Positions 1 through 64,000 of a DNA stretch of 64,000 nt are shown piece by piece. The stretch is from Octopus vulgaris. Lineage: Eukaryota. The position numbers and the translations under genes were made by a program. Positions within the stretch are counted from its first letter, which is position 1. The number at the start of each line of letters is the position of its first letter. The DNA is taken from the NCBI GenBank assembly GCA_951406725.2, contig OX597817.1, forward strand, positions 19,530,001-19,594,000, in the 5' to 3' direction. The notes under the pieces are model-generated. The model did not search any database, was not told where the DNA came from, and saw only the letters and a list, made by a program, of their open reading frames with translations.

Positions 1-2744
1 CAGATGTAATAACGTGACCTGAACTATTCCAGTGAAATAAATTGTACTGTACTTTTCCAGATTTATAATCTTAAGAATATTATTTCTCTTGCTCGTATTT
101 TTCCATGTAATCCATATTTTTTCAGGCTATGCTATTTTGCTAATTACTAATGTATCGAATGTGTCAATTAGCGGTGCCGTTGATACTTTTTTCGTTACCT
201 CAATGATGCCGGTGACATACATTAAAAGTCTTGCTATGGAACTATATTTAGAAAATGTTTAGAATTATATTGCCCTCAAATTTGAGAATCAAAAACTAAT
301 AAATTTTCACTTTTAAAACTTCTTTGCATGGTGTTGATATCATAAAATTATGCAAATTGAGTTCTATCATTTAAGCTTAATTAAGATATAATTTGTTTTT
401 AATATAAAAAAGTATATTATACTTAAATCCAATTTTTTGCCTTCTATGTTTTAATGATATTTTACTTTACAGCATTTATGATACAGTTTGTTGCATGGGA
501 CCAAAACTATGAAATTATTTATGCTTTCTTCTATCATTAAAGCTAAGACAAATATATTTTGCTTTTAAAATAAAAAAAGTTATTTAGATCTAAACTTGAT
601 TGGTGGCGTTACTTAATCTCCTATAACGTTGCTATAAATTTGGCTGTAAGCTTTTTCCTATTGGACCAAATATAAATTTTGTATGCCAAAATGTAGCTAG
701 GGACCAGTCCTCTTCAAAAATGTTAATGTTTTAATTTGGTTAAGAACTGAATTAGCGACAAGCTCTGAAAGGTGCTGCGCGTGGATAAATTGCGGCCTTA
801 AGAATATTATTCAGCTACTATCTTAGTAGAATGAGAAAAAAGGGAGTGACCATCTGAAAGGTTCGTGCATTGGCACTCATGAAACTAGTTACAGGTTTGT
901 GTGTTCATATAGCTGTTGATAAATACACAAATATATTTCCCTATAGAATGTTCTCTCTATCAATATATAGATATATAAAGACAGATAGATAAATAGAAAA
1001 CGACGAGAGTTTAAACAATACACACACCTAAACAGGCGCCATTGCAAAGTGCCTAAAATCTCTCCCCAGCCGTCAAAACACAGCATTTGTTATTACAATG
1101 GTTTGTAATTCAAGAACCCAGTTTTAAGCCATAACCATCTCGTCTCAGTCTTAACCACAAGATTTTTCGTATGTTTTTATAAGATTTTCATAGAGAAAAT
1201 GATAAGAAGTGGGAATGTTTATAAACCATATGTGGTGGCTATTAAAGTACCAAATATCTAGAAGTGGAAACATACAGATGCAACTTGATGACAGCAGTAA
1301 ATGTATGTGTCATCAAGCATATTCTTTTCGAAAGTATGGAATGAATATAGAATCACTTAAATAAGGAAATGCGCTTAAAGGGAAATTATGACAGCAGTAG
1401 TTGTTATGATAATGGTTTTGTTGTTGCTGTTGGCGGTGTTGGTTGTGATGGTAGTGATGATGATGATGATGAGGAGGATAATGATGATGGTGATGATTAT
1501 CGTATATTTGAAGACTCACTTTTATAATATTTGTTACTTCCATTAAAAGTCACCATTGTAACCACGCTGATGAGCATAGTTACCATTTATTCCCCTCATA
1601 ATCACCATCATGTTTAATGGTGAACGTCATTCTCGTCATCGTATCTCTCTTCAGAGACGGCATCTGCTTTATTATATTCTTTTTTCCGCCTCATCATGAA
1701 CATAAGCATTCGCATGGTTACCATATTATTTTAGCAAAATATTTCGCGATTTTTTCCAAATATCGCTATACATCTATAATGATCATGATTACTTTTTATT
1801 ACGGCCATTGAAATGTCTCTAGTTAGAAACCCCTTACAGGGCTATAAACATGATGTATTTATTTTCAAAACATTAAGTAAAACTGAGCTAGGAAGCAAAA
1901 CAAATTTGCACAATGTCATACATTATTCAGTTTGCATCCAACAAATACGTAACATATCGATCTTCCGACGCAAATGCAGCCATCATTTCATATAGAGAAA
2001 TTAATAAATGTGGAAAAAGAACGGGTTGAGGATGGAGGACTTTGAGATAGAAAGAAAGGAAATAAAAATGTCATTAAAAATTTAAAGTCATCATCGTTTC
2101 TTTACATAGTTTTGCTAGCTATGTTTTCCTTTTGTGTCTGTGGAAGTGATATTACTTTGTGATTTTTGGTAATGATAGAAGATTACATTTTGTATCATAT
2201 TTTTTTTATTTCGCTTTGTTCCTATGTGTATGCCTGTGACTATGAATGCAGTTTCAAGTTTTTTTTTATATGCATGGATGTGTTTGCCTGTATTTCCGTG
2301 TCCGGCAGTTTTAAATAGCGGATATGTTTCTTGGCAGAAACTAATATTAGATCATGTTTACACTCTGGATTTATAAATATTACGTGTCATACGGGGGAAT
2401 TCATTTGAAATGCCATACAGGCATTAAAAGATACCCAGCAGACACGCGCTTACATACAGAAGCAAACACAACGCACACTAGAGCGAGCGCACTTTCACAC
2501 TCGAACAGAAGCACACACACACGCGCACACAGAGGAACACAAACATGCATATTCATAAATGTAATAATTTACAAGAACAGAAAAAAATTTAATATCTGTC
2601 GACTGCAAAATACGTACAGGACATTATTTGCGCTGCAAATGATTGGAGTATCACGTGTTCTCATAATTTATGCGCGTATGACGGCTTGAAACTGACAATA
2701 ATGCTTGACGTTGCATTTACATTCATGGAAACATATAAGCAAAC

Positions 2745-2813
<69 letters not shown>

Positions 2814-4479
2814 CGTATGCATGTATATGTATATATGTATATATACATGCATATATAGGTACAGGACATAAAAAAGGTGGGCACAATGAGAGACGAAAAC
2901 ATAACAACAAAAACATAGAAATTAAACTATTTTTTCAAACAACGAAAAAAACTGAGAACCGAGACATGCAACATAAAGAATATTCCCTTCATCAGTTGTT
3001 CCTGTTTCATCTACCCCGCGTTCCGGATGTAAGGACAATACGCGACTTCTTTGTATCTTGCATGCTTGCTCTATTAGTAGCCACTATAATAGTGGCTATA
3101 TTGACTGCGGTGGACTAGGAGAATCTAATTACATGTCTTTTGAAAATGTTATTGTATGCATGTTACGCGAAAGGAACCTATGGGTAACATGGGATTATAT
3201 CCTGAGGATCTTATTTTTCATGTTACGAAAGAAGAGTGTACGATAAAACATTGTGCGCTCTTCCTTCTTCTTCCTTTCGCCATTGAGGGATTGCGAGGGT
3301 TCCTCGTTTTATTATCTAGATTGTTTATGTTTGGTGTATAGGTCCGATATAAGCATGCCTCTCTCATGCTCCCCGCATTCATGGCCTTGGATTTAACGTA
3401 AGGATCGTGGCTTTAGTTGATTTTCCCTTGAGGATATGGTATTCACAAAGTGCAGAGCCACCGAAACTTCTCACATATGTTCCTCAGTGTGCCTTGGCTG
3501 GTATTTGACTGACGAAGGCATCAAATTGTCCATCGCTTTCTCGCAACATTTCACAGTAATATTCAATAGTGATTGCTGATATTATCAGTAAATAGTACTT
3601 TCTACTGTGCTTCTGAGCTCAACACCAGCACATGCCACACTGATTCAATTGACTTTGTATAAATATTCTTCATGCTTATTTACTATATGAAACGCAGGGA
3701 TATGAGAATAAGTTGTGAGTACCTAATGTTTTAATACAAATATTTCGTTGCTGTAGCCGAAGAAAACCAACTCGTTTATTTCTACTTTAAAAATAATTTT
3801 TGCAAGCTTCAAGGATAATTGAAAAGAAAAGAATTGTTCTCTCTCGTAAATTTTTACGCAAATAAGAAAATCAGCCCACCACACATTTGACAATATGTAT
3901 CAGCGCAAAGCAAACTGTGGAGTAATTATGCATGATTATCGCTTTCAGACGCATTTCCCATGACATTTAATCATCTTGGCATCTATATGAAGATACATTT
4001 ACTAACATAAGCTGAAATGACATTTCACCGCGACTCAAGAACCAAAATGCATAAATGTTCCCAAGAGAATGCGAGAAAGAGAGACGGAGAATCAATGAGG
4101 GAGTGTGTGTGTGCATGAGATAGATAGAGGGGGAAGTAAACTAAAACTAAAGTAAATATCATTTGGAAAATACAAAGCATAAGCAAAACTACTAATCAGA
4201 TAAAAACTAAACTTGTGTATGTGTCGATATATTAGCTTGGCTTCGCTTAACCCTATATCACAAGAACTGAAGTACATGACATGTCAATGAAAAACGTGCA
4301 CTTTCAAAGAGAAGAACAAATCGATTAAATAAACACCAGAACGTGACTGGTACATTATTTTATTAAAACTGAGATTATAGACAGCAAAGTCGAAATAGAA
4401 AGGATTTGCTCTCAGAAATAAATAGACAGAAAATTGATGGTAAGAATCCTCTCTACGATGCTAATGATTCTGATTGTTC

Positions 4480-4760
4480 ATCCTGTCAGATAATTACCAT
4501 AGCATGTCTTGGTGACAACAGAGCTGAAGAGAAAGATTAAAAAAGTGAACAACTATAATGAATTAAAGTGGGAAATACGAAGGTCGAGGGCATTAAAGAA
4601 AGTGCGCGTCATACAAATAGTGATTGGTGCATTTAGAGGTACCATTACCCAACTACCAGCATGGCTAAAAAAGGTTGGATCGAATGTAAAGATAGAACAA
4701 CTGCAAAAACTATATTTGCCTGGATCTGCAAGAGTCCTGTGAATGGCTCTTGAATCATGA
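4480..4760 (+). mobile_element. Decayed C-terminus of an RLE-type non-LTR retrotransposon (R4/Dong-like)
   Basis: ORF 4509..4742 reads KVNNYNELKWEIRR...KVRVIQIVIGAFRG...LQKLYLPGSARVL. This resembles the K..KY.DL..EI.R...VPIVIGALG...LQK..LLG.ARIL tail of R4-clade elements. Confidence 0.65.
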
Positions 4761-4777
4761 TCAGTAAACAACTTCTC

Positions 4778-4790
4778 ATGCTGTTAATGA

Positions 4791-4822
<32 letters not shown>

Positions 4823-4843
4823 ATGATGATGATGATAATGATG

Positions 4844-4874
<31 letters not shown>

Positions 4875-4917
4875 TGATGATGGTATGATGGTGATGATGA
4901 TGGTGATGATGGTGATG

Positions 4918-4969
<52 letters not shown>

Positions 4970-5414
4970 TGATCATGATCATGATGATGCTGATGATGAT
5001 GATGAGGAGGAGGAGTAGAAGAAGAAAGAAGAAGAAGAAGAAGAAGAAGAAGAAGAAGAAGAAGAAGAAGAAAAAGAAGAAGAAGAAGAAGAAGAAGAAG
5101 AAGAAGAAGAAAAGAAAAAGAAAAAGAAGAAGAAGAAGAAGAAGAAGAAGAAGAAAAAAAAAAAGAAGAAGAAGAAGAAGAACAAGAAGATGAAGAAGCA
5201 GAAGAAGAAGAAGAAGAAGAAGAAGAAGAAGAAGAAGAAGAAGAAGAAGAAGAAGAAGAAGAAGAAGAAGAAGAAAAAGAAAAAGAAGAAGAAGAAGAAG
5301 AAGAAGAAGAAGAAGAAGAAGAAGAAGAAGAAGAAGAAGAAGAAGAAAAAGAAAAAGAAAAAGAAGAAGAAGAAGAAGAAGAAGAAGCAGAAGAAGAAGA
5401 AGAAGAAGAAGAAG

Positions 5415-5446
<32 letters not shown>

Positions 5447-5491
5447 GAAAAAGAAGAAGAAGAAGAAGAAGAAGAAAAAGAAGAAGAAGAA
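4778..5491. repeat. Compound microsatellite (GAT/GGT)n-(AAT)n-(GAT)n-(GAA)n with a ~470-bp polypurine GAA tract
   Basis: Directly visible. It explains the poly-L/F/I/K ORFs. Confidence 0.98.
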
Positions 5492-5539
5492 AACTTTCAG
5501 AATACAATTGCAATTAGAAACTTCCTGACTCTACCAGTT

Positions 5540-6020
5540 GCCCAGTATAGCCTTATTGTCCTCAATTGGAATCTGAATGAAATCCAGCTTAAGGGCATTA
5601 AGTCCAGGAAACTACTGACGCCACACAAGATGCACCACTTAAAATCGGACGCCCACAGTCTCTATCTTCCACGAAAGGATGACGGTAAAGGGCTGATCCA
5701 ACTTAAATCGTACTATAAAACGACTACGATAGGACTCCAAAAGTACATCTAAAATAACAACGACTACATGATAGGGCTGGTAAGGCAACATAAAGAGATT
5801 AAGAAACTGTATTCAATCTCAAAGAATACATATAAATACAGACGAGAGCTTAACCTGCCTGATTATGATGATGATAAGGGGGACACAGCACCCACTAAGG
5901 CAGCAAAAAAGGTGTACAACAAAAGCCAAACAGAAAATCTTGAAGGTAATATCGAGACTGGCAAGAAAAAACGATGCATGGGCAATACGGAATTGCTGCG
6001 CAGTGAACATGTCGCTGTCT
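5540..6020 (+). mobile_element. Decayed post-RT region of an R4/Dong-like LINE
   Basis: ctctatcttccacgaaaggatgacggtaaagggctgatccaactt = LYLPRKDDGKGLIQL, matching the LYLPR.EGGRGL motif. Stops and frameshifts are present. Confidence 0.6.
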
Positions 6021-6160
6021 CAAAGTGACGAAAATATTTTGACAAATTATATTTGAATGTTGAAGTGAATCTAACGGATTTTGTGTGTTTCTTAAATGGC
6101 TTATAAACACCTTCCACGATGCAATTATATATACATACAAACATAAATACACACACACAG

Positions 6161-6226
<66 letters not shown>

Positions 6227-6519
6227 TCACACATACACAATATATATGCCTCGCTTGTTCGCCGTCCGGTCGACAGAAAAATGACGCAGTAGAGATAATT
6301 CTCTAAAAGCGCCGGGTGTTAAGACTCGTGAAGATCACATTCACACAAAGGTGAGACAACTAGCCGCAAGTCCCATTCACGAGCGACAGATGTTTTGCCA
6401 TTTTGTCGCTTACCAACAACACGTACCTGAATCGAACCGGAGGTAAAGTGAATAGCCTGTCCATGACTATATGTGAAAATGATGTAAAAACACCTCCTTT
6501 GGTAAACTCAAACAGCGTA

Positions 6520-7270
6520 TACAGGGTGTAATTGGTAAATTGTCTATATTGTATGTTTTTAATTTTGATTTTGTTGACAACATAGTATAGTAGGGTCAGT
6601 TGGGTACAGTCTGTGAGAAAAAAAAACAGCACCAAGACACAATTCACTCAGCTAGATATTCAGAAATGACATGTTTTACTGCTTGGCATTCGCGCCAGAA
6701 GCTTCAATACGAACATCTCAGAGTGTTTGGTTGTCAATATGAGGACAGTGCAGAGGATTCGGAAAGAGTTGGATGAGTTTAATGGTGATTATGAAGGTAC
6801 GGCAGATTGGGAAACACATTCTTATCGTTCTGATAATAAAAGAATTCCTGAATTATTTGGTGAGATCAATTTTTTGGTGAGATTCTCAACGATCAGGTCA
6901 GTCAGATCCTTCGCCAGGGACATGAATGTGTTTGAGTTTCTTTTGAGGCAGATTGTGTATCAAGACATTCGCTATTCTTCATACAAGATTAAAAAGTGCT
7001 AATTTTTATCACAAGCCATTATGGACAAAAGGAATGACGGCGTTACGAAGCATTTGAACAAGCTGAAGTATTCCCTCCAACCGAACATGCATTGGTTTTT
7101 CTCAGACTAGGATAATTTCTGCCAGGATCAGATGGTGAACACACAGAACAACCGTTGGCTTTCTGTGTCCCCCAAAACATGTAATGAAGGTGATAAAAAT
7201 CAAGTGCCTGGAGGAGAAAGTACTGCCCCGGGTCAAAAGAGTGGCTACAGGCAATATGACTCTGCATATC
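6520..7270 (+). mobile_element. Decayed Tc1/mariner-superfamily transposon
   Basis: Starts TACAGGGTGTAATT (TA + CAGGGTG-type TIR). Has an HTH-like ORF 6727..7002 and a WFFSD motif near 7092. Shares segments with the element at 27651-28820. Confidence 0.6.
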
Positions 7271-7870
7271 TATAAAGAAAATAGAGAATTAATACAGAGG
7301 ATAATTAATTTATTTATTGCCATAGTCAACGCATATTGCCTACGCAGCGTTTGGGCTGATTGCCCCTTCCATATATAGAAAAGGATGGAAAAACCTATAG
7401 CGACCACTGAAATTTCAGAAGTGTAAGGTACAAATTTCCAACAAGAACCAACAATAAGCACTAGTACCTATACATATGCAGAATTTCCAGTATCGTTAAT
7501 CGGTATATATCTGGTCTTGTGTACGTTTGGAAAGAATTCATCCCTAGGAAAGAAGAACCTCTTTCCATAAAGACCTATTACACACATACGCACATTTATA
7601 TATGCTTTTATGTTTTATATTCGCAATATAACGAAAACCGTCATAACATATAACTTTTTTTATGACATTAGAATCTATATCTGACATTAACACGTATTCC
7701 CAATTAATGTAAAAAGTAAATGAAATTTAGGGTTCATCAACATCTAATAGATAGGCTGTGACATCATTTAAACAATATATATATATATATTCATATATTC
7801 TTTGCTATCTACTTTCAAGTTGGTAGAAACCTTAATAATATTTATGTATACAATATTCTGTAAATAGCGA

Positions 7871-7906
<36 letters not shown>

Positions 7907-8026
7907 GAGAGATATGCATATATATATACATATGTATATAGGCATATATATACAAATATACATATGTATATAGTCATATATACATATACACACATGTGTA
8001 TATATATATATATATATACATATATT

Positions 8027-8061
<35 letters not shown>

Positions 8062-8584
8062 CGATGCTGCTAGAATAAGTACATGTATCAATGAAAATGA
8101 ATAAGTAGTGCGTAGTGTTGGATACACAATTTACAATTTATATGCAATATTTAAGCCAAAATACTTTTTACTCTCGGAAATATGTTTCACTATCAATGCG
8201 AACATTATCAAGCAATTTAATGGTAATACTTAAGCAAAGCCTTAAAAGAGACAAAAATATTAAAAATATATATGCGACAATATAGAAATTATGCTTTATG
8301 TTATGTACTGAAAGTTATACTAAGCGCTGGATTATATTATTTGGAATATATGATCATAAAATAGTTAATTAAAACTATATCGAAGGTTATGAAGCTGGTA
8401 CATGTGGATTATCTCATCCTAAACTACCAAAGTTTTTAAGACATTCCATTTGACTTTGGGAAAAAGAAAGAAACCTTGCGTGACTCTGTGGTTGGAAGTT
8501 CGTTTCCAACGGCACGGATCTGGATTTGGCAGATGAAAACGAAAGATACCCGCTATTTATATATATGTGTGTATACATATACAT

Positions 8585-8656
<72 letters not shown>

Positions 8657-8780
8657 TTGTGATGTGTGTGTGTGTGTGTATGAGTGTGTGTGTGTGTATT
8701 TATATATATATATATATAAATATTATTATTTCTAAGTCACTCTAAAGCAGACTACGGCAGCGGTACTGGATATTAACAGC

Positions 8781-9052
8781 TATCGCCAAGCTAATATGGC
8801 AGTCCATAAATATAGGACGAAAGCTGCCGTTAATTAGCTCCAAGTCGCCATCACCTCTAGAGCTATATGACACACGAACCTGTGTCCATTGTAACCTTCG
8901 AACAGGGGGAAGCGGCTGACTTCCCATGTTCGAAGGTTATAAGGGACACAGGTTCGTGTGTCATATAGCTAGCTAGAGGCGATGGCCTCTTGCAGCTAAT
9001 TAACGGCAGCTTTCGTCCTATATTTATAGACCACCATATTAGCTTGGCGATA
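8781..9052. mobile_element. Palindromic MITE-like fold-back element (~130-bp arms, ~9-nt loop)
   Basis: tatcgccaagctaatatgg...gaacagggggaag and cttcccatgttc...ccatattagcttggcgata are reverse complements. TA at both ends. Confidence 0.75.
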
Positions 9053-9179
9053 AATATATATATATATATATATTGTTGGTGGTGTGATCGAAGGTGACTT
9101 TTATTTGCTTTTTAAGGCTATAGCCAGCCATTCAATTGAGACTCACATCACTGTCACCAATCATGAACAATGTTATCGT

Positions 9180-9426
9180 GCAATGCCTGTGCAAGAAGAT
9201 TTTTTTTAAGTGAGGAAAGGCTGTGCACTGAGTCAAACCCACTCACTAAGCAACAGCAGCCCTAATTCGTAAAGAAGAACAAGCCAACATCATCGGTAAC
9301 CACTGAGCCGCAGGTTTTATGTCTGAGTCATCCCTGTTACCTGAGTTACCTTCTCCTAGAAGGATGCCCTAACAAAGGCTAGGAGTCCTTCACTCCCAAT
9401 GGTTTAACCGCGCGATCGGGTATTCA
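9180..9426. repeat. Interspersed repeat, with a second copy in opposite orientation at ~63671-63920
   Basis: aagtgaggaaaggctgtgcactgagtcaa...ggtttaaccgcgcgatcgggtattca matches the reverse complement of 63671-63920. Confidence 0.8.
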
Positions 9427-9911
9427 CTTCGATTATGTATTTATATATATATATATATAGTAGAAATATGTTTTGAAAAAATATAAAATACACGTGGAAA
9501 TGTAAGGTTAAAATATAAAAAAATCAACGAAAATGCATATTGTACATATAAAAAAGGCTATTTATGCCAGGTAGTGACAAATATATACATTTAGAGTATT
9601 ACTAGGCAAAAGGTCATTATTATTGATGATTATAAGAAGTTAATAATAATAATAATAATAAGGTAGGAGATTGAAACGTACCGTCCCGAGGATTAGGTCC
9701 GGTTCCTGAGCCATTCGCGGTTTCACCATTCGTTTACGGCATGAACTTACACTTGCATGGGCTAAGCTTTGAGACAAGCATATGACTACTGGCAATATAT
9801 ATATATATAAAAGAAAAAAAATTGATAACATTCTTCAGACATATTGACTCAAATATATATTTTTTAACCTTTTAAAACAAGCCTTCTGTAGTTTTTTCAC
9901 TTTTTACTATT

Positions 9912-9957
<46 letters not shown>

Positions 9958-10035
9958 CTGTATATGTATGTATATATATATTCATACATACATGCATATA
10001 TATATATATATATATATATAAATATATATATATAC

Positions 10036-10070
<35 letters not shown>

Positions 10071-10099
10071 CATGGGCATACGTATATATATGTTCGTGT

Positions 10100-10330
10100 G
10101 TGTGTGTATCTTTATTGATTTTGTGTTTGTGTTTGCTTCACACATCCGTTTGTGATCCCGTGTTGGTGTGATTACATCCCAATGATTTAACGGTTCATCA
10201 TAAGAGGACGATAGAATAATTACCAGTCTTTAAAAAAATATATACTGGGGTTGAGTTTTTCAACCAAAACATTTTCTCGAGGTGGTGCTGCTGCATGACC
10301 ACATTCTAATGACCGAAATAATTAGTAGAT
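10100..10330 (+). mobile_element. Diverged 3' half of tRNA-SINE family 1
   Basis: gatagaataattaccag...ggtggtgctgctgcatgaccaca...aatgaccgaaata resembles 26700-26820. Confidence 0.65.
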
Positions 10331-11462
10331 AAAATATCAAAAAATGGAGACACAAAAAAATTAGCGGCTGAAGTGTGTTGTATCTATGCTTTTGAAAACC
10401 ATCTGATTATTTGCTAAATGCTTCGAATATGTAATGATGTCAAATTACACATATGAAGCAAAATTCATAGAATTTCAGTGCTTTAATGCAATATTATATT
10501 CAAGCGAGCACTAACATACTTGATAACCGCGTCACTAATTAATCAAAATTCAGCTGAGAGTAATCAGAATAGAAACATTGTTGAAATTAGTCATTTTAAT
10601 GCAAAACTTAGCAGAGGGATTTAAAATTTATCAACGTTAATTGGAGAATTCATTATGGAATGAGAATGAGTGTCAGCAGTGTACTAGGAAGTACGGATAA
10701 ATTTCGTGTTGATTAGGTAGCGTTGAGAAGTTATACATATTGATAGATTAGCGATATCACGCCGTTGACATTGTTTTCAAGTCTGAATCGCCTAAAATGC
10801 AGGTGAAATTATCAGTCGGAATATGCAAATCACATTTATGCTAATCGAATTTTGGCAGCGTCTGTTTCATGTTGATTTCGTGTTTTTGTTTCATCAGATT
10901 CCTAGAATATAATTTCGTTACATCATAATGAGAGTACAAGATACGAAGAAAGAGGATTTTGTTTAATGTTGTCAAGTAGTAGAAGCGGATGCCCCATACG
11001 TTTTAGTCCTTGTTATTTCTTAAAAGCAAAGCCTAGCATTTGTACTTCTGTGTGCTTGTATGTATGTACGTTCATGAATGTGTATGTGAGACAGAAAGAG
11101 GGAAAGAGGGAGAAAGAGAGAGGGAGAGAAAGAGAGAGAGAGAAGAGGCATGACATGACCTCTTAGGTACATAAACAAAATTCAACAAGCGTGAAAGCGC
11201 AAGTTTATCACAAGATGGTGTATATAATAGTATTAGGGTATATAACGACCACAAATATATTTCTCTTTGAATGTTGAATCCAAACATATATATATATATA
11301 TAATTATATACACACATACACACAGAGACATCTCTCTCTATATAAACGGCAGTTTGTCTGTGCGTGTTTCTGTGTGTCTGTTTGCTTGTACCCTACTGCT
11401 AGTATGTATATATATAACACACACGAATAATACACACACATATACATAAACAAATACGTACC

Positions 11463-11546
<84 letters not shown>

Positions 11547-11889
11547 TATGTGCGTGTGTCTTTGCATATGTCTGTCAGTGTGTGTGGTGTGTCGACGTAA
11601 CCGCTTAGCCACCATATCAAAGAGAGATAAATCTTTCAAAATATTTCTTGAGTTAACTCTTCTATCTTACGATACACAGGTAATATTGTGTGTTTCAATA
11701 CCATACATTTTAACTCAAAGCAAACGGATAGTAGGTTTTCAGTAGATCAGAAAATGAAATAGCAATAGATCAGAAAATGAAACAGCAGCGATAAACACCT
11801 ACATAAACACTAGTAAAAAAAAGTGTTTCTGCTTTAGGCACATTTCCATCAGGAAAATGGGTTAGACTACTTGACTGCATTTTATTGTC

Positions 11890-12500
11890 AAGAGAATGAC
11901 AAAAGGTAATTTGGTCACGGTAGGATTTGAACTCAGAATGCAAAGAGCTTTAAGACATACAACAAACCTTTTTGTGCAATAAGTAGCGATTTTGCCGGTT
12001 CGCCGCCTTTGCTTTCGAACTTTGGCACAGGCCAGCAACTTCAAAGTAGGGAGTAAGCCCTTTACATCGACGCCAATGATCAACTGATACTTATTTTACA
12101 GAATCCGAAAAGATGAAAGGCAAAATCGACATCAGCGTTATTTGAACTCAGAACGTAAAGACCGACGAAAAGCTGTTAAGTATTTTGCCCGACGTGTTAT
12201 CGATTCCGCGAAATCATCGCCTTTGAAGCCATTTACTAATATTATTGATAGTAATAATTCAATATAGTAATAGTTCAATAATTGTCTCTGATTTAGGGTG
12301 AAGTACAAAAAGTTTGAGCGGAGGGAGATAATCGATTCCGGCGAGCCCATTAGTTGAATTGCTTTTTTATTTTATTTTCTTGATCCGAGAAGACGAAGAC
12401 GGAATCTAAACTTCGTGCAATTTGATCTCAACTCGTAAAGAGTCACAGCAAAGGTAGTAAATATTATTTCCGATGCTCAAAGGATCTTACTAATTTATCA
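11890..12500 (-). mobile_element. Cluster of degenerate SINE family 3 copies
   Basis: Repeated atttgaactcagaa and gaaaagatgaaaggcaaa...cgac motifs homologous to 34413-34639. Similar relics at ~27275-27450 and ~45245-45420. Confidence 0.6.
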
Positions 12501-13809
12501 CCCTTTTCATATACATGTGTTTAATTTAGATATTTTGAGAAGATGGGTTTAGTTAAACCGCCCCTCAATTGGGGGTTAAACCGCCCCTCAACACACTTCA
12601 GCTGCTAATTTTTTTGTGTCTCCATTTTATGATCTTTTATCTTCTAATTATTTCGGTCAATAGAATGTGGTCATGCTGCAGCACCACATCGAGAAAATAT
12701 TTTGGTTGAAAAACTCAACCCCAGTATATATATTTTTTTAAGACTGGTAATTATTCTATCGTCCTCTTATGACGAACCGTTAAAAAGATGAAGATTGATG
12801 TGAACCTCAGTGGAATTTGAAGTCAGAATGTAAAAATCAGATCCAGTACCACAATGGATTCCTTACCGATCCTTAATCTTTTCTTTCTCCTCCAAAATAA
12901 TAACAATAGCATTTTTTTTTTCTAGATCATGGCGGGTTATATCGGCATCAAGAATAGATTACTACTTCAATTTATCGATCCTCGGATTGACGAAATGCAA
13001 TTTGCCTCGGTCTAATTTTAAATACCAGCATAAAAGAAGGTAGTTATAAACGGGCATTTTTTTTACCAGTCCATCACACTGGGAACAGGAATAGAAAGCA
13101 GAATTTAGAAATTCAGGTTCTGGTTGTTTGCTCGATTTAATCTTGTATCGAATCAATTTATGTGACATACTCATTAGAAAATGATTAACTTTTATTCTAT
13201 TTCAAAATACACTCCCACACACATACACACGCGCGCGAGCACACACCAAACACAGGTGAATATCGTGACAGGGTGATGATGAAGATATAATGAAATTATG
13301 AAAGTTGAAAAAAGAGACGACGATATTAATGATATTGAATCAAGTGTCCACGACTATAACGCCGATCGCAAATAAATATATCATTGTCATTTTCAGCTTT
13401 AACGACAGCGTTAATATGTCGATGGTGAATGTTGTCAACAATCATGACTGCTATGATGATGATTTGGGTGTTGGTGGTGGTGGCCATGGTCATGAATGCG
13501 ACTGTGATGCTTCTGCTTTTGTTAATGTTGGCAACAGGATGTACAATAAAGATCATCACAGTCAATAATCTTATTACTAATCAAATTAATTGTAACTATT
13601 ATGAAGATAAATATGAAGATTGACAAAGATGATTAGTATGAAATCTTGAATTGAGAATTTTAAGAACAACATGAAATGTGAAGACTGCGAGGGTGGTTAT
13701 AATTAATGTCGGAGATAAATATGACATCACAAATTATTGCAAAAATAAAGACACATTATTTACATTATTTACAATTGACGGGTATTTGTCCTCGTCTTGC
13801 TTGTTGTAA

Positions 13810-13853
13810 ACACAACGTTTCGGCTGATATACCCTGCAGCCTTCATCAGGTGT
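13810..13853 (-). ncRNA. Minimal type I hammerhead ribozyme (Penelope type), intact core
   Basis: Minus strand: ACAC-CUGAUGA-A-GGCUG-cagggUaUaU-CAGCC-GAAAC-GUU-GUGU. Stem I and II pair; stem III is the palindromic AACGUU. Confidence 0.8.
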
Positions 13854-13924
13854 CTTGGGGAAATTTCGAGCCTGAGTTCTCATTCCTAAGGTATTTTTCG
13901 ATGTTGTTATTGTTGTTGGTATTA

Positions 13925-14000
<76 letters not shown>

Positions 14001-14018
14001 CATTATCATCATCATCAT

Positions 14019-14098
<80 letters not shown>

Positions 14099-14163
14099 CA
14101 ACAACAACAACAACATCGAAAAATACCTTAGGAATGAGAACCCAGGTTCGGAATTTCCCCAAG

Positions 14164-14207
14164 ACACCTGATGAAGGCTGCAGGGTATATCAGCCGAAAC
14201 TTTGTGT
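14164..14207 (+). ncRNA. Minimal hammerhead ribozyme copy with a stem III mutation
   Basis: acac ctgatga a ggctg cagggtatat cagcc gaaac ttt gtgt. G>T at 14201 relative to the inverted copy. Confidence 0.65.
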
Positions 14208-15242
14208 TAACAACAAACATTGTAAATAATGAAATTAATGTACATAATTACTCATCTCTTAAATATAGAATTGAAAATAATGATAGTAACAACATTACTT
14301 GGCGTAGTCTATTGTCTTTATTGGTTGATGATCTTTTAACCGTAGGCTGTTTCGGATGCAGCAGGCCGTTGTTTGAATTCTTAAGTGCAATAACCGGAAG
14401 CATTGTTTGAAATATACTGTTTATCTCGGTGTAGCTGACGTTCATATCTACTGCCAACTCTATAAAGCAGCGGTGATACATACGGAGAAACATGTGAGAA
14501 TCTGAGTTTAAATTTAAGAATCATGTTATTGCGATATATCTTATGATTTGGGATACGTAGAACTAAGCCAATAAATGTTCCTTCTTTCTGGTTCAACTAG
14601 TGCCAAATAGTGAGACATCACGTACTTTATATAGCCTTTTGACTCATCAAAATTTGCAGCTAAATTACGCTGAAAGTATACAAATGCTTACCGAAATTAG
14701 AAAGAAAATTCTTCTTTAATCCTTGATATGTGTGGCCAGAAAAAATTAAATTGAAAATCATATTTGGTATGACATTGTGAATAAGTCTCTTCAGTCACAA
14801 GTGACACTGAATATGCAACAATAATATTTTCCATGGCAATACTGAAAATAATAACGGTGGTTTGGGCACCACAGTAGCAAAACTGTGCCGAATCCGTCAA
14901 CATTTTATTGTATCTCTTAGAATTACAGAACAATTCATTTTAACCTCATTTGCTTCGGCCCTAGAAAAAATAATTTATTGCAGTGAGCAGATTTATATAA
15001 ACACTGTTCATAGTTATTACCGAAGGATTACAGCTTACAGGCTTATACCTACCGGGATTATTTTTTCCTTTGAATCGGGGCAGCGGTTCGGGAGTTAAAT
15101 ACAGCATCAAAGCGGCGAAATATAACAAACTGACATGTATACGTACATATTTGTATACGTACATCCATCCAGATCTCTGAATCCTTTATTTTTTCTAATA
15201 TAGATTATCTGTACATTATATCCAAACCTTTTAATATATAAT

Positions 15243-15289
<47 letters not shown>

Positions 15290-15321
15290 TTTATTTTAAG
15301 CAGCAGAAAATTCAACAAAAT

Positions 15322-15359
15322 CTGTTACTCTGAGTTTCTCGTTGCCGTTCATCAGACAG
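15322..15359 (-). ncRNA. Minimal type I hammerhead ribozyme at the 3' end of Penelope element A
   Basis: Minus strand: CUGU-CUGAUGA-aCG-GCAA-CGa-GAAAC-UCAGA-GUA-ACAG. One mismatch at the base of stem II. Confidence 0.7.
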
Positions 15360-16380
15360 TTTTTGCTAGAATGGAACATATATATTAATTCAATCTATAC
15401 TCTTACAAACGCTACACCTTTAAAAAGAAATGGACTTGTTTGATTGGCCCTTTAGAAAAAAACGGTCAATCTTCGAGCGATAAACAAAAAGGTCAAAAAT
15501 ATATGTATATAAATATAAAAAACTTATAAAAATTATAAAATCCGAGGAAAAAACCGAGGAAAAAACCTATTGCCGTTAATGAAGACAGTACAAATTAATG
15601 CATAGAAATTAAACCTGTTATAAATACTGCAATACATATTTATATTAAAATCCACATATATATATCAACATACACAAAAGGATGCGCGTAAACGCCATAC
15701 ATACATATACAGACGTATGAATATGAATCTAAATTATACACATAAAAGCATGTGTACATATATTCACGCAAACCGTCTCGCACGCAAGCTAAAATTCATC
15801 TATGTAGCAATTCTCATATACTGAGCAAGGAGGGGGAACGAAAGAAAGGGAAAGAGAGAAAAAAGAAACGAAGGAGGGGTGGGGAAAAAAACTTGTAGCG
15901 ATATTATTGGCATCTATAGAGGCCAGTATACATACACAAGTTTGAATTGATACATATACATACCGTCGTGTGTATGCGTGCTTAAGCACAAGCATACTTT
16001 CACTTACACATACACATATACGCATGCTTACAAATACATATGCTTTGCTATACACAAACTTATATAAACATTCTAAATTTGACAACATTGCTTTTTTTAA
16101 AAAAACATTGCTTTTAAAAAATGGGTGCATTAATAAAAATATATACGAAAGACATATAAAATAAAATAAAATAAAATATAACATCCTATTTTGGGTCATT
16201 TATAAATAATCAAGGTAATATAAATAATCAAGGTAATCTTATGCAATACAATAACATGAAAACAAAGTTTGTAGGTTTTTCCTAATATATATGTAGAAAC
16301 AATAAGACTTTGCTATAGGTCCGTCGTAGCGCTCAAGAGTCAAAATCAAAATCAAAAAATCAAAATACAAAATATATACT

Positions 16381-17478
16381 CTATCCATATGGTATATTTA
16401 TATTCGACATTTTAAATTTAGCCGTGTGCCTACATAAGTTCATTAATTCACTTCTTTGATTCAAAGAATTGTTGTCTTTGAATAATATGTGCATTTTTTC
16501 TAATAAGCAAAGCCTGCACTTGAAATTATATTTGTAAGCTCCATGCCTGTATGGTGCCGCCCTGTCCAGAATGCTCCATGTCACGTTGAAAGGTGGGGCT
16601 TCCTTTTCTTTTAGTTCCCAGACATATTTTGCTAGGCTGGTTTTCTTTCTATTCTCTGGGTATTTAAAAGAATTCTTATGAGAATAAAATCTTGTTTTAA
16701 ATGAATTTTCTGAAGCCCCTGTGTATGTCTTGTATTCCGATGAGCCTTCCACTTGCACCTTGGCTCTATAAACTACTCCTTTCACTAGACATTTCCCTTC
16801 TAACGGACTGGAGCTTTCGTTTTTGCAATTACATTTCTTAATGGGCTCGGCACCATGTCTAATCTCAATTAGCTTCCTATTATGTTGGCTAATGTAAGAG
16901 GCGAAATTTCTGCAACAAGAATAGCTAACCTTCAGGGTTCTTCTATTAAATATTTTGTAGAATTTATGACCCTGCCTAAAATGCTTAGAGACTAATCTCA
17001 AAAATTCTTTACCTATATTAGTCTTTACGGCCAAATTGAAAGCCGGGTTGAACCACAAAACTTTCCTGGTCCTAGTTCTTCGTGCAGCATTATTATTAGC
17101 ATTAAGCTGGTTGAACTGGATCTTCTCCGAGAATCCACTATTCTTTAATGCGCTATCGTAATAAGGTGCAGCATTATGGAATGCTGCCTCGTCCGAAGAA
17201 ATTGAAGATATTCTTCTACCTACATTGCTGACTAAGTTGCTAAGGATAACTGGTGGATGGTTCGAATCTTTGCTAATATACGATAGCTTTTCATTGGGCT
17301 TACGGAAAGGTTTAAATCTATCCGATCTTACATTAAAATTTACGTCTAAAAAATCTACACTATTCAGGTTAGTATCTATCGTAATCCGTAAGCCCATCCT
17401 TTGAAAGAAAGCTATAAGGTCCTTCCTAAGTCTATCTGATTCATGGCCGTTTAGATTATGCGTGGCTATAAGGCCTTC
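16381..17478 (-). CDS. Penelope-like RT C-terminus/thumb + GIY-YIG endonuclease (truncated at the YxDD motif)
   Basis: DEGLIA (from YRDDGL), VDFLDV, SNHPP, VLWFNP, CNCK...CLVKGVVYRAKV...YTGASE..FKTRFYSH, CRLCLLEK...LNQRSELMNLCRH. Confidence 0.88.
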   Translation of the reverse strand, partial: EGLIATHNLNGHESDRLRKDLIAFFQRMGLRITIDTNLNSVDFLDVNFNVRSDRFKPFRKPNEKLSYISKDSNHPPVILSNLVSNVGRRISSISSDEAAFHNAAPYYDSALKNSGFSEKIQFNQLNANNNAARRTRTRKVLWFNPAFNLAVKTNIGKEFLRLVSKHFRQGHKFYKIFNRRTLKVSYSCCRNFASYISQHNRKLIEIRHGAEPIKKCNCKNESSSPLEGKCLVKGVVYRAKVQVEGSSEYKTYTGASENSFKTRFYSHKNSFKYPENRKKTSLAKYVWELKEKEAPPFNVTWSILDRAAPYRHGAYKYNFKCRLCLLEKMHILFKDNNSLNQRSELMNLCRHTAKFKMSNINIPYG

Positions 17479-17671
17479 ATCGGGAAGCAACGTATTTGTG
17501 TGAAGTCAATATTTACAGCCATTTCCAAAAAATAGTGTTGGATGTTTTGCACCCGTATTCAATTATGTGTATGTGTAGAACCATATATTTGTGTGTGTCA
17601 TGGTGTTAATATCTGGGTAAAGGTGTGTGTAGGGTGTGTGCAGGTGTAAGTGTGTTTGTTGTGGGTTCGTG

Positions 17672-19231
17672 TTAGGGGCATGTGTTTAGAAGTGGTCTGT
17701 ATTTATTAATAAGGTGGGATTCCATGGTTATTCGCTGGGTATGAGTGGCATTGTCTTTAAATTTGTAGAGGGGAAAGATTCTAAAATTGGGATGGAGTTG
17801 TGCGGCACAGGTATCAATATGTGCACTAAATGCTATTTTTCTATATTCCTGTATTTTTATTTGGGATCTGTGGACAGTCATGCGTTGGCGGAGGCTATTT
17901 TTTGTTTGGCCTATGTAGTGTTCATTACAGCCCGAGCAAGTTAAGACATATACTAGGTTTTCTGATGCGCATGTGAAGTTGTGTTTTACTCTGAAACGTT
18001 GTCCTTGTTTAAAAAGGAATTCCGGACCTTCTATTAGGTTGATGCATATACCACAGTTGGGTCTATTGCATTTGTTTACTGTGGGTTTAGTTGTTGTGGT
18101 TGGCAGTACTTTGGCATTTGTTAGGATGGTTTTCAATGATTTGGGTTGCCTTTTGCTCTTTATGATTTCGTGTGTTAGGAGGATTTGGTTCATTCTATGG
18201 TCCTTTTGTAATACAGGAATGTTCTGGAGGATGGTGTCAAAAGCTTCATTGTTGAGGGGGTTGTGTGTAGAGATGTATGGTAGAGTATGGGGTTTCGATG
18301 TAACAGGTTTAGGGCGTCTAAGTTCCTGCGTGCTGAGTTTTAGGGCGCGTTGGATCCCATTGTCAATTAGTGACGTGGGGTAATCCCTGCTTGTTAATGT
18401 GCCCTTGAGTTCTTGTAGACGTAAGAGACGGGTGTTTTTATTGGAGACTATAGTGCAAATTCTCTTGGCTAAGTTGTAGGGAATGTTAATTTTAACGTGT
18501 CTAGGGTGGCATGAATTGAAAGGGAGGTATTGCTTGGAGTCTGTGGGCTTGTAGTATATGTCTGTTTCTATTTTTTTGTTGTGAATTTTAATGAGGATGT
18601 CGAGGAAGGGAATTTGTTGAGGGCTGTATTCCATTGTGAAAATAATGTTTGTGTTGAGCCCATTTATAAGAGTGTGAAATTCGTTAAGCTTCTCGACGGT
18701 TTCGGGCCAAAGGATGAAGCAGTCATCAAGATATCTCTTCCAGTTCTTCTCTATGTGTGTGTGGAGAGTGGTGCCAAATTGGTTAAGAACGTTATTATAG
18801 AGGGTGATTTCCAGGTATCCCATGACTAAGTTGGCGTAAGTGGGAGCTGTTTTCGTTCCCATTGCCGTCCCTGATTTCTGTCTGTAGAATTTGTTGTTGA
18901 AGGTGAAGAAATTATTCTCTAAGATGAATTTGAGTCCTTCTAAAATAAATTCCTTTTTGATGCGGTGTGGGAGTTCGTTGGAGTAATTATCCAGCCAGAA
19001 TTGGATAGCTTCTATTCCTAGGTTGTGGGGGATGTTGGAGTAAAGATTGACTACATCGAATGTTACTAGCAGGGTTTGTTCAGCAAGAAGTGTATTGGGG
19101 AGGTGGTTGAGCATATCTAGATCGTCCCTTATGTAGCTTTTAATGTGTTTGAGGAACGGCTTGAGAAGGGTATCAATGAAGTTGCTAAGGCGGTGGGTTT
19201 CGCAAGCGGGACCTGCTATTATAGGTCTCAA
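17672..19231 (-). CDS. Penelope-like reverse transcriptase + GIY-YIG endonuclease (Neptune/Naiad-like Cys-rich linker), open but 5'-truncated
   Basis: LRPIIAG, LVTFDVVNLYSNIP, GTAMGTKTAPTYANL, RYLDDCF, IPFLDI, YKPTDSKQYL, CNRPNCGIC, NLVYVLTCSGC..HYIGQT. The annotated ATG at 19249 lies in the opposite arm and is an artefact. Confidence 0.93.
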   Translation of the reverse strand: MRPIIAGPACETHRLSNFIDTLLKPFLKHIKSYIRDDLDMLNHLPNTLLAEQTLLVTFDVVNLYSNIPHNLGIEAIQFWLDNYSNELPHRIKKEFILEGLKFILENNFFTFNNKFYRQKSGTAMGTKTAPTYANLVMGYLEITLYNNVLNQFGTTLHTHIEKNWKRYLDDCFILWPETVEKLNEFHTLINGLNTNIIFTMEYSPQQIPFLDILIKIHNKKIETDIYYKPTDSKQYLPFNSCHPRHVKINIPYNLAKRICTIVSNKNTRLLRLQELKGTLTSRDYPTSLIDNGIQRALKLSTQELRRPKPVTSKPHTLPYISTHNPLNNEAFDTILQNIPVLQKDHRMNQILLTHEIIKSKRQPKSLKTILTNAKVLPTTTTKPTVNKCNRPNCGICINLIEGPEFLFKQGQRFRVKHNFTCASENLVYVLTCSGCNEHYIGQTKNSLRQRMTVHRSQIKIQEYRKIAFSAHIDTCAAQLHPNFRIFPLYKFKDNATHTQRITMESHLINKYRPLLNTCP

Positions 19232-20718
19232 GCCGTTCCTCAAACACATTAAAAGCTACATAAGGGACGATCTAGATATGCTCAACCACCTCCCCAATAC
19301 ACTTCTTGCTGAACAAACCCTGCTAGTAACATTCGATGTAGTCAATCTTTACTCCAACATCCCCCACAACCTAGGAATAGAAGCTATCCAATTCTGGCTG
19401 GATAATTACTCCAACGAACTCCCACACCGCATCAAAAAGGAATTTATTTTAGAAGGACTCAAATTCATCTTAGAGAATAATTTCTTCACCTTCAACAACA
19501 AATTCTACAGACAGAAATCAGGGACGGCAATGGGAACGAAAACAGCTCCCACTTACGCCAACTTAGTCATGGGATACCTGGAAATCACCCTCTATAATAA
19601 CGTTCTTAACCAATTTGGCACCACTCTCCACACACACATAGAGAAGAACTGGAAGAGATATCTTGATGACTGCTTCATCCTTTGGCCCGAAACCGTCGAG
19701 AAGCTTAACGAATTTCACACTCTTATAAATGGGCTCAACACAAACATTATTTTCACAATGGAATACAGCCCTCAATAAATTCCCTTCCTCGACATCCTCA
19801 TTAAAATTCACAACAAAAAAATAGAAACAGACATATACTACAAGCCCACAGACTCCAAGCAATACCTCCCTTTCAATTCATGCCACCCTAGACACGTTAA
19901 AATTAACATTCCCTACAACTTAGCCAAGAGAATTTGCACTATAGTCTCCAATAAAAACACCCGTCTCTTACGTCTACAAGAACTCAAGGGCACATTAACA
20001 AGCAGGGATTACCCCACGTCACTAATTGACAATGGGATCCAACGCGCCCTAAAACTCAGCACGCAGGAACTTAGACGCCCTAAACCTGTTACATCGAAAC
20101 CCCATACTCTACCATACATCTCTACACACAACCCCCTCAACAATGAAGCTTTTGACACCATCCTCCAGAACATTCCTGTATTACAAAAGGACCATAGAAT
20201 GAACCAAATCCTCCTAACACACGAAATCATAAAGAGCAAAAGGCAACCCAAATCATTGAAAACCATCCTAACAAATGCCAAAGTACTGCCAACCACAACA
20301 ACTAAACCCACAGTAAACAAATGCAATAGACCCAACTGTGGTATATGCATCAACCTAATAGAAGGTCCGAATTCCTTTTTAAACAAGGACAACGTTTCAG
20401 AGTAAAACACAACTTCACATGCGCATCAGAAAACCTAGTATATGTCTTAACTTGCTCGGGCTGTAATGAACACTACATAGGCCAAACAAAAAATAGCCTC
20501 CGCCAACGCATGACTGTCCACAGATCCCAAATAAAAATACAGGAATATAGAAAAATAGCATTTAGTGCACATATTGATACCTGTGCCGCACAACTCCATC
20601 CCAATTTTAGAATCTTTCCCTCTACAAATTTAAAGACAATGCCACTCATACCCAGCGAATAACCATGGAATCCCACCTTATTAATAAATACAGACCACTT
20701 CTAAACACATGCCCCTAA
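19226..20718 (+). pseudogene. Inverted, disrupted copy of the element B RT/GIY-YIG ORF
   Basis: Same peptides as 17672-19231 with CAA>TAA at 19776 and two 1-bp deletions (~20369, ~20620). Confidence 0.92.
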
Positions 20719-21492
20719 CACGAACCCACAACAAACACACTTACACCTGCACACACCCTACACACACCTTTACCCAGATATTAACACCATGACACACACA
20801 AATATATGGTTCCACACATACACATAATTGAATACGGGTGCAAAACATCCAACACTATTTTTTGGAAATGGCTGTAAATATTGACTTCACACAAATACGT
20901 TGCTTCCCGATACAGGCACAAGGCCAGCAGAACTATAAATATTGAAAATTGTACCCACACACACACACATATATGCGCGCGCGCGCACACACATACATAC
21001 ATACAGCTCTCCCTGTTCTAAACGAACTTACTTATCCAGTCAAGCGGAAAATACACTCCCTAACTACGCGCTAAAAAGCTATTTAAAATATCCACATGAC
21101 GTCTACTGACCAGCCTGAACAATAAGAATTTTCAACAACACTATTTTCGAAAATTCTAAACATTCACGTGACCTCTTTATTATGGCCAATAAGAAATTTT
21201 AGGCGGAACACTAGCCAAATTTTAACTTCTCTGGAGCCTTTTTTCTTACCCCAACACCAACTTCCATTCAAACATTCACGTGACCCCTTCATAATGACCA
21301 ATCAAAATTTTAGGCGCGAAACCAAGCAAATCCCAAACAACTCTGGAGCCTCTTTTTTTCACATATAAGAGACAGACTCTAATCTCTCTTTATATTTTGA
21401 TAAGCATAACAAATGCGCAACCGGTAAAAAGAACTTTCACCTAATTAAATTACTTAAATTACTTCAATTATTTGTCAGCATTTTCTTCATTT

Positions 21493-21549
<57 letters not shown>

Positions 21550-21558
21550 CATAAAGGC

Positions 21559-22440
21559 AGAAATTGATATTAATCACTTAAAACCAGTGGCCTAGCATAT
21601 TTTAAAAAATCCGAAGATTAAAAATTTTTACTTACAAAATTTAGAGGAATGACCACTAATAGTGGAAAGCCTGTACGCTAGAAATAGATGTCAATATTTA
21701 CGCATCCATATACGTAAATATTAACAAGTGGCACTAAGTAGTACATAGGTAATCGTTTTTTATTTCATATATTTTCATTTGTCTTTCTTATTTTTACACT
21801 TTGGTTTTTGCTGATTTTTTTCTTGAGAACACTTTCTTCGTGGTAAATGGCGAATTTGACGTCTATTTCTAGCATACAGGCTGTCCACTATAAGTGGTCA
21901 TTCCTCTAAATTTTGTATGTAGAAAAATTTTTAATCTTCAGATTTTTTTAAAATATGCTAGGCCACTGGTTTTAATTGATTAATATCAATTTCTACCCTT
22001 ATTTAATTTTAGATAAAAAATGTTCTCTAGCCGGTAAAGTAACTGCTGTAGTTTATTAACTGCAGAGTAATTTCTGATCTCAGTGCGCTAAAGTGAAGGC
22101 ATTTGAAAGATACACATAAATATAATTTGTGGAGCTTTATACATGCTGGATTTCGGTCGATCGCCCTGTATCTAGTTCTAGAAATTTTATTTCGTAAACG
22201 GCAGACTATGCTGATGATCTTGCAGATGTTTGCGTATCCATATACGTAAATATTAACAAGTGAAACTAATTATTACATAGGTAATCGTTTTTTATTTCGT
22301 ATATATTTAATTGGTCTTGCTTATTTTTATACTTTGGTTTTTCCTGAAATTTTTCTTGAGAACACATTCTTCGTGGTAAATGGCGAATTTGACGTCTATT
22401 TCTAGCATACAGGCTGTCCACTATTAGTGGTCATTCCTCT

Positions 22441-22445
<5 letters not shown>
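21559..22445. repeat. Rearranged repeat: inverted arms 21559-21694 / 21856-21994 plus direct duplication 21705-21912 / 22236-22445
   Basis: accagtggcctagcatatttt vs aaaatatgctaggccactggt. ttgacgtctatttctagcatacaggctgtccacta occurs twice. (TA)n on both sides. Confidence 0.85.
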
Positions 22446-22499
<54 letters not shown>

Positions 22500-22500
<1 letters not shown>

Positions 22501-23145
22501 TATACGTAAATGGATATATAACTTCTGTATCTGTAAATTAAGGCGGCCATTAGTTTCATGGTGAGAAAAGTAGGAAAATATTCTAGTGTCTCAAGCATTT
22601 TTCAAGTTGATAACATGGAGAAAGATGTTCGCCTCTATTTTTAGAAAACACTCTGTCTTCGTTTGTGGGATTTCTAGTAAATTCGCATTAATAATGAATT
22701 CAATGAATCAATGAATCAAGGGACTTTACTCTTTACTGGCATCTTTTGGATGTTTTTCTCCTTTGGTTTTGTCTTTTGAGTAATTGTTTTTTTCTTTTCT
22801 TGTTGTTAATTTCTTTGCATTATTTTGCATTATTTGTTTTATTCTGAGAATGGTGTTCTTGTACTTGTATGTTGAAGTGGTTCGTCATCTGGGCATATTT
22901 CTTCTTTGTGTGAAGTTTGTGTGCTATGTGTGTTCACGTTTAGGAAACGGGCTATCCTGGTATGGTTACCCTCGTCTATATGGGCTCTTCTATGAAATAT
23001 ACGAGTATAAAATACTGCTTGTGTATGCAGAGAGAGATGGATTCATCCCTAATGTTTCAGATGTTATCTGTTGATTGTATAATGTTTAATTTTTCAGTAA
23101 TACAGAGTTCACATTTGGTACCCGTCCTTTGTATTCTTTGTCTTT
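22500..23145 (-). mobile_element. Decayed 3' end of another Penelope-like element
   Basis: Reverse complement of ~23000-23140 translates KCELCITEKLNIIQSTDNI*NIRDESISLCIHK, homologous to KCRLCLLEK...LNQRSELMNLCRH of element A. Confidence 0.7.
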
Positions 23146-23798
23146 AGCGAGTAGGATAGAGAAACGGAAGAAGTCAAGTTACAGAGGAGTGAAGAGAAGT
23201 AAGTAAATGATAGAGGAAGGTATCACTTACTAGAATAAACGGTACAGGATGGTCAACATTTGGGGAAATGAAAGTCATGAAGATATCCATTCCTTACTTC
23301 TCTTCACCCCTCTGTAATCTGTCTTCTTCCTTTTCTCTTTTCTGCTTGTACTTTTCCATGTTTTCCACCCTATCCGGCGCACTCATTATTCCTTCACTAT
23401 TCGGTTGTTCTGCTGACATGTATGTATATAAACACTGACATAACTGGCAAACATAGAATATAATATATGCAGGGAAATCTTAAATACTTCATAACACCTA
23501 TTTATGCATTTGAATGTAATATGGAAATGAAAATTTCAATGGATACGTTGCTAGTTGCGAGTGAGAGCAAGATTACAAGTTAATATAGATTAAGAAACAG
23601 AATTGAATCCCAAAATGTATCAGTTTACAGAACATATCATACAATGACATCATATCCAGGAATGCAGTAAATGAATAATTCGCACAGTTAAAAAGGAATC
23701 CGTGTCATAATTATGAATATATAAGGAACGATGGTATATGTGTGTATGCATGTACGAACGTATGGGTGTATGTATCTATCTATTTCTCTGTGTACCTA

Positions 23799-23829
<31 letters not shown>

Positions 23830-23867
23830 GGGCATAGGAAGACAAAAGATTAAAGATGCCGCCACCC

Positions 23868-24105
23868 TCATCTGGTTTTCTCCCATGAGGTAGGCTCATC
23901 TGGAATCCTTGACAGGAAGAGAACGAGTTTTGATTTGAAGACACCTAGATCCACACCATGCAGGTCCCGCAGGTATTTTGGAAGGATATTGAATAACTGG
24001 AGGCGCTTGAAACACAAGCTGTTGCAGTATCTGGTCCTGTATTTTGATGGAGATACAGGGATTCTTGGCAGTCTGCAGTGGCGTCTCAGTGCCAAAGTTT
24101 GGTAC
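23868..24105 (-). mobile_element. 3' end of a CR1-group LINE
   Basis: LFNILPKYLRDLHGVDLGVFKSKLVLFLSRIPDEP is a typical ORF2 C-terminus of CR1-group LINEs. Confidence 0.65.
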
Positions 24106-24175
24106 AATACACACACACATACACACAGACACTCACACACACACAAACACCGACACACATATATGCACACGAATA

Positions 24176-24223
<48 letters not shown>

Positions 24224-24424
24224 TATATAAGTATACATATATGTATATCTGTATCTATCTATGTCTATCTCTCTAGATATATACATATATATATAAGTAT
24301 ACATATATGTATATCTGTATCTATCTATCTATATCTATATATATATATTTATGTATGTATACATGTTTGTGTGTATGTGTGCATGTGTATGTATGATATC
24401 TATCTATCTAACTATCTATCTCTT

Positions 24425-24460
<36 letters not shown>

Positions 24461-25423
24461 CATATGTATATATGAGCATTTATATGCAATTAAATGTATA
24501 TACACATATTTACAAATAACTTCATACATACATTCACTTCCTCTCTCACACACATACGCAGTTACACAATAGTAGCTTTAATCAAAGATCAAAGTGTAAC
24601 AGCGTAGAGAATAGGCGTCGGTGTCTGCCATGATTGTCGTTGTGTGGACACTTTAAATTTGCGTACATTTTTCTCAGAAAATATCTGATGATTAATGAAA
24701 GAAGGGAAACAATGCAAAACGCATAATAAAACAAATAAAGAAAAACTCCTCTTCCACCAACATCTCAGCCAATAAATGCAACCTCATTAACACAATATCG
24801 GCTTCAGCAAGTGTTACACCCATGACAACATTGTGAATAAATAACAAGACATGTTGAAGGATGATCAACAACATGACTACCACTTTAGTAACAAGAGAAA
24901 CAGTAAACGTATCACTGGCTTGGATTTTAATTAACTGCACAATATCGACTGGTTTGTGTATGTTTATATCTGTTAATGCGCTCCATATTCTTGATTAGTG
25001 GCTCTTAACAATTTGTGACAAATTATTGGCAAAAGAAACAATGGAACAAATAAGAAGAGTACAAATATATAGATTCATTTATTGATTATCTGTATCGTAA
25101 TTGGTAGGCCTCTCCGCATTTACTAATTTTGCTATGACTCTAAATATGCACTTTTCGATATCTCCCTGTCAAACTTTAATATATCTACTGTATTACTTTA
25201 AACAATTTTTCATTGAACACGTAACCTATCATTTCTTTCTTTTGTGATCCTTAGTATTTTTTAAACTCTCCCCGAATTTCTGCCTTCCTCACAATTGTGA
25301 TAATTACCTCTCTATGACTCTGCTCTGCTCCTTCGCCTCCCACTCTCCAATCCGTATGCACTGGCACTCTCTTTCTCTCTCTCACACATATTATGTACAT
25401 ATGTATATATGCATATATAATAA

Positions 25424-25469
<46 letters not shown>

Positions 25470-25525
25470 TATATATATGTATATATTTATATAGGTATAT
25501 ATTAGATATGTATATATAGAAATAT

Positions 25526-25593
<68 letters not shown>

Positions 25594-25704
25594 GCATATA
25601 CATATACATGTATACATGTACGTATATAAATATATGGATATACATGCGCATACACATAAGAATATGTGTGTGGGTTTATGTATGCATGTATATAAATATG
25701 TATA

Positions 25705-25785
<81 letters not shown>

Positions 25786-25786
25786 T

Positions 25787-25857
<71 letters not shown>

Positions 25858-26433
25858 ATTCACTCTGACTTACAATTGAAAATATTTTTTGGGAAACTAG
25901 TCGTACCTTGTTCTGATCCGTATCCATAGCCAGTGTATTTTCGCCTTCATATTACCTCAATTATATGACCTTTCAGTTTTCCTTTCGTATCCTCATTTTC
26001 TCTTCATTAAGTTTTGATCCTTTAGCACGATTACAAATTCATTTCTCTCTAATCTCTCTTCACCTGAAATCCTCTCTTAACAGCACTTACGTATATATAT
26101 CTTATTGCTTTTGTTGAATGTCTCATTTTTTGAACATACATTCTTCTTTAAAATATTAAAGAAAGAATAATAGGTACAGAATACATCATTATGATAATAT
26201 CTTTTCGAAGATATGCAATTAGATGTTATGCGATTATTGACTAGTCAACCGATATTGTTTTTACAATTTTTCTTGTTAGTAAAGAAATAAGGTAATGGCT
26301 AGATGTTTAAAATACTTCTCTGCAAATTGCTCTTAATGGGACGTTAACTGACAATCTACTGAACAGCAAATATCTACGTAAAATAGATGCATACGCACAT
26401 ACGCCTGCTCTCATATAAAAGTAAGAACATACA

Positions 26434-26833
26434 GCGCAGGAGTGGCTGTGTGGTAAGTAGCTTGTTTACCAACCCCATGGTTCCGGGTTCAGTCCCACTG
26501 CGTGGCACCTTGGGCAAGTGTCTTCTACTATAGCCTCGGGCCGACCAAAGCCTTGTGAGTGGATTTGGTAGACGGAAACTGAAAGAAGCCCGTCGTATAT
26601 ATGTATGTATATGTGTGTGTGTTTGTGTGTTTGTGTTTGTCCCCCTAGCGTTGCTTGACAACCGATGCTGGTGTGTTTATGTCCCCGTCACTTAGCGGTT
26701 CGGCAAAAGAGACCGATAGAATAAGTACTGGGCTTACAAAGAATAAGTCCCGGGGTCGAGTTGCTCGATTAAAGTCGGTGCTCCAGCATGGCCGCAGTCA
26801 AATGACTGAAACAAGTAAAAGGGTAAATAGTAA
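26434..26833 (+). mobile_element. tRNA-derived SINE family 1, full length
   Basis: A box TGGCTGTGTGG, B box GGTTCAGTCCC, internal (TA)(TG) tract, GTAAAA-type tail. Nearly identical to 33337-33746. Confidence 0.9.
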
Positions 26834-27650
26834 AAGAGAGAGAGAGAGAGAGTACATACGTCTTTGCAGATGATACGCACATAAGCAGGCATGTAACTAG
26901 TTTTGGAGTTTCAGACATTAAAATTTGGTTATTCTAAGCTACTATGTTCAAGAGATATTTTTCGAATATATCGGCACCAGTGCTTATTTCATTAAGGCAC
27001 GTTTATGAGTTATATAATTATTCAATATACAAGTTGTTGATTTTTATACAATATCGATTGTTGTATCATTAACACAATAAAACACCATATATAGCCATAT
27101 TCACATACACACACATGTCGACAAGTAATGCAAAGGTTTCCATTACTAAATTCCATTCATAACAAACTGATAAACATGAGCAAATAAAAAAGCCTCTCTT
27201 GTTTGCTGAATCCAAACTTCTACATTTTCAGCTGTATCAACTGTACAACTGTCAAGCTAATATCGGTTTCAATTTTGGCAATCGGTCAGCAAATTGTGGG
27301 GCGAATGCAGTGCGAAACTGGTACTTATTTATCGAGCTTAAAAGGATGAAATCAAAAGTCAACCGCCCCGGAATTTGAACTTAAAATGTAGAGAAGAAAA
27401 GCTGTTAAGCATTTCTTTTCTGACGCAGTAACGTTTCTGTCCACTCCCTATCTTATTTTGAGTAATAATATCGAAAGGCAAATATATTATGCACATATAC
27501 ACACAAACATACATACATACATACATACATACATACATACATTAACACATCCATCCATCCATCCATCCATCCAGCCAGCCAGCCAGCCATACATACATAC
27601 ATACATACATACATACATACATACATACATACATACATACATACATACAT

Positions 27651-28820
27651 AAAGGGTGCATAAGTTATATGAAGACTTACCTCTTTTTGGTCATTGCAGC
27701 ATTTTTTTTCTAACTCTGTATAATTTTTGTTTCAGAAAATGATAACAGCTTACTTAAGAAATGAAGAAGCATGCTATTATTGTGGTTATAAAGGATGTGC
27801 ATAGCGAATTAGAATCTCGATTTTTGAAAGTAGCCAGATCTTTCGTCTACAAAGTGAGTAAGGAGTTAGAGACTGAAGATTGAAATGTATCACCAGTATC
27901 AAAACATAAGAATAGCATCCCAAATGCTCTGAAATTTTCAGAACACCTGAATTTATCCTGTAATTTCAACAGACCATTGATTACAATCCCAGAAAGTCAT
28001 TAAGTTAACTACAAAAAATTTCAATATGTCAAAAGTGTCAGATATAAGTCTTATAATAAGAGTAAAGGAAACTTTCTGTCAGAAAAAGCAAATGAAAATC
28101 ATTAATCAAAAGAAAAAAGAACGCAAAAGAAAATCAGATCTAAAATGCTCTTAAGCAAACTAAAAAAATCCAACAGAGCAATATTTGATTTGGTTTTTCT
28201 CAAGCGAGAAACACTTTGACGAAGATCAAAATGTTAACAGAAGAAATGACAGATGGTTATGCGCAGACTCTTCTGAAGTTCCACGTGTTATGCATAGGAC
28301 ATTGCCACCTACATTGAGTTCCTGGTAAGAATTGTTAAGCCCTGGATAGACAATGTATGCAATGGAAGGCCATATATGTTTCAGTAAGACTCTGCACTAT
28401 CACACATGGCTCCAATAACACAAGAATAGAAGGATGAAAATTTTCATGATCACATATCCCCTAACATTTGGCCTCCTAATTGCCCAGATCTCAGTCCATT
28501 GGGCTATTACATGTGGAGTGTTGTTGAGAGAGAGAGAGAGATCAATGAACTTGCCCATAACACCAAAGATTCCTTGAAAGCTGACACAGTCATAATAATG
28601 TCGAAAATGAACCAGGACCACTTGATTCGAGCATGTAGATGACTTAGATCTCGTATAGAAGCAATTATTGAAGCTGAAGATTGCTTTATTGAATAACATT
28701 ATAGAAAAGAAGGGTTATTTTTATTCCCATAGCAGTTTTTGATAAATAACGTTATTATCAGTTATTATATGCGTTTTCATTATAAACAAATCTGTCCTCA
28801 AATATCTTACGCACTGTGTA
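27651..28820 (+). mobile_element. Decayed Tc1/mariner-superfamily transposon with degenerate TIRs
   Basis: gggtgcataagttatatgaagac vs gtcctcaaatatcttacgcactgtgta. Transposase remnant WPPNCPDLSPLGYYMWS near 28468. Confidence 0.75.
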
Positions 28821-28862
28821 TATAATACACACGCACGCACACACACACACATACACACACAC

Positions 28863-28916
<54 letters not shown>

Positions 28917-28917
28917 A

Positions 28918-29920
28918 TACACTCTTGGCCAAAAGTACAAGGCCACCCCAATGTTTTAGGGTTCTTCTATCTCAATATGAATGAAATTCGTGCACATGAT
29001 AGATTATGGTATATTTCACAATGTACATTAGTTTTAATACCTGGTTGACCCTCCTTTCGCATCAATTACCGCTTTTATACTGTACTGTACATATACAACA
29101 AATTACGAGTAAGACCAACGTCCAAAATTAACTTATGTTTCCCTGATTATTTCAGAGCTTTATGCTAAAATACGTTGTAGATACAGGTAATAAACAGTAA
29201 AATGCCTAAAACAAGGGAGTTGAGTGAGTGTTAGCGAGGTCGAATCGTAGCTCATCATGAAGATGGAATTTCTCAAAGGCAAATTGCTCAGAAGATGAAA
29301 TGCTCTCGATGTGCGGTTCAAACTACTCTCCAGCGATTCAGAGAGAGACAAAAGATGTGAATACAATACAGAAAACAGGTACAAAAAAGCTTACATCACT
29401 TCGTGATGATAGGTCCATCATCCGTCGGTCGCTCAGAAATAGGAGAAAAACATCTGTGCGGATTTCAACGAGACAAGTACTTCACAAATATCAACCAGAA
29501 CTATTAGAAGAAGGCTTGTAGAGTATGGTCTGAAAGGTTGTAAGAATGAAGCCATGGGTTTCTGAAGCGAATATGGAAAAACGTCTTCAGTGGGCCAAAT
29601 TGAACCAGTGAGCAATGGTTGAAAGCCATATACTCTGATGACAGTAACTATGAGATAAGATATTACATGTATTCGATCAACATCTAAACTTAATGTAACT
29701 GGTTTGTTGCCCAAACTATATTTTAAAAAGTATCGAGCATAAAGCTAATATTATTTTTCATGTTTTTACTCAGGTACGTGTGGTGTAACATTCGTGCGTC
29801 GCACAGCTGGGGAAGTATTTAAGGCATGATGTCTGGTACCAACCGTAAAACATGGGGGTGATGTCGGCCGCAGGACCCGGAGAAATGTTTTTTTATTTCA
29901 GGGAAGGATGAATTCAGGTA
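28918..29920 (+). mobile_element. Decayed Tc1-like transposon
   Basis: TACACTCTTGGCCAAAAG start. Remnants TSLRDDRSIIRRSLRNR, YSD and PTVKHGG (29859-29880). Confidence 0.7.
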
Positions 29921-30261
29921 TATGAATAAACGCACATACATATGGAATTCTATACATTTCCGTGTTTGAGTTTTAGTATTACTAATTAGTCACTGAATTA
30001 TTTGTGTCAGTATGATAAAACTATTATTGTACGATCAGATTAATTCAATATATATATTTAAAACTATAATTACATAGTTAGCAGTCGTGTAATTTTTGCT
30101 TCCTTTTTAATGTCGAGGTTATACAGTCGTTGCTGTTGAAAATATTTGATAATATGTCACGTTACTGGTGGCATTGATATAGTTGTTTTTGCGTCAGTAT
30201 TCTCTCTTGGCAGAGTTGGCACAGTTCTGCCTTTAGTTCTGAACATATACTTTATCTGTAA

Positions 30262-30774
30262 CTAGCAGTATCGCCCGGCGTTGCTCGGGTTTGTAAGGGA
30301 AATAACTATATAAGCATTTTTAGAGAGTTACTTCCCTTATAGATGCCAATTCGGGCTTTCTTAGCCATTTCTGTTTTGGTGTCTTCAAGCCATGAAGTCG
30401 TTGTTCTAAAAGAACGCTGGTCTCCTTGACAACGCTTTACGACGTTGATTTCCTTACACTCCCTTCCCCACAGCTTCACGAGGGAGGGAAGAAGGGGGAG
30501 AAGCAAACAGGTGCAGGTGTGACTATGGACGCCAACTCCGCCGCCATCGACACACAAAAAATTATGCATTAAAATGGAATAAAAAATGATGTTAAATTAT
30601 TCTTAAAATCGTAGACTCAGCGTAGACGCGCGCTAATACCCAGACGGGCTCGATATGAATCACGACTATAAGATACCCGAATTTGGTTAAACTGCACCGC
30701 AAAATGTGGGAGTAGTTAGGAATCTAAATCGAAGAGGACAGACACTCACACAACTACAGTTTTATATATATAGA
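30262..30774 (-). mobile_element. Non-autonomous Helitron, complete
   Basis: Minus strand: A|TCTATATATATAAAACTG...CCCGAGC-AAC-GCCGGG hairpin...CTAG|T. Confidence 0.8.
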
Positions 30775-33336
30775 TTACTCCAGATGTTTAATCATGTAGG
30801 CGAGTTGAAGGAATCTAATTCTGATATGATTTAACCCAACGTATCTGAATATCTCATTTTTAATTATACTCGACCGAATGTTCTAGACAATCACTGATGC
30901 TACAATCTGTCTTCTGTGTGACTGTAGCACAGTTGTTTCACTGCACTTCAAAGCATGTTATGCGGAAGAAGAGGACTTCAGTTTCACAATTCCGTCGTGT
31001 TTCTTAGAAGCTATTGCTGTTGTTATTAGCACGTTTTTTCTTGAATGCCAGTAATCTACTGAATACTGATTTAATGAATCTGCTCTGTACTTTTACTCTC
31101 TTAATTGCAGGTATCAGTTCATGATCTTAGATTTAATCCGTGTTCTGAAGTTCATATATTCCTAACGAAGTTTATATTTTCAGATAAACTATATAGAATT
31201 GAAAAATTGAACAACAGGTAGGAATTAGGGGAGAATAATACAATGTAAACCAGAATGACATAAACATTAACACTAATGCCTTATTCACTGTAATATCTGT
31301 GATAAGTTTTGAACACTTTACTCCAACACTGATGTTTTATATCGTCTACATATGCACACAAACAAGCTGGCACATCACGTTGATGAATAAAATTTAATTA
31401 ATAAAATTGGAACAAAAGCATTTATAAAATAAACTTCATTTAGGGAAAGGAAGATTTGGTGGGGAGTGACACAATGGAAGTAAACATTGAGAATATTAAT
31501 AATCAAGAAAAAACTGGGAGAATGAAAATGAAAAAGAATAGACCAAGAATTAGATACAGTGAGTGATATATTAATTGCGGTATAAAAGTGAATGTGTTGG
31601 GGGATGATGTGTAACGATGAGAAAGCGAGAGTACTGCAAAGGATGGGGTAAATGGGGAGAGTATATGTAATTTTATGCAACAAAGCATTTGATTATTGAT
31701 CGCACCAAATGAATGGACAATAAATATAAGAATACAAAACAAAAATACAAAACAAAAGAACGTAGACATAATGTCAAACATCAAACATAAACGTGAAAAC
31801 CTCAACGGAAACTAATATACAAATTTATTATTTGAACTAGACGTTTGATCCCTATGAATGTTATGACTGATTGAATAGTCTCATAGACCAGGCTTAATTA
31901 AAAGCAGAAGCAAGTAATTTACTTGATTCTAGCAGAAATCTCCCCTGAAGGCGTTTATTTCTGTAGGTCTGGTCTCTGTGAACAAATTACTTGATTACAA
32001 ACAACGCATAACAATTACGTTGAATATAACGAACAAATCATTTTGTTTTACATGTGTTCAGTTGTTGTATTTGAATATTTATTTTATGATTTTATTTTAT
32101 TTATCTTTTTTTTTTTTTGGTTTGATTATTATATTTCGTTCAATCCCCAAAGCAACGGCAATCTATTCGTAGGAGTTTCCAGACGAATCAATATGGAAAC
32201 AGCTTTTCAAAATCCTCCCCCTTCTTCATCACTTGAAATCAAATGTTTTAGTGCGATGCCTAAAGGTGTTCTTTTGTCAATATTTATATCCAACTCAAAC
32301 CAATTTCCAACATCAACATTCGGTTGTTTTTGTTCTTTGTATTTTATATTTGTATATTTGTTTGTCAGTTATACATACTGAATGATTATTTCATAAGTAT
32401 AATAAACAAATGGAAACGAAACGAAGAAGGAATATTAATGCAATATCAAAAAAGCAGATATAACGGAAGAAACTAAATAATATTTATCTGATTCATGACC
32501 ATACATGTTTTGTATGTCCTACTATACTAAAGAATATTATGGAAATATGGCTCCTGATCAAGCTGATATAAGGAGATTTCTTGTTTGAAACACAGTTTTC
32601 TTAGAAAAACGGAATCATGCAAAATATGTTAAGAAATTTGGTCTCCAAACGTGCTTGTAGATACAATGTTTTCTAAGAATGATCAAAATATGCTGCTAAC
32701 ACAAGGAAAAGTCTTATATATTAATTTGATATGCTTAATAATAGCATTCTGTGGTAAAGCAATGGCATTTACTTACGTTTTAATATTGCATGCAGGGCAA
32801 CTGAAATAAAACTGCACAATCTTTCAATTTCGGTGACCAGTTCTCAAGCTCCGTCGCTCTGAAAAGGTCAACGTTTGAATGATTCATAAAGCTAATCAAA
32901 TTCTACAGACTGTAAACATTCGATGAAGGGTATAGTAATTGAGGAAACGATTCACAATTTTTATTGCCCTTCTTCGCTGACAGACATTTATGTTTTCCTA
33001 TCGCAGTTAGTAAGATCAACGTTAAAATATAGACTCTAATGGGAATCTATCGACATGTATATTCTGCACATGTTCATTTACTATCCATAGATATCTTTTT
33101 TATAATGATCATGTTGTAAAAAATATATAGTTTTCAATAGCGTTACGTTTCATTTCATTACCACTGCACTCTAATGAAGCTTGATAATATCCAACGGTAC
33201 TCTCGACAACAACAATATAATATTCCATCGTTTTCAGATCGTATGACAAAACATCGTGCAGGCTTCATAATACATTTTGACAAATTGAGATGGTGGTTTT
33301 AAGATACAGAGTTGCAAAATACCAACAGTTATAATA

Positions 33337-33746
33337 GGTGCAGGAGCGGCTGTGTGGTAAGTAGCTTGTTTACCAACCACATGGTTCCGGGTTCAGTCCC
33401 ACTGCGTGGCACCTTGGGCAAGTGTCTTCTACTATAGCCTGGGGCCGACCAAAGCCTTGTGAGTGGATTTGGTAGACGGAAACTGAAAGAAGCCTGTCGT
33501 ATATATGTATATATATATATGTGTGTGTGTTTGTGTGTCTGTGTTTGTCCTCCTAGCATTGCTTGATAACCGATGCTGGTGTGTTTATGTCCCCGTTACT
33601 TAGCGGTTCGGCAAATGAGACCGATTGAATAAGTACTGGGCTTACAAAAGAATAAGTCCCGGGATCGAGTTGGTCGATTAAAGGCGGTGCTCCAGCATGG
33701 CCGCAGTCAAATGACTGAAACAAGTAAAAGAGTAAAAGAGTAAAAG
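33337..33746 (+). mobile_element. tRNA-derived SINE family 1, full length
   Basis: Same head, body and (GTAAAAGA)n tail as 26434-26833. Confidence 0.9.
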
Positions 33747-34412
33747 TTAACATTTGTTAAAACTGTAATTCTCACATGAATTTTTTTCAAGCATATTTTT
33801 TAGTACGAATGTGATGTCAGTAAATGGTAACATGGAAATACATTTCATGACCAAAATTGCAAATACAGATGTTAATCGAAAAGAATAATGTTTAGATAAA
33901 AAGTACGACTCACGTCGTAGATACAATGTTGAAATACTCTGTATTTTCACTGAAAAGGAATAAAATGGACAGACGGAACAGGTCTTAACTTAAGGCGATT
34001 ATACACCAACGAAATTCAACAGATGTTTAACACATGTAGATAAAAGTACAGAATCGATTTATCTGATATATATTCCTATCTGAGAATCATAAACGAAATT
34101 ATTTAAGACTCGTATCTAATATCCATGATGTTAAATTATGTATGAATTTTTCAAGGCATCATGCACAGCCGTAGGTATAACTATGTACGATCAGATCGAC
34201 TATCTGTATAGATGAGTGTTTTGCCGCTTACAGTGTAACATTTATATAGAACTGTAGGTGGAACCAAATAAAGAAATACTACGGTATTTAAGAAAATACG
34301 CACAGAAGCACTTTACTTTCGGATGTACCTTCAGTTCTGTTTCATAAACAGGTAAAGTCTTTCTTTCAGTTCACCACAATGTTACAAACATGTAACTGAC
34401 GTACAATATATA

Positions 34413-34639
34413 TTTCTTTACTACCCACAAGGGGCTAAACACAGAGGGGACAAACAAGGACAGACAAACGGATTAAGTCGATTACATCGACCCCAGTGCG
34501 TAACTGGTACTTAATTTATCGACCCACGAAAGGATGAAAGGCAAAGTCGACCTCGGCGGAATTTGAACTCATAACGTAACGGCAGACGAATTACGGCTCC
34601 GCATTTCGCCCAGCGTGCTAACGTATCTGCCAGCTCGCC
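34413..34639 (-). mobile_element. tRNA-derived SINE family 3
   Basis: Minus strand GGCGAGCTGGCAGA..., B box GAGTTCAAATTCC, then the core GACTTTGCCTTTCATCCTTTCG...GATAAATTAAGTACCAG. Confidence 0.75.
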
Positions 34640-35295
34640 TGACGTTCAATATAAATTTCAGGTACCTTATTCTAATGTTACCATGGTAATAGCGATTTTC
34701 CATATTCTTTAAATCTCCCCGTATACCAGTAACATATTAATAATCGAACGAGATAAGATTATGGTATGATTTGAAGATTCATGAAGATATATTATACTTG
34801 ATTTGTTGGTAGAATTTTAAGAGTTAACCTACTACAGTATCAATCCATACATAAACTGAAAGAATGACCCGCGAATAACAAAGCTAAAACTCCTTCACTA
34901 TGGTTACCTGTTGTGACTATGACTCAAAACATGAAACTTAAATTGGTCTTTTGAGACGTTGATGTCCTAGAACTAGTTGATTGATTATCGCTAAATATTA
35001 AGAAACGTGTCTTAGGATGTTGAGATGAAGACTTACTGGCTTCCTTGAAGATAACAGCCTCTTAAATTAAAACGGTATGGCCTTCGTCCAGGCAGAGACT
35101 AGCTAACAGTGTTTAAGTCACTTTGATGATATTTTAAAATTTATTTATCTTGCATTTAGCGAAGCCTTTAACTTAGTTGACTACACGCGCACCCACACAC
35201 ACATACACACACACACGCACACAAACATACACGCAAAAATATGTGAGTTAATATGCATTTATCTTAAAACCTGTGCATATATATATGTATATGCG

Positions 35296-35335
<40 letters not shown>

Positions 35336-35369
35336 AGTGTATATAAATATGAATTGGTGTTTGTTTGTA

Positions 35370-35770
35370 TTGTATTGGCATCCTTTCTGTCTCGGGAGAC
35401 AATGGAGTTGCGCATGAAGTAGTCAAGTCCGGCTTTTATATTTCATGTCCTGATACGTTTCCTGCTGTGGCTGTGTAGTCCTATCCTGGACAAACACTCC
35501 CTCTGGCAGGTACCGCAAATTTAGCGAAGACTGTTCCTGGCTGGTTGTAGTGCCATAGTCTCTTGTTTACGTCTCTTCCTTTCTTTCCATTTCTCCCCTC
35601 TCTCTCTCTGTCACTCCTTTGTATTCCCTCTTTTACGGTACGTCGCCATTCTCCACGTTTGCCGGCAACTGCCTCCCAACCGCTAATATTGATGTTGCAG
35701 GCCTTCATGTCCCTTTTGCAAACATCCTTGTAACGTAAGATCGGTCTACCCACAGACCTAGTACCCCTTG
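35370..35770 (-). mobile_element. 3' fragment of an RTE-clade LINE
   Basis: GRPILRYKDVCKRDMKACNINISGWEAVAGKRGEWR is a typical RTE ORF C-terminus. Confidence 0.8.
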
Positions 35771-36427
35771 TTTGTATGTGTGTACTAATGTACGTGTAGT
35801 TGTTTAGGATTCTTGCCTAAATTAAATTATAAATGATTTAGGAAATTATATAGGACGAAATATTATTCGTTTTCCTATTTAACAATATATTTCGAGAGCT
35901 TGAAATCGTCATGCTATCTTCGACAGATTAGGATATATCAGTCTCGTAGTGGACTGGGTCGAAACTGTTTATTTCTCACAAGTAAACGTTACAGATATAC
36001 ATACGGAGTCTGCTGAAAAGTACCTTAGGGTTATCGTGAAATGTCTGGTTGGTGGCGCAGCCTTCCGAGTTATTTTTACAGAATTTACGAAACCCGAATG
36101 ACTACTGCAGTATGTGAATCTGGGAGGGGAATATGTTGAGTAAAATAATAATTAACTGATCATCCTGTATTTTCTTTTATCCAAAGCTAAAACTTTTCAA
36201 CACCCCCTCCTACATGTATGTACGTATGTATGTATGTATGTATGTATGTATGTATGTATATATGTATGTATGAATGTATGTGTGTATGTATGAATGCATG
36301 TATGTATGAATGCATGTATGTATGTATGTATGTATGTATGTATGTATGTATGTATGCATGTATGTATGAATGTATGAATGCATGAATGTATGAATGTATG
36401 TATGTATGTATGTATGTATGTATGTAT

Positions 36428-36850
36428 GAAGCAGGAGAATATTAGGAGAAAGCGTAGAAAGAGTGAACCTGTCGAGGATGAGGGGCTGTTGCTTTTTGTG
36501 TGTGTGGTTTGTGCGAGCAGGTGCTTGAGTCGTGCGGGACTGGTCAGCCATCAAAGAACTCACAGAAATCGACTCATGGTAAGTAGTGACATGGCTATTG
36601 TTCAAAACGGAATACGTGCAACATGCGGAAAGGTGTGCCTCTCAGTTGGAGGAATGAAAGGGCACGTCAAAAGAGTTCATACTGTAGCACTTGTTTCTTC
36701 TGCCAGCCAGCATAGCTGTGCATTATGTAATAGAATGAGCAAAACTATCATCGGATTCAAGAGTCATACAATGGGCTCATCTTGCATCAACATTGACTCA
36801 GTTCAATGATTCTTTCTAGGAATGGCTTTTCTCGTATACAAGAAAGCAGC
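36428..36850 (+). mobile_element. RTE-like LINE 3' end with degenerate C2H2 zinc fingers
   Basis: FVCVVCASRCLSRAGLVSHQRTH, TCGKVCLSVGGMKGHVKRVH, CALCNRMSKTIIGFKSH. Confidence 0.6.
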
Positions 36851-36880
36851 TAATAGATATGCATGTATGTTTGTATGTGC

Positions 36881-37379
36881 GGAGGCGCGTGGCTTAGTGG
36901 TTAGTGTGTCAGCTTCATGATCGTAAGATTGTGGTTTCGATTACTGGACTGGGCGACGCATTGTGCTCTTCAGCAAAACACTTGATTTCACGTTGCTCCA
37001 TTCCACTCAGCTGACAAAAATCAGTAACGCTGCGATGGACTGGCGTCCCGTCCAGCCGAGGAACGCATACGCCATTGAAACCGGGAAACCGGGCTCATGA
37101 GCCTGGCTAGGCTTTAAAAGGGCGCATTTAGTGGAGGCGCGTGGCTTAGTGGTTAGTGTGTCAGCTTCATGATCGTAAGATTGTGGTTTCGATTCCTGGA
37201 CCGGGCGACGCATTGTGCTCTTCAGCAAAACACTTCATTTCACGTTGCTCCATTCCACTCAGGTGACAAAAATGAGTAACGCTGCAATGGACAGGCGTCC
37301 CGTCCAGCTGGGGAACACATACGCCACGGAAACCGGGAAACCGGGCTCATGAGCCTGGCTAGACTTTAAAAGGGTGCAT
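36881..37379 (+). mobile_element. Head-to-tail dimer of tRNA-SINE family 2 (36881-37132, 37133-37379)
   Basis: GGAGGCGCGTGGCTTAGTGG A box and GGTTTCGATT B box repeated with a 252-bp period. Confidence 0.88.
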
Positions 37380-37693
37380 GTATCATTTATTTTATGTATG
37401 TATATATGTAGGTATATATGCCCGTATGTAAGTATAGTAACACAAAATGGCGCCCAAATTACTAATAGCTGTTCAGTGTAGTCGTAAACAGTATCGAAAG
37501 AACTGTAGCTAACGTAGACGCCATTTGTATGTTATTAATTTATACATGCAAAGCAGAAGCGCGACGCAGTGATATTAAACACAAACTTGTTATAAGTTCA
37601 AATACGCATGGAAAATATTTGAACCGGTGAGAAAGCCATTCTCTGCATTTCCTCATGAGAAAATTATTTATAATTACGCTACAACAAAATGTC

Positions 37694-37728
<35 letters not shown>

Positions 37729-37729
37729 C

Positions 37730-37816
<87 letters not shown>

Positions 37817-37822
37817 TCTGCT
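37694..37822. repeat. Compound triplet microsatellite (CTA)n(CCA)n(CTA)n(CTG)n
   Basis: Directly visible. Confidence 0.97.
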
Positions 37823-38500
37823 GTTGCCACTTACGATGATAGTAATGATTTCTGACGTTGTCACATCAACACTAATATATGTTTGGTACACTGTGTTGTA
37901 AAACCCGAAAGAATGAAAAGCAAATTTAATCTTTGTATGACTTGAAAACCCCCAAAATCAAGCTAAAGGTCACAATATAATGTAATATGGGATCATTATC
38001 AGAGTTTTGCAATTAGAAAATTTAGTGAAAATTTTAAAATTCGGTGTATTGATGTAATTTTCCAAGTTGAATCTCGGGGTATATTTAGTTTTCCCAGAAA
38101 ATTAAGAATAAGAAAAAAAAAGTACAGTGGTTTAAATTTGGTCATTTTTACCCAGGTTGAAAGGACTTGGAAGCTGTCATTTCGTACGTGACAACACGTT
38201 GTGTCACCTGTAGACAAATGAAATGTTGCCAAAATTCTATTTTACTCACGCTATATAACCCCTCATAACTTTTATTTTATTTTAGAATTTTCATAGACTG
38301 TTAGCAAATTTGTATTCTACGTACAGTAATTCATGCGATTGTTCACAAACCCTGTAAAAAAAATAATGCGGAACTTAAGCGAAAAACAACTGCATAAGTA
38401 AGTAGCTTGGTAACATCTGTGCTTGTTGTCATGGAAACCGGCATGAATGTGTCTGTGGCTTACGATTAGCTAAAATTACCCAAAACTTGAAAACTTTACA

Positions 38501-38815
38501 TTACTCTTTTACTCTTTTACTTGTTTCAGTCATTTGACTGCGGCCATGCTGGAGCACCGCATTTGGTCGAGCAACTCGACCCCGGGACTTATTCTTTTTT
38601 GTAAGCCCAGTGCTTATTCTATCGGTCTCTTTTTGCCGAACCGCTAAGTGACGGGAACGTAAACACACCAGCGTCGGTTATCAAGCAATGCTAGGGGAAC
38701 AAACACAGACACACAAACACTCACACATACATATATATATATACATATATAAATACACCGGCATCGGTTGTCAAGCAATGTTAGGGGGACAAACACAGAC
38801 ACACAAACACACACA

Positions 38816-38853
<38 letters not shown>

Positions 38854-38996
38854 TACGACGGGCTTCTTTCAGTTTCCGTCTACCAAATCCACTCACAAGG
38901 CTTTGTTTGGCCCGAGGCTATAGTAGAAGACACTTTCCCAAGGTGCCACGCAGTTGGACTGAACTCGGAACCATGTGGTTGGTAAACAAGCTACTT
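38501..38996 (-). mobile_element. SINE family 1 body and tail; the head continues at 41193-41227 after an insertion
   Basis: Reverse complement of family 1 with an internal duplication. It breaks at ggtaaacaagctactt. Confidence 0.88.
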
Positions 38997-41192
38997 TATT
39001 TCAAAACATTTGCCATAAAGGCAGTACACAGATTAAGTTAGCTTTGCGGGCTGGACGAGGACATTAATGAAGTGAATGATAATGAAAGAAAGATGATAAG
39101 GATGGGAGAAGACAGAAAGCGCCCGCCGACTTTTGCTTCTCTAAAACATTGTTCTTTTTAAAAAGATAAACACAAAACGAGCTATAAAACCTCTTACAAT
39201 TTTTCCCAATTTTTGGGCTTAGCAGTCCATTATTAATACAAAACGAGGTATTAATCCTCTTACAATTTTTCAATTTTTGGACTTAAGTCCATTACTAATA
39301 ATACATATCGTCCTCGAAATAGCTTGTGCCCGCGCCCTCCACCATCAACCACGCCTCCCTCAGAACGTAGTCAAGTTCCGAGTTCGCGTCGCCCGGGACC
39401 AAGTTATAATCTTCGTTGAGCTCCTTTAGCCCTAGCGTCACGTCGAACGCCACGGCCTCCACAGCTACCTGCGGAGGCCATTCGGGGTCCTGTGTGAAGG
39501 CTAAAGGTGCTCCCTTGTGGTGCTCTTCCATCACTTTTTCAATTTCTCCTCCTCTATAGAAGAGGACCAACACATTTAGTTCTTTCGTTGGCGGCACAGT
39601 TTCCGCCAACGGTATTCCTTCTCTTGTCGGTGGCACAACCCCAACCGACGTAGTTCCGCGACATTCCGGTGCTACACTGACAGCCGGTAATGTCCCGTTT
39701 TTCTTCCTCTTTTTCTTTTTTTCCTTTTCAACTGAGGGAGGGTGCGTCTCCTCCGTGGCTGGAAGATTCGCCTTCCTCTCCTCATCCCTATTATCCTTTG
39801 GTGAGCACCCGTTGTTGCTCACCTTCCTCTTTCGGCCTCTGTTTGAGGAGTCCTCTGCTTTCTCGGCCGTTATCGTTCCCTCTTCTAGAGGGGTTTTACT
39901 TAACTGTTCCGGGATCCTATTTTGTTCCCGAGGACAGTTCTTCTTTATGTGGCCGGACTCCAAGCACCGATGACACTTAGGGGGGCGACCCTCAAGCATC
40001 ACCGGGTACCTGCACCCGGCCATTTTCAAAAAATCTGGAAGAACCAGATTGGCTGATTGTGTCCACAGAGTCAAAATTGCTTTCGACCCAACCCAAGCAG
40101 CCGCAGGAAGAACTTTTACATTGAGGAGCTTAGTTTCGCTGTCACCCAGACCCCGGCGGATAGTCTCCTCTATCCACTCGGGTTCTATGTCGGGTGGCAG
40201 TCCGCAGATCCAAGCTTTCATCAATTTCTTTTTTTGTACGTGGGCAGGAATAAGATTTCCTTACCCTCCAAGGGTTTGCTAGCAAATATGCAAGCCTTTT
40301 CAGGGGTGTCAAATAGCAACCACACCGTTGCATATTTGACACCCCTGGAAATGAATTTAATTGTTGGCAAATACTCTTCCAACTCCTCCTCAATTGCCGT
40401 CTTTTCGAATAGGGCGATGGTGTCAAGTGCCTTGGAGTAGGTTCTCAACACCACCGTCCTATCTTCACGGTCTTTTAACCACTTTTTGGGTGGTATGATT
40501 TCCCACTCCAAAATTTTGTTATTTTTCATTGCCATGTTTTTTTAAAAATATATTCAAATTAAACTCAAAAGCAGGAAGAAAAAAGTTCAAAATTCTAAAT
40601 AAAATTTGATAGATTTTTGAAAAAACAAAAAGGAGAAAGCACAACAGAAGGGAAGAAATTAACGGAAAGTCGCAATAAAGAAAAAAAAACAAAAGGGGGG
40701 GGTTAAATGAAGTTCAAAAGAAAGTTAATAAACAGAAAAAACACAGCAAAAATATTCTGGCCTTGCGGTACTCCCGGCCTGGGTTGAACCTGGAACGCCG
40801 CAACTGCAACACAACCTCCACAAAAATGGGTCCGAAAGGTAATCCAATAGTGGCTTATTTTTATAATTTTCTTGCGAAGTAGTAAAACACAAGCAAACAA
40901 ATTAATTTTTGCGGAGGGGCTACGCCTCCTCAAAAAGCACAATTCTCACTAAAGAGTGAGACCTTAGACACGACAACAGGCAGAGAAATATATCTGAAGT
41001 AAAGTGAAGTCTATTACCCGCAAAAAAATATTAATGCTAGATAACGTTAACTGCTAAATAACATTAAGCAAGCAATAAACTTCGCTATGCTTCTAAAAAT
41101 ACAGAACGTCTTACCTGTCACCGAGTCAAAAAGTTCAACATTTCACGTTCAAACACGTGACATTTGCAGGAGCAAAAAACAACACGTCTGTC
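38997..41192 (-). mobile_element. 2.2-kb ORF1-only (gag-like) retroelement with a target-site duplication
   Basis: Flanked by tggtaaacaagctactt (38980-38996) and tggtaagaagctactt (41193-41208). T-rich 5' UTR, one ORF, 3' UTR ending in AATAAA. No RT or endonuclease. Confidence 0.78.
39295..40535 (-). CDS. ~413-aa L1/Tx1-ORF1-like protein (RRM-like region, CCHC zinc knuckle, basic linker, C-terminal domain); one frameshift in an A-run near 40230
   Basis: ORFs 40221..40535 and 39295..40224. Motifs FISRGVKYATVWLLFDTPEKA, ICGLPPDIEPEW, GRPPKCHRCLESGHIKKNCP. Confidence 0.75.
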
Positions 41193-41227
41193 TGGTAAGA
41201 AGCTACTTACCACACAGCCACTCCTGC
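41193..41227 (-). mobile_element. 5' head of the interrupted SINE family 1 copy
   Basis: Reverse complement GCAGGAGTGGCTGTGTGGTAAGTAGCTT matches the SINE head at 26436. Confidence 0.85.
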
Positions 41228-43504
41228 TCCACTCCTGCTGTTGAATTTATATTTATTTGATATATGGTGAAAATGAATTGCATATCAATGATTACCATAC
41301 AAAGTTACATAATTACACCTAATATGAAATCAATTGAACAGGAATTGAAGAAATTGAAAAGTCGCAGTGAAAAAGAAAAGATCTCTAATATGTAACAAAT
41401 AATGTAATATATTCAGACCATCATGGTTGCAATTCCACCAGTCTCCCTTCTTTGATGTCGATTTTTTTATTATTTTTCTCTAAGGCCAGTATACCGTTGC
41501 ATGGTAAAATTAAGGCGTGCTCCTGAAAATTATGTTTAGCAGTAATGTGATCCACATACAAGCAGTGCCGTTATCGTAACTTACTGGACACTTCATTCTG
41601 ATTTCAATCTTGAAAAAGGGAGACAGATGCAAAACAGAGAAACTGAGAAATCGACTTCACTAGTGGGTGATACTTTAATGTTGGACCCAAATTGTGAACG
41701 GTCATGTTGAAATTGGCAGGATTTGAAATTACAACGCAGCCGGAATGCATTGACAGAACTGTTAGGCGATTCTTTGACTGTCATAATTACTACTATAAGT
41801 ATTTAGAAAATAATTCTAAACTTTGGCATTAGGTATACAATGTCGATTAGCGGGAGATAGCCTACTACATAACTGGTGCATATTTTAATGACACCGAATG
41901 TTTGAGCAAAATTCACTTCGGCGGAATTTGTACATAGAAAGTAAAGAGCCGAAATGTTGCTATGTATTTGCTCCACGTTCTGACGTTTCAGCCAGCTCAC
42001 TGAATTTTAGTAAGATAATAGTGTTTATTAATTTACTTTAATTAAAATGTAAATTAATATGAGTCTATATATTATCTGAACAGTAGAACATAGGAAGAAA
42101 ATGCCATATAGATTACCGCAACAAAAGGAGAACAGGAAATAAATTCAAGCATATTTTTTTAATAACAGTCTATGAATTAAATGTAAAAGATACATGCATA
42201 CATAAAATAGTTCAAATTCCAAAACACTAGAAGAAGCAATTCGAGAAAAAGATATATATTCTCTTCTATAGTAAGTATGCCGTTCTATTAGATTGGAAAT
42301 TCCAGCTAATATAAAAGATTGCATGCATGCACAGAATGTTTGATTTTATTTAGACAAGATAAAATCGATCCATAAAAACAAATAGAAAGCTAAATTAATA
42401 AAGGAAAATGTTTCCATCAAATTCAGTAGACTATACCATCGACTCAGCAGCCAACAACGTCATTTCGTCTGAATATATACAGAAAGATCAAGTGGTAAGT
42501 ATTACTATAAATTGTGCAATATGCTGCGAATTCCATATCAAAACTGACAATAAACAGTATAAGCCTGCATCAAATGCGACATGTTACATTTGTATGGTTA
42601 CGACAAAATCACACATGCTGATCTAGTGACAAACACATTAAAGTCGGCTCAACAGATATCGTTGTCAAATAGAAAATCGAAAAGATGTGCGCTCTGATAA
42701 ATGTGCTGATACCTTCCGAATAAAATAACGAAAACTAATGAAGTAAAACAACTTCCATATGTAATGAAGCCGCATTTGATGTGGTGAGACTAAACACGAA
42801 GCCGATAACATTTGGTACACTGAACGTTAAAACAAAAAAAAAAAAAAACTAAAACATACATACTGTAAAAAACTTCACAAATAATCTATCTTGCATGTAT
42901 ACTAGTCAGGAAACACATTTTGCGCAACACAATTCAAATTCAATCAACGCAATTCTAATTCAATTCTATACCAGCACACTTTCTACCCAGTCACAATCCT
43001 TTCTGAACTTGCTTCTAAAAGCAGCTTATTATCACCACAATCATCGTCCTTACCATCTTTGCCCTTATCTTTATCCATATCATCTTCATCATTATCGCCG
43101 CTGTGAGTCGTCGTTACTGTCAGCATCATATTCCCAATGATGACCATGAAAATAGGAAAATTATAGGTTGTTATTTTGCGTAGATATATAACCCTTAAAC
43201 GTAACGTAATAAAGAGAATCCAGCGAGCATTGCTTAAAAAAAAAATCTGAATATATGAATAACTGAATAACTAAACTGTTTAAAAACACGAAATACGATA
43301 TTTAAAAAAGACACTTAAAGGGAAAAGGTTACATTAAAAACAAAACAAAAATATCTGTATCCCCCTGTTCGGTCTCACAAGGATAGTAATTCTGGAGCAT
43401 AAATAAATATTAATGTTGTGAGAAATTTGAGGCAAATTACATGCATTCAGCCATACATACATTTTTAGTGCCCTTTATACATATACGTAATAATATACAG
43501 CTTA

Positions 43505-43546
<42 letters not shown>

Positions 43547-43650
43547 GTATATATGCATATATATATTATGAGTGTGTGTATGTGTTTATGTATATGTATA
43601 TATATGTATATATATATATGTATATATATGTATATATATGTATATTTATG

Positions 43651-43710
<60 letters not shown>

Positions 43711-46182
43711 TGTATGTTTTTATATATATTGTTTAAGGCAGAGCAAAACTCTATAAACTTAACGGACAAGAAGGAAAATCTGAAAAAAAAAAAAACAATG
43801 AAATGACAACAGTGTAGAATAAAAAGTTAAAAGAAAAACGTATGAAAGCGACCATGAAAGAATCGAAATAGAATATTATATATATAACAAAAAAAAAAGA
43901 ATCTCACAGGTATTGTTATTGCTTCCTAGCCTTTGAAATATTTGATGCATTCAAGCATGAAAATAACTGAAAATTGATGGTGTAGCTTTAAACTTTAATG
44001 GATTGTATGAGAGTAAAAACAAAATAAAAACCTTTGAATATGAAATGAGTTAACGTCTAGCAACTCTACCCAACAAACAAAATTAAATAAAATTGTATCG
44101 TATAAATAAATAAATAATACATGCACACTCCAAAGTGGTATTAGTCTGAAAAGCTTAGGTGGTGAAGTGTAATTTAAAGAATACATCGCGTATATTTGGT
44201 AAAATTAAACCTTTCCTGGGAAATGCATTTACTCGTTCAAATATGCAGCGAAAGCAACGTTTTATGAATATTTTAGTAACGATAAAAATAATTGGCCTTT
44301 ATATACTGAGGAACTGGGGCCAGGGAATAAAACAGAATGTTCAGTAATTTCCTGAAACTTAGAAGGATTTAGGGAGGAAATTACGCTTGAACTTGCCACC
44401 TCCAACTAATCAAAATGGACGTAAATGGATGAGGATTTGGTTGTGATATTGGGTAATATAAAAACAGAGATACAACCAGGACGATAAATCCACATTAAGT
44501 TTTATGCCCGGCAAGGCACATGATCCAGGCAAGGCACCAGATCACAGAACTAAAGTAAGAACTACGATTGATGAAAAGTGGAGGGAAATCACGGGATGAA
44601 AGTAAAACGTGCTTAAATTACCTGATATTAAAGGTGTGGAAAAATCTTCGGTAGCTTGGAGGGGAAGCCAGAAACATCTAGAAATTAGAACAGAGAAGGT
44701 GAGAGAAAGAGAGAGGGGGAGATAGAAATAATAAGAGTGAGGGAGAGAGAGAGAAAGAGAGAGAGAAAGACGTATGCATATGAGGATTTTTTAGTACTCC
44801 CTTCGGTTACACTGCTAACCACGGAAAGCTAGAAACAGAGAAGTGGCTTTTTCTAAGGAAGGCACAGAAGCAGCAGTGTATGCTTACCCGATACAGGTGT
44901 TATATTGTGAGGCTGTCATTCCAACTAGTGACGCTCATGTTACACACGTCCTTCAACATAGCAGACCTAATTTGCGAGGGGAAAATGACAGTGAATGCAA
45001 AAGTCTGGACAGGAATTACTACATAACAAATTTACTTCACTACAAAAGCCTGCCCACTGTTACAGAAGTGGCTGCTGATACAGTTTCGTACACTCTGTAA
45101 AATGAATGAGTAACACTGGCGGGAGAATCATGTGCGGGGATTGATTTTTGTCCTCAATGTATATAGGTCATCAAGAATTAAACCAGTTAGGAGAGATGCT
45201 GACGATAATATATTCTGGCCACAATTGCCAACTATTGATTTCAAATTTTAGTACAAGGCCATCAAGTTCGAGGAGCGGGTGAGTCAATTCCATTGACCCA
45301 ATTGTGCAATTGGTTCTTACTTTATCGAGCGTGGAAGGATAAGAGGCTCAGTCGACATCTGTAAAGCGGACGAAATGCCGTTAAGTATTTTGACCGGTGT
45401 AGTAACAATTCAGCCAGGTCAAAGCCTTACAACAGCCAAGAATTAACAGCAAATTTACTCTTCAGTAGCATCTTAAGAGAAGGAAACCGAAGGTTCTTTG
45501 GTTATACTGTATATGAAGTAATCAGCCTGATTATTAAGGAAGCAAAGAACAAAACGGAACGCTCAAATGTGAAGAACCAGCTTATTGAAAATTCACTGAT
45601 GCTTTGCCCCATGTTAGCAGCAGAAGCTAATTTCATGATAACCCACATAGATTTGCTGGCCATGAGACTGGTAGGAAATTTCCCCAGGAAACTGAGATTT
45701 GAGAAGAGCATTGTTCTAATACGCACAATAACCTTGGTCTGCATGTAATTGCCCTGAAGCTAGAGCAAATGGAAGTTGGGATGCCTTATAGGACACTGTC
45801 TGGTAACAATAAATAGAACGCTAGTTCTCCATGGACGAAATAAGAGTAATAACAATATCAGTCCAAAAAAATACAGATGATACAGACCACTCGTAAGAAT
45901 GTGGCCATGAACGAAATGTCACTTAATCAAAACATCGGAACTTTATTATCTCGAAACGAAATCCGACTAGCCAGATATTAATTACTCAGCGTTCCGCTAT
46001 TTTAGCAGAACAGGTTAAAGGAACCTATTGTCCTGGGAAGAAGTAAGGTAAGGTAAGGTACTCCAAGTATGACATCTTGTATTAACTGCAATAGCCATTC
46101 CTACTTTAGGACTCAGCTGGACGGAATGGAGTGATCGTACAGTAAATTTGGTCGAAGATAGCTGATTTTCCCCCAAAATATG

Positions 46183-46227
<45 letters not shown>

Positions 46228-46467
46228 GTGTGGGGAGAGTCATTCTGTTTTAATGCGCTATTAATTACCGCACTCCGGTTCGATTTCCAGTCATTTACTT
46301 TTTTATTTATTTATATTTTCACTTTTAATTTTCGTTGGTCCTTGCAACCTCTTCAATAGTTGTTGACTCTGTCCCTTATCTTCTTGTTTGTGCGCATGTG
46401 TGTGCGTCAGCGTACATATGTAAATACATATGCATGTATGTATTTATGCATGTATGTATATGTGTAA

Positions 46468-46523
<56 letters not shown>

Positions 46524-46587
46524 GTGTGTGTGTGTGTATACATATATATATAAAAAATTTAAAAATACCTATATATATGTATATATG

Positions 46588-46626
<39 letters not shown>

Positions 46627-46799
46627 ATGTTTGTATGTATGTATTCTGCATATTCATGTGTTTGTGTGTGCATTACCATCATCATCATTATATATATATA
46701 TACATTTACACACACATTTATCACAATATGTCAAAAGGATACAATAAATATACAGGTATACATACATACATATATACATACATATATATACAAACATAC

Positions 46800-46836
<37 letters not shown>

Positions 46837-48199
46837 CACCTCTGTCACACTGGGTGTGCGTGTTTCAGTGCGTCTATGTATATGGATTTGTGTGACTATG
46901 TACTTGGAAGTTGATGCGGATCTTTTTTGAACGGTCATCACTGGTGTCGAAAGCTGGTGCTACGGAATTGTAGATGTGGAGTTTGTGAAGAAGAAAAAAT
47001 ACCAACAAAGGCATTAAAAGGCATCACTTTGTAAGAGTTCCAACAGTGGAAAACGCGTCTAGACCGATGCGTTGCTTCAAATGGATTATACTTTGAAGGC
47101 GATAAAAGTATAATCATGTAAAACAAAGAGAATAAAACATTGAAAAATTCTGTTTTCTTTTGCATACCATCTCTTTTACAGTTATACATGAAAAAATTTC
47201 CGAAACGGTTGTGTATATTATAATAGACTGAGTTATTAAAAATAATCATGCGCAAATTATCTACACAAGAAATATGTCTATCGTATTCCCAAAAGATAAT
47301 AGTAAAAGCAACGTGATGCAATCAGGCAGGGAATTTTATTCTCAAACTAAATCAATTTTTAGCTAGCGCATATTAAAAATGCACGGTGTTCAGATGTTTC
47401 AACACGTGTTGAAACATTTGTTACTGGGGTAAGGAATAGTAATATCACGACAGCTGCTATATCTTGGATATGTTAATAGCAAACTTCACCAAACCTAGAA
47501 AGAAATACTTTGTGTGTTATCAAATGGATTGAATATATAATTCGTAAACCCATCTGCTACTTCGCCTTTGTGTTAATATTATAAACATACACTAAATATC
47601 ATTCACGTAGTAAGTTAAATTCATTCCTCTAATCGCTTCGTATCTTACCATCTGCTGCTTGAAAAGAAGACATATATTGCTAATAGTTCAGAGAACTACT
47701 TATAATTATCATAAATATATATTCTTTAGCTTAGAATGTGGCATTAATGTTGTTATAAACATTACGTTATGCATGCATACATACATATACACATACATGG
47801 AAACACACACACAAATATATCTCTTTAATATATTTGGAATAATGGGTAAATGTCGATTAGTGTGTTGAAATGCTGAGAATAGCACCGGCACACTTTATGG
47901 CTACCCCGCAGTCGGGGTATATTTCCGTTGGATCCACTTCAGGAATTCCGCAGTGTTAGGATGGTAATTAACAATTCTTAAGTAATGAGAAGATGGATTT
48001 CGTATTAATCTTTATTTTGTACGAAGATTAATAGCTAATCCATTTCCTCGTTACTTAAGAATACAGAAGGTGTGACATGTAGAGATTCCCATTTGGTGCA
48101 CGCGGTATTATCATCATCATCATCATATATATACATATACTCACTATTTACCACAATATGTTAAAGGATACAATAAATGTACATACATGCATAAATACA

Positions 48200-48254
<55 letters not shown>

Positions 48255-48352
48255 CAATATAGGGTGGCAAAAAATTTCGTAGAATTCTTTTGCCACCAGC
48301 GGCCTAGTGGGAAAAAATTAAATAGTCATAGACCATTTATAAATTCAACAGC

Positions 48353-48578
48353 AAAATCAAGGAACGGCCATAATAGGCCATTCACCCACTAGAAATAACA
48401 GCCAAAGCTTCAACTGCAAAACAACATTAATTCCGCAAACCAGGAGAAAATTAAAAAAATTAAAAACAGGGTAAATGTTTTTTTAATTTTCTCCTGGTTT
48501 GCGGAATTAATGTTGTTTTGCGGTTGAAGCTTTGGCTGTTATTTCTAGTGGGTGAATGGCCTATTATGGCCGTTCTTG

Positions 48579-48583
<5 letters not shown>
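48353..48583. repeat. Near-perfect hairpin with ~105-bp arms between (TA)n tracts
   Basis: 48353-48459 is the reverse complement of 48478-48583. Confidence 0.9.
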
Positions 48584-48637
<54 letters not shown>

Positions 48638-48839
48638 CATACATATATATACATATACATACATACATATATATATATCTACATATACACACATACATAT
48701 ATATATATATATACATACATATATATATACATATACATGCATATATATATATATATGTAGAATGTATATATATATATATATATATATATAAAGAATAATA
48801 AAAAAAACACTTATGCCTTTTAAGCAACCAGTAAAACAC

Positions 48840-49460
48840 ATTTTTCAGTTTTCTTCTGCTGCGAAACTATTTTGTTGATATTTTGTTAATTTGAATTGTT
48901 ATCATCATTTGTGCTGCCTTTTGTAGTTTTAAAACTTCTTATCTGCGTCGTAGCAGGTTTGTTACCTTTCCCTCCTTACTTGAAAGTGGAACCCTTCAAA
49001 GCTGGCTACTGTTTTAAAATGTTTAAGCTTTTCTGATGAAGAAGAAACTACTTACGCCCTGTTGAAGAAAAGCAATGAACCCTGGAAACTAAGAATCGAA
49101 CAAGGAAGCAAAAATGATTAACAAAAGTTAAAATGTTGCTGCAGTTTCTAGAGTAACAAAAGATGTGCCTATCGGAAAAAAATGAACTGCATAAGTACAA
49201 TGGCCTCCTCCAAAGACAGGGGAACAATGTGAAAATAATTCCGCCAGGAGACGTCACGCACACCACTCTGAGGAGGGCGGTGTTTTTTACTGTATAAAAA
49301 CCAAGAATATAGTACTTTCAACAATTGTGGAAAAAAATAACATATATCACACGCGGGATGAAGTTCGCCTCTGTGTAGGTGATGTTCCCAACAGAAGAAA
49401 AAGCAAGGCAGTGTTCAACCACCCCGCTCAAATCTGTTGAAGATTCATACGCTCAGATGT
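48840..49460 (+). pseudogene. Decayed 5' fragment of a third ORF1-only element
   Basis: 49334-49435 translates KITYITRGMKFASV*VMFPTEEKARQCSTTPLKS, aligning with IKFISRGVKYATVWLLFDTPEKACIFASKPL. Confidence 0.6.
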
Positions 49461-49989
49461 TTTTTTCTCCGTGGATTACCAAGAAAACAGTTCGAACAAA
49501 GTAAAAAATTGTGATGCGGAGGGAGAAAATTAAAATATTGAGAATGTGTTTTTGGGACGAAATCCTAATCTCCTGCATTGAAAATATAGGAACCGGAAGA
49601 AATTTAGGAATAAAGTTTGGGGGAAGGGCGCAAATGTTATCTTGGACATGCTAGGAACAACAGGTAAAGGGCAGGATTTCTGGGAGAACTTTTAAATTTA
49701 TATCGCAGATCAGTTTTTTAAATACACTCATCATAAACAGAAAAGAAAAGGTGATTTCAATTGGATTTGAGTTGTAAATTTGTGCATGTACATAGCAAAA
49801 AATAATATAATTTATACAGACGTTTTACCTAGTTTGTCTGTATGTGTGTGTTTGTGTGCGTGTTTGTGTGTGTGCCAAAGGAAGTTATTTCATGCATTCT
49901 TTTGTTCAAAGCAGGGAAGTTGCCAACTCGATCATATGGTCAATCAGCGGCACATTTGATTGTTCCTTAATTTCTGCTTCTTTATGCTT

Positions 49990-50092
49990 TGAAGGCAGCA
50001 GAAATTGAAAGAGAGGAGAAAGTGAAAAGGCGACATTTGCTTTGAAGTGTGAGCAGAAAGTGAAAGCTGTATGTACGTGTATATGAAATAGA

Positions 50093-50137
<45 letters not shown>

Positions 50138-51418
50138 CTGAGTGAGTGAGTGAAGGTGTGTGTTGTCATGTGTGTATATTTTGCATGTATGGGTAAGTGG
50201 CATTCAATCTCTCTGTCTCTCTCTCACACACGCACCCATTATCTTTCACATGCATGCAGATAAATACATGTATATATACATACTTTTGTATGTATGTGTG
50301 CGTGTGCATGTGAGAGGGAAAGTGCCTGTATTTCCTCATAACATATGGAGATAGAGAAATGGATGCATTTTAAGATAAACACTCATGTAGAAAATGAGAC
50401 GTCGTCGTTGTTGTGTTGTAAAATGTCGTTTAGGAGAGTTGAATTATAGAAAGATTATAATGTTAAATATTTGTAATGCAAATATTTAAATGAAAAATAG
50501 CGTTTATTTGTTAGCCGAAAAATTACTGAATCTTTTGATACCTAATACGTCAAAATCGGCAACGCAATTTTCAAATGTATTCGGTAATTTCCGTAATTTT
50601 TTAAATTTCAATATGCTTTGCAGAAAGCAGAAATTGCAAGAGAAGAGAAAGTGAAAACGTGACATTTGCTTTGAGGAGAGAGCAGAAAGTGAAACAGAGG
50701 TGAAAGTGAACGGTGTATGTAAGTGTATATCAAACGGGCGTGTGTGCATGTGCGTGAGAGATAGATAGAGAGAGTGAGAGAGAGAGAGGAGAGATACAGT
50801 GAATGAGTGAATGCATGTGTTATCACGTATGTGTAAGTGGCCTTCATTCGGTCTCTCTGTCTCACACACGCACATATTTCATATACATATACATAACTAG
50901 ATATAATACATGTTTTTTGTATATATGTGTGTGTGCAAGAATGCATGTGTGTGTGTGTGAAAGTGACTGTATTTCCTCATAAGAAGTAGAGAAATAGATG
51001 TGTTTTGTGGTACACATTCATATAGAAAATGTGACGTCATCGTCATCGTTATATATTCGTGGTATAAGATGCTTACGAGAGTTGGCTTATAGAAAAGATT
51101 ATAGTGTTAATTTCTTTTAATGCAAATATCTAAAAGAAAATAAAATTTATTCTATACTCCATACGTCAAAATCGGCAAATCAGTTTTCGAATGCAAAAGG
51201 AAGATACGTAGATGTGTTTTGTGGTACACATTCATATAGAAAATGTGACGTCGTCGTCGTCGTTATATATTCGTGGTATAAAATGCTTACGAGAGTTGGC
51301 TTATAGAAAACATTATAGTGTTAATTTTTTTTTAATGCAAATATCTAAAATAAAATAAAATTTATTCTATACTCCATACGTCAGAATCGGCAAATCTGTT
51401 TTCGAATGCAAAAGGAAG
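49990..51418. repeat. Degenerate ~630-bp duplication followed by a 214-bp tandem duplication (50995-51203 / 51209-51418)
   Basis: gcagaaattg.aagag..gagaaagtgaaaa at 49997 and 50627. tagatgtgttttgtggtacac...tcgaatgcaaaaggaag occurs twice. Confidence 0.8.
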
Positions 51419-51892
51419 CTGCGCACACAAACCACACCACTCCCACACAAACTCTCTTATATATATATATGGAAGTGTCCTTGTCCGTCGTTCTCTCTGT
51501 CTGTCACTCATATTCCCCGTGCCTGCCTGTTCGTATTTCCTCCCCTTCCCAGATATCAGCCACCCTCATTATGACACATTTCCCTGAAACCACCACCTTT
51601 GCACACGCATCATTTTATTATGTAATAGTCCAACCCCGTAGTCGTTCCATTATCGATTTTTATTGAAATCCAATCAGCTTATAATTGAAATGGATGTTAG
51701 TTCAACGTGTATACAAAGTTTGGTGAAAAATATTGGTTCCCTCGTTTGAGCAGCAAGATGGTAAAATTGACAGATAGACAGAAATTGCTATTCATATATA
51801 TATACCTATATCTATATAAAACTGAGAATGTGTGTCTGTTTGTCTGTCTGTGTGAATCCCTAAAACTTGGGAACTACACAACCAATTTCATT

Positions 51893-52915
51893 AATAAAGG
51901 TAACTCTGCAGCCGAAGTGACTCGAAACATTACTCAGTTTATGGGAAAGTGCTTGAGTGAAAGAACGTGCAGGAGATCGTTTGCAAAATTGAAGATGAAT
52001 ATCGAACAGGACGTCCAGTTGAGTTTGATGATAAGCTCCTTGAGGCATTACTTGAAGAAAATCCGTCATTATCAGTTGAAGAATTGGCAATAAAGCTTAC
52101 TTCAAACCATACAACAGTTCATCGTCATCTTCAACAACGTGGAAAGATTCCTAAACTTGGAAAATAGGTGCCTCATGTATTGTCCGAAAGCAACCGCAAA
52201 TCCCGAGTTGACATCTGCTCTTCTCTCCATTCTCGCAAACTCATTTCACCCTTTTTCGATAGACTTGTGACGAAAAATGGATTTTCTATCGAAATGTTAA
52301 ACGTCGTAAACAGTGGCTTGGTAAAAGGGAAAATGTTCAACCACAACCTAGAAGGGAACTTCATGGGAAAAAGGTTCTTCTTTCTATCTGGTGCGATTGC
52401 AAAGGCGTAATTCACTTTATATTGTTACCACCTAATGCAACAATCAATGCTCAAGTCTACTGTCAGCAATTAGAGGTTTGAACCAAGCTTTGAAGGAAAA
52501 AAGAGCCGCTTTAGTTAGTCGAAAACGAGTAATGTTTCATCAGGACAATGCGCAACCCCACACTGCAAAGATCACATCACAGAAGATCGAAGAGGTCGGT
52601 TTGGAAAAATTTCTTCATCCAACTTATTCTCCCGACCTTACTCCTTCAGGATACCATTTGTTTCATAGTTTACATAATTATTAGGGGGACACAACTTTCG
52701 CAAGCCAGGAGGAGGTCGAACCTGACATTTCAGAGTTCTTCGCTTTGAATCCAAAAGAGTTCTACATTGATGGAATTAAAAAGCTAGTAAACAGATGGAA
52801 GTAAGTCATAGATAATCAGGGAAAGTACATTGATGATTAACTTTAAATTAAATATAACATTTGATCACTTGTATTCTTTATCCAAAATTCGGAAAGAACT
52901 TATGGGATGACCTGA
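51893..52915 (+). mobile_element. Decayed mariner transposon, 5'-truncated and joined to a Helitron 5' fragment (51811-51892)
   Basis: RTGRPVEFDD, *VPHVL (WVPHEL), FHQDNAQPH, YSPDLTPSGYHLF. 3' TIR-like ttatgggatgacctga. Confidence 0.9.
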
Positions 52916-52923
52916 GATATATA

Positions 52924-53477
52924 CACTGGCGAAAATATATTTAAGACCGACGATAAAAGTTCTATTTCTTACAAAATATTTTGTTACTAACACCATAAAA
53001 ATTATTTTTATCTTTTACACCTTATGCAACATTTATTTCTCATTCGAATGATGCAGACAATAACTATTTTTATACAACTTGAAGAATTCTAATGCTAAAT
53101 ATAAACGTTTCAAATTTAACGGCAAAGTTAGTTTAAGACCATGTAATATGTATGCAATTGTTTTGGCCAAAATGGATGGTCACATAACGAGCCTAAATGC
53201 ACCATATAAAGTTATAATTTAATGTTATACAATTTATTAATAATGGGAAAACAACGTAGCCTTAGTCCAGTCACGAGAGCAAAAATCGTATATTACAGCA
53301 AAAAGTTTCCTTTTCGAACATCAGCAAGCAACTAAAGTGCAGTGAACCGGCTTGCGTGCAAGCGTGGAAGTTATACTCGGAGACCGATCAATATAAATAT
53401 CGGCAAAGGACTAGTAACAGAATATTTTGTAAGAAATAGAACTTTTATCATCGATCTTAAATTTATTTTCGCCAGTG
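52924..53477. mobile_element. MITE with ~66-bp TIRs
   Basis: cactggcgaaaat...aaaatattttgttacta vs tagtaacagaatattttg...attttcgccagtg. Confidence 0.8.
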
Positions 53478-53479
53478 TG

Positions 53480-53528
<49 letters not shown>

Positions 53529-53754
53529 GTATATAATACGAGAATTTTAATGGAGATAACCTGCAGTATATAGTACAACATGTCTGTCTCCGTATATGAG
53601 CTAAGTATTAATAAAATTTGGTATACCATAAAAATTTCGGATATTTGTCTTAAAACATTCAGACAAGAAAATTCAGATGTAGCATATGAGGTATTATTCC
53701 ATACGAATATCCACATATTTATATTAAGAGTTTCATGATAAAAATGTAGAAATA

Positions 53755-54319
53755 TTGGGTTGTCCGGAAAGTTCGTGCCGATTTATAGTAGCTTAACTTT
53801 CGACTTATTTTAGAACATGTTTGAGTCCATAAAGTAGGATTTGACTACACCTCCATTTAGAGCACAGTTTAAGCTATCTTTTCGTGGAAGAAGGTTTATG
53901 TTCCTATAACCTGTGTTAATTCTGTAACTCTTTAAAGTAAAATATGAGAAAGTTCATTTTCGGCACTTGATGCTTTGGGAACCAGACAAAAATTGCTGCA
54001 GCTCGGCTAGGATGTGACCCCCACCCTCCCTATTTCGCAGATATTGCTCCTTCGGATTTCCACTTATTCAGGTCTCTGCAGAATAGTCTTAATGGTGAAA
54101 ATTTCAATTACTTAGATGACGTAAAAAGATACCTTGATGAATTCTTTGCCTTGAAACCACCCCAATTCTGGGAAGAGGGTATTTTCAAGGTAAAGGAAAG
54201 ATGGAGACGTATTGTGCAACGAAATGGTTCAGATTTGGTTCATCAAAAATGTAATGGCAAGTATTTATTGGCCATTTTCTTTCCTTTAAAAATCGGAACG
54301 ACCTTTCCGGACAACCCAA
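53755..54319 (+). mobile_element. Internally deleted mariner with intact TIRs and TA target-site duplication
   Basis: TA|TTGGGTTGTCCGGAAAG...CTTTCCGGACAACCCAA|TA. Remnant DIAPSDFHLFRSLQNSLNG. Confidence 0.9.
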
Positions 54320-54889
54320 TATAAACATAACAATGAAATACGAATATAAACATGAAAAATAAAAACCTGAATTGAAAGAGGCAATTAAAATTCTTTTCCT
54401 AACCTGCAGCCGTTTCAGAAAAGTGGTTGTACGAAGTAATCGAAATTCAGCCCTCCTTCCTCAGGGTTCCTTTCTCGAGGTAAAATCCACCAAAAAGCAG
54501 TAAGGCACTACATGGTGAGCATTCAGTTGGTGAAAGTTCAGTTTTTGAGTATCGATGAATAAGTGACAGCATTATTTGAGGTCCTAAAGTTTTTTCAAGA
54601 GGATTACCACGTTTAAATAAGAAATGAAAATCATTGAAAGATTAACTTTAGTTAATCATGCAAATAATAGCCAATGGGAATAGTCCACTCTGTATACTAC
54701 TATAAAAAGAAATTGATTACAGGTTTGTGCATAAGTGTTCATTGGATCTAATGATCTAATTGGATCGTATTTTCAAAAAGCTATAAAATTTTATATTCTA
54801 AAAAATTAAATTTTAAATTTAAGAAAATTATAAGACGCTAAATATTTATGCTTACAACATACTAAAATGTCTGTAATTTTATTTAATAA

Positions 54890-56710
54890 GTTGAGTTATT
54901 GAAGTTGAGTTGTATTTGTGAGTAGAATTTATTGTTGATTACTGCTGTTGTTAAAACCGTTGTTAATATCGTTTATTATACCGTTAACTTTTGTGTTGTT
55001 AAACTTTCTCGTTGAGGAAAATGGAGAAGCGCCAGAGGGCGGCCACAGCTATGCAGCCGCAACTAGAAGAGGAACAGCGAAGGAAATCATTAGAGACCTT
55101 TGAAATAAAGGTAGAGCCCAGGAAGATGAAGACTAGTGAGAAGCTGCTGAAAAAGGAAGAAGGAAAGATAAAATCGACGCCACCAGAGGAACTAATGGAC
55201 AACGTTAAGAAGAAGGCGGTGACCTACAAGACCATGAAGGTTACCACAGGGTGAATCGAGATAGCAACTGTGGAGGAGATTGAGAACGTGCTGGAAAATA
55301 TGAAAAACGTAATAACATTCCGAGCAAGAGGCAGAAAATATGCCACTGTAGATGTGCGTTTCACATCGGAAGATGAAGCGGTGAGGCATGCGACGGAGGC
55401 AATCCACTCAGAAGAGTGGATTCCTCTGCCATCCATTTGCGGCAAACGTGTGGTGAGAGTTCGGGTAGGCCAAGTGCCCTCTGAGTTTGAGGAAGCATGG
55501 CTAATGATAGCCATTATATAAGACATGGAAGACGAGGCCAGAATACTGAAGGCCACCAGATCGAACATGTTGGACTACTGGGGCAATGGGTTGGAGCTAA
55601 CAATCCGGGCAACAGTGGAAGACTTGAATAGAATAACAGAGGATATAGTGATAACTGACGGTTTTGCACAAAGAATGAAGGTGGTGGGAAAACCACCTGT
55701 GTGTTACGAATGTGGCGAAAAAGGACACATGAAGGTGAGATGCCCAAGAAAAGAACAGAGAGAGACTACAGAAAATGTCGAACAGGTGAGAATAATGAGA
55801 CAACAGCGGTAGAAGAATTCACACTAGTGGAAAGAAAAGAAGGAGGAGCGGTAGGGTAAGGCCACCACCGACTAATCAGAAAAAGAAGAAAGAAGAAATG
55901 GAAAAGAAAGAGGTAACGAGAAAAAAAGATGATAAAAGTGAGACGGAAAAGGAAAGGGAAAAAATAATTGAGAAGATGTGTGAAAAAGAGTCAGAGAAGG
56001 AGGAAACAAATATGAAGATGATAGGTAAATTGACGGAAGACTCAGGAATTCAACTACAAGAGGACGAAACGGAGAAACTGGTTACAGTAAAGACGGAGAA
56101 AGAGAAGGTCCTAGACTTAGAGAAGAGTATAGAGGAATCTATAATAGGAAGGGTAGTGGAGGAAGAAAAGAGAAAGCCGAGCGGAGGGAGTTACAAATGG
56201 AATTTCGTGACCTATTTCAAGAACGAGGAGGTGGAGAAAAAATCGTAAAGTTCAAGCACGTTATAAGGGTAAAGTTACCAAACGACGTGTATCTAGAGAG
56301 TGTGAACGCCGTCGTGGTCGATAGAAAAACCTATTAGAAACTGGGAGACATGTGCGGAAGTAAAATTGACCCAGCCGGAGCACTGGTGGAGTTCAATGAG
56401 CTGCCACCAGCATGAGACGTTAAAGAGGAATAAAAGTAAAATTAATTGTATTTAAAAAAAAAAAAGAAAAAAGAAAGGAAAATGTTTTGGAAAAAAACAT
56501 AATTAAAGAAAGAAAAAACAATAGATAGTGACTATGTGTACAAGTGTTCAAATGGTACTGCATGAGGAGTGGGGCCCATGCAGTCATTCATCTTTCATTA
56601 GTATATAATATTCATACTCATTCATTTTGTGTTTTTTGTCCCCATTGTGGTGTTGTGTCTATCCTTGTAGTGTCCCGTCTGTGTTAGTGGCCTGAGTGCC
56701 TAATAAAGAA
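54890..56710 (+). mobile_element. Second ORF1-only element, decayed
   Basis: T-rich leader, interrupted ORF 55021-56415, 3' UTR ending cctAATAAAgaaa. No RT downstream. Boundaries are approximate. Confidence 0.65.
55021..56415 (+). pseudogene. ORF1-like RRM + CCHC protein pseudogene, homologous to 39295-40535
   Basis: FRARGRKYATVDVRFTSEDEA, VGQVPSEFEEAW, GKPPVCYECGEKGHMKVRCP, YFKNEEVEK...VNAVVVD. Several stops and frameshifts. Confidence 0.78.
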
Positions 56711-57184
56711 AACGTCTTTATTTCTATTATTAGCGTATAGTATGCTACTCGATTCCTTGATGCAAAGCCTATACGATTTAGTATATGTGTTCTATGGTGT
56801 TGATTCAGTAATTATCGATCATCCTCAATTATGCTCAATGTTAGAATGTATGAGGTGGTTAATGTATGATGCTAATATCGTGGAATATTTTTATATGGGG
56901 GTGAATAAATAAATTCTTGTGTCCCCTATATCTGTGGTTGGTAAACAAGCTACTTACCATACAGCGTCTCCTGCGCCTATATATATATACAAAACTGAGA
57001 ATGTGTCTGCCTATCTGTCTGAGTGTTTTCCTAAAACTTGAGAACTACTCAGCCAATTTCATTCAAATTTTACACGTGCTTTACTTAGGGTCCATGTAGA
57101 TGTAGATGTAATATGTACACATATATATACACATATATACATGCACTATCACTATAACCCGGCAAAGACGGGTCTTTAATGCTA

Positions 57185-57234
<50 letters not shown>

Positions 57235-57293
57235 ATACATCTAGACATACATGTATACACATACATGTACATCTATAGAAATACATCTATACA

Positions 57294-57804
57294 TGGAGTT
57301 CAATGAGCTGCCACCAGCATGAGGCGTTAAAGAGGAATAAAAGTAAAATTAATTGTATTTTTTTGGAAAAAAACATAATTAAAGAAAGAAAAAACAATAG
57401 ATTGTGACTGTGTGTACAAGTGTTCAAATTGTACTGCATGAGGAGTGGGGCCCATGCAGTCATTCATCTTTCATTAGTATATAATATTCATACTCATTCA
57501 TTTTGTGTTTTTTGTCCCCATTGTGGTGTTGTATCTGTCCTTGTAGTGTCCCGTCTGTGTTAGTAGCCTGAGTGCCTAATAAAGAAAACGTCTTTATTTC
57601 TATTATTAGCGTATAGTATGCTACTCGATTCCTTGATGCAAAGCCTATACAATTTAGTATATGTGTTCTATGGTGTTGATTCAGTAATTATCGATCATCG
57701 TTAATTATATGTTAGAATGTATGAGGTGGTTAATGTATGATGCTAATATCGTGGAATATTTTTATATGGGGGTGAATAAATAAATTCTTGTGTCCCCTAT
57801 ATCT
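57294..57804 (+). repeat. Direct duplication of 56387-56933
   Basis: tggagttcaatgagctgccaccagcatga...cttgtgtcccctatatct is repeated with few differences. Confidence 0.92.
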
Positions 57805-57900
57805 ATTTTTAATAAACCTGTTTGCTGTTTACACACCCGTCTTCGTCTTTTGTTCGTTTCTTTTGTAAATTCCAAATATATATGTATGTGTGTGTATGCA

Positions 57901-57954
<54 letters not shown>

Positions 57955-57955
<1 letters not shown>

Positions 57956-58347
57956 TTCTCTTTCTCTTTTAGTTGTTTCAGTCATTTGACTGCGGCCATG
58001 CTGGAGCACAGCCTTTAATCGAGCAAATCGACGCCGGGACTTATTCTATCGGTCACTTTTGCCGAACCGCTAAGTAACAAGGACATAAATACACCGGCAT
58101 CGGTTGTCAAGCAATGTTAGGGGGACAAACACAGACACACAATCACACACACGCATATATATATATATATATATATACATATATACGACGGGCTTCTTTC
58201 AGTTTCCGTCTACCAAATCCAACACAAGGCTTTGGTTGGCCCGAGGCTATAGTAGAAGACACTTTCCCAAGGTGCCACGCAGTTGGACTGAACTCGGAAC
58301 CATGTGGTTGGTAAACAAGCTACTTACCATACAGCGTCTCCTGCGCC
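57955..58347 (-). mobile_element. tRNA-derived SINE family 1
   Basis: Reverse complement of family 1, similar to the 38501-38996 subvariant. Confidence 0.88.
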
Positions 58348-58757
58348 TATATATATATACAAAACTGAGAATGTGTCTGCCTATCTGTCTGTGTGTTTTC
58401 CTAAAACTTGAGAACTACTCAGCCAATTTCATTCAAATTTTACACGTGCTTTACTTAGGGTCCATGTATTGTCATGGGCAAAAATTCTAACTTCTTGCCC
58501 TAGCGAGCCCACAGCAATATCATACCTTTTCCACTATTTCAGTCTTACGTGTTAAAAGTGAAACAAAAACATCTCTCTATTATATGTATATGGATGTATA
58601 TATGTATATAAATAAATAAATATATATACATATATATATATATATACATGTATATATATATAGCTGTATATGTATACATGTATATGTATAGCTGTATATG
58701 TATAGATGTATTTCTATAGATGTACATGTATGTGTATACATGTATGTCTAGATGTAT

Positions 58758-58798
<41 letters not shown>

Positions 58799-58801
<3 letters not shown>

Positions 58802-61166
58802 GCATTAAAGACCCGTCTTTGCCGGGTTATAGTGATAGTGCATGTATATATGTGTATATATATGTGTACATATTACATCTACATCTATATATATACATTT
58901 ACACATAAAATACAAAATCCAAAGTTATATCTTGATTTCGCTAGTGATAACAATACTCAAAATATATAACAGACTGGAATTGCTAGCCCGTCTCTTGTAA
59001 TTTCGATCAATTGTATCTTGTCCTGACTCTTGTATAGAAGTGTGGCTACAATCCAGCCTAACTTTACTTTTTGGTAAAGTTTTCGGTGAAAATTTAAAAA
59101 AAATTCTTGGGGAAAATTTTCGAAAAATTTTTGGTGAAAATTTTTGGTTAAAATTTTCGAAAAACTTTTGGGTAAAGTTTTCGGTGAAAATTTTCGTAAA
59201 ATTTTTGGGTAAAGTTTTCGGTCAAAATTTTCGAAAAATTTTTGGTGAAAATTTTTGGGTAAAGTTTTCGGTGAAAATTTTCGAAAAATTTTTGATGAAA
59301 ATCTTTGTGTAAAATTTTTTGTGAAAATTTTTGGGTAAAGTTTTGGGTGAAAATTTTCGAAATATTTTTGGTGAAAATTTTTGTGTAAAATTTTCGGTGG
59401 AAATTTTCGTAAAATTTTTGGGTAAAGTCTTGGGTGAAAACTTTCGAAAAGTTGTTGGTGAAAATTTAGGAAAAATTCTTGGAGAAAATTTTCGAAAAAT
59501 TTTTGGGTGAAATTTTCAAAAAACTTTTGGGTAAAGTTTTCGGTGAAAATTTTCGTAAAATTTTTGGGCAAAGTTTTCGGTCAAAATTTTCCAAAAATTT
59601 TTGGTGAAAATTTTCGGAGAATTTTTGGCGAAAATTTTTGGGTAACGTTTTCGGTGAAAATCTTCGAAAAATTTTTGGTGAAAATTTTGGTTTAAAATTT
59701 TTGGTGAAAATTTTGGTTTAAAATTTTTGGTGAAAATTTTTGGGTAAAGTTTTCGGTGAAAATTTTCCAAAAATTTTTGGTGAAAATTTTTGGGTAAAAT
59801 TTTGGTAAAAATTTTTGGGTAAAGTTTTGGGTGAAAATTTTCGAAAAAGTTTTGGTGAAAATTTTTGGGTAAAATTTTTGGGTAAAATTTTTGGTGAAAA
59901 TTTTTGGGTAAAGTTTTGGGTGAAAATTTTTGAGTAAAGTTTTGGGTGAAAACTTTCGAAAAGTTGTTGGTGAAAATTTTTGAAAATTTTTCGAAAATTT
60001 TCACCGAAAACTTTACCCAAAAATTTTCACCAAAAATTTTACCCAAAAATTTTCACCAAAATTTATCGAAAATTTTCACCGAAAACGTTACCCAAAAATT
60101 TTCACCAAAAATTTTCCACAAAAATTTTCAAAAATTTTTCGAAAATTTTACACCAAAATTTTTCGAAAATTTTCCCCAAAAAGTTTCACCAAAAACTTTA
60201 CCCCAAAATTTTACTAAAATTTTCACCAAAAAATTTTTCGAAAATTTTCACCTAAAACTTTACCCAAGAATTTTCACCAAAAATTTTTTGGTTTAAAAAT
60301 TTTCACCCAAACTTTACCCAAAAATTTTCACCCAAAATTTTACCCAAAAATTTTCATCAAAAATTTTACCCAAAAATTTTCACCAAAAATATTTCGAAAA
60401 TTTTCACCAAAAATTCTTCGAAAATTTTCACCGAAAACTTTACTCAAATTTTCACCAAAAATTTTACCAAAAAATTTTCACCAAAAATTTTTCGAAAATT
60501 TTCACCGAAATCTTTACCCAATAATTTTCACCAACAATTTTACCAAAAAATTTTCACCAAAAATTTTTCGAAAACTTTACCCAAAAATTTTCACCAAAAA
60601 TTTTACACAAAAATTTTCACCGAAAATTTTACCCAAAAATTTTCAGCAAAAATTTTACCCAAAAATTTTCAACAAAAATTTTTCGAAAATTTTCACCGAA
60701 AACTTTACCCAAAAATTTTACCCAAAAATTTTACACGAAAATTTTTATAAATTTTTCGAAAATTTTACCAAAAAATTTTTCGAAAATTTTCACTAAAAAT
60801 TTTCACCAAAAACTTTACCCGAAAATTTTACGAAAATTTTCACCCAAAAATTTTTCGAAAATTTTCACCGAAAACTTTACCTAAAAATTTTCACCAAAAA
60901 TTTTACCCAAAAACTTTACCCAAAAATTTTCACCGAAAAATTTTACACAAAAATTTTCACCAAAAATTTTTAGAAAATTTTCACCAAAGATATGATATTG
61001 CTGTGGGCTCGCACTAGGCAAAAAGTTCAAAATTTTTTTGTCGTTGACACTCCCCCGACCCTAAGTGTGGCATGTGTAAAATTGGAATGAAATTGGTTGT
61101 GTAGTTCTCAAGTTAATGGGAAACACACAGACAGACAGACACACATTCTCAGTTTTATATATATAA

Positions 61167-61169
<3 letters not shown>
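58799..61169 (-). mobile_element. Non-autonomous Helitron termini enclosing the fold-back satellite
   Basis: 5' A|TCTTTATATATATAAAACTGAGAATG at 61169. 3' hairpin CCCG-GCAAAGA-CGGG + CTAG|T at 58799. That both ends belong to one element is inferred. Confidence 0.55.
59070..60989. repeat. Fold-back A/T-tract minisatellite that inverts near 59990
   Basis: Units GGTGAAAATTTTT, GGGTAAAGTTTTC and CGAAAAATTTT on the left; their reverse complements on the right. Confidence 0.93.
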
Positions 61170-61203
<34 letters not shown>

Positions 61204-61290
61204 TGTACAGGTAATATGTACACATATGTATACACATATATATGCATACACATATACACCCATGCACACATACATACACACATACATAAG

Positions 61291-61600
61291 TGCAGGTGTG
61301 GCTGTGTGGTAACAAACTTGGTTCCAAAACACATGGTCCTCAGTTCAGTCCCACTGTGTGGTAACTTGGCATGTGTCTTCTGCTATAGCCTCAGACCAAC
61401 CAAAGCCTGGTCAATGGATTTTGTAGACAACAACTGAAAGAAATCAATTTTATGTATATGTATGTATATATGTAAGTCTATGTGTGTGTGTCTTCGTGTT
61501 TCTTCCTCACCACTGCTTCACAACCGGAGTTCGTTTATTTACATCCCCATAACTTACTGGGTTCACAAGAAGAAACTGATAGAATAAGTACCAGGCTTAT
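61291..61600 (+). mobile_element. Diverged SINE family 1 copy
   Basis: gcaggtgtggctgtgtggtaa...ttcagtcccactg...gatagaataagtacc. Confidence 0.8.
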
Positions 61601-61696
61601 CAAAATATAAAAAAAGCACTTCAAAGTGTCTCATATTTTTGTTTGCCCACTCAGTTGTTTCTATAAATTTATCTTTGTGTGTGTGTGTTTGTGTAC

Positions 61697-61748
<52 letters not shown>

Positions 61749-61759
61749 TATATAGAAGG

Positions 61760-61810
61760 AGCTTCTACAGGACTAGAACTGTTTAATTCAAGAGAAATCT
61801 TCAGGAAGCT
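61760..61810 (-). ncRNA. Degenerate type I hammerhead ribozyme (G12>U)
   Basis: Minus strand: AGCUUC-CUGAAGA-uUUC-UCUU-GAAu-uAAA-CAG-uucuaguc-CUG-UA-GAAGCU. All three stems pair; adjacent to (TA)n. Confidence 0.55.
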
Positions 61811-62630
61811 AGTTAACAAGAATTGTATTGGCATTTATACATTTAGGCAGGTTTAAAGGGGTGTTGGTGGGGGACTTTTTGGGGGTAGGCGTAGCGCAAA
61901 ATATCATACTTGGGGGAGTGGTCAAGGAGTCAGTGTTAAATTAGATAGAAGAATAAGTAAAAAAATAATAAAATAATAAAATAATAAAAAATTATATATA
62001 TAAAAAAGGGAATAGAGTTTTAGGTAAATAAGGGGATTCTCACTTATACCTATGCACATATGTATACATATATACACACATATACAAACATATATACATA
62101 TACAAGCACACATACATACACACACACATATATACATATATATACACTTACCCATACATATACATATCTACACATACACATATATGTATACATACACACA
62201 CTCACATGCATACACGTATACACACATGTGTATATATACACACACGACCACACATACATATACACACAGAAAAATATATATACACATACACACACATACT
62301 CACATACACGCATACACACACATATCCACACACACACATGCACACACAGCACACTAGTCCCTATATACACATATATACACATACACACATACATATACAC
62401 ACACATACATATACATACATATATATATATATATATATACATATGTGTACCTATGCATACCTACACATACAAATACAGACCCATTCCCTAATTTTAATTT
62501 TATTATCTTCATTTATTACTTTTGTTATCTTTGACCGCTGGTCGCAAACATCTTGGCTATGACAGCCAGTCCATTTATCTGTCTACTGGAAAACAAGCAC
62601 TCATTCACTCACGCACACTCTTTAGCACGT

Positions 62631-62740
<110 letters not shown>

Positions 62741-62742
62741 GT

Positions 62743-62960
62743 GGAGGCGCAATGGCCCAGTGGTTAGGGCAGCGGACTTGGGGTCGGAGGATCGCGGTTT
62801 CGATTCCCAGACCGGGCGTTGTGTGTGTTTATTGAGCGAAAACACCTAAAAGCTCCACGAGGCTCCGGCAGGGGATGGTGGTGATCCCTGCTGTACTCTT
62901 TCACCACTCTAAAAGGCGGTGCTCCAGCATGGCCGCAGTCAAATGACTGAAACAAGTACA
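62743..62960 (+). mobile_element. Chimeric SINE: tRNA-like head and body joined to a family 1 tail
   Basis: GGAGGCGCAATGGCCCAGTGG...GGTTTCGATTCC, then from 62911 aaaggcggtgctccagcatggccgcagtcaaatgactgaaacaagta. Confidence 0.75.
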
Positions 62961-63317
62961 AAAAAAAAATACGTATACGCACACACACTCACACATATAT
63001 GTATATATATATAGCATAGTTCTTGAACAGGTACTTCAAGTAACAACTATGGTAAAGTAACTGACTGCTTACCACCTTCAGGTCATGGAGCTCTAAAATT
63101 TTTAGGAGCAAAATCTTTTTAACAGGTTCAACAAAAGTGGAATTTTGGAATATTAGCATAAAAATTAGTAGTATGGGATACATGTGGCACGATTATGAAT
63201 TTTTTAGGGTGTGTAAAGAGGGAAATAACCATCATCTGAATTTTTATGAAATTCGAAACAGATATTCAAGTTCATTACAAAAAATATAACAGAAAAGTCT
63301 AATTCTTCAACTGAATG

Positions 63318-63469
<152 letters not shown>

Positions 63470-63670
63470 AGAGAGAGAGAGAGAGAGAGAGAGAAGACGC
63501 ATGTCTCACTGGTTAGAGCGTCGAGGTTAGAGTCACGAGGTTGTGAGTTCGAATGCCACACTTTTGAAAAACAAAACCCGTCAAAGGGCGTAGGAACTCT
63601 TGAGAATCAACGGCCATCCAATAAATGTCTTATGGCTGTATCATGCGCGGGGACATAGAAATAATCGGAC

Positions 63671-63920
63671 TGAATACCCGATCGCACGGTTAAACCATTG
63701 GTAGTGAAGGAATCCTAGTCTTTGTTAGGGCATCCTTCTAGGAGAACGTAACTCAGGTAACTGGGATAACTCCTACATAAAACCTGCGGCTCAGTGGTTA
63801 CCGATGATGGTGACTTGTTCTTCTTTTCGGATTATGGTTGCTGTTGCTTAGTGAGTGGGATTGACTCAGTGCACAGCCTTTCCTCACTTAAAAAACTCTT
63901 CTTGCACTGGCATTGCACAA
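63671..63920. repeat. Interspersed repeat, inverted relative to 9180-9426
   Basis: tgaatacccgatcgcacggttaaaccattgg...ttgactcagtgcacagcctttcctcactt. Confidence 0.8.
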
Positions 63921-64000
63921 TAACAACATTGATTAAGCTTCGCGCAATGACCATACTCGATAACGAGGGGGCAGCCACTATATATATATATATATATATA

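Follow-up and report, generated by a model that had tools for sequence, protein, structure and literature searches.

The locus considered here raises the question of how a Penelope-like element comes to stand in the genome of Octopus vulgaris as two nearly perfect mirror images of itself. It lies in a window of 64,000 bp, which is the whole stretch of DNA analysed (contig OX597817.1 of assembly GCA_951406725.2, positions 19,530,001 to 19,594,000 of the forward strand; all positions given below are counted from the first letter of the window). Two 5′-truncated copies are placed there head-to-head, with their 3′ ends directed outward, and form a near-perfect palindrome at 17479–20911. Both copies are cut within the reverse transcriptase (RT) gene, with the first ~240 codons missing in comparison with full-length homologues. 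In a preliminary description made from the sequence this arrangement had been interpreted as the product of a nascent cDNA, the 3′ end of which snapped back on a six-base microhomology and copied itself. The coordinates and lengths given there for the arms, the spacer and the junction hexamer were all reproduced (Table 1); the extent of 17479–20911 applies to the arms as given but not to the element, which continues to the right to at least 20948, as family contigs cover this region with no difference. The locus looks like a real and young example of a known insertion layout, and what is particular to it is the near-symmetric pair of copies cut in the RT gene, the verified native overlap at the junction and the tail located on the arm without the spacer.

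Table 1 Features of the palindromic insertion and its surroundings in the 64-kb window
Feature	Position	Strand	Basis
Hydra-like Penelope element, cut inside YRDD at the left junction	15289–17478	-	homologues, motifs
Left arm: 5′-truncated Penelope-like copy, RT core to 3′ region	17479–19166 (1688 bp)	-	sequence, Pfam, family contigs
Open 519-aa frame (left arm, spacer and hexamer), starting with LRPII	17672–19231	-	translation, Pfam
TTGAGA, inner end of the left arm, pairing with the junction hexamer	19161–19166	+	
Spacer, native in-frame RT sequence belonging with the left arm	19167–19225 (59 bp)	-	native order in family contigs
Junction hexamer, TCTCAA on the plus strand, L-R codons on the minus strand; 6-nt microhomology	19226–19231	.	
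Right arm: inverted copy	19226–20911 (1686 bp)	+	sequence, family contigs
One-sided tail, family sequence on the right arm only	20912–20954	+	20948 shown, ~20954 inferred
Compound CA/TA/CG microsatellite, likely right target site	20955–21011	.	sequence; masked repeat
Multicopy repeat with (TA)n at its end: a continuation of the element's 3′ region or another family	21012–21499	.	contig depths, loose ends

The 519-aa frame matches the Pfam families RVT_1 (E 3.9e-7) and GIY-YIG (E 2.6e-6) and contains YLDD at residue 167, which bears out the Penelope-like identity proposed earlier. Traits by which endonuclease-bearing Penelope-like elements are recognized were found, among them an RT followed by a C-terminal GIY-YIG in one frame and an inverted 5′-truncated second copy, that is, a pseudo-LTR. 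The linker between the RT and the endonuclease carries a finger, CNRPNCGIC (CX4CxxC), at residue 388, fitting the CX2-5CxxC of the Neptune and Nematis clades. There is also a CxxC between GIY and YIG, with the CCHH finger reading VYVLTCSGCNEHYIG, in which C432, C435 and H454 are invariant and H471 nearly so among 30 sequences. Homologues reach about 750 aa at full length, and the best identity is 63%. Named hits came, among others, from Argonauta and Octopus, and the DNA is rich in microsatellites. As judged from its sequence, the element appears to be of the Neptune/Nematis type (RT plus GIY-YIG). The leucine of LRPII, which had been regarded as part of a conserved motif, is not invariant: L and F are each found in 51 of the 110 matched homologues.

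A motif search for the hammerhead core CUGANGA..GAAA found none in 20700–21520, and no hammerhead family is among the Rfam matches in 12000–26000, where only sub-threshold matches (microRNA families and CrcZ) were obtained, located on simple repeats and hairpins. A core-like match is present somewhere in six of the seven close loci; in one of them, L008, it lies ~200 nt beyond the ORF match, a place where the window has a loose stem-loop only. The hammerhead is described as typical of Penelope-like elements but not defining, with Naiads given as elements devoid of it (PMC8557442).

The nature of the junction could be assessed with short-read contigs of the family, which came from four (X1, X3, X10 and X16) of the 20 runs with matches and were placed on 19130–21480, X3 being taken as RNA by guess only. 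Contigs diverge from the window directly behind 19231, two of them in X1 and five in X10 among the loose ends listed. The diverging letters encode, on the opposite strand, the residues that precede LRPI in homologues, and the first loose base is already different from the window base. Hence the hexamer belongs to the native sequence, and the overlap comprises exactly 6 nt. Contig records 1 and 24 contain the hexamer, the spacer and the second hexamer in native order, and a contig of 3474 nt from X3 has the normal, unfolded order of the element. The family thus possesses TTGAGA at LRP natively according to its short-read contigs, and the microhomology reported at the L-R codons proved to be real and exactly 6 nt long. 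No listed contig in any of these four runs spans the centre of the palindrome locus.

By chance, a stem of at least 6 nt is formed by 1.5e-4 of random end/site pairs. Of the 1453 possible 3′ ends, 20 can form one with a loop of no more than 100 nt, and the 1753-nt strand offers the observed 3′ end no other 6-nt partner than the site used. With a stem this infrequent by chance and without an equal on the strand, the junction was guided by the microhomology, as had been supposed. Taken alone, this stem of 6 bp, closing a loop of 59 nt, is unstable (+0.3 kcal/mol), and it is absent from the minimum-energy fold.

A second junction of this kind was detected in run X16, in a contig of 109 nt whose sequence is antisense up to 19942 and continues in sense orientation from 20052, with a 3-nt overlap (CTA fits both sides), a 104-nt loop and a depth of 140. 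It was not selected as a palindrome and is the only joint of such kind among the 11 listed; it was read as genomic because its depth is about that of other minor variants in X16. Independent truncation points would fall within 110 nt of each other in 6–12% of cases, as computed. Four further joints were considered as fold-backs and rejected, 19130/19263 and 19167/19226 being in native order and 19178/19239 and 19179/19332 being read as diverged relatives in native order.

Among 80 metagenome loci, an inverted repeat of at least 40 nt is present in 18, and three loci (L017, L038 and L058, with 27–29% identity) show, upstream, an inverted segment derived from the interior of the ORF and interrupted by the start of the contig, with offsets of 0.7–1.6 kb. 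There is no near-perfect palindrome in these 80 loci, which are mostly short contigs. An exact 23-base pattern had no match in metagenome contigs, only one weak 31-residue match was obtained in genome contigs, and viral contigs gave no match. The length of the arms had been called extreme, which seems overstated given the three loci of 80 with inverted ORF segments and the long tandem or inverted structures reaching into the ORF that are already known (PMC3846280).

The two arms are 99.8% identical and differ at four places: there are substitutions at 18616/19776 and 17577/20813, and the right arm has two 1-bp losses, near 20368 and 20617, both in homopolymer runs. Losses of this kind are a typical long-read error. 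Changes not shared with the main contigs of the family number three in the right arm (a stop at 19776 and the two 1-bp losses) and one in the left. None of the four arm differences is an A-to-G change at the DNA level. Both arms have G at 20400, where all the contig depth in X1, X10 and X3 is C (for X16 no depth is listed). In X10 and X16 the depth of the element is about a hundred times as great as the lowest found among minor contigs and, with depth not being equal to copy number, suggests a young family with many copies.

The right arm does not end with the palindrome. Two contigs, X1 record 4 (20799–20948, depth 279) and X10 record 12 (20832–20948, depth 2909), extend across 20911 free of differences and with the depth seen in the ORF, each having six further letters within the masked stretch, and we infer a family end near 20954, before the CA-rich microsatellite. 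The right arm thus has 37 terminal family bases, or about 43 with the presumed end, which the left arm lacks and which were not found elsewhere in the 64-kb window. A one-sided tail of 30–40 bp is described as typical, though optional, in endonuclease-bearing Penelope-like elements (PMC8557442, PMC3846280); the 37–43 nt found here are to be compared with it bearing in mind that the true family end lies in the masked stretch and that the repeat at 21012–21499, with a depth similar to that of the element, may belong to it. No loose end at 20911 is among those listed, and the X1 and X10 contigs, being unbroken there, weakly suggest that 20911 is not a recurrent start site. The search for a target-site duplication gave only 6-mers, which are out of register.

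On the left the insertion adjoins another Penelope element, with an open frame at 16381–17478 and a 3′ end that is likely to be at (TA)n 15242–15288. Its translation lacks a CxxC in the interval from the GIY-like to the YIG-like motif, which corresponds to the Hydra-clade trait of no endonuclease CCHH, and its linker has CNC, five residues and then Ser, where most homologues shown have Cys (Hydra CxCX5C). It also carries a hammerhead-core-like motif at 15355–15335, the fold of which has no support (z −0.39). The last three bases of the left arm coincide with the first Asp codon of the YRDD of this neighbour (YRDDGL is present in 62 of its 94 homologues), and after two mismatches four further bases match, giving an imperfect homology GAT..AGGC. 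The left junction therefore looks homology-guided, in agreement with a terminal join.

Of the single mechanisms the most likely one, with a chance slightly short of even, is a fold-back hairpin formed on the native hexamer with its 5′ end free or trimmed. An antisense strand, which may be cDNA or antisense RNA, would stop in the RT gene, and its 3′ end would fold onto the native six-base complement 59 bases away and be extended into a hairpin. The 5′ end of the latter would be trimmed by ~40 bases before or after joining to the genome, whether by endonuclease cleavage, by resection or by a later microhomology deletion. The plus strand would represent the hairpin strand, and as the spacer is antisense on it, a fold-back would make the left arm first and the right arm second, as its copy. 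The 3′ end of the hairpin, overhanging by ~43 nt, would be joined at the microsatellite, while the recessed 5′ side would be joined to the Hydra-like neighbour via the imperfect homology inside the YRDD codons. The tail is what separates such a hairpin from the earlier interpretation: a target-anchored cDNA is insufficient, because the copy never outreaches the outer end of its template, yet the right arm is longer by 37–43 bases. Fold-back as such was thus retained, and the snap-back of a nascent cDNA as originally written was not.

The G at 20400 common to both arms is expected if one arm was copied from the other, although a shared rare allele might also be explained by two RNAs transcribed from one source copy, by gene conversion or by polishing cross-talk. 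The X16 junction shares the geometry (104-nt loop, 3-nt overlap), the junction stem is unique on the strand and rare by chance, and the homology-guided left join suits a terminal join of the hairpin; the X1 and X10 contigs unbroken at 20911 point weakly in the same direction. There are precedents as well: for inverted junctions of Penelope, self-priming with an antisense strand as template was proposed in 2013 (PMC3846280), and snap-back junctions of cDNA have been seen in R2 insertions (PMC11371274). On the other hand, the tail is located on the presumed copy arm, so an extra trimming step has to be assumed, and the stem is unstable alone. The short loop is weak evidence, as the locus was picked as a palindrome and the three distant loci have offsets of 0.7–1.6 kb, and no listed contig of the four runs crosses the centre. 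Nor can the junction be taken as a record of fold-back, as had been claimed, since annealing of two cDNAs or loss of the centre by deletion would yield the same junction.

The former of these, which we consider possible but rather unlikely, implies two cDNAs, one started from each end of a double-strand break at sites ~43 nt apart, with the TCTCAA and TTGAGA 3′ ends annealing and priming the second strands. It is like twin priming, but with both primers at the 3′ end of the element. The one-sided tail on the short arm is explained by it with no extra step, and it agrees with the biochemistry of PAc, the protein from Anolis, which cleaves and extends both target strands, is predicted to be a dimer and starts at two adjacent internal sites bounding the tail (PMC11167929). 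The joining of two primary RT ends reported for L1 translocations, in one case with 6 bp of homology, provides a further precedent (10.1101/2024.12.14.628481). However, two stops no more than 65 nt apart would be needed, which has a probability of 4–7% if they are independent (the locus being a selected one), and the X16 junction would similarly need stops no more than 110 nt apart. Moreover, both RNAs would have to carry the rare G20400, and no break or loose end at 20911 is found among the family contigs listed. A wider generalization, that Penelope-like inverted insertions never arise by target-anchored snap-back but from either a free hairpin with a ~40-nt 3′ overhang or priming at paired break ends, is doubtful.

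Palindromes can lose their centre by deletion. A longer head-to-head palindrome which lost its centre between two TCTCAA direct repeats, one per arm, would be left with a stabilizing 59-nt spacer and with exactly the junction observed. Long palindromes with little or no spacer are described as prone to breakage and rearrangement, lessened in eukaryotes by a spacer of at least about 50 nt (PMC7999016), and inverted junctions of Penelope are often found at palindromes at the 5′ end of the pLTR (PMC3846280), both of which speak for such a deletion. With just four differences between the arms, though, there was little time for it, the X16 junction would need the same history, and the deletion is an added event that still requires a first mechanism; we regard it as improbable.

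An assembly misjoin, by which a fold-back chimeric long read would have connected one copy with a second one 99.8% identical to it, the two flanks then being from different loci, is highly improbable. It would agree with the lack of listed contigs crossing the locus centre in the four runs (a point limited by the fact that contig tables drop rare variants and the runs may be from other individuals), with two of the four arm differences being 1-bp homopolymer losses and with no target-site duplication found, but the join is at the single best native microhomology, the rare allele is common to both arms and a similar junction is present at another place in the family according to independent short reads. 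As to a pure mirror read, it is excluded by the tail, as the right side continues into family sequence instead of mirroring the left flank.

As for the consequences of the insertion, neither arm, as read from the sequence, can encode the full protein, and Pfam searches with 98 of the 188 candidate frames of the window gave transposon pieces and weak sub-threshold matches, with no clear host exon. A cruciform, suggested earlier, seems unlikely with the 59-nt spacer, because inverted Alu repeats with a 52-bp spacer do not frequently stall forks in eukaryotic cells and inverted repeats with a 280-bp spacer are stable in wild-type yeast (PMC7999016). A read-through transcript, if made, would form dsRNA of 1.7 kb, and the siRNA and editing that were suggested earlier to follow from it would be hypothetical. 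The insertion is most likely an inert by-product and is probably inert as a host feature too. Its value lies in the clean junction with verified native microhomology and in the asymmetry of the tail, which rules out the simplest model. The origin of the inverted ends and tails of Penelope-like elements has been stated to be an open question (PMC8557442, PMC11167929). The mechanism is not decided by one locus, but the family, apparently young and of many copies, would lend itself to a genome-wide test.

In the literature covered, which takes in a minority of subscription papers, we found no study dealing specifically with junctions of this type in cephalopods. In classical twin priming of L1, non-overlapping portions of a single RNA become inverted, whereas in the octopus locus the same part is doubled. 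Penelope-like elements regularly carry an inverted 5′-truncated copy at their 5′ end (PMC8557442), and the head-to-head order with the 3′ ends outward corresponds to the layout given by Craig et al. 2021 (PMC8557442) and to Pen2a_Av and Pen3 of Adineta vaga (PMC3846280). The microsatellite neighbourhood and the lack of a clear target-site duplication are also shared with the elements described there, and the extension at one end only may correspond to their tail of about 30–40 bp. Unlike the Pen2a_Av/Pen3-type layout, both copies are cut in the RT gene and are of near-equal length, with no full-length copy and no direct pLTR, and the junction is a 6-nt complement within the coding region and not a pLTR palindrome.

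The domain order (RT, the CX2-5CxxC linker and then GIY-YIG at the C-terminus, with CxxC inside) is that of Neptune and Nematis (PMC8557442), from which the octopus element differs in that its 3′ region, as far as present here, yielded no canonical hammerhead core. Similarly to PAc, which belongs to Poseidon of Anolis, the tail would lie between two RT start sites with both target strands extended, but PAc is from a different clade and has no linker finger (PMC11167929). Finally, the proposed self-priming of cDNA or joining of RT ends by short homology links the locus to the snap-back of R2 (PMC11371274) and the foldbacks of L1 (10.1101/2024.12.14.628481); the R2 snap-back ends are reported to be joined to target DNA (PMC11371274), while here the copied arm passes the outer end of the first arm.

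The left neighbour of the head-to-head Penelope-like pair is a Hydra-like Penelope element in which the second Asp of the YRDD motif is replaced by Glu at the junction with the pair and one of the linker Cys residues by Ser. The small Penelope-type stub possesses an (ATT)n/(AAT)n centre between its arms, both of which contain a hammerhead core (CUGAUGA, a 5-bp stem II and GAAA); there are 23 additional bases on the left arm, after which the arms match again over 13 bases.

Repeats and element remnants in the window, outside the head-to-head Penelope-like pair
Feature	Window position	Details
Small palindrome	8719-9054	(TA)n on both sides; spacer 7 nt
Small head-to-head Penelope-type stub	13775-14232	arms 209 nt each
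Hydra-like Penelope element (-)	15289-17478	open frame 365 aa
Multicopy repeat	21012-21499	ends at (TA)n
Internally duplicated element, inverted ends of 150 nt	21546-22445	between two (TA)n runs
gag-like frame with zinc knuckle (CCHC)	39298-40541	Pfam; orientation opposite to 55003-56334
Small palindrome	48250-48583	(TA)n on both sides; spacer 18 nt
Mariner-type transposase piece, broken	51701-52681	HTH_48, Transposase_1, DDE_3 (Pfam)
Mariner-type transposase piece, broken	53971-54321	recognised by eye
gag-like frame with zinc knuckle (CCHC)	55003-56334	Pfam; orientation opposite to 39298-40541
Array of 12-13-nt units	59019-61013	unit orientation flips near 59980

In each of the two small palindromes the TA run marks the end of one arm, and the opposite arm continues for further outer bases (63 in the first and 104 in the second), the asymmetry of the outer ends being a theme shared with the palindrome of the main locus. 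To the right of the latter, the multicopy repeat contains an internal 113-nt duplication bearing CACGTG and CCAAT-like motifs, and its depth in short-read contigs, which is not a copy number, is near that of the main-locus element. The element with inverted ends is possibly a miniature DNA transposon. The two gag-like frames are likely to be remnants of retroelement ORF1, and the array of short units makes a degenerate satellite palindrome of 2 kb.

Among the metagenome loci with relatives of the main-locus element, contig L073 (1-8263) has identical inverted ends of 1244 nt and an additional internal inverted repeat of 400 nt, its reverse transcriptase match being distant. The related element in L002 (1-5354) was assembled as a unit of 3699 nt with an identical direct overlap of 1655 nt and has a hammerhead core about 110 nt past the stop; it is a tandem or circular form.
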